64,000 nucleotides of DNA. Origin: an uncultured delta proteobacterium. Lineage in GTDB: Bacteria; Desulfobacterota; Binatia; Binatales; Binataceae. Of the stretch, positions 1 to 64,000 are shown piece by piece. Position numbers and translations under genes: made by a program. The notes beneath the pieces are model-generated. The model saw only the letters and a list, made by a program, of their open reading frames with translations. It searched no databases and was not told the origin of the DNA. Where the stretch lies: contig CAWILO010000022.1 in NCBI GenBank assembly GCA_963836955.1, positions 583,505 to 647,504 of the forward strand. Reading direction: 5' to 3'. Positions within the stretch are counted from its first letter, which is position 1. Each line of letters starts with the position of its first letter.

Positions 1-540
1 CCTCTGCGTCTTCAGCAGATCGATCGCAAGTGGATGCACCTCGGTGGCAGGATGAATTCCGGCGCTGAATGCACGGAAATCCTTGCCGCTCCATCGTTGC
101 AGGATGGCCTCGGCTATAATGCTGCAAGCTGCGTTGTCGCGGCAGACAAATAAAACTTTGTAGCCGTCATTCGTTTTTTGTCCGCTGTCTGGAACGGCCG
201 CGTTATGTCGGCAGGCCTCGGGCGGTGGCTCACGTTTATTGCTTTGCATCGACAATCCTCCGAACTCTTTTGCCGCGCTTTGCATCTGCGGACATTCTTG
301 AAGCGCGATCCGTGCCAAGCATGGGCGCGGGCTGATCTGCTGCCGGAAATTTTCTCGGGCTGTATCGCCACGCACCAGTACGGTCAGGTGCATGGTGCTA
401 AAGGCGACAGTTTCGGACGACATCTGAGTTAACAATCCCGTAACTTTGCCAAGATTTCCTCAAAGTCGCGCAAATGCTTTTGTGTTGCGAGCAGATTGCA
501 GTCGGACCGGCACGTCGATTGCTTCTGCTTCGTTCCCGTC

Positions 541-2421
541 GTGAAAAAGGAATTGGCACGGCCCGTCGCGAGTCGGGATTCGTTTGAAGCGCTGATCTCG
601 AAACTTCGTGAACTCCTCGGTTCGCTAGTTAAGCACGAGCACGATCTTCGCGAGCGTGTCTCGGCTGTCCATCCCTCGTATCGAAAAAGCGCGCTCAATT
701 TGATCCACTATCTGGCGCTTCGACACCAAGATATTCGGACGCTCCAGGACGAACTCGCGGCCCTGGGCCTATCATCCCTCGGCAGGACCGAAGCTCATGT
801 GGTGAGCACGCTGAATGCTGTGCTCGTCGCGCTCAATCATTTGGCGGGGCGGAAGACCGATGTGCAGGCGCCGTCGGAGTTTCCAGGGTTCCGTGAAGGC
901 AAATCGTTGCTCGCAGTGCATACCGAAGCGCTGCTCGGTCCGGTGCCGAAACATCGCGGTGTCCGCATCATGGTCACGATGTCATCGGCGGCGGCAGATG
1001 ACTATCCACTGGTGCGCAATCTCATCTCTCATGGGATGAACTGCATGAGAATTAACTGCGCGCATGACACACCGGAAATCTGGGGTCGGATGGTCAATCA
1101 CCTGGAGCGCGCGCGGAAGGAATTGGCCCTGCCCTGCCGTATTCTAATGGATATCGCCGGGCCGAAGCTGCGCACCGGAGCGATAGAACCGGGACCCCGG
1201 GTGGTCGTGTGGCATCCCAAGCGCGATAGCTTTGGATGCGTAAAGAAGCCGGCGCGAATTTGGCTGAAGCCCGCCGAGGGAAGTTACTCTCTTCCGGCGG
1301 ACGCGGACGCGGCCTTGCCGGTAACAGCCGAATGGCTTGCGGAGGTGCGATCTGGTGAACGCGTCCACTTCAAAGATGCACGCGGAAAACGACGCGTTCT
1401 GGAAGTGGTCGGCGGCAGCGACCGAGGGCGATGGGCTCGATGCAGCCAGACTGCCTACGTCACTCCGGGAACGGTATTGTTGCGCGACGACGCGGGAATC
1501 GACGCAAGGCGCGAAGCGCAGGTCGGAGATCTACCCCCGCGCGAGAGTGGAATCCTGCTTCACAATGGCGACTTCCTGCTACTCACCCGTGAACCCATTG
1601 TGGGAAAGGGCGCTTCGATCGATTCGGAAGGAAGGACGGTGAGTCCTGCGATGATCTCGTGCACCCTTCCTGAAATTTTCCCAGCGGTTCGCGTAGGCGA
1701 GAAAATCTGGTTCGATGACGGCAAGATCGGTGGAATCGTGAGGGAGGTTGGTCCGGACGCGCTTCGCATTGAAATTACCCAGGCCAAAGCCAGCGGCGAT
1801 CGCTTAGGAGCCGACAAAGGTATCAATCTGCCTGATACGAGGATTGATCTACCCGCGCTAACGAAGAAAGATTTCGATGACCTGGAGTTTATAGTTCGAC
1901 ACGCGGACCTGGTCGGGATGTCATTCGTGCGCCATGAGCGCGACATCCTTGAACTTCAATCGCGACTGCGGGAGCTTGGCGGCGATCACCTGGGAATCGT
2001 GCTGAAAATCGAGACGCGACAGAGCTTCGAACGCTTGCCCGGCCTCATGCTGGCCGCGATGCGGCAGCATCCGGTGGGAATCATGATCGCACGGGGAGAC
2101 CTGGCGGTAGAGTGCGGGTACGAACGGCTGGCCGAGGTTCAGGAGGAAATTCTCTGGATCTGTGAGGCGGCGCATTTGCCGGTAATCTGGGCGACGCAGG
2201 TGCTTGAGTCGCTCGCGAAGAAAGGTCACCCGTCACGCGCCGAGATCACTGACGCGGCGATGGGAGAACGTGCGGAGTGCGTGATGCTCAACAAGGGGCC
2301 GCACATCGTGGCGGCAGTCAGCGCGCTCGACGACATTTTGCGGCGCATGCAAGACCATCAGTCCAAGAAGTCGTCGCGCCTTCGCCCGCTACATTTGAGC
2401 GCGATGCAGGAATCGGATTAA
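541..2421 (+). CDS. pyk: Pyruvate kinase, atypical (N-terminal extension, enlarged B domain, no C-terminal regulatory domain)
   Basis: Motifs RINCAH, DIAGPKLRTG, KGINLP, KIET, IARGDLAVE, WATQVLES, PSRAEITDA. The ORF is open from 496; GTG at 541 is the more plausible start. Confidence 0.9.
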   Translation: MKKELARPVASRDSFEALISKLRELLGSLVKHEHDLRERVSAVHPSYRKSALNLIHYLALRHQDIRTLQDELAALGLSSLGRTEAHVVSTLNAVLVALNHLAGRKTDVQAPSEFPGFREGKSLLAVHTEALLGPVPKHRGVRIMVTMSSAAADDYPLVRNLISHGMNCMRINCAHDTPEIWGRMVNHLERARKELALPCRILMDIAGPKLRTGAIEPGPRVVVWHPKRDSFGCVKKPARIWLKPAEGSYSLPADADAALPVTAEWLAEVRSGERVHFKDARGKRRVLEVVGGSDRGRWARCSQTAYVTPGTVLLRDDAGIDARREAQVGDLPPRESGILLHNGDFLLLTREPIVGKGASIDSEGRTVSPAMISCTLPEIFPAVRVGEKIWFDDGKIGGIVREVGPDALRIEITQAKASGDRLGADKGINLPDTRIDLPALTKKDFDDLEFIVRHADLVGMSFVRHERDILELQSRLRELGGDHLGIVLKIETRQSFERLPGLMLAAMRQHPVGIMIARGDLAVECGYERLAEVQEEILWICEAAHLPVIWATQVLESLAKKGHPSRAEITDAAMGERAECVMLNKGPHIVAAVSALDDILRRMQDHQSKKSSRLRPLHLSAMQESD

Positions 2422-2452
2422 CCGTGGCTTTCGGTTGGATCATTAAAACTCG

Positions 2453-2857
2453 ATGAACACGCTCTTCAAATCGATTCTGTGTCCGATTGACTTCGATGAT
2501 TTGTATCTCGACGCTCTAGAATTGAGCAAAAGCCTGGCTCTGCAAAACAATGCCAAGCTCTATGTGATCAACGTCATGTCTGAATATGGCTCGGAGCATG
2601 GCTGGGAAGCAGGCGTTAGAGCCAGTTTGCAACGGCATGCACGGACACAACTGGCCGGCCAGGTTCCCTATGAGTTCGTGATCCATACCGGCGAAGTCGT
2701 TAGTGAAATACTGTCGGCGGTTCAAACATTCGAGGCCGACCTGATTGTTATTCCAACCCACGGGCGCCGCGGGCTGAAACGCTTGACGCTAGGAAGCGTA
2801 GCTGAGCGGGTTATTCGCGAATCGCCCGTACCTGTGCTTACGCTCAGAGCGCGGTAA
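2453..2857 (+). CDS. Universal stress protein
   Basis: FKSILCPIDF at the N-terminus; DLIVIPTHGRRG..LGSVAERVIRESPVPVL. Confidence 0.92.
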   Translation: MNTLFKSILCPIDFDDLYLDALELSKSLALQNNAKLYVINVMSEYGSEHGWEAGVRASLQRHARTQLAGQVPYEFVIHTGEVVSEILSAVQTFEADLIVIPTHGRRGLKRLTLGSVAERVIRESPVPVLTLRAR

Positions 2858-2885
2858 GAAAAATGCAAATCATCTGGCGGAGCAC

Positions 2886-5408
2886 ATGGGCCAGGTAGCT
2901 CGCGCCCTGGAGAGAAAGGATACACTCTCCGCCGGCGACGAATCTGCAATCGGCCTTTCCAGCGCCGAGGCGGAACGACGCTTCGCGGAGTTCGGTCCCA
3001 ACGAGCCCGTGCCGGCAAAGATCGCGGGGCCGTTATTTCAATTCCTTCGGTTCTGCGCCAACCCGCTTGTCCTGATACTGCTGGTCGCGAGCGCAACCTC
3101 GGCGTTGCTGGGACAGGCGGTCGACGCGATCATAATTGCCGCAATGGTCGTGCTGAGCGTAGTACTCAACTTCATTCAGGCTTACCGCTCGGAAAAAGCA
3201 GTGCAGCGCCTCAGGGATCAGGTGGCGCCCACCGCCACCGTTAAACGCGACGGAAACTGGATCGAACTGACGCGGCGTCAGATCGTGCCCGGCGACGTCG
3301 TACGCCTTTCGGCCGGCGATTTGGTTCCTGCGGACGCACGCTTGCTGCGAAGCCAGGATCTTCACGTTCAGCAGGCGGCATTGACCGGCGAATCGATGCC
3401 GGTGGAGAAGTACGTTGGCGGGGGAGAGTCTGACGCGAACGACGCGACGCGTCCCGACCTTGTCTTCCTGGGTACATCAGTGGTGAGCGGAACGGCGACC
3501 GCGCTTGTAGTTGCGACTGGCCCGCGCACCAGCTTCGGAGATATCGCGGCGCGACTCTCCGAACGCCCTCCGGAGACCGAATTCGATCGCGGCACGCGGC
3601 AATTCGGGATCCTGATCATGAAAACCGTTTTCTTTCTCGTGCTGTTCATACTGGTGGTCAGCGTCGGGATGCATCGGGACGCGCTCGAGTCGCTGCTCTT
3701 CGCGGTCGCGCTCGCGGTAGGCCTGACCCCGGAGTTCCTGCCAATGATCACGACGGTCACGCTCTCGATGGGCGCGCTGAGAATGGCGCGTAGTAAAGTG
3801 ATCGTGAAACATCTCGACGCTATAGAGAATCTCGGCAGCATCGACCTGCTCTGCAGCGACAAGACCGGAACCCTGACCTCGGGCGAGATGGAGCTGGATT
3901 CGTCGCTCGACCCGTTCGGCGAGCCCTCCGAACGCCCTTTATTTCTCGGGTATCTGAACAGCCGCTTTGAATCGGGAATCGAGAGTCCGCTCGACGCGAG
4001 TATTCTCAAGTGTCCGCCGCCCCAGAATATCGACAGATGCGAAAAGACTGACGAAATTCCCTTTGACTTCGAACGACGCCGGCTCTCAATCGTCGTCAGG
4101 ACCGATGGCGTTTGCATGCTCATCACGAAGGGCGCGCCCGAAGGAGTGCTGGATGCGAGCACTTCGATCGAGGTCGGCGGCAAATGGCGCCCCCTGGGAG
4201 ACGCGGAACGCGAGCGATGTGCTAAAGCGTTCCGCTCGCTGAGTGCAAGCGGTCTGCGAGTCCTTGCCGTCGCGTATCGGCAGCTCGAGCGTGGTGAGGG
4301 GCTGAAGTGCGAGGACGAGCGGGACCTGGTATTCGCGGGATTCCTCACTTTTCTTGATCCGCCACTTGAAGGAGTCTCGAATACTGTCGCAGCGCTGCGG
4401 GAGGACGGCGTCGGGATCAAGATACTGACCGGCGACAACGAGCTGGTGACGAAGCATGTATGCGAGCGTGTCGGAATAGATTGCTCGAAGATCGTGCTCG
4501 GCGCCGAGTTGGAACGTATGACGGATTCAGCACTGTTCCACGTCGCCGAAGAAGCCGACGTTTTCGCACGAGTGTCGCCCGGTCAGAAGAACCGGATCAT
4601 TCGAGCGCTTAAGACCCGCGGCCATGTAGTCGGTTTTCTTGGCGACGGAATCAACGACGCACCCTCCTTGCACGCAGCCGACGTCGGCATCTCCGTGGCG
4701 GGCGCCGTCGATGTGGCACGGGACGCGGCGGACATCATTCTCCTCGAGCACGGGCTGAATGTTCTGCACGGCGGGATCATCGAGGGTCGCAAGGCGTTCG
4801 GGAACGTCCTGAAATATATCCTGATGGGGACCAGTTCGAATTTCGGCAATATGTTCAGCATGGCGGCAGCGACGCTGTTTCTACCGTTCCTGCCGATGCT
4901 ACCGACGCAAATCCTTCTGAATAATTTTCTTTATGATCTTGCGCAGGTGACGATTCCGACCGACAACGTGGACCCGGCGTACATTCAGTCTCCGCAGAAA
5001 TGGAACGTCAGGATCATTCGCAACTTCATGATAGCGATCGGGCCGATCAGCTCGATCTTCGACTTTCTGACGTTCTACATCCTGCTAACGGTGTTTCGCT
5101 CATCCGAAGCGCTGTTCCACACGGGATGGTTCGTCGAGTCGCTCGCAACTCAGACCTTGGTGCTCTTCGTAATCCGCACCGCACGCAGACCATGGAGCAA
5201 TCGCCCAAGTCTGCCTCTCGCTTCGACCACAATAATGATCGTGATAGTAGGTTTGCTCCTGCCCTTCTCTCCGCTGGCGGAGCGCCTCGGGTTTGTTCCC
5301 TTACCAGTTGGGTTCTTTCTCTTCCTCACTGTCGCGGTCGTCATCTATTTGATGCTCGTCGAGATAGTTAAGGGCAGACTGGTGCGATCATTTCTCTTGC
5401 GAGCGTAG
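2886..5408 (+). CDS. mgtA: Magnesium-translocating P-type ATPase
   Basis: TGES, AVGLTPEFLP, DKTGTLT, KGAPE, GDGINDAP, SSNFGNMFS, NNFLYD, FHTGWFVESL. Confidence 0.92.
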   Translation: MGQVARALERKDTLSAGDESAIGLSSAEAERRFAEFGPNEPVPAKIAGPLFQFLRFCANPLVLILLVASATSALLGQAVDAIIIAAMVVLSVVLNFIQAYRSEKAVQRLRDQVAPTATVKRDGNWIELTRRQIVPGDVVRLSAGDLVPADARLLRSQDLHVQQAALTGESMPVEKYVGGGESDANDATRPDLVFLGTSVVSGTATALVVATGPRTSFGDIAARLSERPPETEFDRGTRQFGILIMKTVFFLVLFILVVSVGMHRDALESLLFAVALAVGLTPEFLPMITTVTLSMGALRMARSKVIVKHLDAIENLGSIDLLCSDKTGTLTSGEMELDSSLDPFGEPSERPLFLGYLNSRFESGIESPLDASILKCPPPQNIDRCEKTDEIPFDFERRRLSIVVRTDGVCMLITKGAPEGVLDASTSIEVGGKWRPLGDAERERCAKAFRSLSASGLRVLAVAYRQLERGEGLKCEDERDLVFAGFLTFLDPPLEGVSNTVAALREDGVGIKILTGDNELVTKHVCERVGIDCSKIVLGAELERMTDSALFHVAEEADVFARVSPGQKNRIIRALKTRGHVVGFLGDGINDAPSLHAADVGISVAGAVDVARDAADIILLEHGLNVLHGGIIEGRKAFGNVLKYILMGTSSNFGNMFSMAAATLFLPFLPMLPTQILLNNFLYDLAQVTIPTDNVDPAYIQSPQKWNVRIIRNFMIAIGPISSIFDFLTFYILLTVFRSSEALFHTGWFVESLATQTLVLFVIRTARRPWSNRPSLPLASTTIMIVIVGLLLPFSPLAERLGFVPLPVGFFLFLTVAVVIYLMLVEIVKGRLVRSFLLRA

Positions 5409-5532
5409 CATCGCACCGCGCCGGAGCTGCGTTAGGATTGGAAGGCCTTTCTGAGCGATCATGACACCAACCGGTCAACTGCGTTCCACCGCCTCATAGA
5501 TTTTGGTCCTCGTGGTCGAGGGCGCTGCTGCT

Positions 5533-6597
5533 ATGCAAACTGATTCAAGGGACCTGAAGAAAGCGATCAGGCAATATCTCCATAACATTCATCGGGAGGT
5601 CGACAGCGCCGCACTATATCGAGCTTTGTCTGTTGAAGAGCACAAACCTGAAATCGCGGAAGTCTACAAGCGCCTTGCCGCGATCGAGCAAGCGCACAAA
5701 GAATTCTGGAAACAACGACTTGCCGAGCTTGGTCACCAGATCCCTGAGTTCAGCGTCAGCTGGCGCACTAGAGCCTTGATCTGGCTTGCCCGCCGCCGCG
5801 GTCCCGATTTCGTGGTACCGGTCGTTAGCACACTCGAGCGGGCTGACGTCGGAGACTACGATGCGCAATCCGAAGCCGTCGCCGGCGGACTCAACGCGGC
5901 CGAGAGGTCGCACGCACGTATCATCCGAGCGGTCGCGGCTACCGTTCCAAATATGTCGATCGGTCCGCTGGCAAACGCATTGCGTGCTGCGGTGCTCGGC
6001 GCCAACGACGGGCTCGCATCGAACTTGAGCCTTGTCATGGGAGTGTCCGGAGCACATCTGGCATCCCACGCGATCCTGGTCACTGGATTATCGGGCTTGG
6101 TCGCAGGCGCCTGCGCAATGGCGATGGGCGAGTGGTTGTCGGTCAGTACCTCTCGGGAGAGCCACGAGACGGGGATTGATGTCGAGGCCAGAGAACCAGC
6201 CGAGATTTCTGAAGAGGAGAGGGTGCATCTGGCCAACATCTATTCGGCCCACGGTTTCAGGGCCGATGAGGCTCGAGCATTGGCCGACCGCCTGGCCGTC
6301 TCAAAGCCCGAGGACTTCGGCGGCTATGCATGGAGCGCCGCCACCTCGTCTTTTCTTTTATTTGCAACCGGCGCTTCCGTTCCGGTGGTGCCCTTCTTCT
6401 TCCTGACAGGTACCACTGCCATGCTCGCGAGCGTCCTAATAAGTTCAGCTGTGCTGTTTCTGATTGGCGCAGGAGCGACACTCTTCACCGGGCGAAGCTT
6501 CGTTTTCTCAGGAATTCGACAACTCCTCGTTGGGCTAGCCGCTGCTGGTGTGACTTATGCGCTGGGTCACTTAATAGGTGGAGCATTGTCGAGTTAG
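5533..6597 (+). CDS. Rubrerythrin/ferritin-like domain fused to VIT1/CCC1 Fe/Mn transporter
   Basis: N-terminal EVDSAALY..IEQAH; LRAAVLGANDGL, GLSGLVAGACAMAMGEWLSV; hydrophobic C-terminus. Confidence 0.88.
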   Translation: MQTDSRDLKKAIRQYLHNIHREVDSAALYRALSVEEHKPEIAEVYKRLAAIEQAHKEFWKQRLAELGHQIPEFSVSWRTRALIWLARRRGPDFVVPVVSTLERADVGDYDAQSEAVAGGLNAAERSHARIIRAVAATVPNMSIGPLANALRAAVLGANDGLASNLSLVMGVSGAHLASHAILVTGLSGLVAGACAMAMGEWLSVSTSRESHETGIDVEAREPAEISEEERVHLANIYSAHGFRADEARALADRLAVSKPEDFGGYAWSAATSSFLLFATGASVPVVPFFFLTGTTAMLASVLISSAVLFLIGAGATLFTGRSFVFSGIRQLLVGLAAAGVTYALGHLIGGALSS

Positions 6598-6894
6598 GAC
6601 CTCCCACGCCCGTACCTGCTCGTGGAGGGCTACGTTGCGTGGCTCCCGGCCGGCGACCTGGCTCCAGCCGCGGCCGGACTCTCCGACTTCCATCAGCTTC
6701 CGCCACCTGAATAGCTGGCGCGATGACTTGATGGACGGCAGGCGGCGCGCTCTCCGATCTTCCCGCTCTCGCGTGATGCGCTGGGCCCCCCGCTGAACAG
6801 AAGTTATTGCTTAAGCGTTAGACAGAAATCGTAACGGGCGCCCACCTGAGAGACGTCGGGATTGTCGACGATAATCGCGAGTTATGCGAGGCGC

Positions 6895-7482
6895 TCACGG
6901 ATCTCTTGTCTCTCCAGGGCCACGCTGTCCAATGTGCAGCGAATGGTTGGAAGCCGATGTAATTTGTCCCAGTGTGTCGTACAATTCTTCCTCGACGGCG
7001 CGGAATCGTCGGATTCGACTATCTGGAGACACTCCATCATTTAGAACATCAACCATTTTCAGTTTGGCTCTCACGGACTGTAGGTGCCATTTTTCGTCTT
7101 CGACCAGCCTGGCCATGAGATCTCGCGGACGAGTGTCGAGACTCCCGAGAGCAGAATGCGTTTGGTAGCTTTTGAGGAGAAACTCTTCAACCAGAACTAT
7201 CTCTCGAAGCAGACCGGCGGGTTCATCAAATTGATCTGGCGACGGCCTTTTGTCACATAAAGCATTTACATTCCGGTGCAGGTTGTGGGTTCCCAAGAGA
7301 TCCAGTTGCTCGCTCCATAGCGAAGCGTGACGAGTTTGATCCGCAAGATGGCGCCAGAGCCTCAGCGTGAACCGATCGGATCGAGGCAAAATCAGCAATT
7401 TGATTAGTAGGCGCGAGACGTACAGATCGGTCTCGCGGTAAAAGGCAAAAAGCCGCTCTTGGATATTTTGTACGCTCTGCAT
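6895..7482 (-). CDS. Ferritin-like four-helix protein
   Basis: HLADQTRH and LVEDEKWH motifs; RBS GAGG upstream. Confidence 0.65.
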   Translation of the reverse strand: MQSVQNIQERLFAFYRETDLYVSRLLIKLLILPRSDRFTLRLWRHLADQTRHASLWSEQLDLLGTHNLHRNVNALCDKRPSPDQFDEPAGLLREIVLVEEFLLKSYQTHSALGSLDTRPRDLMARLVEDEKWHLQSVRAKLKMVDVLNDGVSPDSRIRRFRAVEEELYDTLGQITSASNHSLHIGQRGPGETRDP

Positions 7483-7528
7483 TTGCCGATTTCCTCAAGG
7501 TGCATGCCATCAGGTTACGGGGTACGGT

Positions 7529-7735
7529 TTAGGCGCAGCCGCAGTCGCAGGTAGCAGGCTTCAACTTCCATTGTTCGGGTACCATCGACGATCCGTGCTG
7601 CCAGTACGGGGCGAAGCATGTTCTACATTCTCCGTCAAAATGGAAAATGCCAATCTGTTCGCCCGCTGCGTGCTGCGATCGAGTGTTGATGATCTCCAAT
7701 TCGTGTGTGGCACCGACTTTTTTACAAAGCATCAT
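7529..7735 (-). CDS. Small Cys-rich hypothetical protein
   Basis: 68 aa with CRTC and terminal CDCGC; fills the gap in a co-oriented gene run; weak RBS. Confidence 0.45.
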   Translation of the reverse strand: MMLCKKVGATHELEIINTRSQHAAGEQIGIFHFDGECRTCFAPYWQHGSSMVPEQWKLKPATCDCGCA

Positions 7736-7759
7736 TGATAATGTCGTAAGTTTCTGCGT

Positions 7760-8002
7760 CTATATCGACACCGTAACCTCACGGTCCAAGCCAACGTGGA
7801 GTAACTCAAGAATCCCATTAACGTAGATATCCGCCGAGATGCCGCTATCGAATTCAAATTGGACGATCCCATCACTGTCCGTGTGGTCCGTGAGATTGTT
7901 TGGGGAAGTGTCACGGTAAATAACGATCACCACCCGTGCGCCGGATACGGGCGTGTCGTCCTCGTCCACTACGCGGACATTTAGATACGGCAAGTCTTTC
8001 AC
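7760..8002 (-). CDS. Small beta-sandwich protein (carboxypeptidase regulatory-like/transthyretin-like)
   Basis: VRVVDEDDTPVSGARV...TDSDG pattern; GAGAGG RBS before GTG. Confidence 0.65.
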   Translation of the reverse strand: MKDLPYLNVRVVDEDDTPVSGARVVIVIYRDTSPNNLTDHTDSDGIVQFEFDSGISADIYVNGILELLHVGLDREVTVSI

Positions 8003-8023
8003 CTCTCGCGTGCTTAGGTCCCC

Positions 8024-8459
8024 TCAGGACTTTCGCCGGAAGACCAGGACCGAGCACGGCGCGGCGCGCACCAGCTTCTCGGCCACGCTTCCGATCATTA
8101 GATGCTCGATGCCGGTCCGTCCGTGGGTTGCGTGCAAGATCAGGTCGATCCGCTGGTCCTTCGCATATTCGACCAGTTTCGGAACCGGCGGTCCGACCAT
8201 CACTTGAGTGAAGACCTTGGTGGAATTTCCGCAATTGTCTTCCGTATGCGCACGAGTTCCTCTTCAGCCTCCTCCACCATCAGGGTCTCACGCGCCTGCT
8301 CGGGCATTTTGTCCAGTAACGCGAAATGAGGCGCGACTACGTGCACGATATGCAGCTCGCCGTCGAGGTCCTTCGCCAGCTCCATCGCACCGCGTAACGC
8401 TTCCATCGAGTATTCCGAAAAGTCGATCGGAGCGAGGATTTTCTTTAGATTTTGAATCA
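8024..8459 (-). pseudogene. Universal stress protein, frameshifted near 8240
   Basis: MIQNLKKILAPIDFS... continues after a 1-nt shift as ..HATHGRTGIEHLMIGSVAEKLVRAAPCSVLV. Confidence 0.85.
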
Positions 8460-8509
8460 TAAGAAGCCTCCGAGAATTCTGCAATTGGCAGGCGTCTAGA
8501 CCGTGGCCG

Positions 8510-8938
8510 TTACGGCGAGCGAATATACCTTCGGAGATCGTCCGCTTCGGACTGGACCTCTTCGAGACGCTGCTTCACGACATCGCCGATGCTGACGATG
8601 CCATGAAGTGCTCCATTCTGAATGACTGGCAGATGGCGTATGCGCTGCAGTGTCATCACCTCCATGAGATCGACGAGTTCGTCCTCGGACGAGCAAGTTT
8701 TAACGTCACGGGTCATCAATTGGTCGGCCGGCAGTGCCGGCACCGCCTCGGCATGCTCCGACATTCCGCGGATGATGTCGCGCTCGGAGATGATCCCTAT
8801 GATCTGACCTCGCCCGTTGACTACCGGTACGGCGCCGATCCGATTTTGCGCGAGCACCTTGACGACCGCCGTGACGGTCTGTTGCGGTGCTACAGAATGA
8901 CCTTTTTGCTTCAGGACCGACGAAACCTTGGTTCCCAT
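8510..8938 (-). CDS. CBS-domain pair protein
   Basis: IGAVPVV..GIISERDII; MTLQRIRHLPV..GIVSIGDVVK. Confidence 0.92.
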   Translation of the reverse strand: MGTKVSSVLKQKGHSVAPQQTVTAVVKVLAQNRIGAVPVVNGRGQIIGIISERDIIRGMSEHAEAVPALPADQLMTRDVKTCSSEDELVDLMEVMTLQRIRHLPVIQNGALHGIVSIGDVVKQRLEEVQSEADDLRRYIRSP

Positions 8939-9118
8939 GTTTCGACCTCCCGGCTTTAAATATCAGGGCCATACGGGCCGCAGTCGTCTTGGCTCCTCGA
9001 TTACAAAAGCTCCGTGGCTCCGGAAAAACTGTCCTCCACACAGCCGAGCGCATATTGGGAAATTGGAGGGGCAAGCAGGTGCTGCAGATGAATCGTGAGT
9101 TGATAGAGCGATCATCGA

Positions 9119-9334
9119 CTAAGTTTTGGATTGAACGGTTGGGAAAGGCGCCTTGATCGCCTTCCTAAGCGACTTTGCTGCCGGGTTGCACCCGAGAGAG
9201 CCGGCCTTCGCTCTACTTAGTAGTTCTTCGATCTCTGATTCCTTACGTTTGTGATCCGAGCGCAGATGCGTCTGGATCGAACGCTCACTTGCGGTTCGCA
9301 GGCCACACAGAGGGCATTGGTTCGAATCATTCAT
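9119..9334 (-). CDS. Small C2H2 zinc-finger protein
   Basis: CPLC-x12-H-x4-H spacing (CPLCGLRTASERSIQTHLRSDH). Confidence 0.6.
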   Translation of the reverse strand: MNDSNQCPLCGLRTASERSIQTHLRSDHKRKESEIEELLSRAKAGSLGCNPAAKSLRKAIKAPFPTVQSKT

Positions 9335-9405
9335 GCTACACCATGCGAATGACTCTTTTGTTTGCGAGCGCAGGACCTCGGTCTCACCCTTTATTCAGCG
9401 TCATG

Positions 9406-9819
9406 TTACTTCGCAATATCCTTGGTTGCTCGTGCACGCGGGCTAGCCTCACGTTGCCGACGCTCCTTTCTCTGCCTGTGGGTGCTCACCGCACCCAGCT
9501 GAGGGACCACCAGTTCAAGTTCCTCGGGACGCTCCAGCAGAGAGGCCGGAATGAAATGGGGTTCATCAATACCTTTGATATTAGGATCGCGATCTTCCAG
9601 ATATCTCATCGCAGTAGTCGTAACCCCGGCCCTGACTGCCGGGTAGTACTGGCGTGCTCTGCTAACCCGGCATTCGAACCTTACGACTATGCGTGGTCTG
9701 CCATTGATTGCTTGCATGGTCTCAACGATTCCGGGCCACCATCGCCCCCTGGCGAGGTGCACGATCCAAATCCAAACCGGCGACCCAGGTTTTAGTCTAT
9801 ATGCTTCGGTAATGCGCAT
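9406..9819 (-). CDS. Hypothetical protein, PWWP/Tudor-like barrel with basic tail (paralog 2)
   Basis: PGSPVWIW..GRWWPG..VRFECR..MRYLEDRDP; clear paralog of the 9934-10395 ORF. Confidence 0.7.
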   Translation of the reverse strand: MRITEAYRLKPGSPVWIWIVHLARGRWWPGIVETMQAINGRPRIVVRFECRVSRARQYYPAVRAGVTTTAMRYLEDRDPNIKGIDEPHFIPASLLERPEELELVVPQLGAVSTHRQRKERRQREASPRARATKDIAK

Positions 9820-9933
9820 TTAGCTTCGCTCTTGAGACGTGGCGCTCATAGAGTCCAAAAACGGACCTATGGAAGCGATTGAGACTCATTTCAACAGACT
9901 GGTTTCCGCCTTACTCCTTCGGCGCCGTTCACT

Positions 9934-10395
9934 TCACGTTTCAATCGCGACTTCAGTTGCATCCTGGGTTGGATTCGAGACTTTCAACTTTTTCCTCGAT
10001 CGAGACTTCTTGACGGAAGTTCGCAATGACACTCGCGGCTGATCAGCCGTGGTAATCGTGTGTAGATCCTGCACGTCGTTGAGTCCGGCCCCGCTTTCCT
10101 CGGGTTTGGCCAAAATCGCGCTCGGAACAAAATTCGGTCGATCGTCACCTTTCAGGTAGGGATCACGAAGTTCAAGATAACGCATTCGGGTGGTGCTGAT
10201 GCCAACGAAGGCTGGTCCGTCGATTCCGTTTTTTCCGGTCGAGCGACACTCGAAGCGGGCATTGATCATCGGAAAGGTTTCCAGAACGGTGATGGACAAC
10301 ACGGATCCGGGCCACCACCTGCCTTTGCCCACCCGAACGATCCAGACCCAGACAGGAGTATCTGGACCGAGTTCGCAGACCTGATGAACATCCAT
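9934..10395 (-). CDS. Hypothetical protein, PWWP/Tudor-like barrel with basic tail (paralog 1)
   Basis: PDTPVWVW..GRWWPG..ARFECR..MRYLELRDP; GGAGG RBS. Confidence 0.7.
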   Translation of the reverse strand: MDVHQVCELGPDTPVWVWIVRVGKGRWWPGSVLSITVLETFPMINARFECRSTGKNGIDGPAFVGISTTRMRYLELRDPYLKGDDRPNFVPSAILAKPEESGAGLNDVQDLHTITTADQPRVSLRTSVKKSRSRKKLKVSNPTQDATEVAIET

Positions 10396-10519
10396 TTTGC
10401 TATTTTCCCTCCGCCTCAGTTTCGTAGGTAGTGACCCTCAGTTCACAGCGAAATTTCGAAATACGATCGATGGGAAGCTTTGTCCTGATCGAGATCTGTT
10501 CGAGTCCACAGGTCATGAC

Positions 10520-12337
10520 CTAGGCCTTCACGGATGAAGAGCGTTCGGTTTCCCAGTTCTGTTCCAATCCGGCTCTGAGAGCTTCCCGCTGTACCTCAAG
10601 TTGGGGCGGATGTGTCTCACCAATACCTGCGAAAAATTGTTCCTGGAGATCCAATTCCGGTAGCCACTCGTCGGGCCTGATGGCCATCGCCAGCGCGAGC
10701 CTTTCGTTTGGCATGTCCAGGCCTGACAGATCCGAATCTGCCACACGCGGCATGAATCCGATGGGGGTCTCGTTCGCGGTAACCCGTCCTCGTGCTCGCT
10801 CGACTATCCACTTGAGCACGCGCATGTTTTCGCTGTATCCGGGCCAGAGAAAGGAACCGTCGCGATCCTTTCTGAACCAGTTCACCATGAAGATGCGGGG
10901 AGGGTGTCTGAGTTTCCCTCCGATCGCGAGCCAGTGGGCAAAGTAATCGCCCATGTTGTAGCCACAGAATGGCAGCATCGCCATCGGATCGCGCCGGATT
11001 ATGCCGACCTGTCCGTTGGCAGCAGCCGTCGTTTCAGAACCCATTGTCGCACCTAGATAGACACCGTGGGTCCAGTCAAATGATTCGAATACCAGCGGCA
11101 CGGTCGAAGCACGACGTCCGCCGAAAATGATCGCTGAGATACGCACGCCCTGCGGATCGTCGGCGCTGGGTGACAGAGCGGGATTGTTTCGCATCGGAGT
11201 GGTAAATCGACTGTTCGGATGCGCCGCCTTGTCGCCCGACCCTTTTCGCCACGGGCGCCCTTGCCAGTCGAGCATCCCATCAACTGGGTCTTGGTCCATG
11301 CCTTCCCACCAGACGTCGCCATCGGGTGTCATCGCAACATTGGTGAAGATCGTATCGCGCTTGACCATCTCCATGGCGTTGGGATTTGAGCTAACACTGG
11401 TGTCCGGAGCGACGCCGAAATAGCCGGCTTCTGGATTGACGGCCCAAAGCGTTCCGTCGGGCGCTACTCGCATCCAGGCAATGTCGTCGCCAACAGTGAA
11501 AACACGCCATCCGCCGAGGGACTTTGGCGGATGTAGCATTGCCAGGTTGGTCTTTCCGCACGCGCTCGGAAACGCCGCGGCAACGTAGGTAACCTCTCCC
11601 TGAGGACTTTCGACTCCAAGTATCAGCATGTGTTCGGCCAGCCAACCCTCTTTCCTGCCGAGATAGCTGGCTATCCTGAGGGCGAAACACTTCTTGCTAA
11701 GAAGCGCGTTGCCACCATATCCGCTTCCCACAGACCAGACTGTGTTGTCCTGAGGAAAGTGACATATGAGTCGCCGCTTAGGGTCGAGGTCGAGGGTGCA
11801 GTGTAACCCTCGACTGAAGTCTCCGGATTCGCCCAGCAGGTCAAGAGCTATGCGGCCCATCCGGGTCATGATTCTCATGTTCAGGACGACATAAAGGCTG
11901 TCGGTCAATTCGACTCCCACCTTCGCGAAAGGGGAGCCAACAGGTCCCAGGATGTAGGGAACCACATACATGGTCCGCCCACGCATCGAGCCTTTGAGCC
12001 ATGCGCCCAGCTTTCCGTAAGCCTCGTCAGGCGCCATCCAGTTATTAGTGGGGCCGGCCTCGTCTTTGCTAGGCGTACAAATGAAGGTGAGATCCTCGGC
12101 GCGTGCAACGTCATTGGGGTTCGATCGATGTAGATAGCAGCCTGGCCGCTTGTTTTGGTTGAGTGGAATCAGAGAACCAGTGGCGACAGCAAGTTCGGTC
12201 AGACGCTGCCTCTCCAGCTCGCTACCGTCGCACCAAACAATTCGCTCCGCCTTGGTAAACCAGGCCATCTCGGAAACCCAGTCGAAGAGTTCACGACTTC
12301 TGGTGGAGGACTTTGCGAGCTGACTGCGGTTGGTCAT
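10520..12337 (-). CDS. pckG: Phosphoenolpyruvate carboxykinase (GTP)
   Basis: GSGYGGNALL, WLAEHML, AFPSACGKTNLAM, VGDDIAW, AHPNSRF, RDPMAMLPFCGYNM, NWFRK. Confidence 0.96.
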   Translation of the reverse strand: MTNRSQLAKSSTRSRELFDWVSEMAWFTKAERIVWCDGSELERQRLTELAVATGSLIPLNQNKRPGCYLHRSNPNDVARAEDLTFICTPSKDEAGPTNNWMAPDEAYGKLGAWLKGSMRGRTMYVVPYILGPVGSPFAKVGVELTDSLYVVLNMRIMTRMGRIALDLLGESGDFSRGLHCTLDLDPKRRLICHFPQDNTVWSVGSGYGGNALLSKKCFALRIASYLGRKEGWLAEHMLILGVESPQGEVTYVAAAFPSACGKTNLAMLHPPKSLGGWRVFTVGDDIAWMRVAPDGTLWAVNPEAGYFGVAPDTSVSSNPNAMEMVKRDTIFTNVAMTPDGDVWWEGMDQDPVDGMLDWQGRPWRKGSGDKAAHPNSRFTTPMRNNPALSPSADDPQGVRISAIIFGGRRASTVPLVFESFDWTHGVYLGATMGSETTAAANGQVGIIRRDPMAMLPFCGYNMGDYFAHWLAIGGKLRHPPRIFMVNWFRKDRDGSFLWPGYSENMRVLKWIVERARGRVTANETPIGFMPRVADSDLSGLDMPNERLALAMAIRPDEWLPELDLQEQFFAGIGETHPPQLEVQREALRAGLEQNWETERSSSVKA

Positions 12338-12347
12338 GGTAGTTTAC

Positions 12348-13103
12348 TCAGCCCTCAGTTGCCGCCGAGATACCCAAATCTCGTTCGGCGTCAGACAGCG
12401 CTGCGAAGATTGAGTCGGCGGTGACGGCGGCCATTAAGGTTTGCAGCGTTTCAGGTCGTGAACACATCTGCGGGAGCTTTGCCAGCCAGGGAAGGTGCAG
12501 TTCGTGATATTTAAGGCCGAGTACGAAAAACAGATGAGTGGGCTTACCGTCGAGAGCGTCGAAATCGACACCGCCAAGCGATCGGCCGAAGACCATGAAC
12601 GGTTTGACTACGTGCTCGGGATAGCGATTGAGCGTATGCAGGAAGGCGAGTCCGTTACCGGTCGCGCTCGGCATGATATTCTCGCGCTCGATAAGAGCGC
12701 CAACGAACCAGTTCTTGTCCCTCACGAGATTCAGTCGGCTAGCCAGATTCGCGAGTTCCTCGATGACGCCGGTTTTCGTGTTGGCCTCAAGCTCAGGAAT
12801 TATGTGGCTGGTCTGAAAGCAGCTCGCGAGATTCAGCATTCGACGAGCTGCAGGCGCGCCTCTTGAAATGTCGATGCTCCTTGGCGTGACTCCCAGCATT
12901 TGATCGTCGAGCCAAGCGTCGAGCATCGCCTTACGGAACCGCCATTGGTTACCGATTCTGACTCCGGGTAACTCACCCTCGGATACCAATTTGAGCACCG
13001 TTCGTTCGTTGACGTTCAGGTAAGATGCAAGTTGCCGGACGGTCATCAGCCTATCGTTGGAATCAGAGGCATTTTCCGTTGTTTTACGGATAATGTTTGA
13101 CAT
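12348..13103 (-). CDS. Excisionase-type HTH fused to PTS EIIA (Ntr/Fru-type) domain
   Basis: MTVRQLASYLNVNERTV..GNQWRF; ERENIMPSATGNGLAFLH; GVDFDALDGKPTHLFF. Confidence 0.88.
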   Translation of the reverse strand: MSNIIRKTTENASDSNDRLMTVRQLASYLNVNERTVLKLVSEGELPGVRIGNQWRFRKAMLDAWLDDQMLGVTPRSIDISRGAPAARRMLNLASCFQTSHIIPELEANTKTGVIEELANLASRLNLVRDKNWFVGALIERENIMPSATGNGLAFLHTLNRYPEHVVKPFMVFGRSLGGVDFDALDGKPTHLFFVLGLKYHELHLPWLAKLPQMCSRPETLQTLMAAVTADSIFAALSDAERDLGISAATEG

Positions 13104-13206
13104 GGTCCTCAGAATACGTAAAAATGCGGAGAAATACAACCAATTACAGAGAAGCTCGTTACTTGGAAGAAACTCTCGTGCCCGTTTGTCCTGAGGTGAA
13201 GTAAAA

Positions 13207-13734
13207 GTGGGAGGCGATCGAAATGGCGCTGCCGTCCTGTGCTGGACGAAGGCTTACCGGATTGGTGACTATCTGAGCAATGTGAACCGCTTCCGCGACT
13301 CAAGGCCCCCGGAATCGGCTGGCGTATATGTTGTATCCAAGCGTCCGTGGGAAGAAATGCCCAGCAAGTCCTCGGGAGTCGTCGTTTACGTAGGTCAGGC
13401 GAGATACCTCCGCAGCCGAATTGGAGCACTGCTGTGCGACTTACTGGGATTTACCGGCGACGAATACAGCGACGGAGAAGCCTATGAGCATGGTGGCGGA
13501 CACTTTCTGTGGCACTATTACTGTATCGCTCGCGCCGTTGAGCCTTCGAACCTTTACATCGGGTGGTGCTCACCGTGCATATGTCTCGACTGCGCGGAAG
13601 CCAAACTACGCGAGTTAATGGATATCCGGTGGAACTGGTACCCTACGCGGTCGTGTGAACATCACAAACCGGTTCTAGAATTATTCCACAATTGCGCCAC
13701 TTCTATTCCTCCGTCGGCTGGCTCAGGGCGGTAG
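13207..13734 (+). CDS. GIY-YIG-like nuclease-domain protein
   Basis: SAGVYVV...VVYVGQA..LRSRI matches the GIY-YIG pattern; Cys cluster near the C-terminus. Confidence 0.55.
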   Translation: MGGDRNGAAVLCWTKAYRIGDYLSNVNRFRDSRPPESAGVYVVSKRPWEEMPSKSSGVVVYVGQARYLRSRIGALLCDLLGFTGDEYSDGEAYEHGGGHFLWHYYCIARAVEPSNLYIGWCSPCICLDCAEAKLRELMDIRWNWYPTRSCEHHKPVLELFHNCATSIPPSAGSGR

Positions 13735-13818
13735 CAGTACCGCCAAGAACTGAGCGGTTTCTGGGATTCTCAACCATCTCAAGATCAACAAATGTCCGCG
13801 TGGCGGGGGAATGCGTTT

Positions 13819-14020
13819 GTGCAGTTGAACGTCAGAGAAGTGTCGAAACTGCTTAAGGTTTCGGAGAAGAGAGTCTACGACTGGATCAAGCGCGGAATCC
13901 TCCGGGCCGAACGGGTTAACGATCAGTACCGAATGCATCGCAGCGATTTGCTGGAACAGACATCCTCGCGACATTGCCGCGCAGATCTTTGAAGCTCCCT
14001 CGACAACCGGATTATCTGTC
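13819..14020 (+). pseudogene. Truncated excisionase-type HTH (N-terminus of a second HTH-EIIA-like gene)
   Basis: VQLNVREVSKLLKVSEKRVYDWIKRG..RVNDQYR; no downstream EIIA domain recognisable. Confidence 0.65.
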
Positions 14021-15079
14021 TGTCGGGCAAGCGTTCCGCGCAACTCGTGCAACCCGATGAGAAGGGACTGAAACGGGCGGTCACCCCTCACGGTGAATAC
14101 GGTCAGAAACCGCCATGATAGAGAGACCTACGACGCGCCGCGGGTTCGCAGTTCCGCGACTCCCGTCGATTGCATCGTCATTCAACACTCATTGAGGACT
14201 GCCGAGGATCAGCTCGCAAGGAGGTATAGCCGAGAGGTGTGGAAATAGGGAAAAGGCGATGTAGCCTTCCGGGTTGACGAGACCCAGCCGGAGAACCGGC
14301 AGGAAGGAGGACACCGCCATGGAGAGCATAAACCGAGCAGAGCGCCGCCGGTCAAGAAGAGAGTTAGCGAAGCGCCCACAGTGGGGAACCCTCGAGGAAT
14401 TTACTCGGTGCAGGATTCAGAGCTGGCTGCAGGATGTGCTGGAGGAGGAGGTCACCGAGTTGCTCGGCCGGGGCAAGTCGGAGCGGCGCGCGGTGGTGGA
14501 TGCGCCAGCAGGATACCGCAACGGGCACGGCAAGACGCGGCGATTGTCGATGATGGTCGGCACCATCGAAGTGAAGCGACCGCGAGTTCGAGGTTTGGAA
14601 CAGCGCTTCGAGAGCAGGCTACTGCCGCTGTTTGTGCGCCGGACCGAAGCGGTCAGCGAGCTTTTACCCCAGCTTTACCTTCACGGGCTCGCCCAAGGAG
14701 ATTTCGAGCTGGCGTTGCGCGGACTGCTCGGCGACGGTGCGCCGCTCTCGGCATCGTCGATCGAGCGGCTGCGGGCGAAGTGGCAACTGGAGTACGCGGC
14801 GTGGCGAAGCCGGCGGTTGGATAAGCTCGAAGTAGTGTACGTCTGGGCCGATGGTCTCTATGTGAAAGCGGGTCTTGAGGATAGCAAGGCCGCGCTGCTG
14901 GTGATCGTGGGAGCCTTACGGGACGGGCGCAAAGTGGTGCTGGCGATTGAAAGCGGACAGCGCGAATCGAAGGAATCGTGGGCGCGGGTGCTGCGCGATC
15001 TGTTCGCTCGCGGGCTGAGACCGTGGCGGGCCACGGTGGCCGATGGACACTTGGGGATCTGGTCGGCGCTGGGCGAGGT

Positions 15080-16560
15080 GGAGTTGTCAGGAATTTCGTG
15101 TTTGAGCCAGTGGTTGATGAGCGAAGCAGTCGTGTCAAGCGACTGCTAACTACCTGCTGAGCCGGAGCGGCGGTCGCAGTCAAGGGCGGCGTCAGCCGGC
15201 GCGCGCAGCGCGCGAACCCTTGACGGCGTGCTGACGCGGAGGCTATCCGGCGCTGTATCACAGAGCGCATTTTAGTCTGCCACCACGAAGCGGTCCTCGA
15301 ACTGGATCGCCAGCTGGGTCTTGGCAGCCTGCCACGAAATCGGCGGATTTTTCCAGCGCGCCTGAACCTTGCGCAGCACCAGCCAAATGAGTTTGGTTGC
15401 CGCCTCCTCGCTGGGAAAATGCCCGCGGATTCTTACCGCCTTGCGCACCTGCGCGTTGAGGCTCTCGATCGCGTTGGTAGTGTAGAGGATCTTTCTGACT
15501 TCGGGGGCGAAGGCGAAGAATGGAATCACCTGCTCCCAGTTGCGCCGCCAGCTCTGCGCGATCGCCGGATATTTCTGACCCCACGGCCCGCGGTCGAAAT
15601 CCTCCAGCCGCTCGCGCGCCATCGCGGCCGACTCGGCCCGGTAGACCGGTTTGAGCGCTGCTGCGACCGCCCGGTGTTCCTTCCACGAGGCGAACTGCAT
15701 CGAGTAACGGATCAGATGCACGATGCAGGTCTGGACCACGGTCTTGGGAAAGACCGAAGTTATCGCTTCGGGAAATCCTTTGAGTCCGTCGACCACCGCG
15801 ATCAGGATGTCCTGCAGGCCGCGGTTGCGCAGTTCGCTCATCACCCGCAGCCAGAACTTCGCCCCCTCGGTCTGTTCGATCCATATGCCGAGGATTTCCT
15901 TGTGGCCCGAGCAGCGAACCCCGATCGCCAGGTACACCGCCCGGTTGCTGACCAGACCTTCGTTGCGGATTTTTACCCGCAGCGCGTCGAAGAAGACGAT
16001 CGCGTAGGTCGAGTCCAGGCCGCGGCTCTGCCACGCCGCTACCTCCTCGAGCACCGCATCGGTTACCGCGCTGACCAGGTCCGGCGAGATCTCGGCCCCG
16101 TAGAGCTCGCCGATATGCTCGGCGATCTCGCGGGTGGTCATCCCGCGCGCGTACAGCGCGATGATCTTGTCGTCGAAGCCAGGGAACCGCCGCCGGTACT
16201 TGCCGATCAGCACCGGGTCGAAGCGCCCCTGACGATCGCGCGGGATCGCAAGCTCCAGCCGGCCGCTGTCGGTTAGAACGGTCTTGCTGCTGTAGCCGTT
16301 GCGGTGATTGCCGGCTTGTTCCTCCGCCTCCCCGCCCAGATGATGATCCATCTCGCCATTGAGCATCCTCTCCGCCAGCCGCTTCTTCAGTTCATCGACC
16401 AGGCCGCCGCTCTCGAACACCGTCGCCGGGTCGCGCCCCGCCAAAAGCTGATCCACCACCTCATCCGCGATTCCATTTTCTCTGCTCGCTGCCATACTTC
16501 TTCCTCCCGCCCTGTCCGGGCGTCATTGTATGGCTCGAACACAAAATTTCCGACACACTC
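15080..16560 (-). mobile_element. IS256-family element (different subtype), nested
   Basis: ~30-bp imperfect IRs (..TGTC.G.AATTT.GTGTT.GAGCCA); no TSD visible. Confidence 0.92.
15272..16495 (-). CDS. IS256-family (Mutator-like) transposase, intact
   Basis: RNGY, PRDR, FFDAL, VVDGLKGF, QTCIVHLIR, YTTNAIESLN. Confidence 0.95.
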   Translation of the reverse strand: MAASRENGIADEVVDQLLAGRDPATVFESGGLVDELKKRLAERMLNGEMDHHLGGEAEEQAGNHRNGYSSKTVLTDSGRLELAIPRDRQGRFDPVLIGKYRRRFPGFDDKIIALYARGMTTREIAEHIGELYGAEISPDLVSAVTDAVLEEVAAWQSRGLDSTYAIVFFDALRVKIRNEGLVSNRAVYLAIGVRCSGHKEILGIWIEQTEGAKFWLRVMSELRNRGLQDILIAVVDGLKGFPEAITSVFPKTVVQTCIVHLIRYSMQFASWKEHRAVAAALKPVYRAESAAMARERLEDFDRGPWGQKYPAIAQSWRRNWEQVIPFFAFAPEVRKILYTTNAIESLNAQVRKAVRIRGHFPSEEAATKLIWLVLRKVQARWKNPPISWQAAKTQLAIQFEDRFVVAD

Positions 16561-17240
16561 ACTACGCCGTAAGCCGAGCTGAATGCGAGCGGTTGCGCGA
16601 TCAGTTTGCCACCCGCTATCGGCAACTGTGCCCCAAGGCGGTCGAGACGCTGAGCCGCGACTGGGAGCGGATGGTGACCTTCTATCGCTTTCCGAAGGAT
16701 CATTGGATCCACCTGCGCACCACCAATCCGGTCGAATCGCCATTCTCAGCGGTGCGGCTAAGAACCGACGCCGCCAGGCGTTACAAGAAGGTCGCCAACG
16801 CCGAGGCCTTGATCTGGAAGATCCTGATGATTGCGGAGAAGAAATTCCGCCGCCTCAACTCGCCCGAACTACTCGCGGAAGTTTACGATGGACAACTATT
16901 CGAGGACGGAATGCCAGTAAATGAAACCACCCCGAAGCGCCGCGCCGCCTGATCTCGTTTACACACCTATTGCGGTGACCTCCTCGCAAGTACCAAACAA
17001 CTCTGTTTGTGTCGGCGGTACCCCCAAAAGCGTCTTCGCGCACGACACTCTCTACAGACTTAGCGAGACATGAGGTCGCAATCCGACTGTGGGGGAATTT
17101 GTGGGGACCCTCGGTCACATTTGATATCACTGTGTAGCTGCAGTCGTCCTTTTCAAAATACGGGAAAACCCTTCGCGCACAATGAGTACATGCTTATCCG
17201 GTGATACGGAGCAATACCGGTGAAAACCTGCCCTCAACGC

Positions 17241-17285
17241 CTGTTAACCGTCATGTCGCTGGTTCGAATCCGGCCCGGGGAGCCA
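17241..17285 (+). tRNA. 3' fragment of tRNA-Asn(GTT), att-site remnant rather than a complete tRNA
   Basis: CTGTTAA anticodon loop, GCTGG-TTCGAAT-CCGGC T-arm, CCGGGGAG-CCA end; no 5' acceptor strand or D-arm upstream. Confidence 0.85.
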
Positions 17286-17374
17286 CGTTCCGCTCATACG
17301 GCGGATCAACTCACGGAGAGCTCCGCGATTACTTCCAGCGCCAGCAGGCGCGGACCCCGCGTCGATGCCAGCGC

Positions 17375-17466
17375 AGCACAGTCAGGCTTGACGATGACTA
17401 TGGCATCCAACGCCGAGGGGAAGAGCCGGGGCAGCCAAAACGAGAGTCAGGCGATCGATGCCCTTG
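17375..17466 (-). pseudogene. Tiny fragment of an integrase-core (rve) transposase N-terminus
   Basis: Frameshifted IDRLTLV/WLPRLFPSALDAIVIVKP, resembling LWIWLYRLWPGCLEAMVLVKP of the 62.3-63.3 kb transposase. Confidence 0.45.
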
Positions 17467-17619
17467 TCGAGCGCACCACATGCGTGACAACCTCGGCCAC
17501 ACGAGCGCGCCGGCATAGTGCTCCGTTTACCGGCGCGCGCCGATTGAGAATAGAGTACGCCTCCCCACTGACCGAACGTCGGGCCAACGTGTGCAGCCGA
17601 GGCCGATTGGAGTGACGCG

Positions 17620-18647
17620 ATGCCAAAAAAACCTCGGTCCGAAAACCGCGCATTGATGACCGCAAACTCTGGGATGTCGTGTTTTCCGTATACGGCGCGC
17701 CGGCCGTGCTCCTTGCGCACAAACTTAAAGTCTTTCCGTTTCTCGCCGAAAAGCCGCGCTCGTTCGCCGAGATTTGCGAGCATCTCAACCTTGCCGTCCG
17801 ACCGACCGAAACGATTCTAGCCGCCAACGCGGCTCTGGGATTTGTAAAACTCAAGAGTGGCCGCTACACACCCACTCCGCTCTGCGAAGACTATTTGCTC
17901 GAAGGAAGTCCCACCTACTTTGGCAGCTACTTCGACCTGATCATCAACAACTATTCGGTTTGCTCAATCGAGAGCCTGGAGAAAGCAATCCGCTCAGACT
18001 CGCCGCAAGTTTACGGCGGCGTCGAACTCTTCAAATTCCACGAAGAGCAAGCCAACCTCGCAAGGTCGTTTACTCGCGCCATGCACAGTATCAGCATGGC
18101 GCCAGCGCTCGCGTGGCCGAGTGCAATTGATTTGTCCAAGTACAAGCGGATGCTCGATGTTGCTGGCGGCTCCGGCGCTCATAGTATCGGCGCAGTGACG
18201 CGATGGCCGAAGCTGAGCGCGACCGTCTTTGATATTGCACCCGTCTGCGAGGTTGCGAACGAAATCTGCCAACAGGCCGGCCTGCAGAATCGCATCAGCA
18301 CACACATCGGCGACATGTGGAATGATCCGTTTCCACCGGCAGATATCCACTTCTATTCCTACATCTACCACGACTGGCCGCCCGACAAATGCCGTCTCCT
18401 GAGCAGCAAGAGCTTCGAGAGTCTTAATCCGGGAGGAAGGTTGATTGTCCACGAAGTGCTTTACAACAAGGACAAGACCGGTCCGTTCGCGGCTGCCGCA
18501 TACACCATGATAATGCTCGGATGGACGACCGGAAGGCAGTACTCCGGACACGAGCTTTCGGAAATGCTGCGTGAGGCGGGTTTCAAAGATATCAGAGTCA
18601 AGCCGACGTTTGGCTACTTGAGCATCGTTACGGGCGTGAAGCGATAG
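17620..18647 (+). CDS. SAM-dependent O-methyltransferase (Methyltransf_2 type with dimerisation domain)
   Basis: MLDVAGGSG, GDMW, YIYHDW, LNPGGRL. The ATG at 17620 is out of frame by one A in an A7 run; the fallback start is 17679. Confidence 0.9.
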
Positions 18648-18739
18648 CGCCTCTGAACCGTCATGCTCACCCCTGGTGGGGCCGACCGAGGACGGAATAC
18701 GGCCCCCTCAAATCCTGCCTCAAGCTGACTAAATTCAGC

Positions 18740-18841
18740 CTAGTCGGCGAAGCACAGCGCACCGACTTCCTCCAGAACGCGCCGGAACTCAGGCGGAGGT
18801 GCGACGCACATGGTTCGATACGTATCCAGGAAGGGGAGCCA
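18740..18841 (-). repeat. att-like repeat 1 (encodes WLPFLDTYRTMCVAPPPEFRRVLEEVGALCFAD*)
   Basis: Direct repeat of 21860-21955 and 22741-22841; ends in GGGGAGCCA(C) like the tRNA fragment. Confidence 0.9.
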
Positions 18842-18875
18842 CACTAATCGAGCGCATCGCATTCGAGGCATCTGT

Positions 18876-20311
18876 TCAGGCGTGCACCCTCGGCCGCCGC
18901 TCAATCCACGGCTGCGCCTGCTCTAGCTGTCTCGCTACGCGAATCAGCAGATCTTCGCGGCCCATCGCTGCGACGAGCTGAACCCCCACGGGAAGTCCTT
19001 CAGGAGTCCAGTGAAGAGGCAACGAGATTGCGGGTTGACCCGTGACGTTGAAGGGCGAAGTGAAAAACAGATGCTGCGCGATCTTCGGCCATAGTTTCGA
19101 CGGTTTGTCTTGCGGTGGTGTCAGATCTGCGAGCATAGCGGGCGGCTCCGAATCCGTCGGCGTCAGCAGTAGGTCGAATCCCATCGTCCACCACTGCGCA
19201 ACTCGAACCGCCCAGAAGTTCTGCCACTCCATCGCCCTCATGTAATCTTCCGCCGACACGGCCGGCTGGTCTGGCCGGCTTAAAGCCCACAGGTACGGCT
19301 CCACATCTTCTTGCGTGACAGTCCGGTTCAACAAGTAGCCCAGTAGCTGAATGGACGCGCGCATTCCGGGCAGTCCAAGTGGTCGCAGCCGCGGTCCCTG
19401 TTCGGGGTCAAACAGAGCTTCTGGAGAGGATTCTTCAACTCGGTATCCCAATGACTCCAGCAGCTTGGCGGTTGCGGCCACCGCGCTCACACATTGTGAA
19501 TGGACTTCCCCAAACGGGGTTCTCGATAGCATTCCAATTCTGAGTTCCCCGGGGTCTTCGCCAAGTTCCTCGGTGTGCCTTCGCGCTGGCAGTTGAATCA
19601 GATAAAGGTCGCCAGGCTCGGATCCTTGAACAGCATCAAGCACTGCGGCGACGTCTCGGACCGTGTGGCTGACCACAAATTCGACTATTGAACGTGAGGT
19701 AGAGTGCCAAGATACTCGGCCGCGCGACGGTTTTAGTCCGACCAATCCGCACATCCTGCGGGGAGCCGGATAGAGCCCCCTTGGTCATTGGCATGCGCGA
19801 CTGGCACCATACCGGCGGCCACTGCCGCGCAAGAGCCGCCAGAAGAGCCACTGGTCGATCGCGCCAGGTCCCACGGATTTCGGGTTGGACCGAAGGCCAG
19901 CGATTGCGTCGTGCATTGCGCGCCAAACTCCGGGGTGTTGGTCTTGCCGAGGGTAATAAACCCGGCGCTGCGAAACCTCGCCCCCAGGATGGTATCTGAA
20001 GGCGACCGATAGCCAGCGTCCCGTAGGGCCCGATTGCCCATATAGTAGGGCTGCCCCTTCTGCATCGCGCCGATATCTTTCAGCAGGAATGGCACGCCCT
20101 GAAATGGTCCGTCGGGTAGGTCGCGCGAGACCGCGGCAGCCCGCGCATCTTCGAAGAGCGGTGTGATCACAGCATTGATGGCGGGGTTTACTCGTTCGAT
20201 TCGAGCGATTGCGGCATCAACCAGCTCGAGGGGGGTCAGCTCCCGTCGGCGCACCAGTTCAGCCTGTCCGGTTGCGTCCATCTTCGACAATTCACCGAGA
20301 TCGAGGGCCAT
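18876..20311 (-). pseudogene. Amidase (amidase-signature family), frameshifted near 19755
   Basis: [34 protein letters not shown] / [22 protein letters not shown]. Confidence 0.9.
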
Positions 20312-20574
20312 TGCTGTTTCTCCCCGGTCACTGTTTGACCGTTAGATCACAGATCTGCTTTCCGGGCACCTTACTCACGGTGACCTTGGTCAGTCGAGAC
20401 TCGTCTATGACCGTGAATGTGGTATTATGGGAGTACGAGCAGATCGGAAGCTTTCGGAACGCCTGCTAACCTTTCCCACCAATTCAAAGCACTAACGGAG
20501 TGGCGAAGGGGAAATCCCTTTCGCACTCTCCCCGATCGCACAGCAGCGACGTGGGTTACTTTTGCTTCGGCGAC

Positions 20575-21832
20575 TGGAGTGAACCCCATCGATTGGACAG
20601 TCCTCAGGCGGAAGATTGGACCAGGATGTGATTGTGTTGTTCCTCGAACTGCACCGGCGAAAGATAACCGAGTGCCGAGTGCAGTCTGCGAGTGTTGTAT
20701 ACCTCGTCAATGAAGCGCGGAAGTCTCGCGATCACGTCGGCATGAGTTCGATAGTCACTGAGATAGACCTCCTCACATTTGATCGTCTTCATGAAGCTCT
20801 CGGCTTTGCCGTTGTCGTAGGGATTACCGCGGCGACTCATCGAACCGATCAGGCCATGATCGGCAAGTACCCGGCGATAGGGTTCGGCAGCGTACTGCAC
20901 TCCGCGATCGGAGTGGTGAATGCAATTGCGCGGTGGCTGTCGGGTTTCGATCGCGGCGCGTAGCGCCGCCAAAGCAAGCCGCGTATCGATCTGCCGACCG
21001 AGCGCATAGCCAATCACGCGGCGCGACCAGGCGTCCAGAATCACTGCCAGGTAGACGAAGCCGGCCGCGATACGGATATACGTGATGTCGCTGACCCACA
21101 GCTGATTGGGACCGGTCGGGCGAAGGCCACGGACAAGGTTGGGAAAGATCGGACCATCGTGGTCGCTGTCCGTGGTGCGTACGAACTTGCGCAACGGTCG
21201 CACCTGGAGGCCGCTTTCGCGCATCAGTCGCGCAACTGCCTTGTGATTGACTACCATTCCCTCGGCGTGAAGTTGGTGGTGATACGCCGGTAGCCGTCGC
21301 GTGGGAACTCGGCACACAGCGCCTCAATGCGGTCGCGCAGAACCTTTTTCTCCGCCGCATCGCGGCGGCCGCGGTAATAGTAAGTCGAGCGCGCCAGCTT
21401 CATGATTCGGCATCCCCACGCAATGGAGACTGTTTCGGGCCGCTCACAATGGAGTAGCTCCCTTCGTTGGGCTGGCGTCCCAACTGCGCCCCTTTTTTGA
21501 GCAGATCGACTTCCATCGTCAGCTGGCCGACCTTGCGCTCGAGTTCCGCGATCTTGCGCTCGTACTCGGCGATGTGAACTGCCTCGGCCAGCTCGTCGGT
21601 AAACTCGCCGGCCTCGTACTTGCGGATCCAAAGCCGAATCAGATTGCGCGACAGACTATGCCGGCGCGCCAGCTCATGCAGGCCCGCCCGGCCGTCGAGA
21701 AACTCTTTGGCGATTTGACGCTTGAACTCCGAACCGAAACTCCGATGCCGAGCCATGCCCCATCCTCCGATAAGCCCATCGCCCGGTCCAATTCGTTCCT
21801 GCCTGTCTGTCCAGCTTTCGGGGTTCACTCCA
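20575..21832 (-). mobile_element. IS3-family element (orfA 21756-21400; orfB 21403-20604 with an extra frameshift near 21285)
   Basis: IRs TGGAGTGAACCCC..TGGACAG; TG..CA ends; 3-bp TSD GAC; A6G slippery site at 21492-21498; DDE motifs [20 protein letters not shown]. Confidence 0.93.
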
Positions 21833-21859
21833 GACTTCTCACCGAAGTGGATCAACATT

Positions 21860-21955
21860 TCAACCGGCGTTGACGCGGACTTCCTCCAGGACGCGCAGGA
21901 ACTCTGGCGGCGGCGCGAAGCACATGGTTCGATACGTATCCAGGAAGGGGAGCCA
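21860..21955 (-). repeat. att-like repeat 2 (encodes WLPFLDTYRTMCFAPPPEFLRVLEEVRVNAG*)
   Basis: Same repeat family, with the GGGGAGCCAC core. Confidence 0.9.
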
Positions 21956-21984
21956 CCAAGACTCCAGCACATGACGCATCTGTG

Positions 21985-22642
21985 TGCCATCATGGACGCG
22001 GCGAACGCGCCGAAGAAGCGCGGGAGCTACAAGAAGGCGTCCGGCTAGGGGCCGCGATGGGCCGGTTTGATGGGCATCAGAAACTATTTGATCGAAGGCG
22101 TTTCCGGCGCCGGCAAAACGGCGGTCTGCACAGAATTGCAGCGGCGCGGCTACCAGGCCATTCATGGTGACTGGGAATTGGTGTATCGAGGCGATCCGGA
22201 AACGGGTCTACCGACGGCTCCGGAAACGGGTACACCGACGGCTACCTGGATGTCCGAGCACCAGATTTGGGATGTAGAGAAAGTACAAGCCTTCGTCGCC
22301 AACCAGGAGGAGGCGGCCACCTTTTTCTGTGGTAGCTCCAGGAATTTGGCCAAATTCATCGACTTATTTGACGGCGTGTTTGTCCTGGAGGTCGACCTGG
22401 ACACCATGAACCGGCGGATTGATGAGCGAGTGGCACTGGACCCAACTGACTTCGGCGGAAAACCAGAGGAACGCGAACTCATTGCGCGATTGTATGCAAC
22501 GAAAGAAGATGTCCCGAAGGGTGGTGTTGTGATCGATGCCACTGCGCCGATTGAACGCGTCGTGGATGAGATTTTGGAAAAGTGCAGCTAGATCACGGAC
22601 AAGGGCGGAACGGCCCACCAAAATTCAAACTGAGACACTACC
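21985..22642 (+). mobile_element. IS1-like remnant: transposase tail, passenger gene and right end
   Basis: IMDAANAPKKRGSYKK* tail; end motif TTCAAACTGAGACACTACC at 22624-22642, recognised from memory as an IS1-like terminus. Confidence 0.55.
22067..22591 (+). CDS. P-loop nucleoside/nucleotide kinase-like protein (AAA family)
   Basis: YLIEGVSGAGKT Walker A; IDATAPIERVVDEIL. Confidence 0.85.
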   Translation: MMGIRNYLIEGVSGAGKTAVCTELQRRGYQAIHGDWELVYRGDPETGLPTAPETGTPTATWMSEHQIWDVEKVQAFVANQEEAATFFCGSSRNLAKFIDLFDGVFVLEVDLDTMNRRIDERVALDPTDFGGKPEERELIARLYATKEDVPKGGVVIDATAPIERVVDEILEKCS

Positions 22643-22740
22643 CAACGGCCCGTGTGAGGAAATCGAGCTCATTGGTGCCGCCTTCTTGCCTGCTGATATA
22701 GATCGATCTGATCTCGTACAGACCAACTGGCGATGCAGGT

Positions 22741-22841
22741 CTAGTCGGTGAGAAAGAACTCCTGAATTTCTTCTAGGACGCCCCGTAACTCTGGCTGCGG
22801 CGCGAGGCACATGGTTCGATACGTACCAGGAAGGGGAGCCA
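22741..22841 (-). repeat. att-like repeat 3 (1-nt deletion; WLPFL-TYRTMCLAPQPELRGVLEEIQEFFLTD*)
   Basis: Same repeat family, with the GGGGAGCCAC core. Confidence 0.88.
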
Positions 22842-23074
22842 CCTCTCACTCGCTGACCCTCGAAATCGAGCCGATGAGAGCTTTTGCGCTCAATTGTAAA
22901 GATTTCGCTAAAATCTGCATGATCCAGCTAGACGTACTGTACTGTGTCATGTAATGTCGCGCGAAAGTTGACGAGAGCGACGGCGTCTGAGCTACGCGCG
23001 AAATACGGTCATTACGGGTCGCCCTGACTGAAAGAGGCTGTATCTCGCTGATGGCTTCTGGGGATTGAGTTTCG

Positions 23075-25678
23075 ATGAGAATTCGGGAACGGCTATTCGT
23101 TTTCGGCCTTCTCGCCACCGTTTTGTTGAGCTGCACCGCCGGTATTTCTCGGGCGAGTGCATGCTCTTCCCTGCCGCCCGCATCGTCGCCGCAATTCCTT
23201 GAGCATCTCACCGCGTTCCTAAACGGGCTCTGCTACCAAAAGGAAAATTGGCAGCACGACGCGCATGTCAGGACCAGCGACGGCGTGCATCCTTTCGTCA
23301 GGGTCTGGTACTCACCCGGCCTTTTCGACTGGATGACGGTGAAGAATCGCAATGGTCCGGTGCCCAATGGCGCGATAGTCGTCAAGGAAATGTACATCAG
23401 CCTGACCGCGCCGCTCACCGAATGGACGGTGATGGTCAAGGACTCGGACCTGTCGTGGGACGGCTGGTACTGGGCTGGTAAATCCGAGTCCCAAAAATCC
23501 GAACGAGCCTCCCAAGAATCCCGAAGGTGCATGCGCCGAGCCCCAAGCCTTGTTCAACGGAGCGGGACTGTATTGTCTCAACTGCCACGCGTCGGCGATC
23601 GCGAATTCGGGCACCTATTCGAGCACTGCGTATCTCGCATCTACGCCCAGTTCGGGGCTCGGCTCGTTGTACGACGCGATCAATGAGATGGCGCCGTTCC
23701 AGATCGAGGACACCAGCGAAAGCGAATTGGAGGCACGACAGGCGCCGGAGTTCATCGATCGAATTTCCAGCTCGGTCTTCGCCAATCTCAGGCCTCTTGC
23801 CGATGTGAAAGTGCCCTGCATGGTCTCCGAGGCGATGGATCACGTGGTGACGGCGAGCCCCGCTCATGGAGGACCGCAGGAGTTCGTCACCTCCGATCAA
23901 TGCAGTGGCTGTCACGATGCGACCGGGACGCTGGCCGGGCTCACTCCGAACATGATTTTTAAGACAAACGATGGGACGCCGGTGAATCTCTCGCAGAATG
24001 GCGAGTGGCGATACTCGATGATGGGGTTGGCGGGCCGCGATCCGGTTTTCTTCGCGCAGCTCGACACCGAGTCAACGTTGCACAAACATCTCGTCGGTAA
24101 GCCCGACGGCGCGGCGTTCGTCCAGGACTTGTGTCTTCGATGCCACGGCGTGATGGGCCAACGGCAATACCATATTGATCATCCAGGGCCGGACAAGCTG
24201 TTCACGCGCGAGATGCTTCAGGACCGGAAATCCAAGTATGGCGCGCTGGCTCGCGACGGCGTTTCATGCGACGCCTGCCACCATGTGGCGCAAATGGAGA
24301 AGTTGGACACGTTCCTGCCGAACATCGGCACCGTCCCGCCCGCGTTCCGCATCGGCACCGGAATGATGTCGGAAGTGAGATACGGGCCATAAATCTGGTC
24401 GGGCGGACCCACCAGGAACTGGCCGGTGTAAAATTGAGGCATGAAGAAGGTTTGGTCCGAAATATGTGTCACACGATTGAGTTGCCGGTGTCCGACCGCC
24501 ACGGCCGGCAGGTGCTCGATGAGCACGGGAAACCCAAAACCGAATTTGAACAAACGACCTCTTTCGAATGGTTCAACAGCAGGTTTTTCAGGCCGCCGGC
24601 CCAGATAGTGAGCTGCCAGAATTGTCATATGCCTGTGAAGTACCGGGGCGCCGATTTGGCATTCAAGATCGCCAATATCGAGGACAACACCTTTCCGCGA
24701 GTCCCTGAAACCGGACCCTCGACGCGCTTGCCCGACGACGTGCTGACCATGCAGGAACGCACTTCCTTCGGACGTCACCAGTTGAACGGCATCAATGTGT
24801 TTGTGCTCGAGATGTTCGACCAGTTTCGTAAAGACCTCGGCCTCTTCAAAGTCGACCCCAATCTTCCGTTGCCCATAAGAGACCAAATATCGAGTCAAAA
24901 GACAGCGGTCGCCGAAGGCGTATTGCAGGCGCAAACGGCGACGGCCAACGTCGCCGTCACTTCGGTAACGACCGACGCGACCACGCTCACCGCAAACGTT
25001 AACGTCGAGAACCTGGCCGGTCACAAATTCCCCACCGGGGTGAGCTTCCGCCGCGCATTCATTAATTTTCAGGTGCTGGATGCCAGCGGCAAGGTGCTCT
25101 GGGCCTCGGGCAACACCAACGTCGAGGGTGTCATCGTCGATAATTCGGGCACTCAGCTGGAGACCGAGTTCTTCAGCCCCAGGCAGCCCACGCAGCAAAA
25201 GTTCCAGCCGCATTTCTGGACCAACTCGCCGATTACCAGCGACAAACAGGTTCAGATCTACGAGGAGCTTGTGGTCGATCCCCAGGGACTTTTGACAACG
25301 AGCTTTCTGAGCTTTGATCACGAGGTGAAGCATAACCGGCTCGAACCTTCAGGAAGGACCGTGGGCGGGCCGTTTGATGAATTCATTTTACCGGTCGGCA
25401 CCGGTGACGACCCTTCGTATCAGGGCACGTGCGGCTGCAGCATGCTCACGTACGCTATACCACTGGCGCAAATCCCGGGTGTGCCCACTGCCGTGCAGGC
25501 GACTATCTATTATCAGAGCATCCCGCCTTACTATCTGCGTCAAAGATCGGAGCAGGGTAACGGTCCCGATACGGCGCGACTGATCAAGTTCGCCAGTGAG
25601 TTGAACGTCGCCAACTATCCGGAAATCGCCAGCTGGAAGTTGTCGATCGCAAGCTCAGGAGTAGTCGGCATCAAATGA
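23075..25678 (+). pseudogene. Secreted cytochrome P460-like plus multiheme cytochrome c, disrupted by a frameshift (~23475) and an internal inversion (24282-24466)
   Basis: Signal peptide; GAIVVKEMY..VMVKD..GWYW; CLNCH, CSGCH, CLRCH, CDACH, CQNCH; NLAGHKFPTG. Confidence 0.85.
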
Positions 25679-25862
25679 GCCACCGACCCAGCCGCAGCTA
25701 GCTGCCCTTCACCAACGCATTTTGCCGGGACTTCGTCTCGGTCTGGACCGCGAGCGCATTCGACTGAGGCCGCTCTAGTCGCCTCTCGAATTATTTTTCG
25801 GCAAACCTCGCCTCCCGTCGTATCGACCCGATCAAATAATCTGCTACTTTATTTGCGGAACC

Positions 25863-26135
25863 ATGATTGACCGCATGATTAAACGACTCCTCCTCGTCAC
25901 GATTGTGGCTACAGCAGCCGGTTTTTACGGGTGCGCGTCATCCGATCCCGACCAGGTGGCGGCCCTGACCACCACCTGCCAGGGTGAGGACCAGCAGAAC
26001 TGCGAGGCCCGCGACAACGCCCGCCAGGCTCGAGACGCGGCGGATTACCAGGACGAGCCCGCGCTGGGATACCTGCAGTCGCCGCCCGGCTTGCTTCCAA
26101 TACCCCTCACTTCGCGAAACGCCTCGTCCAACTAA
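25863..26135 (+). CDS. Small putative lipoprotein
   Basis: Basic then hydrophobic N-terminus ending FYGC; internal Cys pair. Confidence 0.55.
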   Translation: MIDRMIKRLLLVTIVATAAGFYGCASSDPDQVAALTTTCQGEDQQNCEARDNARQARDAADYQDEPALGYLQSPPGLLPIPLTSRNASSN

Positions 26136-26315
26136 ATTCGACCGTCCGTTGCGTCGAGCTCGGCGCGCGCGCTTTCTACGAATCCGCGGAGTCAGTTGCA
26201 CCAAACGAACAGGCCCCGGACCGACGCGTCGTCGCGCCGAGTCCGAGGCCCCCTGGGAGAGGCTATGGATTGAAGAGCCTTCTGATCGATCGCTGATGTC
26301 AGCCGGCCCGGGGGA

Positions 26316-27260
26316 TCATCCTCCAGTGGTCGAGGTGAGCGTATGGAGGACCGAGATCAATGCCGGTCCGACGATTAGCGCGATCATCGCGGGCAACACG
26401 AAAAGAACCAGCGGGAACAGAACCTTAATCGATGCCTTCTGCGCGTCTTCCTCGGCATGTATCCGACGACGCGTGCGCAACGCGTCCGAGCTGGCGCGCA
26501 ATGCCGGTCCGATCTGCGCGCCAAGCTGTTCGCTCTGAATCAAGGTTGCGGCCAGTGGCTTGATATCATCGACGGCCGTCCGCTCTGCGAGCCCGCGCAA
26601 TGCCTGTCCAAGCGTCGCGCCCGCGGAAATATCGGTTGCTACCAGGTTCAGCTCGGCGCCGATTTCCTGCCCATGACGTTCGCATTCCGCGCCCACGATT
26701 CGAATTGCCTCGAACAGTCCAAGACCAGCCTCGATGCATACCACCAGCAGATCGAGCACGTCCGAGAGCTGCCTCGATATATTGCCCTGGCGGATTCGCG
26801 CGCGCCGTCCAAGATAGTAGCTGGGAACGAAAATCCCGATGCCGACGCCGCCGACTGCAAACAGCAGTGGCTGCACCGCCGAGTTGTGAAAGGCGATTCC
26901 AATCAACAGACCCAACACGCCGCATCCGACCGCCAGCAACACCCGGATGACCTGGTAGGTCTGCGGCGCGCTGGACTTCAGAAATCCCGCCTGCGCAAGC
27001 GTCTGCTGCAGCTTTTCTCCCGTAGGAGTATCAAGGTTCGGCGGCGGAACGCGTTTTGAGGCCCACCTGAAGAGCATCCGCAGCAGGTTGTCGTCCTGCA
27101 GGTCGCCCTCGAGGGCGCCTTGCGAGGCGCGCATTTTGATCGCCAAATCGGCGAATCGTTCGTCGACCGCCCGGCTCTGCGGCGAGATGGCGAGGTACAG
27201 TGCGACACACGCCGCGCCGGCCAGGACAAAGACCGCTATGCCAACCATGAATGGACTCAT
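26316..27260 (-). CDS. tadC: Tad pilus type II secretion F-family protein TadC
   Basis: LDLLVVCIEAGLG, LIQSEQLGA, AEEDAQKASIKVLFPLVLFVLP. Confidence 0.9.
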   Translation of the reverse strand: MSPFMVGIAVFVLAGAACVALYLAISPQSRAVDERFADLAIKMRASQGALEGDLQDDNLLRMLFRWASKRVPPPNLDTPTGEKLQQTLAQAGFLKSSAPQTYQVIRVLLAVGCGVLGLLIGIAFHNSAVQPLLFAVGGVGIGIFVPSYYLGRRARIRQGNISRQLSDVLDLLVVCIEAGLGLFEAIRIVGAECERHGQEIGAELNLVATDISAGATLGQALRGLAERTAVDDIKPLAATLIQSEQLGAQIGPALRASSDALRTRRRIHAEEDAQKASIKVLFPLVLFVLPAMIALIVGPALISVLHTLTSTTGG

Positions 27261-28206
27261 TAGTAAGTCACCCGCAGCAATCGCCTGATGGTTATAAGGG
27301 CGAGAATGTCGGCGCCGACGGCAAATTTCAAAATCTTCTGACCCATCGGGTCATGAAACAATTGAGCCGTGTAGCCCGGCTGAATCAGGCTGAATACAAA
27401 GAGCACTGCAATCGGCAAACAGCCGACGATCATACCGCCCAGGCGCGATTGCGCCGTCAGCGCCCTGATCTGCAACCGCAAGCGCTGGCGGATTCGCACA
27501 ATCTCGGACAGCCGTCCGACAATCTGGGCCAGGCTCGAGCCGACTTCTGTTTGCACCCGCACCGCGACGACCAGGAGCCGCAGATCGTCTTCTGGAACGC
27601 GCTTGAGCATGTCTTCGAGTGCACGCGGCAGCAGCAATCCAATCCGATTCAGCTCGAGCACGGTGCGGAATTCGCTGCCCAGCGGATCGGCGAACTCGCT
27701 GACCAGGACTTGCAGCGCGCGCTGCAGCGAATGTCCCGCCTCCAGCGACGATTTGATCAGGTCGAGTGCGAACGGCAGCTGAGTCCCAAAGGCCTTCAAA
27801 CGCCGCTTTTTGCGGAACTGGATGAAGGCGAGGGGCAAGCTGCCCACTACCAACGCGGTGGTCAGCGCGAACCACATGTCGTGGAACATGACGTTGCCGA
27901 CGAACATCCCCGTGCCGAACATCAGCACGATGATCAGCAGCATGTCGGCGACCCGCATATACATGCCCGCCTGCCACATCGACTCTTCGAGTTTGCGCAG
28001 CAGATTAGGTCGTACAGCACGCTCAGCAACGCGCCTTCCTCGGGCCGTTGCTTGCGCATGACGTCGATATCTATATCGTCCGGTGGGCGCGTGAGGCGTC
28101 GTGCCACTTCGCGCTGTTGCTCGACTTCGGAGCCGCGGCTGCTGGTGAAGATCAGCACGCCGACGAAGACGAGCGCGAATATGCCGCTGGCCAACAAAAA
28201 GTCCAT
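27260..28206 (-). pseudogene. tadB: TadB, frameshifted near 28007
   Basis: QLPFALDLIKSSLEAGHS, QTEVGSSLA, IRALTAQSR; the N-terminal TM segment is in another frame. Confidence 0.85.
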
Positions 28207-28211
28207 GATAT

Positions 28212-28607
28212 TTATCCGATTGTGTTGCGGAAAATCTTGGCGTCGAGTTTGTAACCCGCAGCTTCGAGCCGCTGCGAATAGGTTGACCGGATCCCGGTGG
28301 CGACAAACTGGCCGAGTACCTCGCCGCCCACTCCGATTCCGGTGCGCTTGAATTCGAACAGGTCCTGCATCATCACCATCTCACCCTCCATTCCGCTGAT
28401 CTCGGAAATGCGCAGCACTTTGCGCGAGCCGTCCGACAGGCGCGAAACGTGAACGATGATGTTGAGCGCCGAGGCAATTTGCTGGCGCATCGCGCGCTGC
28501 GGAATCGACACGCCCGACAGCAGCATCATCATCTCGAGACGTCCCATGCTGTCGCGGGGCGTATTGGCGTGGATGGTGGCGATTGAGCCGTCATGGCCGG
28601 TCGACAT
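28212..28607 (-). pseudogene. tadA: TadA/CpaF ATPase, 3' fragment only
   Basis: MSTGHDGSIATIHANTPRD, RLSDGSRKV; Walker A/B region absent. Confidence 0.9.
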
Positions 28608-29077
28608 TTTGGAGTCTGTTTGAAGCCACACGGACAGAAGGGTTTCATGACTTCAGGCGGAAGTCGAACCATCTGTGTCGTAGGCGTATCGTAGTGCGGA
28701 CTGGAATCAACATCAGGAACGACAGTCGCACTATCGCTCATGCTCGATGACGACGTCGCAGTGCGAAGCTCGACCGACCGAACGTTGGACGCTCGCGGAG
28801 CAATCTGGTACACGAGGAGCGCCGGCTGGGGACTCCCCCGTTTACCGGTCGGCAGCGGGCTGGCGTGCCACAGCGCTGGCCTGTTTTCTTTCGCGAGCTG
28901 GAAGTCGCCTGCCGGCCTCGCCAAGAGACGTACGGTCCTCGTCAAGATCAGCGCGCTGCAAGCACAGCTCGCCGAATTGGATGAACAGGCGAAGCGCCCC
29001 TGAAACCGTTATTCCCGGGGCATCTGGAGGTCTCGCTCTCTTGCCGTGCGATATTGAGGCGTGTAGCAATCGAGTCT

Positions 29078-29971
29078 ATGGCGTCGATAGTAGATCAACT
29101 CTTAGAGAGCGCGCTCGACGACTCCGCCACTATTGATTCGGTCTTGCGCAAAGCAAAGGCCGTCGCGGATCTGCTGGGCCTTGACGATATGAGCAATTGG
29201 GCAGAGAGCGAACTATATAGCTATCCAAAAAACGTTGATGTTCCGAACTATCGAACAATGACCGGAGAGGTTGAGGCCTGGTCGCCGTATCACGGCAACT
29301 GGCAACCCATCGTCTGGCAGGACGCAAACGACCGCAAGAAACTGTCGACTTGGCCGCTTCGAGATTCAGTCGCGGAGATTGCAGACAGAGTTGAGCGACG
29401 TGATCAGCATTCATGGATCCTGCCTCTTGGCGCGATACGACTAAGAGGAGCCTTAGGAACTGAACTGACCAACATCGGCATGAATGTAGACCGGGCAGTG
29501 TTTGTGAGCGTGGTGAGTGCCGTCCGGAGCAGGATTCTAGATTGGGCCTTGAAGTTGAAGAAGGCTGGAATCAAGGGTGAAGGATTTTCGTTCTCAGAGC
29601 CTGAGAAGCACAAAGCTCAGCAATCCAACATCACCATCAACGTCGGGTCTATCGATCATTTCACCGGCAGCGTAGGTGAGATCTCCGGCAAGGCAAGCAT
29701 CGTTGCAGAGACGGTTGCAGCACATATCGATCTGAACGAAGTACTTACATTTGCAAAGCAACTGCGAGACTTGCGCGATTTGCCGGATAGTTCAGGGTCA
29801 GGTCTTCGAGAGCAAGCCGATGAGCTAATCGTTGAGCTGGGAAAGCCGGAACCAAAGGAGTCCCGCATTCGAGGGATTCTTCAGTCAATCCGTACTATTG
29901 CCGAAGGGACGGCCGGCAACGTCATGGCGGCAGGAATTGTACAACTGGCAAAAAAACTACTGGGTCAGTGA
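29078..29971 (+). CDS. AbiTii-like domain protein
   Basis: N-terminus SIVDQL..ALD..SVLRKAKAVA..LGL..WAESELYSY..VPNYR resembles AbiTii; helical C-terminus. Confidence 0.7.
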   Translation: MASIVDQLLESALDDSATIDSVLRKAKAVADLLGLDDMSNWAESELYSYPKNVDVPNYRTMTGEVEAWSPYHGNWQPIVWQDANDRKKLSTWPLRDSVAEIADRVERRDQHSWILPLGAIRLRGALGTELTNIGMNVDRAVFVSVVSAVRSRILDWALKLKKAGIKGEGFSFSEPEKHKAQQSNITINVGSIDHFTGSVGEISGKASIVAETVAAHIDLNEVLTFAKQLRDLRDLPDSSGSGLREQADELIVELGKPEPKESRIRGILQSIRTIAEGTAGNVMAAGIVQLAKKLLGQ

Positions 29972-30227
29972 TCCGCTAAACTCCCATAGCGCACTCAGAA
30001 AAAGTAAAACCTAGCCTCATGATCGCCAAGATTAAGGTCAGCTTCAATTTGGTCGGCGGCTTTCTCGCTTGGTCGAGGTTCACGATGATCGGGTAGCGCA
30101 AGTTAGGAAATAGCGCGAGCTTCTGAGCCTTCTCCAGAGTCTCGCATTCATCGCCGAATTGAACGTAGCGAGCCTTGCCATCTGGCGTGTCCGTCCGATC
30201 AAGAACGATGAAGGCCGTCAAATTCTT

Positions 30228-30462
30228 TTATTCGTTCCGCCGATCTGAAATCTCAAGGCCTCGATTCCGCTCGCGCTCGATGACGATGTCGCAGTGTCGC
30301 GGGCACAGTTCGACCTGCCGGATGTGGCGGCCGGCGGCATCAACCTTCTCGGCGACCAGGGTCGCGCGCTCCGGAACATCGGCGAACCTTGCATCGCGAC
30401 ATGTATTTGCATCGGTGGATGCGAACGGTCGTCGGCGCGGGATCGAAGTCGGGTTGAAGCAT
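30228..30462 (-). pseudogene. 'MLQPDFDPAP' Cys/His micro-gene, copy A (frameshift near 30372)
   Basis: MLQPDFDPAPTTVRIHRCKYMSRCKVRRC / ATLVAEKVDAAGRHIRQVELCPRHCDIVIERERNRGLEISDRRNE*. Confidence 0.7.
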
Positions 30463-30932
30463 GTGCGGCACTCCACTCGCTCGCATCGCTATGGCGAGAA
30501 TCTAGACTCAAACCTCCGGATGCATCGCTCGGTACTCAGTCCAGCATTTGCGGTTCTGAGGTACCGGACACATCTGACACATGCCGTCCGCGTGGACTCG
30601 AATCGGATCGCGAGGAGTCCCGACCTTTCTCGAGTTCCCTGCATTTGCTTGGTGCTGGCAGATTGCGCAAGGCAGAACATCGCCAATGGGCTTACGACGA
30701 GTTTCGCGTATTCCTCCAGACATCTGTCTTTCTCTTGGCCTCCTCAAAACAGAGCACCTCGGTCTATTTCTGATGGCGAGTCCTATTTCCTATCATCGGC
30801 GATCCATCTTACGTCTATCGACGCGTCGATGGTCTGGTTTCGTATTTATGTGGGACACACAAAGTTTACGACCGGACACCGCGGTTTTGGGGCATCGCTT
30901 TCCATCAAGCGATCTCCGCTGACATTGCATAG

Positions 30933-31261
30933 CTACTTCCCCTTGAGGCGCGGATCGTCGGTCGCGATGCATTGGGCATGTTTATTGAGCAGCTCGACAA
31001 CAGCAACGTCGTCGCCGGGCGCGAGGTCTTTTGTTGGATAGAAGAATACCTTCCCGGTAAGCTCGGGCTGTGGTCCGCCTCGAGTCTGTAAAACCGCGTC
31101 GTGACGGCATTCTTCCGCTGAATCGTAAGTTCTAGAGGTTATCCAGTCGTGAAGCGGTCTGCTTATGCCGATCATCAAATCCCATCATCGGTTCGACCTA
31201 CGGGCGGCACCATCAGATACCAACCCACAAGCGCGAGCGCAGCCACGTGGCGGAAATTCAT
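30933..31261 (-). pseudogene. 'VGWYLM..CIATDDPRLK' secreted small protein, copy 2 (frameshift near 31175)
   Basis: MNFRHVAALALVGWYLMVPP..CIATDDPRLKGK; ATGA overlap with the upstream paralog. Confidence 0.75.
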
Positions 31262-31581
31262 TTCGCTCCCTTGAGGCGCGGATTGTCGCTGGCGATACAA
31301 GCGGCATGATCGACACGCGCGCGTGCGAGTTTGGGATCAGCTGGTTGGCGTCTCTGAAAGCGCCTCAGCTTCCCGGTAGCGTCAAGGTTCGCCGGATCAC
31401 CATTTTTGTTTTGGAGTTCCGTGAGCGCCTGCTTGCAAGTATCGACACTCTCAAAGTTGGTAATAATGCTCCAACGGGAAATTGGAGCCGCCGAATCGAC
31501 AGAATGTGGAACCGTGGAATCAGGCGGCACCATCAGATACCAGCCCACAACCGCGAGCGCGGCGGTGTGGCGAGATTTCAT
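31258..31581 (-). CDS. 'VGWYLM..CIASDNPRLK' secreted small protein, copy 1
   Basis: 107-aa ORF with conserved termini shared with 30933-31261 and 34197-34336. Confidence 0.8.
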   Translation of the reverse strand: MKSRHTAALAVVGWYLMVPPDSTVPHSVDSAAPISRWSIITNFESVDTCKQALTELQNKNGDPANLDATGKLRRFQRRQPADPKLARARVDHAACIASDNPRLKGAK

Positions 31582-31653
31582 GTCGGATAGTTAACAGGCG
31601 GCCGCGCCACCGACAATTACACGTGGCCTCGCTCTGTCTTGCTGATGTTCCAA

Positions 31654-32769
31654 CTAAGGCATCGCGCTTGCCAAGTGCTCTGGTCTTGCCAGTCGGGCCT
31701 GCCGCTCTAAAGCGTTCACACGTTCGGTGAGCGCGTCGATCTGCGCGTCCTTTTTCTTGAGCGCGTCGATCTGTTTCTCCTGCGAAGCGACCTGCCGTCG
31801 AAGGGCTGCGATCTGCGCGTCCTTGTCCCTCGCCTGCTTCTGCACCTCGTTGAGCAGCATCGCCGGCAGCACCTGGTAGGCGACCGTCTCGGGCTTGCCA
31901 TCCGCGCCATCAATCACAAGCTCCGGATAAACCTTCTCGACTTCTTCCGCGATCAGTCCATATTGCTGAATGCCGGTTGAGTCGGCTTTGTAGGTGAAGG
32001 TCACCGGGCGCAGCTTCATCAGCTTGTCGCTGGCGTCACCCATATCGCGGATGTCGCGCTTGTAACGCGCCGATGATTTCGCGCATCCGAGTAGGCCGGT
32101 GCTGCTGGCTACTACAGCACAACCCTTCTTTATCGTGGGTCCGCCGAAGATGCCGGCGATGAATGTGCTGGTTTGCGTGCCCTGCGTGCCGATCCGGATG
32201 GTGTTGGCCTCGGCCGCGCCGCCCTTGTTGCCGATATCGATATTGTTGTCTCCGGTAGTGAGATTGGTGCCCGCGCCGGAGCCGATGCCGATGTTGGAGC
32301 TGCCCGTAGTGTTGACGAGGGCTCCAGCTCCGGTGGCGGTATTGTTTGCGCCCATGGTGTTGGCTTGGAGGGCAGCCACTCCGGTGGCGGTATTTTGTTC
32401 GCCCGTGGTGTTGGCAAAGAGGGCATCCAATCCAGTGGCGGTATTGTTGCCGCCCATGGTGTTCGATGCCAGGGTAGCCACTCCGGTGGCGGTATTGGCG
32501 CCGCCCGTGGTGTTGGCAAAGAGGGCATCCATTCCGGTGGCGGTATTCTCGCCGCCCGTGGTGTTGACATGGAGGTCGCGAGCTCCGGTTGCGGTATTAC
32601 CGTTATTGCCGCTGGTGGTATTGGTCAGCGGCGTGCAGGTAGCACCAATGGTCGCGTCCATTCCAACGCACGTGTCGAATCCCGCCGCCGCCGCGGCGAT
32701 GGTCGCGCTTGCGAGCACGATGAGCACAGCCGCCGCCAGATTAAGCGTAAAACTCGTCACCGTTTTCAT
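31654..32769 (-). CDS. Secreted fibre/adhesin-like protein with peptidase S74 (intramolecular chaperone) domain
   Basis: Signal peptide; NTATG repeats; SSARYKRDI..LRPVTF.YK..GLIAEEV..VYPELV; coiled-coil end. Confidence 0.88.
   Translation of the reverse strand: MKTVTSFTLNLAAAVLIVLASATIAAAAAGFDTCVGMDATIGATCTPLTNTTSGNNGNTATGARDLHVNTTGGENTATGMDALFANTTGGANTATGVATLASNTMGGNNTATGLDALFANTTGEQNTATGVAALQANTMGANNTATGAGALVNTTGSSNIGIGSGAGTNLTTGDNNIDIGNKGGAAEANTIRIGTQGTQTSTFIAGIFGGPTIKKGCAVVASSTGLLGCAKSSARYKRDIRDMGDASDKLMKLRPVTFTYKADSTGIQQYGLIAEEVEKVYPELVIDGADGKPETVAYQVLPAMLLNEVQKQARDKDAQIAALRRQVASQEKQIDALKKKDAQIDALTERVNALERQARLARPEHLASAMP
32310..32600 (-). repeat. Six 51-bp (17-aa) coding tandem repeats, NTATG..L..NT.G..
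   Basis: Repeated GGTGGCGGTATT on the + strand. Confidence 0.85.
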
Positions 32770-33334
32770 TGATATCTCCTCGGTGTGTGTAATCGGGGAT
32801 TTCCGTTTTGACCCTCAGCCGACCATAGCGATCCATCACGCGTGCGGCTATCGCGGGTTCTGGTCGTTACCACGCCGAAGCAATTCCGCTCAAATAGATG
32901 CTCGCGGCAATTTGGTAGATGGGGGGCGCTGGCCGGTGTTTGCCTCCCTTTCACCAGTCGGCCTCGGGCTGGCGTCTTTCACGCGCGCTGGCCCGTTTTT
33001 TTTTGGAGACGGAGGAATTGAGTTGATAGTGCGCCAGCGAGCCTAACCGACCCGCTGACGCGGACGCAACATGAGCGGCCCGATTGTACGAAGTTCGCAA
33101 ACTTGTCGCAAATGGTGGGCGCGGAAGCGGCGAAAGTGAAGGTGAGTGCGCCCGCAGGCCAGGGGAGGGGTGTCCCAACCAACCCGCGGGCGCGGATGAA
33201 GCATGAACGGTGCGGATATTAGTTCTGATTCCCATCGATCACTACAACACTACTAACGATGTTTTTCGCCGTCGGATAGCAAAAGGTTCGTTTCAGCTCT
33301 TGGCGAATGATCTACCGTTTCCGGGCGATAGGCC

Positions 33335-33832
33335 TTACGACTTTAGATTCATCTGGCCCTGGCCGGTCTTCGGATCGACTGGTGCCGAGACATGGGAATG
33401 GAAGATTTTCCACTCGCCGTTGACTTTGTGGTAAACGTCGGTCACGCGGAGTGTAGCTTCCTGAGCTTTGCCGGCTTTATCCTTCCAGGTGAAGTGCTGA
33501 ATGCTGCGCGCCATCCCCATCTTGCCGTCCGTTACCACCTCGAGCTCGACGAATTCGCCCTTGAGGTCGGTGGCATTACTGAAGAATTCGTCTTCATGAG
33601 CTCGGACCGCGGCAGCCCCTTTGTATTCTAACCCCGGGACAAAATCGTAGAGGACGATGTTTTCATCGAAATACTTCATCGCCTCATCGGTGGTGGTGGC
33701 AGCGATGGCCTTGTTTTCGACCGCGGTAATCTCGTCCTTTGCACTACCAGCCGCGTTGGCGTTGATGCCGAAGTTCAACACCATCGTTGCCATCGCCACG
33801 ATCGCTCCGATCGCTAATCCAAATCGTTTCAT
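33335..33832 (-). CDS. Secreted SnoaL/NTF2-like protein
   Basis: Signal peptide; RVTDVYHKVNGEWKIFHSHVSAPVD. Confidence 0.88.
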   Translation of the reverse strand: MKRFGLAIGAIVAMATMVLNFGINANAAGSAKDEITAVENKAIAATTTDEAMKYFDENIVLYDFVPGLEYKGAAAVRAHEDEFFSNATDLKGEFVELEVVTDGKMGMARSIQHFTWKDKAGKAQEATLRVTDVYHKVNGEWKIFHSHVSAPVDPKTGQGQMNLKS

Positions 33833-33949
33833 CTTTCATTCTTCTCCAAGTTCAGTTTGATGTTTTCGCACGTCCGCTGCGAATCGAGACCGGCGCGCGG
33901 CGAACTACGGTTACCGAGTTAATTAGTTAGCTGCCGCTCTAAGGGCAAG

Positions 33950-34182
33950 CTATTCGTTCCGCCGATCCGAAATCTCCAGCCCTCGAGCGCTCTCACGCTA
34001 ATAACAGCGGTGCAGTGCCGCGTGCACAATTCGATCTGCCGAACGTGGCGGCCCGCGCCGTCAATCTTCTCGGCAACGAGAGTCGCGAGCGCCAGGCATC
34101 CGCGCTTTTTACATTTCGAAACATACCTGCGCCGATGAACGCGAAGAGTCCTCGGCGCGGGATCGAAGTCGGGCTGCAGCAT
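33950..34182 (-). pseudogene. 'MLQPDFDPAP' micro-gene, copy B (frameshift near 33995)
   Basis: MLQPDFDPAPRTLRVHRRRYVSKCKKRGC..RQIELCTRHC / ERARGLEISDRRNE*. Confidence 0.7.
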
Positions 34183-34196
34183 AGAGAGCGCGTGTT

Positions 34197-34336
34197 CTAC
34201 TTTCCCTTGAGGCGCGGATCATCGGTCGCGATGCACCGGGCTTCCTGGAAACTCTGTCCGGTCCGACCTTGATAAAAGGCGGCCTCATCAGATACCAGCC
34301 CACAAGCGCGAGCGCGGCGGCGTGGCGGAGATTCAT
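34197..34336 (-). pseudogene. 'VGWYLM..CIATDDPRLK' copy 3, core deleted
   Basis: MNLRHAAALALVGWYLMRPP joined out of frame to ARCIATDDPRLKGK*. Confidence 0.75.
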
Positions 34337-34590
34337 TCCTCGCGGTTTAACAAATACGATCACGAAAGCGAAAGCTCGCGCGGGCCTCGATGACGCCCGA
34401 GCGGCGATCGGCTGAAATGAAGCGACGGGCGCGGAAAAGGAAACGGCGAAAGTGAATCTGCGCGGCGGCGCGATGTTTCTCCGGTTCCCCAGATGATCAT
34501 TCTCCGCCAACACACAGAAGTGATGATCACCTGGGCGAACCCCTTCTGATCGCGTTTGCTCATACCGATCCGTCGCAGCACTGACAGAAG

Positions 34591-35276
34591 ATGGCCAAAG
34601 ATAAACCAAGCAAAAACCTCTGGGCGCTTAGTTCCCTCGCAGCAACGATGGGTGATGGCGCCGCCGATTTCGCGGTAGACGATCACCAGTCTTTTCGCCG
34701 GCAGGAATTCGTTTTTGCCTCTCTCAACCTCCTGCTGATTGGTGCGCTCCTAGTGCTGCAAGCAATCTCAAAGTTCGTCCGCGGCAAACCCTCCGGATTG
34801 GTCATCATCGTCCTGGCAGTTGGTTTTGTAGTCCAGGCAGCTCTCCTCATATGGCTTCGCAGAAGGAACGCGACAATTTCTCGCCGGACACGACAGTTCC
34901 TCACGTTCTGGTCTCTCGGATTCAACTCAACGCTGGCGTTGGTGCTCACTTCGCTAACCATCAGAGGAGACACTGCGTACTACGCCCTGATGCTTCTTCC
35001 GATACTCGAAGCGGCTTTCAGGCTTGGTCTAGGCGCTACGATTGCGGTAGTCGCACTGGCGGACTTCATCAGCTTCCTGGGCGCCTATGGCCTGAAATTC
35101 GGCGAGTACATCGAAGCCGGCGCGATGTCGGTAATTTACAGCGTCATGGGAGTGCTGGTTTGGCTCCTGGTCAACAATCTTCGCGCGCGCGAGGCAAGCT
35201 TCGTGCGCAATCTCGAAGAACTCGAGCGCACCCGTCAGCAATTGCTCTCTGAAGAGAAGCTTGCCGCGATCGGCCG
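34591..35276 (+). pseudogene. Membrane sensor histidine kinase, 5' part only
   Basis: Multiple TM helices then ELERTRQQLLSEEKLAAIGR, ending just before the H-box. Confidence 0.8.
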
Positions 35277-35755
35277 GTTCCTTCTCTGCGCGACCATCGA
35301 GATGATATACCGGAGCTTTGCGCTCTCTTCCTGGCACAAGCCGTGCGCGATCTGAAAACGCCGCCTCGGAGAATCAGCACCGAGGCGATTCACACACTTC
35401 TCGGCTACGATTTTCCGGGAAATATCCGCGAACTTCATAACCTTATCGAGCGCGCGTGCATTCTCTCAACCCGGAAGAAATCACTCCGGAGAACTTCCCG
35501 GTGACGATACCTCGCAGTGCAAACGGCGTCGCGATCCGCAGATCCGCCGAGCTTAGCCCTGATCAGCTCGCCGATATGATGCCCGAGAAGCACAATCTTC
35601 GCGACTTTCTTGCCTCGCCGGAAAGAGCGGTAATTCGGCGTGCGTTGAAAATTACAGATGGACGCGCAGGCGGAAGTCGCGCGACGCTTGGAATGTCTCG
35701 AAGCGATCTTTCATATAAGCTGGGGAAGCACCGCATCAAAGATGCGGCCGATTGA
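35274..35755 (+). pseudogene. Sigma54-dependent (NtrC-like) regulator, 3' part only
   Basis: VPSLRDHRDDIPEL..YDFPGNIRELHNLIERA..Fis-type HTH LGMSRSDLSYKL. Confidence 0.85.
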
Positions 35756-35791
35756 AGGCCTGAGTTTGATAAGCATGGCAGGAGAGTCAAA

Positions 35792-36610
35792 ATGAAATCT
35801 GGTTTGAAACAAATCAAAAAAATAGGCGCGCGCTGGACGATGCTCGCATCGTCCCTGCTCGCGGTCATTTCGTTTGCGACTTCTGCCATGAGCCAGGATG
35901 TCGCTCCGCTCTCGATGAACCCAGCCGCCCAATCTGCAGCTTCTGGGCAGACGCCTCCGGGCGAGAACAATCAGGGCGTCTATTCCGATCCGTTGTCGGG
36001 ATTCAACGAGCCGATGTTCACCTTCAACCTCAAGTTCGACGATTGGGTGCTGCGGCCCGTCGCCAGCGGATACTCTTATATCGCGCCGGAACCGGTGCGT
36101 CAGAGTGTCGGTAGATTCTTCGACAACGTCCAGGTGATCCCGCGTTTCGCCAACAACCTGTTCCAGCTCAAGCTGGCTGAGGCTGGCGGCGAAGTCGCGC
36201 GCTTTGGAATCAACACGACCGTCGGGTTCGTAGGCTTGTTCGACCCGGCCGACTCATGGTTCGGGCTCAAAGAGCATCCCAACGATTTCGGTTTGACGAT
36301 TCGTTACTACAACATCCCGACCGGTCCGTACGTGATGCTGCCGTTCTTCGGACCTTCGACGGTTGGCGACACGGTCGGCCTGGTAGCAGACGGCGCGATG
36401 AATCCGATGAGCTACCTCCTTCCGTGGTATATAACGCTCTCTGCTGATACTGGCCAGCGCGTGGTTGAAGCGGTAAACTACCGCTCGCTGCATATGAACC
36501 AGTTCGAAGAAGCGGATCGCTACGCGATCGACCTCTACGGCGCCGTTCAGGACGCATACCTGCAGACGCGCGACCACGAGGTCAAGAAGCTCCACGAGGA
36601 AGACTGGTAA
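35792..36610 (+). CDS. mlaA: MlaA/VacJ family protein
   Basis: DPLSGFNEPMFTFN, RFGINTTVG..GLFDPA, DFGLT, GPYVMLPFFGPST. Confidence 0.9.
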   Translation: MKSGLKQIKKIGARWTMLASSLLAVISFATSAMSQDVAPLSMNPAAQSAASGQTPPGENNQGVYSDPLSGFNEPMFTFNLKFDDWVLRPVASGYSYIAPEPVRQSVGRFFDNVQVIPRFANNLFQLKLAEAGGEVARFGINTTVGFVGLFDPADSWFGLKEHPNDFGLTIRYYNIPTGPYVMLPFFGPSTVGDTVGLVADGAMNPMSYLLPWYITLSADTGQRVVEAVNYRSLHMNQFEEADRYAIDLYGAVQDAYLQTRDHEVKKLHEEDW

Positions 36611-36717
36611 AGCCGGCACGCTTCGACGAATAGCGACTCTTCCAGACTGAGGGGCCAGCTAGACTTCTTTCCCTGGGGCTCCCCACAAATGATAACTCGA
36701 AACAGAGGTGCTCTATC

Positions 36718-37836
36718 GTGTCGTCGATCCGCCGCATAAAGGAACAAAAGAAGGACATCATTCGTCGGCATGCCCAACCCGATAATGCTAAAGGATTAAC
36801 GCAAGTTCTGACGACGTTGGCGCTATTTGCGCTTCTTTGGTGGGCTGCTCTGTTGAGTGTCCACGTTTCCTACTGGCTCACCGCCGCGGCGGTGTTACTA
36901 ATCAGCTTGTTCACTCTGCGCGCTTTTGCGCTGATGCACGAATGCGGCCACGGCAGCTTGTTTCGCACCCAGCGGCTCAATCGCGCATTCGGTTTTGTCC
37001 TGGGCGTGGTCTCCGGCATGCCGCAGTACGTGTGGTCACAGCATCATAATTTTCACCACGCCAACAATGGCAATTGGGAAAAATACCGCGGACTCTACAC
37101 CACGCTGTCAGTCGATGAATACGCAGCAATGACCGACGCGCAGCAGCGCATGTATAGAAGTAAGTGCAGCATCGCGACCGCTCCTTTTGCCGGCCTCATA
37201 TATGTGATTTTCAACCCGCGCTTTACCTGGCTCAAAGGCAGTATCGGCCTCGTGAGCCATATTGTTAAAAGGAAAGTTGCGCAGCCAAGCCTGTCGATCA
37301 AGGCGCACGCCGCCAGTTTTGAAACGCGCTACTGGAAATCGCACAAAGAGTACTGGCACATGTTCTGGAACAATGCCGTTCTGCTCAGCATATGGGTCTT
37401 GATGTGCTGGACATTCGGGACGGTGCTGTTCTTTACGATTTATTTAATCAGCGCATCGCTTGCCGCCGGCGCGGGAATTGTTTTGTTCACCGTTCAGCAT
37501 AATTTTGAGCACTCCTATGCGAGCGATGGCAGATACTGGGACTACGACATCGGCGCGATTGAGGGATCGAGTTTTCTGATTTTGCCTCATTGGTTAAACT
37601 GGTTTACCGCCAATATTGCCTATCACCACATTCACCATCTATCCGCCAGAATTCCAAACTATTGTTTGATCGGATGCCACAACGAATATCGAGATCTCTT
37701 TTCGGATGTGACCCGCGTGAAGTTATCTGACATTCACAAAGCCCTGAAATACATTCTCTGGGACACGCGCGCACAACGAATCATTTCGGTAGCAGAGTAT
37801 CGGCAGCAGATGAGTCAAGCGGCTATGGTTAGTTGA
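36718..37836 (+). CDS. Membrane fatty acid desaturase
   Basis: His boxes HECGH, HNFHH, HHIHH. Confidence 0.92.
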   Translation: MSSIRRIKEQKKDIIRRHAQPDNAKGLTQVLTTLALFALLWWAALLSVHVSYWLTAAAVLLISLFTLRAFALMHECGHGSLFRTQRLNRAFGFVLGVVSGMPQYVWSQHHNFHHANNGNWEKYRGLYTTLSVDEYAAMTDAQQRMYRSKCSIATAPFAGLIYVIFNPRFTWLKGSIGLVSHIVKRKVAQPSLSIKAHAASFETRYWKSHKEYWHMFWNNAVLLSIWVLMCWTFGTVLFFTIYLISASLAAGAGIVLFTVQHNFEHSYASDGRYWDYDIGAIEGSSFLILPHWLNWFTANIAYHHIHHLSARIPNYCLIGCHNEYRDLFSDVTRVKLSDIHKALKYILWDTRAQRIISVAEYRQQMSQAAMVS

Positions 37837-37858
37837 GGGCAGTCAACGGTGTTCGTAA

Positions 37859-38284
<426 letters not shown>

Positions 38285-38415
38285 TTTGGGACGAGTGCGT
38301 CACTAAACTGGTTTAGGTAGTTGGACGAGAATGCTAAGCCTCTCTGCTGGACCAACCAGACCCGAAGCTCTAATCCTTTAACGCTACAGCAAGTCGAGAA
38401 GGGTATAGCCAGAGA

Positions 38416-41400
38416 ATGATCAGTTCGTTGATGGCGTTAGCCATACGCGAGCGGGTGGTTGTGCTCGGAATGGCTTTGATGCTGCTTGCGGCGGGCATCT
38501 TCTCCTTCTCAGAACTCGACATCGAAGCGTATCCCGATCCGGTGCAACCCCGAGTAGAGGTGATCGCGCAACCCAATGGTCTGAGTGCCGAAGAAGTCGA
38601 AAAACTTGTTACCGTGCCGACTGAATACGGTCTTGCCGGAATGCGCAACCTCGAAGCGATGCGTTCGATATCCCTTTACGGTCTCTCCGACATCAAATGC
38701 TACTTCTCATGGGACAGTGACTATTACTGGGACCGGGTCGAGACTATCAACCGCATTTCGTTCTTAACGCTGCCTCAGCGCGTGACGCCCGGCATCTCGC
38801 CCGACAACCCGATCGGCGAGATTTACCGCTACCTAGTTGAGAGCCCTGACCACAACTTGATGCGTGAGAAAGAAATCGAGGACTGGATTCTTGAGAAGCA
38901 GCTTCGGACGGTCCCGGGCGTGGAGGACGTATCGGGCTTCGGTGGGTTGACCAAGCAGTTCCATGTGGACGTCGATGCGGCCCGGCTCAACCACTACGGG
39001 ATACCGCTCTCGACGCTGCTGGCTGCACTCCAGAACGCAAATACCAACGCCGGTGGTAACTATATGAGCGTCGGCGAGCAGGCGTTCGACGTGCGCGAGC
39101 TCGGCTTCTTCTTCGGACTCGATGACATTCGCAACGTCGTACTGAACGCGACCAATTCCATACCGATCAAGGTTTCCAACGTCGCCGATGTCGAGGTCGG
39201 CTATGCGCCACGGCTGGGAATCGTCGGCAAAGACAATCAGAACGAGGTCGTCGAGGGGATCGTTCTGATGCGCAAGTACGGCGACACGCTCAAGACGCTT
39301 AAGGGTGTCGAGGCCAAAGTCCACGAGCTGAACACCTCGGGCATTCTCCCCCGCGGCTACAAAGTGGCGCCCTACTACGACCGCACCGGCCTGGTCGATA
39401 CGACCCTCGAGACAGTGATCGAGAATCTGACAATCGGGATGGCGCTGGTGTTCCTGGTGCTGATCTTCTTCCTGGGCAATCTGCGCACCGCGCTCATTGC
39501 GGCGATAAACATTCCGCTCGCTCTATGCGGTGCGTTCACATTGATGCACATCACGGATACACCAGCGAACCTCATCTCCCTGGGCGCGATCGACTTCGGA
39601 ATCATCATCGATTCAACCGTCATCGTAATGGAGAACATCGAGCGGCATCTGACCGCACCCGAGCAGAGTCATCAGAGCGTCCGGCTACGCATCCTGCACG
39701 CTGCGCAGGAAGTCGGACAGCCCATGTTATTCTCGACGCTCATTTTCGTAATCGCGTTCCTGCCGTTGTTCACGATGCGCGGCGTCGAAGGTGCGATTTT
39801 CTCGCCCATGTCGCACACCTACGCCTACTCGCTCGGCACTGCGATCGTTCTCGCGATATCGCTGTCACCTGTACTGAGTTCCTTTTTTCTGGCTCGCGGT
39901 ATCAGAGAAATCCGCAATCCAGTTTGGGAGGCGGTCCAGGGCTTCTATCATCGGCTATTCGTGCGGGCATTGGCGCGGCCGCGAACAACTTTGGCTGTAA
40001 TCGCGATTCTGACGGCCGGCGTCCTCGCGATGTTCCCGCGGCTTGGCGGCGAGTTTCTGCCCAAACTCGAAGAAGGCAATATCTGGGCGCGCGCGACGAT
40101 GCCGCTGACCATCTCGCTTGAGCATGGCGCGAAAATCACCAACCAGGTGCGCGACGTTTTCCTGAGCTTCCCGGAGGTCCAGTCGGTGGTGTCGCAATTC
40201 GGCCGACCCGACGACGGCACTGACGCGACGGGCTTCTTTAACAGCGAGTTCTCGGTTGATTTAAAGCCCCGCGAACAATGGCCGAAAGAGATAACGAAAC
40301 CTGGCCTCGTCAAGCAAGTTGACGACAAGCTCACGCGTCGCTTTCCCGGCGTCAGCTTCGACTACTCGCAGAATATCGAAGACAACGTCAATGAAGCGCT
40401 TTCGGGCGTAAAGGGATCAAACTCGGTCAAGGTGTTTGGCCCCGACCTTGGAATCGACGAGCGAATCGCCAACGATATCAAAACAACCCTCGATAAAGTT
40501 CCGGGGATTGGCGAAACCGCCGTGTACCGCTCCCTCGGGCAGCCCAATCTTCTGATCGCACCGGACAGGGCGCAATGCGGGCGTTATGGCCTTAACGTCG
40601 GCGATATAGCCGCAATCGTGCAGGCGGCGATCGGCGGCCAGGCTGTGACGCAGGTGCTTGAAGGCGATCGACGCTTCGACCTGGTGGTTCGATGGAAACC
40701 GGAGTATCGCGAGAGCCTCGACGCAATCCGGCAGATTCGCGTGAATATGCCGGCCGGGGGCCAGATACCGCTCAACCAGGTAGCCGAAATCGAAACTGGT
40801 GAGGGCGCGTCGTTCGTTTATCGTGAAAATCTTCAGCGCTACGTTCCCGTCAGGTTCACCGTAGGCGGCCGGGACTTGAAGAGCACCGTCGAAGACGCCA
40901 AGTATCGCATCGCGCATGACGTGAGACTCCCCGAAGGCGTTCATCTGCAATGGGCTGGCGAGTATGGTGAACTTCAAGCGGCCAATCGACGTCTGATGAT
41001 CGTCGTGCCGTTCGCATTGCTGCTGATCGCGAGCGTGCTCTACTCCGCGACGCAATCACTGATCGACACGTTCATCATCATGGCGCAGATTCCGATCGCC
41101 TGCCTCGGCGGAATCCTGGCGTTGATCGTCACGGGCACGCCCTTCAGTGTCTCGGCCGCGGTCGGATTCATCTCGATCTTGGGCATCGCAGTAATGGATG
41201 GCATTCTGCTGAGCTTCTATATCCGCAGTCTTTGGGAGCAAGGCCACCCGTTTCTGGAAGGGATCATTATGGGCTCCGACCGTCGCTTCCGCGCGATCAC
41301 TATGACGGCGATGGTTGATGCGATCGGATTGCTGCCGGCCGCTCTATCTACCAGGATCGGCGCTCAGACCCAGCGCCCACTCGCGATCGTTGTTATCGGC

Positions 41401-41556
41401 GGCGCGCTGGCCATCATGATCGTGACGCGAATCCTCCAGCCGGTGCTGATCTACCTCTGCCATCGGAGATTGCGTCTCGAGAATGAGAATGGGTCGCGGC
41501 CAAGCCAGCCTCCACCAACCATTCCCGAAGATCCAAGCTCGCCCGTCGGCGCGTAG
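38416..41556 (+). CDS. CusA/CzcA-family heavy-metal RND efflux transporter (no MFP or OMF gene adjacent)
   Basis: IEAYPD, GEIYRY, SLGAIDFGIIIDS, EFLPKLEEG, QRPLAIVVIGG. Confidence 0.93.
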   Translation: MISSLMALAIRERVVVLGMALMLLAAGIFSFSELDIEAYPDPVQPRVEVIAQPNGLSAEEVEKLVTVPTEYGLAGMRNLEAMRSISLYGLSDIKCYFSWDSDYYWDRVETINRISFLTLPQRVTPGISPDNPIGEIYRYLVESPDHNLMREKEIEDWILEKQLRTVPGVEDVSGFGGLTKQFHVDVDAARLNHYGIPLSTLLAALQNANTNAGGNYMSVGEQAFDVRELGFFFGLDDIRNVVLNATNSIPIKVSNVADVEVGYAPRLGIVGKDNQNEVVEGIVLMRKYGDTLKTLKGVEAKVHELNTSGILPRGYKVAPYYDRTGLVDTTLETVIENLTIGMALVFLVLIFFLGNLRTALIAAINIPLALCGAFTLMHITDTPANLISLGAIDFGIIIDSTVIVMENIERHLTAPEQSHQSVRLRILHAAQEVGQPMLFSTLIFVIAFLPLFTMRGVEGAIFSPMSHTYAYSLGTAIVLAISLSPVLSSFFLARGIREIRNPVWEAVQGFYHRLFVRALARPRTTLAVIAILTAGVLAMFPRLGGEFLPKLEEGNIWARATMPLTISLEHGAKITNQVRDVFLSFPEVQSVVSQFGRPDDGTDATGFFNSEFSVDLKPREQWPKEITKPGLVKQVDDKLTRRFPGVSFDYSQNIEDNVNEALSGVKGSNSVKVFGPDLGIDERIANDIKTTLDKVPGIGETAVYRSLGQPNLLIAPDRAQCGRYGLNVGDIAAIVQAAIGGQAVTQVLEGDRRFDLVVRWKPEYRESLDAIRQIRVNMPAGGQIPLNQVAEIETGEGASFVYRENLQRYVPVRFTVGGRDLKSTVEDAKYRIAHDVRLPEGVHLQWAGEYGELQAANRRLMIVVPFALLLIASVLYSATQSLIDTFIIMAQIPIACLGGILALIVTGTPFSVSAAVGFISILGIAVMDGILLSFYIRSLWEQGHPFLEGIIMGSDRRFRAITMTAMVDAIGLLPAALSTRIGAQTQRPLAIVVIGGALAIMIVTRILQPVLIYLCHRRLRLENENGSRPSQPPPTIPEDPSSPVGA

Positions 41557-41597
41557 CGAAAGGCTTCGAGTATCAAAGTCGCTGATATGTTTTTAAT

Positions 41598-42064
41598 CTA
41601 GGGGACGAGTGCTCGGCAGCTGATAGGACACATCCAGCGGGTAAGCGAGCGTAGATACACGAACAGCGCGCCAGAGAACAACACCACATCCAGTCCAAGC
41701 TCCAGCCACATTCTGGGTCGCGATGGCGCGCCGGTCCCGAAGCAACCACAGTCTAGCGTTAGACCTCGTAGAAGCGCGGACGCCAAGGCCGTGAAAAATA
41801 TTACAGAGATTACAGCGACCGCGAGCGCTCCTACCCGCCGGTCCATGGACCGAGTAACAATATGCCGCATGCGATCTCGAATGGCGACAGACCGAGCGCC
41901 AGCAGGTTGATGAACGCCGCCGGCAGGATAGCAAATGCAGCGATGCTGTCCGCGAACTGCAGCGGGTCACGAATCTTGCCTATGCCCGCGTAGATGAATA
42001 CGGCAGCCACAGCCAAGCTGACCGCAAGTACCGTATAGTTCCGACGAGAATTGTCGGATACCAT
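41598..42064 (-). pseudogene. MauE/DoxX-family membrane protein, frameshifted near 41840
   Basis: FIYAGIGKIRDP..FEIACG / RGLTLDCGCFG. Confidence 0.85.
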
Positions 42065-42640
42065 CACAGTTCGCTCCCCGTCGATGCCGGCAGGCCAGCC
42101 GCCGACCATGCCTCCCACCCGCCGGTGAAGACGCTGACATTGCTGAAGCCGAGACTCAGCAACGCGTTTGCGACCAGGCGGCTGTCGTGACAGTCGCCGC
42201 CGGAGCAGTACACGATGATCGACTTGTCGGTGGCAGCCTTCAGCACGTTGGCTAGGTGCCGATAATCGTGCGCGAAGTCGTCTCGCGCGAGATTGAGCGC
42301 TCCCGGGACGTGCCCCTCTTCGAAGAACGCGGACGGCCGGGCATCAAGGATGAGTGCATTTTTTCTGTCGACGGCCGAATGGAATTGGTCAAGTCCGACG
42401 GTTGCTGCGGGCGCGAGCTTGAACGGGGGCGTCGAGACAAGAGTCGTCAACTCGGCATCGAACCGCTGCTCCGGTGTTTGATAGACGATGGGAAGTGGAG
42501 CCGTTGAAAAACGGTTCATTATGAGTCCAGCCACGAGCGATGCGATTGCGAGCAGGGCAACGCCACTGGAATCGCGCAGAATTTGAGATCCGCGACCCGT
42601 TGCTCGTGGCAGCCGGGAGGACTCGGGAGTCAGGATCGAG
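42064..42640 (-). CDS. Rhodanese-domain protein with N-terminal TM helix (start uncertain; IS immediately upstream)
   Basis: ILDARP..GHVPGA..IVYCSGGDCHDS..GGWEAW. Confidence 0.85.
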
Positions 42641-42649
42641 ACTATTGAA

Positions 42650-44040
42650 GAGGTCACCGCAATAGGTGTGTAAACGAGATCAGGCGGCGCGGCGCTTCGG
42701 GGTGGTTTCATTTACTGGCATTCCGTCCTCGAATAGTTGTCCATCGTAAACTTCCGCGAGTAGTTCGGGCGAGTTGAGGCGGCGGAATTTCTTCTCCGCA
42801 ATCATCAGGATCTTCCAGATCAAGGCCTCGGCGTTGGCGACCTTCTTGTAACGCCTGGCGGCGTCGGTTCTTAGCCGCACCGCTGAGAATGGCGATTCGA
42901 CCGGATTGGTGGTGCGCAGGTGGATCCAATGATCCTTCGGAAAGCGATAGAAGGTCACCATCCGCTCCCAGTCGCGGCTCAGCGTCTCGACCGCCTTGGG
43001 GCACAGTTGCCGATAGCGGGTGGCAAACTGATCGCGCAACCGCTCGCATTCAGCTCGGCTTACGGCGTAGGGCATTTTGCGCAGAAGTTCCTTCGCCGCA
43101 GACCACTCCTTCTTGGGCAGATGATCGATCACGTTGGTGAGCCGATGATTCCAGCAGCGTTGCTCTGCGCCGTCCGGGAAGACCTCGCCCAGCGCCGACC
43201 AGATCCCCAAGTGTCCATCGGCCACCGTGGCCCGCCACGGTCTCAGCCCGCGAGCGAACAGATCGCGCAGCACCCGCGCCCACGATTCCTTCGATTCGCG
43301 CTGTCCGCTTTCAATCGCCAGCACCACTTTGCGCCCGTCCCGTAAGGCTCCCACGATCACCAGCAGCGCGGCCTTGCTATCCTCAAGACCCGCTTTCACA
43401 TAGAGACCATCGGCCCAGACGTACACTACTTCGAGCTTATCCAACCGCCGGCTTCGCCACGCCGCGTACTCCAGTTGCCACTTCGCCCGCAGCCGCTCGA
43501 TCGACGATGCCGAGAGCGGCGCACCGTCGCCGAGCAGTCCGCGCAACGCCAGCTCGAAATCTCCTTGGGCGAGCCCGTGAAGGTAAAGCTGGGGTAAAAG
43601 CTCGCTGACCGCTTCGGTCCGGCGCACAAACAGCGGCAGTAGCCTGCTCTCGAAGCGCTGTTCCAAACCTCGAACTCGCGGTCGCTTCACTTCGATGGTG
43701 CCGACCATCATCGACAATCGCCGCGTCTTGCCGTGCCCGTTGCGGTATCCTGCTGGCGCATCCACCACCGCGCGCCGCTCCGACTTGCCCCGGCCGAGCA
43801 AATCGGTGACCTCCTCCTCCAGCACATCCTGCAGCCAGCTCTGAATCCTGCACCGAGTAAATTCCTCGAGGGTTCCCCACTGTGGGCGCTTCGCTAACTC
43901 TCTTCTTGACCGGCGGCGCTCTGCTCGGTTTATGCTCTCCATGGCGGTGTCCTCCTTCCTGCCGGTTCTCCGGCTGGGTCTCGTCAACCCGGAAGGCTAC
44001 ATCGCCTTTTCCCTATTTCCACACCTCTCGGCTATACCTC
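42650..44040 (-). mobile_element. IS256-family element (copy 2, intact)
   Basis: 8-bp TSD CTATTGAA (42642-42649 / 44041-44048); same IRs as copy 1. Confidence 0.96.
42680..43942 (-). CDS. IS256-family transposase
   Basis: YRNG, WADGLY, VADGHLG, QRCWNH, LRTTNPVES. Confidence 0.95.
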   Translation of the reverse strand: MESINRAERRRSRRELAKRPQWGTLEEFTRCRIQSWLQDVLEEEVTDLLGRGKSERRAVVDAPAGYRNGHGKTRRLSMMVGTIEVKRPRVRGLEQRFESRLLPLFVRRTEAVSELLPQLYLHGLAQGDFELALRGLLGDGAPLSASSIERLRAKWQLEYAAWRSRRLDKLEVVYVWADGLYVKAGLEDSKAALLVIVGALRDGRKVVLAIESGQRESKESWARVLRDLFARGLRPWRATVADGHLGIWSALGEVFPDGAEQRCWNHRLTNVIDHLPKKEWSAAKELLRKMPYAVSRAECERLRDQFATRYRQLCPKAVETLSRDWERMVTFYRFPKDHWIHLRTTNPVESPFSAVRLRTDAARRYKKVANAEALIWKILMIAEKKFRRLNSPELLAEVYDGQLFEDGMPVNETTPKRRAA

Positions 44041-44764
44041 CTATTGAAATACGAGCAAGTCAGTGGGAGGGACGGACACTAATTCGTTTACTTCCACTTC
44101 ACGGGTGCCTGGAGGTCGTAAGAATCGCCATGAGCGAGGCGCGATCACGCTCTTCCTGCGCCTGAAGCTCATATTCTTTGCGCTCTTGTTCAGAAATCTT
44201 GGCATTTTCATTGTTCGCTTTGACGCGGCATTGCGAAATTTCCTGATCACGCTGGTAGTTTACCTAGAGGTTCTGGAGCGCAAGGCGAGACACAGAAAGT
44301 GAACTAGATCATACACCATCCTTAGCCAACTCAGCCCTGCACCCACCATGCAACCGGCCCTCTCTAGTCAACGGATGTCTCGTAAAATCCCTAAGAACGA
44401 TGCCAGTTTCAAGCCTGAGCGAAATGATTTTGCGGACCACAGCTTCACTAATCCCTTAGATCGCTTGATGCGCGGGCGCGCTAATCGACAATGGAAGTCT
44501 ACTTGACGATGAACTGCAATCTGCCGCAGCGGCCCATCTGCAATTTGCGCTTGCCAAGAACGAGATTGGCGTATCGCTCGTCCCATTCCTGCCGTGCCCA
44601 TTGATAGATGCTGCCCTCGATGCTGACGCCTCGGTTTGCGGACGCGCGCTCGATGCTTCAGCGAAGGGGGAGCTTTTGTGCCACTTGCCGGTTCTCGGAC
44701 AGTTCGCCTATCGTCGCCTTTGCCGGCAAAGCGACCTGCCAGACTCTCCAGCAGAGGCGAGGTT

Positions 44765-44953
44765 ATGAACCAAAGGACTGAGGACCATGACGGAATTGGT
44801 CTGGCTCGCTCCGATGAAGAGGTTCGAAGCTGCTTTCTCGTCATGCGCGAGCTGAGAACTCAAATCGTCGAATCAGAGTTCGTGAAGTTGGTGCGCGGAA
44901 GCTCGAGAAAGGAGGCTACTATCTGGTTTTTCTTAGAGAGCACGGTGACGTGA
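44765..44953 (+). pseudogene. GNAT acetyltransferase N-terminal fragment
   Basis: ARSDEEVRSCFLVMRELR..EFVKLVR. Confidence 0.5.
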
Positions 44954-45082
44954 AGGCCGTGGAGCGCAACGGCCGCAACGGTCTGAGGTGACCGCGCGAT
45001 CATGCCGAACATATTGCGGCCGAGGCGAGCGCGGCGTGACGCCCCGGATTAAATTAGTCTTTTAGATTAGCGATATAGAAAA

Positions 45083-46291
45083 ATGGAAAGCCGCGACTCC
45101 AATCAAAGCCATGCCTCAGCCGCTCTGGCGCAGCCGAATAATCTTTTAGTCGCGCCGCTGTTGCCCTTGATCGCAGCGCAAGCGGCGGAGGCTGACGCCA
45201 CCCGCTCGGTCTCATCGGCCGTGATTGCGGCGTTGAAGAGCAACGACGTCATGCGCATGTCGGCCGCGAGAGCATTGGACGGCCTCGAAAGCAGCATCAC
45301 CGCGATGGGACGAGAGCTGGAAGCCGTGGCCGCGGCGTGCGGCTCGACCGGATGGTGCTTGTGGAACCATCTGTGCGTGTTTCACTTCTACTGCGGCCTT
45401 CTTGGCCCTGCTCACATCGAGTTGCTGTGCAGCATCACGGCCAACAGGCATTGGGTCTGTCTGCCGGCCGGAGCCGGTACTGGAGTGATTGGCAAGGTCG
45501 ATGGAGAGGAGGTCGTGCTGAACGGCATTGCCTCGTTTGGCTCCGGCGGCCGTTATGCCGACTACACCGGAATCACCTTCCTCTTCGAGGCAGAGCGTGC
45601 GCCCCATCTGGTTTTGGTGCGCACCGATCATAAAGGCGTACGCATCGATCCGACTTGGAAAGCGATGAGCCTGCGCGCGTCGGCGACCGACCACCTTCAC
45701 TATGAAGATGTGCGAGCGCCGCTCTCGAGTGTGGTGCCTTTCCCGCTGCCGTACCGTGTCGCTTTCCGCGATCCGGCTTACAGCGTCATCGATGATCGTT
45801 ATCGCGAGGATTGGGTGGCGCTCTCGGATCTTTGGCTCGGCTGTATGGCGGTCGGCGTCGCCGACGCCGCATTAAAGGAAGCGTGCAGCAGCATCCAGGG
45901 CCGAGTCGCCATCATGGGAGTTAAGATGACGGAGCGGCCCACCGTCCACGTGAATCTCGGTCAGGCCGTCGCGCTAATCGCCGCGGCGCGCGCCACTATC
46001 TACGACGCCTGCGGGAAGACCGATGCCCGCATCGCGGCACATCAAACTCCCACGGAGGGCAATTACCTGGAGCAGCTCGGCGCCAGCATGATGGCCCTGC
46101 GGCTATGCGACGATGCGATGCGGCTCACCCTGCGCGTGCTTGGCGGAAACGGCCTGCGTGAGGGGCAATCCTTCGAGCGGCGCTATCGCGACTTTCAGGC
46201 GATGCCGTTGCACATCAACGCGCATCCGGATCGTGTCTCCGAACAGCTTGGGCGCTACGCCTTGGGCCTGCCGACCGAGAATCCGTTTTGA
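45083..46291 (+). CDS. Acyl-CoA dehydrogenase-fold flavin monooxygenase
   Basis: ACGSTGW, FGSG, WKAMSLRASAT, ERRYRD..H. Confidence 0.85.
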   Translation: MESRDSNQSHASAALAQPNNLLVAPLLPLIAAQAAEADATRSVSSAVIAALKSNDVMRMSAARALDGLESSITAMGRELEAVAAACGSTGWCLWNHLCVFHFYCGLLGPAHIELLCSITANRHWVCLPAGAGTGVIGKVDGEEVVLNGIASFGSGGRYADYTGITFLFEAERAPHLVLVRTDHKGVRIDPTWKAMSLRASATDHLHYEDVRAPLSSVVPFPLPYRVAFRDPAYSVIDDRYREDWVALSDLWLGCMAVGVADAALKEACSSIQGRVAIMGVKMTERPTVHVNLGQAVALIAAARATIYDACGKTDARIAAHQTPTEGNYLEQLGASMMALRLCDDAMRLTLRVLGGNGLREGQSFERRYRDFQAMPLHINAHPDRVSEQLGRYALGLPTENPF

Positions 46292-46608
46292 ACCTCAGAT
46301 GACCTATGCGAGCGAGTCAGTCGGGTTTTTGTCGTGTCTTCCTGAGTCCTGTCTTCCGCCGTCCGAGATATTTAGAGAGGCAAAAAGTTGTCACCACGAT
46401 CCAATTTGTGGCGCGCAGGTTTTTGTACAGCCGACGGTTATCGAATGGGGGGCGTCGACACCATACTACAATCAAATGCCGACTCGTCGCGCTGCAGGCA
46501 GGTCAGCTTGCAACTATGCGAGTGCCGAGGGTATTCGTCTCCTCAACCATGCCCTGCGCGAGACCGAAGAGTAGCTAAACTCCATCGTCTGAAAGTGCTG
46601 TTGGGGAA

Positions 46609-49600
46609 TTGAGTTTGTTCAAGCGAGTATTGATTGCCAACCGAGGTGAAATCGCGATCCGCGTCGCGCGCGCCGCGTCGGCGCTCGGGGTGGAGTCGGT
46701 CAGTGTATACGCCCCGGCTGACGCGCTCTCGCTCCATATCCGCGTCACGACCGAGTCGCGCGAGATTGGCAGCTCGCGCGGGCCGTCGAACGATCCCGTG
46801 CGTGCCTATCTCGACATCGAAGCGCTGATCGAGGCCGCCAAGGCCACTCGATGCGGCAGCGTGCATCCCGGCTACGGCTTCCTATCCGAGAATACCAGCT
46901 TCGCTAAGCGATGCCTTGAAGAGGGTATCGCCTTCATCGGGCCGCATCCCGAGACGCTGGCGCTGTTCGGCGACAAGACCAAGGCGCGTGCTCTGGCCCG
47001 CTCACTGGACATTCCAATCATTCCAGGCAGTCCGCAGGCGTCGGCGAGCGTTGAAGATGCTCAGTCAATCGGCAAGACGATCGGCTATCCGGTCATGCTG
47101 AAAGCGGCGGGGGGTGGCGGCGGTCGCGGCATGCGCGTGGTCGCAAACGCCGACGAGATGTCAGCGGCGTTCGCTCGATGCCAGAGCGAAGCTCAGGCGG
47201 CGTTCGGCGACGGCTCCGTGTTTGTCGAGAAACTGGTTGCGCGTCCACGGCACATCGAGGTCCAGATCCTGGCCGACAGCCACGGCGGCATCGTTCATCT
47301 CTACGAACGCGATTGCTCGGTCCAGCTTCGAAATCAGAAGGTTGTCGAGATCGCGCCGGCTCCGGGGCTGGAGGCCGGCCTTCGGCGACGCCTGCTGGAA
47401 GACGCGATTCGCCTCGCGCGCGCAGCCGGCTTTGTGAACGCCGGGACCATCGAGTTCCTGGTCAACCCGGAGCGGGGCGAACACTTTTTCATCGAGTGCA
47501 ATCCTCGCATCCAGGTTGAGCACACCGTGACCGAGCAGGTTACGGGCATCGACCTGGTCGAGTCCCAATTCCGCATCGCGGCGGGCGAGCCGCTGAAAGC
47601 TCTCGGCATCCCCGATCAAGCCGCGGTCAAAGCGCCGCGCAGTTTTGCCGTACAAGCGCGCATCGTCGCAGTCGGGCCTGGCGTGCTGACCGCGTACAAG
47701 GAGCCGACAGGTCCCGGAGTGCGGGTCGATTCATGCGCATATCTCGGCTACGCGCCGCCACCGCAATTCGATCCGATGTTCGCCAAGTTGATCTGCCAGT
47801 CGAACTCGATGCATACGTTCGAGTCGGCACTCGACCACACGTTGCGCGCGCTGGATGAGTTCCACATCGCCGGCCTCCCGACCAATCTTCGACAACTGCG
47901 CGCGGTCCTCTCTCATCCGGCGGTACGAGCGGGCGACGCGCGGACCAGCTTTTTCTCCGAGTATCCCGAGCTGGCCGCGGCGGCTGGTGCGGAGGCTTCC
48001 GGCTCGGGCTCACTGGCGCTGCTCGAACAGCAGGCGACGGCGCTCCGCGGCGGCAAGAACGCGCTCGGCCTGTCAGGCGCGCGGCCCGCATCGCCCAGCT
48101 TGGCCGCGCCGAGCGGCGAGGAGAGCGTCGAAAGCCCGATGGAGGGCGCGATCATCGAGCTCCCGGTGGAAGCCGGCGCCACGGTTGAGGCCGGTGCGAC
48201 GCTGATGATCATCAGCGCCATGAAAATGGAAACCGCGATCACTGCACCCTGTGCCGGCGTCGTGACCGCGATAAGGCCCGCCGAGATCGGCGCCATTGTT
48301 GCGGCCGGCCAGATTGTCGCCACGATTGCTCCGGCTAAGCGCGACAGTGACGGAGCCTTGCCGCATCGCTATGGCGACGACACTTGGGCGCCAATGCTCG
48401 CCGACGTGCAGACTTTGCAGGCGATCGCCCATCACCGCTTCGGGCCGGATTCGATAGATCCGGGCGTGGTTCGCCAGCGCTCTCGCGGCAAGCTGACCTG
48501 CCGGGAGCGAATCGATCTGCTGCTCGACGGAGGCAGCTTTCGCGAGGTCGGCAGCCTCGCAGGCTTTGCGGACTACGACGAGGATGGACGGGTCGCCGGC
48601 TTCACGCCCGCCAACCATATCGGTGGCTGGGGCAAGATCGACCGACGAACCGTTGTGGTGTGCGCCGACGATTTCACCTCGCGCGGTGGTCATGCCGACG
48701 GCGCAATTGGCGGAAAGAGCGCCCATCTCGATCGGTTGTCGATCGACCTTCGGTGCCCGTCGATCCGATTGCTCGACGGCTCGTCAGGCGGCGGCAGCAT
48801 CGCAGCAATGGTGCCCAAGCAGCAGAAGGCCGGCGAGAGCAGTGCGCAGGAAAGCTCGGGCGCAATAGTCGCTGGCCGGCCCCGGGTGTCTGGCGAGGGT
48901 GGATCGTTTCTGCCGGGCCACCTCGGCAGCACTATGTACGTCGCGCAGCTTAGCCAGGTGCCGGTGGTCAATCTGCTGCTCGGCAGCGTAGTGGGCATCG
49001 GCGCTGCCAAGGCTGTGCTCGGCCATTTCTCGGTCATGGTGCGCGACATTGCGCAACTGTTCGTGGCGGGACCGCCGGTGGTCAGGCACGCAATGGGTTA
49101 CGACATCACGAAAGAGGAATTGGGCGGCTGGCATATCCATTGTCGGAACGGCTCGGTCGACAATCTCGCGGAGTCGGAGCAAGAGGCAACTTCGATGACG
49201 AAGCGGTTCCTGTCCTACCTACCCTCGAGTGTCTACGAAGCGCCGCCGGTCCTTGCGCCAAACCCCGCTGATCCGATTGACCGTCGGGAAGAAGAGCTGT
49301 TTACGATTGTTCCGCGCAAGCGCACGACGACCTTCGACATGCGCCGAGCCATCCGGTTGATGGCGGACCAAGGCTCCTTCCTCGAAATCGGGCCGCTGTG
49401 GGGTACCGACCAGATCGTTGGCTTCGTACGCTTCAACGGCTACCCCATGGGCGTCGTCGCATCTGACTCTCGGCACGTCAACGGCGGCGCACTCACGGCC
49501 GACGGCTGCGAGAAGCTCAAGCGTCACCTCGACCTATGCGACTTGTTCCATCTTCCCTTGCTGAACCTGATCGACAATCCGGGGTTCGCGGTGGGCCTCG

Positions 49601-50043
49601 AGCACGAGATAGCCGGCACGATCCGCAAAGGTGGCGAGTGGATGATCGCGTTCGCGCAGGTAGCAGTTCCGATCTTCACCGTCATTATGCGCCGCAGCTT
49701 TGGCGTCGCCGGCAACAACTTTGCAACGCCGCGTAGCGGCGCCAGTGCGCGCGTCGCGTGGCCAGCAGCTGACGTCGGCGGCATTCCGCCCGAAGGCGGT
49801 ATTGAGGCCGCTTACAAACGCCAGCTTGCCGAGGCCGTCGATCCAGCAGCACTGCGAGCCGAGATCAATGCGCGTATCGAAAGCGCGCGGGGACCCATAG
49901 GGCCGCTCAACCGGTTCCAGATGGAGGAGATGATCGACCCGCGCGACACACGGCGTTGGGTGTGCGAGTGGGTGGAGAATGCCTATCGCATCGTCACGCA
50001 ACCCGCCTTGCTGGTGCCACGAGCGCTGCAATTCAGGCCATAG
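46609..50043 (+). CDS. Single-chain biotin-dependent acyl-CoA carboxylase (BC-BCCP-CT fusion)
   Basis: IANRGEIA, HPGYGFLSE, GGGGRGM, ERDCSVQ, NPRIQVEH, AMKM, DDFT..GG, IDPRDTR. Confidence 0.93.
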   Translation: MSLFKRVLIANRGEIAIRVARAASALGVESVSVYAPADALSLHIRVTTESREIGSSRGPSNDPVRAYLDIEALIEAAKATRCGSVHPGYGFLSENTSFAKRCLEEGIAFIGPHPETLALFGDKTKARALARSLDIPIIPGSPQASASVEDAQSIGKTIGYPVMLKAAGGGGGRGMRVVANADEMSAAFARCQSEAQAAFGDGSVFVEKLVARPRHIEVQILADSHGGIVHLYERDCSVQLRNQKVVEIAPAPGLEAGLRRRLLEDAIRLARAAGFVNAGTIEFLVNPERGEHFFIECNPRIQVEHTVTEQVTGIDLVESQFRIAAGEPLKALGIPDQAAVKAPRSFAVQARIVAVGPGVLTAYKEPTGPGVRVDSCAYLGYAPPPQFDPMFAKLICQSNSMHTFESALDHTLRALDEFHIAGLPTNLRQLRAVLSHPAVRAGDARTSFFSEYPELAAAAGAEASGSGSLALLEQQATALRGGKNALGLSGARPASPSLAAPSGEESVESPMEGAIIELPVEAGATVEAGATLMIISAMKMETAITAPCAGVVTAIRPAEIGAIVAAGQIVATIAPAKRDSDGALPHRYGDDTWAPMLADVQTLQAIAHHRFGPDSIDPGVVRQRSRGKLTCRERIDLLLDGGSFREVGSLAGFADYDEDGRVAGFTPANHIGGWGKIDRRTVVVCADDFTSRGGHADGAIGGKSAHLDRLSIDLRCPSIRLLDGSSGGGSIAAMVPKQQKAGESSAQESSGAIVAGRPRVSGEGGSFLPGHLGSTMYVAQLSQVPVVNLLLGSVVGIGAAKAVLGHFSVMVRDIAQLFVAGPPVVRHAMGYDITKEELGGWHIHCRNGSVDNLAESEQEATSMTKRFLSYLPSSVYEAPPVLAPNPADPIDRREEELFTIVPRKRTTTFDMRRAIRLMADQGSFLEIGPLWGTDQIVGFVRFNGYPMGVVASDSRHVNGGALTADGCEKLKRHLDLCDLFHLPLLNLIDNPGFAVGLEHEIAGTIRKGGEWMIAFAQVAVPIFTVIMRRSFGVAGNNFATPRSGASARVAWPAADVGGIPPEGGIEAAYKRQLAEAVDPAALRAEINARIESARGPIGPLNRFQMEEMIDPRDTRRWVCEWVENAYRIVTQPALLVPRALQFRP

Positions 50044-50169
50044 TCCGGATAAGGTCAATCAATCACATCTCGGAAACGCGCGGGATGTCGCTGGAAGCGG
50101 CCGCGATGGAAGAAGCATTCGTCCTCGATTTCATCGAACTTCTGAATCCAGAGCGACCAGCCGGGCGAA

Positions 50170-50403
50170 TCAAAACTGCCGAGGTATATGAGTTCTCAAG
50201 GTCGGATCACGCTTGAATGCGACACTGACTTCGAGATGGTCCTTCGAGACGATCGGCGTCAATCGGAACGTCAGCGTCACCTCGATCAAGTCAGATATCT
50301 CCGTGCGTTCGCCTACCGCTTCCGCAGCTGTCAACAGTATATTTTCCAGTAACTGCTTTCCCCAATTATCCAGCGAGACTTCCTGTGACGACTCGATATC
50401 CAT
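50170..50403 (-). CDS. Small hypothetical protein
   Basis: 77-aa ORF with GAGG RBS. Confidence 0.5.
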   Translation of the reverse strand: MDIESSQEVSLDNWGKQLLENILLTAAEAVGERTEISDLIEVTLTFRLTPIVSKDHLEVSVAFKRDPTLRTHIPRQF

Positions 50404-50509
50404 CGTGTGTTCCTCGTCCGTGCATTTCCTTGTCCATGATGTGTGGTGCGCGGATGTTTAGTACGCGCCCACGGACCGCACGCAGTTTGTGGATCTCTGA
50501 ATTCTGACG

Positions 50510-51691
50510 CTAAGCAAAACTGCGGAGGCTCTCGAGATCCGAGATCGCGGCAGTCATGCGTTTGATCATTTCGAGCGACATCTCTTCCGGCTGCATATCG
50601 GGCGTCGTACGCGTATGAACCAACGTCGGCGTCCACATCAACAGCGCAAGGAAAATTTGCTGCCGATATAAATCCCACGCTTCGTCGAAGGTTATGCCGA
50701 GGCTGCACTTTTCCCGCATCTGGTCCAGATACCGCTTGAGCAGGTCGCGTTCCCAGGCGCGCCGATCCTCGATCGCCAAGGTTGTGGATATGGCGTAGGA
50801 AACGTCGCGCGCCCAATGCCCCTTGCCAAGACATTGCCAATCACATAGCCCCATGCGGCCTTCTCCCGTGATGTACCAGTTTCCGAGATGTACATCGGAA
50901 TGCAGCAAGGTGGGCGTCCCTTTCGTGTGCAGTTCCAGCGCTTTAATTGTCGAAGGCCAAATCCCCGCACGATGGCGGCTGACGTCTGGAGGGATGACCG
51001 CTTCGGCCTGTATCATGGCTCGCTCGTGACACTCCCGAAGACCCACCCTTTCGCCGGCTCGAAAGAAATCCTCAAAAGTGAGAAGCCATTTCAGGTCTGA
51101 GCTAAACCGCGCACTGTCATAGTAGCGGCCGTGCACGGTGGCAAGAGTATCTACGATTTGTTCCGCCTGCTGGCGGGAGATGGGTGTCGGCCGCTTGCAG
51201 AACTGGGCCGCCCTGGTCGCAATCAGATCGTTGAAAAGGTGTACTGAACGTCCAGACTTGCGGTCCCATGCAGAGTGATAGCAGGTGGGCGCTTCAATAT
51301 TCAGTTCAGGACGGATTTGGCGATAGAAGCGCGCTTCACCCGCGGCGGAGAGGCCGGTCGCAAGCCGGGTGAGAACAGTCGGGGTTGTCTTGCAGAACAG
51401 ATTTTCCGGCAACCCGGCATTTCTACCTTCTTCGTTGTATGAGGCCCTGAGCTGCCTGCGAACGCTCGAGCCCTGATCGCCTCCGCAAATTTCCACCGTC
51501 ACTACCCGCGCGCCCCTGACATCGCCACATAGAACAGCGGTGAGCCAGTCAGGCGATATTGCTTCCGCACACCAAGGGACGTCGTCGATGGTTTTGGCGA
51601 TCGGGCGAGTGATGTAGTCCCAAATCGTGTGAACAGCCATCCTGCTTCGGGCTCTGAAGTGGACGCCCGTCGAGCCCGAATCCTGAGTCAT
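50510..51691 (-). CDS. Aminoglycoside/choline kinase-like phosphotransferase
   Basis: EARFY, LLHSDVHLGNW, LCDWQ, DVSY. Confidence 0.88.
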   Translation of the reverse strand: MTQDSGSTGVHFRARSRMAVHTIWDYITRPIAKTIDDVPWCAEAISPDWLTAVLCGDVRGARVVTVEICGGDQGSSVRRQLRASYNEEGRNAGLPENLFCKTTPTVLTRLATGLSAAGEARFYRQIRPELNIEAPTCYHSAWDRKSGRSVHLFNDLIATRAAQFCKRPTPISRQQAEQIVDTLATVHGRYYDSARFSSDLKWLLTFEDFFRAGERVGLRECHERAMIQAEAVIPPDVSRHRAGIWPSTIKALELHTKGTPTLLHSDVHLGNWYITGEGRMGLCDWQCLGKGHWARDVSYAISTTLAIEDRRAWERDLLKRYLDQMREKCSLGITFDEAWDLYRQQIFLALLMWTPTLVHTRTTPDMQPEEMSLEMIKRMTAAISDLESLRSFA

Positions 51692-51738
51692 TTACGTATA
51701 CCCGTCGTAGGAAAATTCTCTTGCGATAAGGGAAACAT

Positions 51739-53631
51739 TCAGACGGCAGCCGACTCAACCGATGCGCTTCGATCTCCGCCTTCAAACGTATAGGGCTCTA
51801 GCGTCGACTGTGCATGGACGCGATGCTTGTGCCACTTGCCGCCGCCGTAATATGCGAGGCTCCCCGGTGCCGCGTTGCCTTCACCATTATAGTAGGAGAT
51901 GCAATCGCGCAGCGGCGCAGTCGCGATGTCGACGTCGCGGCAATGCTCCGCATACGCATCCTCCGGCTCCTTGCGGACATCCACGATGCATGCGCCGCGC
52001 TTCCGCATGGTCTGCAGCATCCACACAACATAGTCACTGTGCGCGTCGATCGCGTCGGTGAAGTTGAAGCTGCCGCCGCCGCCCTGCGGACCGGTGACGA
52101 TGAACAGGTTGGGGAAGCCGTGGCTATGCAGGCCGAGGAAAGTCTTGGTCCCCTCGGTCTCCCACTTCTCCTTCAGGGTGCGGCCGCCGCGGCCGGTGAC
52201 CATGTTGAAGGTCGAGGTACCCATCCACTGGAACCCGGTCGCGTAGATCAGCACGTCGAGCGGATATTCGACCCCCTCATGGACGACACCGCGCCCGTTG
52301 ATCTCGCCCACGCCGCGGGGTGCTGTGTCGACCAGATGGACGTGCGGCAGGTTGAACGCCGGCAGGTATTCGTCGTGGAAGGTCGGCCGCTTGCAGCCGT
52401 ACGGGTAATACGGCTTCAGCGCCGCCGCCGTCTTCGGATCCTTGACGATCGCGTCCACGCGCGCCCGGATCTGCTCCATGATGCGGAAGTTGGAATCGAG
52501 CTGCTTCTGGGTCAGCTCCTCCGGGGTCAGCTCACGGGGGTATTTCTTGAGCTTCTTGATGTCGCGAATCTTGCCCGCCAGGTAGTCGTCGTTGGCCTGG
52601 ATAGCAGTGCGACCGGCCGATATCTTCGAGAAGCGCGCACGCCTTGCCCGGGCCCATCCAGGCTCGCTGGCCCAGGTAGCCCGCTCTTCGTCTGTCGTCG
52701 CGCGCTGGTCGCGCACGTCGATCGAGGACGGCGTGCGCTGGAAGACGTAGAGCTGGTCGACAATCTTAGCGAGCTCCGGCACCGCTTGTACGGCCGTCGC
52801 GCCGGTCCCTATGATACCGACCGTTTTGCCGCGCAGGTCGATGTTGTAGTTCCAGCGCGAGGTGTGGAAGGACTCACCCTGGAACTTCTCCATGCCGGCG
52901 ATGCGCGCCAGCTTCGGCGTCGTTAGGATGCCGTTGGCCAGGATCACGAAGCGCGCACGCATCTTGTCGCCGCGATCCGTCGCGACGATCCAGCGGCCGG
53001 AAGCCTCGTCCCAGATAGTCGCCTCGACCGTAGTGTGGAACAGGCAGTGGTCGTAGAACCCGAACCTCTGGGCCATGTTTTGGCAGTATTCGAGGATCTC
53101 GAATCCCGAGGCGAACTTCATCGACGGGACGTAACCCATCTCCTCGAGCAACGGCAGGTAGCTATAGGATTCGACATCGCAGGCGATGCCGGGATAGCGG
53201 TTCCAATACCAGGTGCCGCCGACGTCGCCGCCCTTCTCGCAGAAACGCACGTCGACGAAGCCGGCTTCGCTGAGCCTGTGCCACAGGAGCAGACCGCCGA
53301 AGCCGGCGCCGACCACCAGGATCTCACACTCGTCGGTCAGCGCTTCGCGCAGGATCGGCGGCTCCGAATAGACGTCGTCCAGATATTTCTTGAACTCGCC
53401 TTCCATGGCCATGTAATCGGCGGCGCCGCGGCGGGCTTCCTTGAACACGCGGTACTTGGCCTGCTCCTCTGCATTGAAGGTCGCTCCAGCCGGCATTTCC
53501 GGCAGCTCCTTCAGCTTCTGATCAGTGAGGATGGAATAGCCCTTGCCAGTAATCTTCTCGGACGCCTTGGCCGCTCGCGTGTCGAAGACTTTCAGGCCTG
53601 TCTCAGGGTCGATACGGACTGCTGCGTTCAT
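51739..53631 (-). CDS. Baeyer-Villiger monooxygenase
   Basis: GAGFGG, GGTWYWNRYPG..CD, FQGESFHTSRW fingerprint, GTGATAVQ, ATGF. Confidence 0.94.
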   Translation of the reverse strand: MNAAVRIDPETGLKVFDTRAAKASEKITGKGYSILTDQKLKELPEMPAGATFNAEEQAKYRVFKEARRGAADYMAMEGEFKKYLDDVYSEPPILREALTDECEILVVGAGFGGLLLWHRLSEAGFVDVRFCEKGGDVGGTWYWNRYPGIACDVESYSYLPLLEEMGYVPSMKFASGFEILEYCQNMAQRFGFYDHCLFHTTVEATIWDEASGRWIVATDRGDKMRARFVILANGILTTPKLARIAGMEKFQGESFHTSRWNYNIDLRGKTVGIIGTGATAVQAVPELAKIVDQLYVFQRTPSSIDVRDQRATTDEERATWASEPGWARARRARFSKISAGRTAIQANDDYLAGKIRDIKKLKKYPRELTPEELTQKQLDSNFRIMEQIRARVDAIVKDPKTAAALKPYYPYGCKRPTFHDEYLPAFNLPHVHLVDTAPRGVGEINGRGVVHEGVEYPLDVLIYATGFQWMGTSTFNMVTGRGGRTLKEKWETEGTKTFLGLHSHGFPNLFIVTGPQGGGGSFNFTDAIDAHSDYVVWMLQTMRKRGACIVDVRKEPEDAYAEHCRDVDIATAPLRDCISYYNGEGNAAPGSLAYYGGGKWHKHRVHAQSTLEPYTFEGGDRSASVESAAV

Positions 53632-53891
53632 TTGGGATCCTTGTGATTTCCTTGTCGCTCACAACGATTCTCTAGCAAAGATCTGGCCCCAGCGGGAGCA
53701 ACCCAACCCGCAAACGCGTAGCTGCCGCTTTAGGATGAACGCCATGGTCTGGTCGCGTCCCGCCAGTGGCGGATAGTGAGTGATTCCAACTGCCAGGATC
53801 TCGCCCATTTGCCTTTCCTCCGTTCGCCTGTTCGAGTCAGCATGCGAACGCTGTATGGCGAGCAGTCGTTGTCGTTACGAAGTATTCGCCC

Positions 53892-54200
53892 CTATGCGTC
53901 AAATGCCGGCTCTATTTCCTGAATCCTCGCATGAACGTACATCAGATGATTCGTCAAGAGTTTCTTGGCCGCGTCAGCACCGCGAGCCCGCAAGCTCGCG
54001 AGTATCTCGCGGCGCCGTTCCACCAGATCATCAATCCGCGCCGGATGCTTGCTCCTGATGAGGCCGGACAGGACTTGTGCGATTCCGTGGGTGAGAAACC
54101 GCAACATCTGGTTTCCTGTCGCCGCGGCCAATAGATCGTAGAAATCCGTGATGACATTGAGGTTCTTGTAGCCTTCGCCGCGTGAAATCGCGCGCAGCGC
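53892..54200 (-). pseudogene. GntR FCD-domain fragment
   Basis: DFYDLLAAATGNQML..EILASLRARGADAAKKLLTNHL. Confidence 0.6.
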
Positions 54201-54513
54201 GAAGCCCGTTCGCGGCACCGGTTCTGAGGTTGCGGCAGCACGTCGCCAGCTCAGGCCGGCTGGTACACGGGGTGTCTTTCCGTCGAAAGTTAGAATATCT
54301 CCAGTAGGCATTCAGCGAGATTGCGAGAGCCGATGCCCTGACTTCCGATCCCGTTTCGACGGCCGTTCCAAATAGGGCGATAAGGCTACCCAGCACCTGC
54401 GAGGTTCTCAGAAGGTGCCAGCTATTAGACCCTCGCGCGGGAATTTGATAGCCGGAGGTGCAGCTTGCGTTAATCCTGCGTTGGGTCGCCAGATCTACCA
54501 CGGAGGAGTTGCC

Positions 54514-55025
54514 ATGTTGAGCCGCGCACCTACAAGAGTCGTACGGGACTGGAGTTGCGACAGTCGCCGGTGGTCCGGCTACAAACCGCGTAAGGGCGAC
54601 GTCATCATCGCCACGGCGCCCAAGGTGGGCACCACTTGGATGCAGCAGATCGTCAATCTGCTCATCCTCCAATCTCCGCAGCCGCGCCCGCTGATGGAAT
54701 TGTCACCGTGGCTGGAACGCCGGGGCCAAATTCCGATCGAAGTTGTTCTGCAATCGATTGAGGCGCAGACTCACCGACGATACTTGAAGTCTCATCTGCC
54801 GTTCGACGCGCTGCCAATCCATGACGAGGTGAGATACATCCACGTTGGGCGCGACGGTCGCGACGCGTGCATGTCGCTCCCTCAATCACTTCAACAGCTT
54901 CCTTCCTGCGGCTTGGGAAAACTTTGATGCGATCGGTATGGCTGACGAAACCATAGGACGTCCTATTCCGCGGCCGCCGACGACCGCGCGCGAATTCTTT
55001 CATCACTGGATCTCTGATGGTGACA
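54514..55025 (+). pseudogene. Sulfotransferase, frameshifted (~54880) and 3'-truncated
   Basis: GDVIIATAPKVGTTW, SPWLE, KSHLP, GRDGRDACMS. Confidence 0.88.
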
Positions 55026-55541
55026 TCGGAGGGCGGCTACGGCGGAGCGGGTCATTCGGGAGGCGCTGGCGACGCTCTGCTCCGTATCGTGAACGCTGGT
55101 AACTTCGAGACCAGCCCCTTTCCGGGAGAGGTAATAGCGGTCATTTATGTGTTCAACGACGTACAGGAACTGCAGGAATGCTGCCAATGCCCTCTGTCCG
55201 CCAACTCGTTGAGGACCATTTCCGTGATAACTGATCTGACCTCGAATCCGCTCGTCAGCGCCGAATCCACAGAGGCTGGCGTAATTAAGATCCTGGGCGT
55301 AGATGCGGATCTGGATTCGTTGGCTGAGGGACTGCATGCATGGGTCAGCCATACCGAGTCGATGGCCAGCAATCAGGCGGGTTTCAAGCCGCCCTTTGGA
55401 TTTGTTACCAGCACGTCGGTCGAGGAGCTCGCACATTCCGCTCTCGACGTTGGTGAACTTCAAAGCCTGGTAAACGGATGCACTTTCATCGTTCAGCACG
55501 GCTCAGGGCACGGCATCTGCACATGCGGGTTCGGTGACTGA
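55026..55541 (+). pseudogene. 5'-truncated Cys-containing hypothetical (probably secreted) protein
   Basis: QELQECCQCPLSANSL..GICTCG; no signal peptide or RBS; abuts the sulfotransferase break. Confidence 0.5.
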
Positions 55542-56094
55542 GCCGATTTCTCGCGTCTAAGTTAGCGGCATTGCCGCGGCGGCGAAGTCGCCTCGGGCGC
55601 GTTCCCTGACGTCGGCGAATTCCAGCAGCGCGCGCTCGGCCCGGGTGAGGTTTGGAAATTTTGCCGCGGCGAGCTTGAGCAGCGAGACGTCGCCGCCATG
55701 CGCGAGCGCGTCGGCGCTGTGCGCTAACGAGGCAGTGCACAGAACAAGCGCCCATCCGACGGCGAGCGCTGGTGCGCGCCAGTGTCGAGAATCGCGAATC
55801 GAAGTGAACCCCCGCGCCGGAATCCTAGAAAGTAGCCGCGGTTAGCACAACCATTGTTGCCTTTCAGGCAGAGGCTGTACCATCGCCCGCCGCCTGCTGA
55901 GGCCGTGATTGCCCGCGAGCGATCGCGCGGTCTCGAGATATTCGACCGGCGCGACTGTCGGTAACGACGTCGAGGTTATGAAACCCGCGCGATGCTGCCG
56001 CGTTCGCCCGCCTTGGGCACGGCGACCGCACAGCCTCGATTTGACGAAGAGGTCAGCCCGCCGCATCGATCTTCCTGAGTTTGAGAGGTCGATA

Positions 56095-56481
56095 TCAGTG
56101 GGAATCGGTAGTTTCTCTGCGCGTCCAATCGTATAGCGCGGCGCCGCCGACAACCGATATGACATAATTCAACGGTGTGAATACGACGTGGACCCAAGCG
56201 TGCGGTTCGGAAACAAGAGCGATCAGGTGATTGGTGCCAATAAGGGCGGTGAGGATGATCAGCGCGAGCGCCACACTGCGCTGGAATTTGAGGTCATTGC
56301 TTCTGAACGCCCTGAAGGTAACAACCGCCATCCCGATGTCGAAGAATCCAATCTCGCGTTGCCATCCAGCGGCTAGACCCCAAGCGCTGCCGCTTGCGAT
56401 AGCCCCCGGCAGAAAAATCTGGCCGACGGCGGATCCGATCAGCACCCAGGCAACGACAAGCAAATAGGATCTCAGGAACAC
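56095..56481 (-). CDS. Small membrane protein of unknown function
   Basis: Four hydrophobic segments; WG..GWQREIGF. Confidence 0.6.
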   Translation of the reverse strand: MFLRSYLLVVAWVLIGSAVGQIFLPGAIASGSAWGLAAGWQREIGFFDIGMAVVTFRAFRSNDLKFQRSVALALIILTALIGTNHLIALVSEPHAWVHVVFTPLNYVISVVGGAALYDWTRRETTDSH

Positions 56482-56833
56482 GGATTTGGCCCTAGCTCAG
56501 CAAGTGGCTCAGGGCAAGATGACCGTCGGGTCACCGTTGGTGGTCAACACAGCGACTAGCAGACTGAAGAGATTCTGGGCCGAGTCGCGGAATTTGTTGT
56601 TGAGAAGCTATCGTCGCTCTGTGCACGGCGCATCGCGGCGCTCGACACGGCGCGGGTAGCCGCATCGTCCGACCTGTACGGCCGTCGGGACGGGATCGAA
56701 GTCGGTTCGGAGTCGTCTCGTCTCTATCATGATTCCCGCTCTCTGGGAGCTTTCGCCCCCGGTGTACCTGCGTCTATTTAATTAGCCCGCCCAGTCGCGA
56801 TACTTGGCCATCTGCTTCCAGACGATAGTCGCA

Positions 56834-57652
56834 ATGCGCTGCACGAAGTGCGAGTTCGAGAATCCAGCCGGCATGAAGTTCTGCGGGAAATGCAGAACTG
56901 CGCTCGGCCTGACCTGCCCGAATTGCTCCTTCGAAAATCCTCCGGGATTTGATTTCTGTGGCCAATGCGCTGCTGCGCTTCAAGGCGACACCGGAATTGC
57001 AAAGGGCAAATCGACCCCGGCGAAGCCTCCGGCGGCAGTCCGCATAGCGGCGGAGCAAGCCGACGCAGCCGCACTCGACGGGGAGCGCAAGACGGTCACG
57101 CATTAGCGTTGGCCGAAGAACAAGGGTTTCCGTTAGTCGCCGGCTTTGCACGCGTCATGTCGGGATGGGCGCGGTCACAACTTGGCCGCGCGTCGGAGGG
57201 TGCTGCCCTAATCCATGAGGGGATGGCCGGCCTTGCTCAGATCGGAGCGCGAGCCGGCTTCACTCTGTTCCTTATATTGCTGGCTGAGTCGCAAGCGCTC
57301 GACGGCGCGACCACCGACGCGCTCGACACGGTGGAGAAGGCGTTGCGCGTCAATCCTGAGGAACTGCTGTGGCGCCCTGAAGCGTTCAGACTTCGCGGAG
57401 CACTCCGGCTCTCACAAGGTCAGACGGAATTGGCGGTGGCCGACCTCCGCGAAGCGATCGCGCTCGCGCAGAGGATGAGCGCCAAGGCATATGAACTGCG
57501 CGCAACGACCAGCCTCGCGCTTGCTCGCGAAGCAGGGCAAGCGCAACGAGGCGCGCGCGATTCTCGCAGACATCTACAACTGGTTCACTGAGGGCTTCGA
57601 TACCACCGACCTGAAGGATGCTAAGGCGCTGCTCGACCGACTAAACGCGTAG
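56834..57652 (+). pseudogene. Adenylate cyclase-AAA-TPR protein with the central region deleted
   Basis: Double zinc ribbon (CTKC..CGKC..CPNC..CGQC) and GERKTVT joined directly to ..AYELRATTSLA / WFTEGFDTTDLKDAKALL. Confidence 0.88.
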
Positions 57653-58444
57653 CATCCAGGCCGTTGCACGCGACGAAGATCATGCAGCGCTTGCCCCGCG
57701 AGATTGAGCTTCATGAGAGCCTTCGGTGCCCAGCTTCGCGCCGAACTGGTGACGACCCCGCCGCGCGTATGAAGCGCAGTCCTCTCCGCGCCCAATTATT
57801 CAGGCCTGGTGTCGCGGAGGTCGGCTAAGCGCTTGCAATTTGTCAGCGAACTCTTCCAAAAGATTCGCGGTTTCAAGGCATTGGTCGGGTGGGAAGGCGT
57901 CAGCCGTTCACCTGGTTCCTGTGGAGATAGGCTTCGACCGCGACTATCGTATCGCGCTCGGTCCGGATCGGCCCTCTCGCGAGTCTTCGGAGCTCAGCAG
58001 CGGTGACCCGGAACAACGTCGCGATTTTCAACAATTGCTCAGCCATTAACGGACATGTTCCTACCGCAGGTCAGCGGGAAACATCCACTGAATCGATCGC
58101 CGATGACTGGGAGGATATCCGGATCGCCGCGTCGGCTTCATAGCCGCTATCAGTGCGACCAGTGCGGACGGCGGAAGATCTTCAGCGCGATCCCGGTGCT
58201 CGTAGACTTGAGCCAGCGTCCGCATAGTGGCCGTGCTCACCGCTTCGCCTGATGCGACCTTTGTGAGCCTGCCCGCGACGCCCCGCCCAACTCTCGATTG
58301 TCGCGCGACGCCAGCGCAAGATGAGCCCGGTACGGATCTGGCGGAAAACCATTCGGAATCGTTCTGCTCGTAACACGCCGACGGTGGTTCAAGCCACACA
58401 ACTTAAGCGAAGATTGAATCGCTCAGCTAAAGGAGAGAGAAACC

Positions 58445-58780
58445 ATGAAAACGAAGACTCTAGCACCTGTTGTGATTCTGATCTGTTCGTTTCTTCTAGC
58501 GCCCAGCTTTCTCAGAGCCGACGAAAACGAGTGGTACCAAGGGCAGCAGGGACAGTGGCAGCGGCACGGCAATCAATGGCGGTGGGAGAGCACCCACGGC
58601 GACGACTGGTATCAAGGCCAACAAGGCCACTGGTACGACGAGAAAGACGGCTGGCAATATCTCGGTAACAACGGCGATAGGTACCGAAAGCAGCGCAACG
58701 GCTGGGCATGGGCTTATCACAATCGAAACCCGAAGACCGATAGACGCAGCTATCAGCAGTTTAAGGAACAAAACCAATAG
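58445..58780 (+). CDS. Secreted Trp/Gln/Gly-rich small protein
   Basis: Strong RBS; signal peptide; duplicated WYQGQQG unit. Confidence 0.75.
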   Translation: MKTKTLAPVVILICSFLLAPSFLRADENEWYQGQQGQWQRHGNQWRWESTHGDDWYQGQQGHWYDEKDGWQYLGNNGDRYRKQRNGWAWAYHNRNPKTDRRSYQQFKEQNQ

Positions 58781-58892
58781 AGACGACACCCTGATCGGTT
58801 CGCATCGGTCCGCACGTCACTGCTCCCACTCTTGCGGCTCGGTCCATTGGGGCCGATTGAAAAGGGTCGCCAGTCGATTAAGTCTGTTCCCT

Positions 58893-59387
58893 ATGCTGAT
58901 GAAGATCCGGCGGGCCGTCGAAGACGACATTCCCGGCATGGTCGATCTGATGGATGCGTGGCGGCGGCTGTACGAGACCTACCAGCCGACCTTCTGGCGG
59001 CCGTCCCCAGACGCGAACTCTGGTCAGACAAAATATTTCGCGATGCTTGTCTCGAAGAAGGACGCCATTGTTCTTATCTGCGAGGACGCGGGCGCTTTTT
59101 GCGGCTTTATCATCGCGAGCCTGATCGAAGCGCCGCCGGTGTACGATCCAGGCGGCAAGACATGCGTGATCGACGACTTCGCCGTGACTCGGAATAACTG
59201 GGACCGTGTTGGACGAGCTCTGCTTCGCGAAGCGCAAAGCATTGCGCGCAAGGCCGGTGCGGTCCAAGCGGTTGTAGTGTGCGCCAACCTGGACGAGTCG
59301 AAGCGCAGTTTCCTCGTTTCCGAAGGCCTTTCGATCGCGTCTGAATGGTTTGTTGAAGGACATTCTTGGATGAAGGAGCCGAGTTGA
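58893..59387 (+). CDS. GNAT-family acetyltransferase
   Basis: IRRAVEDDIP, APPVYDPGG..IDDFAV..VGRALL. Confidence 0.85.
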   Translation: MLMKIRRAVEDDIPGMVDLMDAWRRLYETYQPTFWRPSPDANSGQTKYFAMLVSKKDAIVLICEDAGAFCGFIIASLIEAPPVYDPGGKTCVIDDFAVTRNNWDRVGRALLREAQSIARKAGAVQAVVVCANLDESKRSFLVSEGLSIASEWFVEGHSWMKEPS

Positions 59388-59790
59388 TGAAGGGAAGTTG
59401 CTTGTGCGGAGACGTTCAGTTCGAAGTGACCGGAAGGTCCGTGCGGTTCGGATTCGATCACTGTTCGCGATGCAGGAAATCGAGCGGGTCAGCATTCGCC
59501 GCATGGATCATCTGCAAGCGCACGGAGTTTCGCTGGCTTGCCGGCGAATCGCTCATCAGGAGATACGTGGCGCCGGTGAGGGACACTCCGCCCGGCTACC
59601 CGAGGACCTCTGCGGTGTGTGCGGCGGGCCCATCCCGGATGATTCTGAGGAAGAAGTCGGGATCCCGGCGGGCACGCTCGACGACGATCCTGGCATTCGT
59701 CCACAGGGGCACGTCTTCGTCGAGTTCAAAGCCCCATGGTTTGAAATCACCGACTCGCTGCCGCAGTTCCAGCGGCGGGGAACGGCACAT
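59387..59790 (+). pseudogene. GFA/CENP-V-family protein, frameshifted near 59600
   Basis: GSCLCG, HCSRCRK, CGVCG, GTLDDDPGIRP..HVFV..KAPW. Confidence 0.85.
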
Positions 59791-59844
59791 GAATCGCAGA
59801 ACGATCCCAATCTGCATCGGCTTAGAAAATCCATCCAGTCTGTT

Positions 59845-60270
59845 GTGCCTAGTCAAAACCTAAAGCCGGACGTATTGATGATGGAGCCCGCCAAGGATTG
59901 GTATCGCGGCGATGCGTCCGATCTTCTGGGTCTGCCGAAAATCTGGCGCATCTTTCTCCAATGAGAGATGGGTCCGGACCTCATTGTAATATGAAGCGTA
60001 AGCCTTCAGGACGGCACGCAAGTGCGCTTCGCCGAATACAATGAGGTGGTCGAGTGATTCGCGACGTATCGATCCGATCAGACGCTCAAAGTGGCCGTTC
60101 TGCCAGGGCGAGCGTGGTGCTGTAGGGTAATCTCGGATCTGCATTGCACGAATGCGGTGAGTATAGGCTGGACCGAATCCGCCGTCGCGGTCGCGAATCA
60201 AGTGATGCGGCGCTTCGTCACAGGGAAAGGCGTCAGTCACCTGAGCTGCAATCCACTCGGCGGTGAGATT
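59845..60270 (-). mobile_element. Integrase-core (rve) transposase 3' fragment
   Basis: LIRDRD, APRSPWQNG..ERLIGSIRRE, GGLHHQY. Confidence 0.88.
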
Positions 60271-60379
60271 GAAGGCGCGAAGTGACGCGCGCAAGATGTT
60301 GACGGCACTCTTCGCGGACCTCTAGGACTCGATTCACGAGACTGTCCTAGAGTGTTAGGACGAGCACGGCGGTCAAGTC

Positions 60380-61711
60380 ATGGATCAGCTCGGACACGCG
60401 ATTGTCATCGGCGGGAGTATCGCAGGCCTGATCGCCGCGCGCGCCTTCTCCGATTACTTCGAGCGCATAACGATCCTGGAGCGGGACGAAATCGAGAATC
60501 GTCCCGTCATTCACAAATCGGTCCCGCAGGGTAGTCACCTTCACGCCCTCCTAAATGGCGGCCAGCGGGTACTTTCCGCCCTTTACCCCGGCTTCACCGA
60601 TGATCTTCGCGGCCTCGGCGCGAACCGGTTCACCATCGGTCGGGATGTCGCCTGGTACTTTCCCGATGGAAAAGCCTACAGCGCAAGCGGCTCCCTAAGA
60701 AAGCCTTTCGACGTGGGCTTGGAAGGGTATTGCGCGAGCCGCGGTTTGATCGAATATGTGATCCGGCGGCGGACTCAGGAATTTCCAGGCATCAGGGTTG
60801 AGACAGGAACGACGGTCCGTGAACTGATATATCGCGACGGTCGGGTTCACGGCGTGCGATGCGACGACGGTCGGTCGTTCGAAGCCGAGATCGTCGTCGA
60901 TGCGACCGGACGCGCATCTCGGGCGCCGCAGTGGCTGGAGGCAGCAGGGGTTTCGGAACCGCGACAAACGACGATCGGCGTTGACACGGCTTACAGCACG
61001 GCCAACTTCCGTGTCCCCGAATGGTATGATGGCGAGTCCCTGGTTTTCATAACCGGCCCTGCCCCAACTTTCACCCGGCGTGGCTACATCATCAGGATCG
61101 AAAACGGATCGTTGCTGGTCAGCCTGATTGGCCGGTTTGGTGACTATCCGCCGACGGACCGAGAAGGATTCCTCGGTTTCGCCAAGGAGCTGCACTCCGA
61201 TCTCGCGTGGAGAATCATAAAGGATGCAGAGCAGCTTAGCCCGATTGCGCATCATCGATTTCCCACTAGCGTGCAGCGTCACTATGAACAGGTGACTTCA
61301 GTCGAGCGCTTTATCGCTATCGGCGACGCTCTGTGCACTTTTAATCCGATTTACGCACAGGGGATGAGTGCCGCTGCACTTCAGGCGAACTTGCTGGGCG
61401 AAGTTCTCTCTGAACATTTATCCCAAGCTCGCGGGCCTGATGGAATAGCAGCCGATTTTTTTTCCAGGGCAACAGGACTTAATAGCACGCCATGGAATCT
61501 CGCGGCAGGGTTTGATTTTTCCTTTCCTCAGACACGCGGAGAACGACCTGCCGGGACCGAAGAGGGGGCGCGCTATTTTGCAGTCCTGGATCGGTTACAG
61601 ATCGATGATCCGGAGATTCGCCGGCTTATGATTGAGGTAGGTCATCTCGTTAGGCCACTTTCCGCGCTGTTAGAAGAACCGCTACGGAGCCGCGTCCTTG
61701 CTCAGATGTAG
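60380..61711 (+). CDS. FAD-dependent monooxygenase/epoxidase-like protein
   Basis: IGGSIAGL, VPQG.HLH, VVDATGR, IGDALCTFNPIYAQGMS. Confidence 0.9.
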   Translation: MDQLGHAIVIGGSIAGLIAARAFSDYFERITILERDEIENRPVIHKSVPQGSHLHALLNGGQRVLSALYPGFTDDLRGLGANRFTIGRDVAWYFPDGKAYSASGSLRKPFDVGLEGYCASRGLIEYVIRRRTQEFPGIRVETGTTVRELIYRDGRVHGVRCDDGRSFEAEIVVDATGRASRAPQWLEAAGVSEPRQTTIGVDTAYSTANFRVPEWYDGESLVFITGPAPTFTRRGYIIRIENGSLLVSLIGRFGDYPPTDREGFLGFAKELHSDLAWRIIKDAEQLSPIAHHRFPTSVQRHYEQVTSVERFIAIGDALCTFNPIYAQGMSAAALQANLLGEVLSEHLSQARGPDGIAADFFSRATGLNSTPWNLAAGFDFSFPQTRGERPAGTEEGARYFAVLDRLQIDDPEIRRLMIEVGHLVRPLSALLEEPLRSRVLAQM

Positions 61712-62286
61712 AAGCCTGTCGGTTGTGCTCCGCAAAATTATTCGGGTGGTGATCATCTCGACTGGCATCTGGCATCCCCAGATGCAACTCCAACACTTCT
61801 CCTGGAAGGTTCGCGCGGCAAGTCGCCGATGATTGCGCTCGCGGTATGTTGAGCATTCTCAACCTGGAACCTTGGTTCAACTGCCTTCTCGAAGTCCTGC
61901 GCAGACGCACTTGTCTGAAGTGACAGCTTCGCCTCTCTCAACTCATTTGTTTGAGCAGAAATATGAAGACGTTCTGGGTGTAGAGCGTGGCATACAATGA
62001 GGCCGCCCGTCCGAAGTTCAATGTCGCGTCGCGCTGAGCGGTTGCTCATACCGCAAGCAGATGTGAACGTTCCAAGAGCCTGTCCCTACTAAAAATTCCG
62101 TCTGCACCGGAATTTGAGCGGCTGCGAGAATCGTAATCGAATTAATGCGCGCAAGTGAGACGGGCACCGATCTGAACCATAAGCGGCCGACCACTGGTCG
62201 AGATCGAAAACCCTCCGATGCATAGATCCTCAGACGCACGCGTACGGCCACCACGCGACGATTTTTGAGCGGTAACCCGGGACGAA

Positions 62287-63300
62287 TCAGGCGGCGAGGT
62301 GTTCGTAGCGGTGATGCAGGCCACCGACTTGGGGGATGGCGACCACCTTTCCGATCTTGCGTGGCATGATCGGACGGGAGTCGGGGCAATCCTTGTCGAG
62401 CGACAGATGCGTTCGAGTGCGTTGGTAATAGTCGACATACGAGGACAGGACGCGGCGCAGATGGCGCTCGTTGAAGATGACGATGTGATCCAGACACTCG
62501 CGGCGGATCGAACCGATCACTCGCTCGACATCAGCGTTCTGCCAAGGTGATCGTGGTGCCGTGACGATCTCCTTGATCCCCATCGCTTCGACCCGGTTGC
62601 AGAAGTAGGAGCCATACGAGGCGTCGCGATCGCGCAGCAGATAACTTGGAGCCGTGTCCCATGGGAATGCTTCGGTTACTTGGCGCGAGAGCCAAGCGGC
62701 GGTCGGATGCTCGGTGACAGCCGCGCGTACGATCTGCCTTCGATCGTGCGCCAGAATGATCGTGACGTAGAGCAGGTGAAACGAAAGCGGACGCCACAAC
62801 GAACATATCGATCGCAGCGATGCCTTCGGCCTGATTGCGCAGGAAGCTCCGCCAGGTCGGGGAAGGCGCAGCTCGTCTTCGCACCATGTACTTGGCGACC
62901 GTAGCTTGACTGATCTCGATACCAAGCTTGAGAAGCTCGCCGTGGATCCGAGACGCTCCCCAGAGCGGGTTGGCACTGCTCATCTGTCGAATCAGGTCAC
63001 GAATCTCGCGATCGGTTGACGGCCTCCCGGATCTCGACCGCCAACGCCAAAACCAGCGGAAGCCCTGACGATGCCATTGGACGACGGTGGCCGGCTTGAC
63101 CAAAACCATCGCCTCCAGACAGCCCGGCCACAATCGGTAAAGCCAAATCCAGAGCAAGCGGTCGAACGCGAACAGCCAGGGCCGACCCTGCCGCCGGCGA
63201 CGAAGAACGCGCAGTTGATGGCGGAGAGCGAGGTTCTCTAGTTCCAGAATCGCCCGACTTCGGAATCGGCGGGCAAGATGCTAACTCAGTGTCGATGAAC
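62287..63300 (-). mobile_element. Integrase-core (rve) transposase, frameshifted near 62790
   Basis: LELENLALRHQL, ANPLWGASRIHGELLKLG, LLRDRD, SPWQNA.VERVIGSIRRECLDH, GGLHHRY. Confidence 0.88.
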
Positions 63301-63484
63301 CTCGTCGCACCGTCGCAATGACGCATTGCCCCAATGCGCGGCGAGGATCGTCCCCGCGCCGAAGTACAACGGAGGCATTGTCATGGTAACTTCGGGAGAA
63401 ACGAATCCTCTTTTGACTTTGGACAATCGGGAAGGTAGGAATTGGATCGTCGCGCCGCCGATCGAATTTGGAGGATACGACCTG

Positions 63485-63768
63485 ATGCCCAAACCGAAAC
63501 TCGCTTCTCTGGTGTTTGTGCTCGACTCTTTGTGGCGTCGGTCGCCTCAGCTGGACCGGTCAACACTTACCAAGTCACGGGCCCCGTTCTGGAAGTAAAC
63601 GGCGACATGATCGCGGTCCAAAAGGGGAAGGACCGGTGGGAGATTGCGCGCGATGCGAACACGAAGATCGATGGCGATCTGAAAGTCGGCTCGAAGGTCA
63701 CTATCCAGTACCGGATGGTAGCGGCACAAGTGAACGTCAAAGCCGAGAAACCCGCCAAGACCAAATGA
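63485..63768 (+). CDS. Small secreted OB-fold-like protein (1-nt shift in the signal peptide near 63520)
   Basis: GGAGG RBS; YQVTGPVLEV..GDLKVGSKVTIQY. Confidence 0.65.
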
Positions 63769-63830
63769 CGAATCCTGACGACTTCAGCCGGCGCATACTA
63801 AATTAGTCCGCGCAACCCGGCCGTGGAACT

Positions 63831-64000
63831 CTACTCCTGCTTGGACTTGCGGTCGCCCTCCTTGATTGTGTCGGCCTCCGTCATCCATTTCCCGTGCTTG
63901 GTCTTGCCGTAATAGCGATCGCCTTCGGTGTGATAGACCTTGGTTTTCGAATTTACCCATACCATGCCGGGTTGAGGAGGAGTCTGAGCTGAGACCGAAC
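63831..64000 (-). CDS. Partial hypothetical protein (runs off the window)
   Basis: PGMVWVNSKTKVYH..RYYGKTKHGKWMTEAD. Confidence 0.7.
   Translation of the reverse strand, partial: SVSAQTPPQPGMVWVNSKTKVYHTEGDRYYGKTKHGKWMTEADTIKEGDRKSKQE

Follow-up and report, generated by a model that had tools for sequence, protein, structure and literature searches.

The window, that is, the whole stretch of 64,000 nucleotides analysed here from an uncultured delta proteobacterium of the family Binataceae, contains, next to a 3' fragment of tRNA-Asn, three direct repeats of about 100 bp that are interspersed with a methyltransferase, an amidase and a kinase-like gene. The arrangement raises the question of what these repeats are, and whether the array that they delimit is a working gene-capture system or the remains of past insertions. 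We consider it quite probable that the repeats are attR-type junctions of elements carrying a large serine recombinase (LSR) and that the array is a serially accreted, most likely immobile relic. As the repeats appear to be end-pieces of a recombinase gene that crosses over, within its own final codons, with a tRNA gene's terminus, they would mark old insertions stacked one upon another. The features of the locus are the following.

1-17285: distal 17 kb of an integrative conjugative element (ICE) of about 46 kb, lying between the intact tRNA-Asn and the array
17241-17285, plus strand: 3' fragment of tRNA-Asn(GTT), from anticodon loop to CCA; attR of the ICE
17323-17460, minus strand: transposase gene fragment reading ...LTVLRWHRRGVRACWRWK... 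with stop codons, 36 nt to the right of the first core
17679-18647, plus strand: O-methyltransferase, cargo of unit 1 (Pfam Methyltransf_2, E = 3e-35)
18740-18841, minus strand: R1, putative attP-derived P half-site and detached 33-codon recombinase C-terminal tail; core GGGGAGCCAC at 18833-18842
18876-20311, minus strand: amidase gene, cargo of unit 2, with a frameshift near 19733-19754 and two overlapping ORFs
20572-21833, minus strand: IS3-family insertion sequence inside unit 2 (Pfam rve and HTH_Tnp_1)
21860-21955, minus strand: R2, second putative recombinase-tail scar; core at 21947-21956
22067-22591, plus strand: P-loop kinase-like protein, cargo of unit 3, probably the oldest unit (Pfam AAA_18)
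22741-22841, minus strand: R3, the scar that is probably oldest, its WLP frame broken by a 1-nt deletion; core at 22833-22842

The repeats and their units

The core GGGGAGCCAC is the terminus shared by R1, R2, R3 and the tRNA-Asn fragment, where it consists of the fragment's final 9 nt and the next base (17277-17286), and to the right of the core the similarity of R1-R3 is gone. A repeat search grouped the three into one direct-repeat family of 79 nt (18764-18842 as reference, 21878-21956 at 92% and 22765-22843 at 72%), while a second family of 22 nt ties the tRNA-like piece 17265-17286 to the R1 and R2 copies. Pattern searching gave two forward matches and none for the reversed control pattern, and in a whole-genome search R1-R3 were the sole copies in 5.64 Mb. 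The original observation of three direct repeats that share a core with the tRNA fragment and lose their similarity at that core is therewith confirmed, as is, by Pfam, the nature of the three cargo genes, with the amidase frameshifted. On the minus strand R1 reads WLPFLDTYRTMCVAPPPEFRRVLEEVGALCFAD and R2 reads WLPFLDTYRTMCFAPPPEFLRVLEEVRVNAG, each to a stop codon, while the 1-nt deletion in R3 takes WLP out of the frame of TYRTMCLAPQPELRGVLEEIQEFFLTD and its stop, so that the proposed reading of every repeat in the WLP frame holds for R1 and R2 and fails for R3. R1 and R2 differ in 4 synonymous and 3 non-synonymous codons, R1 and R3 in 6 synonymous and 11 non-synonymous ones.

The three tandem units consist of cargo only, bounded by att-type repeats and without recombination or transfer genes, which places the array among cis-mobilisable or accreted att-flanked elements, any remaining mobility being hypothetical. 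Two other species of the genus have homologues of the unit 1 methyltransferase, with 80-83% nucleotide identity, at places away from tRNA genes, and the related genome G009 holds an intact copy of the amidase (471 aa, Pfam Amidase E = 2e-81).

The tRNA fragment belongs to a separate element

The fragment at 17241-17285 is a 45-nt exact match to the 3' half of tRNA-Asn(GTT). ARAGORN found no whole tRNA in the window, and in the genome it located an intact tRNA-Asn at C22:554575-554650, 46 kb upstream and outside the window. A tyrosine integrase, a TrwC relaxase and a TrwB-type coupling protein adjoin this intact gene, and the 45-nt 3' half of the tRNA is repeated exactly, in direct orientation, at both ends of the intervening DNA. 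Such a combination of intact tRNA, adjacent tyrosine integrase, conjugation genes and far-end tRNA repeat characterizes an ICE that targets tRNA. The array is parted from the intact tRNA-Asn by this separate 46-kb tyrosine-integrase ICE, and the tRNA fragment beside the array is accounted for as the attR of that ICE and not, as had first been supposed, as the array's own anchor. The ICE would have entered the same tRNA later than the units did, displacing the array by 46 kb, and its 45-nt tRNA copy would now head the array.

A recombinase family that owns the tail

The tail encoded by the repeats (…SEIWLPFLDTYRTMC…) was found in frame on LSRs in two proteins, P0030 (…DLSVIWLPFVDTYRTMC…) and P0084 (…KSEIWLPFLDTYRTMC…), both with Pfam Recombinase and/or Zn_ribbon_recom domains, and on one contig, L090 (RQPFDLLADT…AKNEIWLPFLDTYRTMC…). 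These fusions support the prediction that R1-R3 are detached 3' ends of an LSR gene with attP inside its own coding sequence, and the search for the peptide on recombinases elsewhere was successful in that the WLPFLDTYRTMC tail is present on LSRs. Among the best 120 of 347 homologues the ends are tRNA-antisense in 92 (for example WLPGPDSNQRPTG), the repeat tail in 2 and other sequences in 26; the end of P0108, WLPGPDSNQRHDG, is the exact antisense reading of the tRNA-Asn of the window's genus. A tRNA gene on the opposite strand abuts the recombinase 3' end at 67 of 80 genomic loci, and ARAGORN typed these 67 tRNAs as Gln (46), Asn (19) and Cys (2). This supports the proposed swap, by which integration exchanges the LSR tail of about 30 aa for a tail encoded by the tRNA. 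The family is widespread and targets tRNA-Asn and tRNA-Gln, its crossover probably lying in its own W-L-P codons.

Whole-genome searches of LSR-bearing genomes gave exactly one repeat in each (4/4), at the predicted far end and on the recombinase strand. The elements that it delimits measure 3.7, 5.3, about 13 and about 28 kb, and all four of these complete elements bear their own recombinase. The repeat itself was found in 43 stretches from several phyla, and at about 40 of the 43 loci in other taxa WLP is preceded by stop codons at a distance of 1-5 codons or by unrelated sequence. As in attR sites, the similarity among copies stops at the crossover, and what lies past it is host or older DNA; the owning recombinase, with its Resolvase, Recombinase and Zn-ribbon domains, is found in other genomes, not in the window.

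Each repeat would accordingly be the attR-type junction of an integrative element whose LSR gene spans its own attachment site. The crossover bases, lying in the codons TGG-CT(C/G) that form part of W-L-P some 33 codons before the stop, would be the reverse complement of the sequence with which the target tRNA ends at its 3' side (…[G/C]AGCCA), the target being tRNA-Asn or, in other lineages, tRNA-Gln. The recombinase body would remain beside the tRNA and take its last ~10 residues from the tRNA antisense (WLPGPDSNQR… to the stop). The displaced tail (FLDTYRTMC.AP.P.FR..LE..R… to the stop) would be carried, along with the left half-site of attP, to the element's far end, where the two would persist as a scar of about 100 bp.

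An origin without any serine recombinase, in which the repeats were either 3' ends displaced from a chromosomal target gene or the work of the tyrosine integrase of the ICE, seems extremely improbable. Elements that integrate into the 3' ends of genes often bring a replacement end, and the ORF of the ICE integrase also extends into the tRNA antisense, by 10 codons (…MAPRAGFEPAT and stop). However, the only genuine genes found with the repeat tail are LSRs; the ICE repeat is exact over 45 nt, whereas the R repeats share with the tRNA 9-10 nt and a spaced 8-mer; and the repeats occur across several phyla, while the window's ICE was found beside none of them in the genomes checked. Such an origin is contradicted by the in-frame LSR fusions and by the positions of the repeat in LSR-bearing elements.

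Attachment-site geometry and constraint on the tail

In the passages cited here from Rutherford et al. (2013, PMC3783163) the distal motif of an LSR attB is 5 bp closer to the centre than that of attP (ZD-motif shift). Between the core and the 8-mer TGGTTCGA the repeat has 5 nt more than the tRNA, and the start of TCGAACCA, counted from the T of TGG, falls on +24 for the repeats and on +19 for tRNA-Asn and tRNA-Gln, which amounts to the same 5-bp shift between the presumed attP and attB in the left half-sites. For the right half-sites, an A-rich stretch and short GAGAT-like matches were all that could be recognised. The synonymous sites of CCC, TAT and CGA are invariant in 27 unique tails. Codon 2 is CTC in all tRNA-Asn-linked copies seen (L100, L104, L184, L188 and the window's genus) and CTG in the five of five linked to tRNA-Gln (L085, L094, L105, L116, L144). 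From sequence identity, symmetry and this covariation with the target tRNA we infer that the crossover is confined to TGGCT(C/G).

Constraint was analysed over tail codons 13-33, i.e. those left free by the search pattern; entropy at codon positions 1, 2 and 3 was 0.78, 0.61 and 1.34, and pN/pS was 0.44 in frame versus 1.24 and 1.63 in the shifted frames. These values point to purifying selection on the tail peptide across the wider family. The selection first suggested for the window's copies can thus be upheld for the family, while the statement that many of their differences are synonymous is weakly true in the window.

Distribution in the genus

The repeat is carried by 13 of the 47 genomes of the genus, in 21 copies in total, and in 11 of the 12 relatives having it, it is situated near tRNA-Asn, as was predicted; in the exception, G009, a four-copy array and the tRNA-Asn are on different contigs. 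The kinase unit, which here begins at the R2 core, adjoins tRNA-Asn directly from the tRNA core in G003, G021, G022, G033 and G070, and it is collinear among species at 94-98% from the core onward. In G064 the kinase unit is present and R3 is absent. Ahead of the kinase unit are other cassettes in G067 and tRNA-fragment islets in G011, G021 and G064. The amidase unit is common to the window and G009 from core to core, ends in both with the R2 type of tail (…RVNAG), and has different neighbours in G009. The R3 orthologues contain a stop codon in G070 and other indels in G022, G032 and G067. Decay has gone furthest in the distal copy, which is also shared by the most genomes, while the proximal copy is intact and found here only; this gradient of decay and sharing suggests that position in the array tracks the age of the copy.

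It is possible, but rather improbable, that the array accreted elsewhere, an element having excised with an older, more distant scar for its right end and taken the intervening DNA along, and that it reached this site as one block, with one recombinase whose loss took place a single time. A single loss event would then suffice, the stretch R1-amidase-R2 is collinear in two species, and att-flanked elements without integration module that moved with a neighbour are discussed for the ssrA islands of Dehalococcoides in the passages cited from McMurdie et al. (2011, PMC3146451). On the other hand, the kinase unit and R3 are alone beside tRNA-Asn in five other species, and different units precede the kinase unit in G067, G011, G021 and G064; stepwise local insertion therefore fits better than one import.

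Remnants of the recombinase gene were not found in the window's own genome with the family C-terminal part (first 118 aa of P0005) as query, nor by tblastn in the units here or in the fetched loci of 12 relatives. Fragments of the recombinase would be expected had decay been random, and their absence counts against the reading preferred here, as do the exceptions G009 and G064.

Origin and present state of the array

Stepwise insertion would have comprised three successive events at the tRNA-proximal junction, bringing the kinase unit, then the amidase unit and then the methyltransferase unit, and the recombinase gene of each would have been lost later. Serial integration followed by recombinase loss agrees with the polarity of the array. 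According to the published rules, as given in the passages cited from PMC3783163, an LSR does not integrate into attL, and serial integration would therefore need the tRNA-proximal junction to serve as attB again. We can conjecture that attB was renewed by loss of the distal P' motif along with the recombinase gene.

Since none of the genus's 47 genomes yielded a cognate LSR, the array most likely represents an inert scar of accretion and not a working gene-capture machine, and the idea of an integron-like array perhaps mobilised in trans is, as stated, without direct support. Core-to-core circle junctions, proposed as a check, were absent from the contigs of four public runs, data thin enough that rare circles could escape.

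The units could alternatively be non-autonomous cassettes of a cargo gene and one repeat, never with a recombinase. A transient plasmid, a phage or a neighbouring element would then provide in trans the family recombinase that inserts and excises them at the core, much as with integron cassettes or ccr-less SCC-like elements. No recombinase remnants are present in about 15 different units from 13 genomes, the units (0.9-3.1 kb, mostly one gene) end exactly at cores, the neighbours of the amidase unit differ between two species on either side, and other phyla, too, have repeats with a gap to the tRNA that is too short for a recombinase gene (1.9 kb in L094, 1.7 kb in L116 and 1.35 kb in L100). 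We nevertheless regard such cassettes as unlikely, given the lack of a cognate recombinase in the genus, the lack of a conserved second half-site at the left ends of the units, the decay of older copies by frameshift, stop codon and indels, and the four complete elements with a recombinase of their own. Moreover, neither an attP x attL nor an attP x attR route is provided for by the rules in the cited passages of PMC3783163.

Comparison with known systems

The serially accreted scar proposed here shares features with several known systems. Like integrons, the array has single-gene units with the newest beside a fixed site; unlike them, it is without IntI and attI, the cargo orientation is mixed and no common promoter was identified. 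An IntI-type recombinase gene was not found between 17286 and 23000, the only tyrosine recombinase nearby is that of the ICE, 46 kb away, and the repeat search listed no inverted repeat, of the hairpin-forming kind expected of attC, within any of R1-R3.

In the integrases of myxophage Mx8 (IntP/IntX, as Tojo et al. reportedly described in 1996) and of the SSV type, the gene is said to lie across attP, with a tRNA as target, and the C-terminus to be altered on integration because attP is inside the integrase gene. These are likewise cases of attP within a gene, but they are tyrosine recombinases with different chemistry and att architecture. Tandem accretion with short target-end repeats of 15-30 bp, some units having no recombinase, is also known from SCCmec and ccr-less SCC-like elements at the rlmH(orfX) 3' end and from the cis-mobilisable elements (CIMEs) of Streptococcus ICEs; their repeats, unlike R1-R3, encode no detached recombinase tail.

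The closest precedent is that of the Dehalococcoides ssrA islands, judged from the passages cited from PMC3146451. There the LSR gene DsiB is located at the left edge of each island and overlaps an attachment site that occupies the 3' end of a small stable-RNA gene, and, much as in our array, tandem islands lie downstream of the RNA gene, a direct repeat closes each of them and some are without integration module. McMurdie et al. suggest that DsiB may attain full function only on the circle, or where a neighbour upstream of it supplies a 3' gene fragment, and mention CIMEs and SCC alongside (PMC3146451). The target of those islands is tmRNA (T-loop), in contrast to tRNA-Asn and tRNA-Gln here, and the recombinase is of another, CcrB-like lineage with the partner DsiA; the overlapping C-terminal part of DsiB is divergent in length and sequence (PMC3146451), whereas the swapped tail of our family is conserved as a peptide across phyla. 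With A118/LI, Bxb1 and phiC31, as treated in the cited passages of Rutherford et al. (PMC3783163), the family has in common the Resolvase, Recombinase and Zn ribbon domains, the short att sites and the 5-bp motif shift, but in those systems attP is outside the integrase gene and the targets are protein-coding genes or intergenic sites.

Two further features of the array concern transposition. A stretch of about 130 nt from the transposase fragment recurs, by alignment and translation, at five other sites in the own genome and in relatives. The fragment at 17323-17460 presumably resembles N-termini of the IS481/IS3 type. The IS3-family insertion sequence has 27-nt inverted repeats at 20574-20600 and 21807-21833 and is missing from the amidase-unit copy of G009, and in one contig of the public run X3 it is likewise absent, with 20571 joined to 21833.

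Repeats and cargo of the array

Three direct repeats of about 100 bp had been proposed at 18740-18841 (R1), 21860-21955 (R2) and 22741-22841 (R3), and they are real. The repeat search of the window returned a 79-nt family in three copies (18764-18842, 21878-21956 at 92% and 22765-22843 at 72%) and a 22-nt family shared by the first two copies and a tRNA-like piece at 17265-17286, while a whole-genome search found no further repeat copies beyond these three across the 5.64-Mb assembly, and a reversed control pattern gave 0 matches in the same genome. Translated on the minus strand from the 10-bp core shared with tRNA-Asn, R1 and R2 read WLPFLDTYRTMC… up to a stop, with 33 and 31 residues, respectively. 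The expectation that all repeats start with WLP in frame holds for these two but not for R3, in which one base is deleted and WLP is therefore out of frame with TYRTMCLAPQPELRGVLEEIQEFFLTD and its stop. Codon differences inside the window are only mildly biased toward synonymous ones (4 synonymous and 3 non-synonymous between R1 and R2, 6 and 11 between R1 and R3), so that the selection on the peptide that had been read from them is weakly reflected here.

The units closed by R1, R2 and R3 carry, according to Pfam, genes for an O-methyltransferase, an amidase (frameshifted in the window) and a P-loop kinase-like protein. The IS3-family element within the amidase unit is polymorphic: one contig of the public metagenome run X3 links 20571 to 21833, and the copy of this unit in the related genome G009 is without it. 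The kinase-like gene contains a 24-nt tandem duplication at 22195-22242, giving PETGLPTA-PETGTPTA. Rfam, searched with 16900-23300, gave no match up to E = 1. A transposase-gene fragment of about 130 nt at 17323-17460 has five more copies in the genome (contigs C5, C6, C22 and, twice, C26) and is also found in the relatives G007 and G018 at 87-89% identity; it lies 36 nt from the first core, at the expected place of a recombinase gene.

Mobile elements of the window
1-17285 (within genome contig C22:554575-600789): integrative conjugative element (ICE) at tRNA-Asn, about 46 kb
15272-16495, minus strand: intact IS256-family transposase, 407 aa
14274-15149 (N-terminal part) and 16530-16952 (C-terminal part): interrupted IS256-family transposase, flanking the intact copy
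20572-21833: IS3-family element, within unit 2

The tRNA fragment

The original prediction took the tRNA fragment at 17241-17285 for the array's own tRNA end, which proved to be incorrect. No tRNA gene was found inside the window; tRNA-Asn(GTT) is present as a single copy in the genome, 46 kb upstream on the same contig, next to genes for a tyrosine integrase, a TrwC relaxase and a TrwB-type coupling protein, and 45 nt of it, from the anticodon loop to CCA, are duplicated exactly at 17241-17285. The integrase and conjugation genes at the tRNA together with this exact copy indicate that the fragment is the attR of the ICE, to which the first 17 kb of the window belong, and that the ICE inserted between tRNA-Asn and a pre-existing array. 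The ICE integrase ORF extends 10 codons into the tRNA antisense (…MAPRAGFEPAT, then stop) in a frame different from that of the serine-recombinase tails described below, and the TrwC relaxase is split over two ORFs. The IS256-family (Mutator) transposase genes at 14274-16952 are nested, and public-run contigs break at about 16983.

The repeats as tails of a large serine recombinase

In the protein collection seven longer proteins matched the repeat peptide, with conservation beginning exactly at WLP and with unrelated N-termini without Pfam families. One of these, P0005, starts with the coiled-coil region of a large serine recombinase (LSR), and this part used as query returned two recombinases in the class. 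Their ends are …SEIWLPGARW and …FENWLLG, and the second of these continues into tRNA-like antisense. P0005-P0007 and similar proteins were rejected as true tail-bearing genes since they are spurious ORFs with unrelated N-termini; judged by eye, P0005 appears to be a recombinase 3' region partly read in the +1 frame. Weak peptide matches inside long ORFs of G038 and G054 (L018, L023) were also rejected, as chance matches in glycosyltransferases.

The back-translated WLPFLDTYRTMC pattern found 43 stretches, most of them in Alphaproteobacteria and others in Verrucomicrobia, "delta proteobacteria", Dehalococcoidia, Vicinamibacterales and Actinomycetota. At a contig edge, L090 has the recombinase C-terminus in frame with the tail (RQPFDLLADT…AKNEIWLPFLDTYRTMC…), L086 and L095 retain …NEI or …SEI codons, and the remaining stretches are conserved from WLP onward. 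A search with the C-terminal part of the recombinase gave 347 homologues. Among the best 120 of these, 92 end in tRNA-antisense tails (WLPGPDSNQRP[ST]G, WLGDLDSNQD and similar), two (P0030, P0084) have the repeat tail in frame, and 26 have other endings, several of which stop just past WL; P0108 ends exactly as the antisense of the tRNA-Asn of this genus. The repeats were correctly predicted to be detached recombinase 3' ends, in kind as well as in the serine class of the enzyme, and the exchange of the tail for a tRNA-antisense one on integration is borne out by the WLPGPDSNQR-type ends. Because the gene spans attP, the C-terminus of the recombinase differs between the free and the integrated state.

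Opposite-strand tRNA genes are situated at the recombinase 3' end in 67 of 80 genomic loci (46 Gln, 19 Asn and 2 Cys by ARAGORN), and the repeat is present within the 10-kb flank in four. Each of four recombinase-bearing genomes that were searched whole contains exactly one repeat, upstream of the recombinase and on the same strand, which gives elements of 3.7, 5.3, about 13 and about 28 kb; in a fifth genome the repeat is present four times, and of the recombinase there is only a broken fragment. The observed order is the predicted one: flank, core, tail, cargo, recombinase, core, tRNA. In each of the two small elements, the 5.3-kb one of Nitrobacter (L184) and the 3.7-kb one of L188, an XRE-type HTH gene follows the tail's stop codon on the same strand (L184 6424-6825, L188 8001-8390); on the circle it would sit just downstream of the recombinase gene.

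We conclude that this family integrates at the 3' end of tRNA-Asn or tRNA-Gln. It is frequent among bacteria of soil and water, a survey with one genome per species giving at least 558 relatives, and as far as we found it is a large family undescribed in this role. The interest of the present results lies mainly in the family which the array exposed. No account of it or of its conserved swapped tail was found in the literature covered, outside of which one may exist. A 2014 database paper states that serine integrases were not known to target tRNA genes, and it cites the Mx8 and SSV integrases as spanning attP (PMC4383910). The nearest described system is the ssrA islands of Dehalococcoides (PMC3146451), in which a serine recombinase gene overlaps attL in a stable-RNA gene and which occur in tandem, some without an integration module. 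The authors of that study suggest that only the circle, or a position behind a neighbor, provides a complete enzyme. Recombinases for near-universal tRNA ends are possible natural landing-pad tools. For annotation, many "hypothetical proteins" ending in WLPFLDTYRTMC are scars, and WLPGPDSNQR-type protein ends are read-through into tRNA antisense.

Anatomy of the att sites

Counted from the T of TGG, the start of TCGAACCA is +24 for the repeats and +19 for both tRNA-Asn and tRNA-Gln, the intervening stretch being alike. PMC3783163 places the distal (zinc-ribbon) motif of serine integrases 5 bp closer to the centre in attB than in attP. The MAFFT alignment of repeat and tRNA has no 5-nt gap; the gapped reading is drawn from the exact 8-mer and from invariant synonymous sites. 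The synonymous positions of CCC, TAT and CGA are invariant in 27 unique tails, and L184 and L188 retain TATCGAACCATG despite different preceding residues, which indicates that DNA recognition constrains this part of the tail. All tRNA-Asn-linked copies seen have CTC as codon 2 and the five tRNA-Gln-linked ones all have CTG, in agreement with the base preceding AGCCA in the target tRNA. Identity between attP and attB is confined to TGGCT(C/G) and a few upstream bases so that, on sequence grounds, the crossover would have to fall there. The recombinase-side half-site (…CGGCGAAAAGTGAGATT followed by TGG) is well conserved. Short runs of LSR-like codons to the right of some distal cores (G012, G032, R3) were considered as a sign of uninterrupted attP, a reading that we dropped, tentatively, in favor of B'/P' similarity near the crossover.

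Selection on the tail and a possible switch

Of 41 full-length tails, 28 stop at codon 34 (27 unique, which were used) and 13 of other lengths were dropped. In codons 13-33, which lie outside the search pattern, entropy per codon position is 0.78, 0.61 and 1.34, and pooled pN/pS is 0.44 in frame, the two shifted frames giving 1.24 and 1.63; these figures are descriptive because the copies are related. The synonymous bias that is weak in the window is therefore present elsewhere. A hydrophobic-Ala-Ala end, found in 22 of the 27 unique tails (loci L076-L118) and absent from the window's own copies, may resemble ssrA-type ClpXP degrons. In the AlphaFold2 model of P0084 (80-row alignment, mean pLDDT 74.6) residues 264-277 are below 50 and a helix follows at 280-292 with pLDDT of about 57-70, so the tail is predicted, with low confidence outside the helix, to be a flexible stretch and then a short helix. 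Predicted complexes of the recombinase C-terminal part with the 30-aa tail gave run scores of 0.08, 0.50 and 0.01, which count neither for nor against docking.

The exchange of tails may act as a switch inherent in the recombinase gene. The free circular element would then produce a recombinase with the conserved tail of about 30 aa, the integrated element one ending in about 10 tRNA-encoded residues, and either stability or directionality (integration versus excision) would distinguish one form from the other. If this is true, the element senses its own state without a separate factor. The two C-termini bring an old question, how serine integrases set direction or lifetime, within direct reach of tests.

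History of the array

The 33-aa peptide matches 13 of the 47 genomes of the genus, in 21 places; G019, among the genomes searched, gave no significant match. The association of the repeats with tRNA-Asn ends held in 11 of 12 relatives, where copies lie 0.7-12 kb downstream of tRNA-Asn, the exception being G009, whose four-copy array and tRNA-Asn are on separate contigs. The kinase unit, which in the window comes after the R2 core, directly follows the tRNA core in G003, G021, G022, G033 and G070 and a tRNA-fragment islet in G011, G021 and G064. In the comparison between genomes that had been suggested, unit content differs: in G067 other units stand before the kinase unit, and the amidase unit, common to the window and G009 from core to core, has in G009 an intact 471-aa gene and different neighbors on both sides. 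The R3-type distal copy is the most widely shared and also the most damaged, the one in G070 having a stop and those in G022, G032, G067 and the window indels, while R1 is intact. Homologues of the R1-unit cargo gene in G001 and G068, the only two other species checked, have no tRNA beside them. The order, sharing and decay of the units in relatives indicate that new DNA entered at the tRNA-proximal junction and that the oldest unit is the last.

As far as can be read from sequence, scars, polarity and the link to the tRNA fit the serial integration and recombinase loss that had been proposed. This model is not simply compatible with the units, in which no recombinase fragments are kept, with the 47 genomes of the genus, which contain no family member (best matches, 26-31% identical, are N-terminal domains of other LSR families), or with the published rule (PMC3783163) that attL is not reusable by an LSR. 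We assume that a usable target would be restored once the recombinase gene is gone, and with it the distal P' motif. Less probably, an accreted element was imported en bloc. The recombinase-less units may alternatively be true trans-mobilised cassettes, a serine-recombinase counterpart of the integron at a tRNA gene. Contigs of four soil-metagenome runs, of patchy and low cover, include one without IS3, and none of the eight joints listed from them is core-to-core, rare circles being invisible in contigs. The readings as trans-mobilised cassettes and as a built-in switch seem to us rather unlikely. We regard the array as a product of accretion that has decayed and is most likely dead, at a tRNA gene which is a busy hot spot, the window itself being ordinary.

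The hot spot is variable also past R3, since the 3 kb at 22844-25860, which reach to conserved lipoprotein and sigma-54 regulator genes and contain a P460-like ORF and cytochrome-c-like ORFs, are absent from relatives. Islets of 0.8-1 kb between tRNA-Asn and the kinase unit (L048 in G011, L046 in G021, L224 in G064) end in 29-47-nt copies of the tRNA 3' end and not in the repeat, and one contains a PemK/MazF-like ORF; a different type of integrase uses the same tRNA-Asn.
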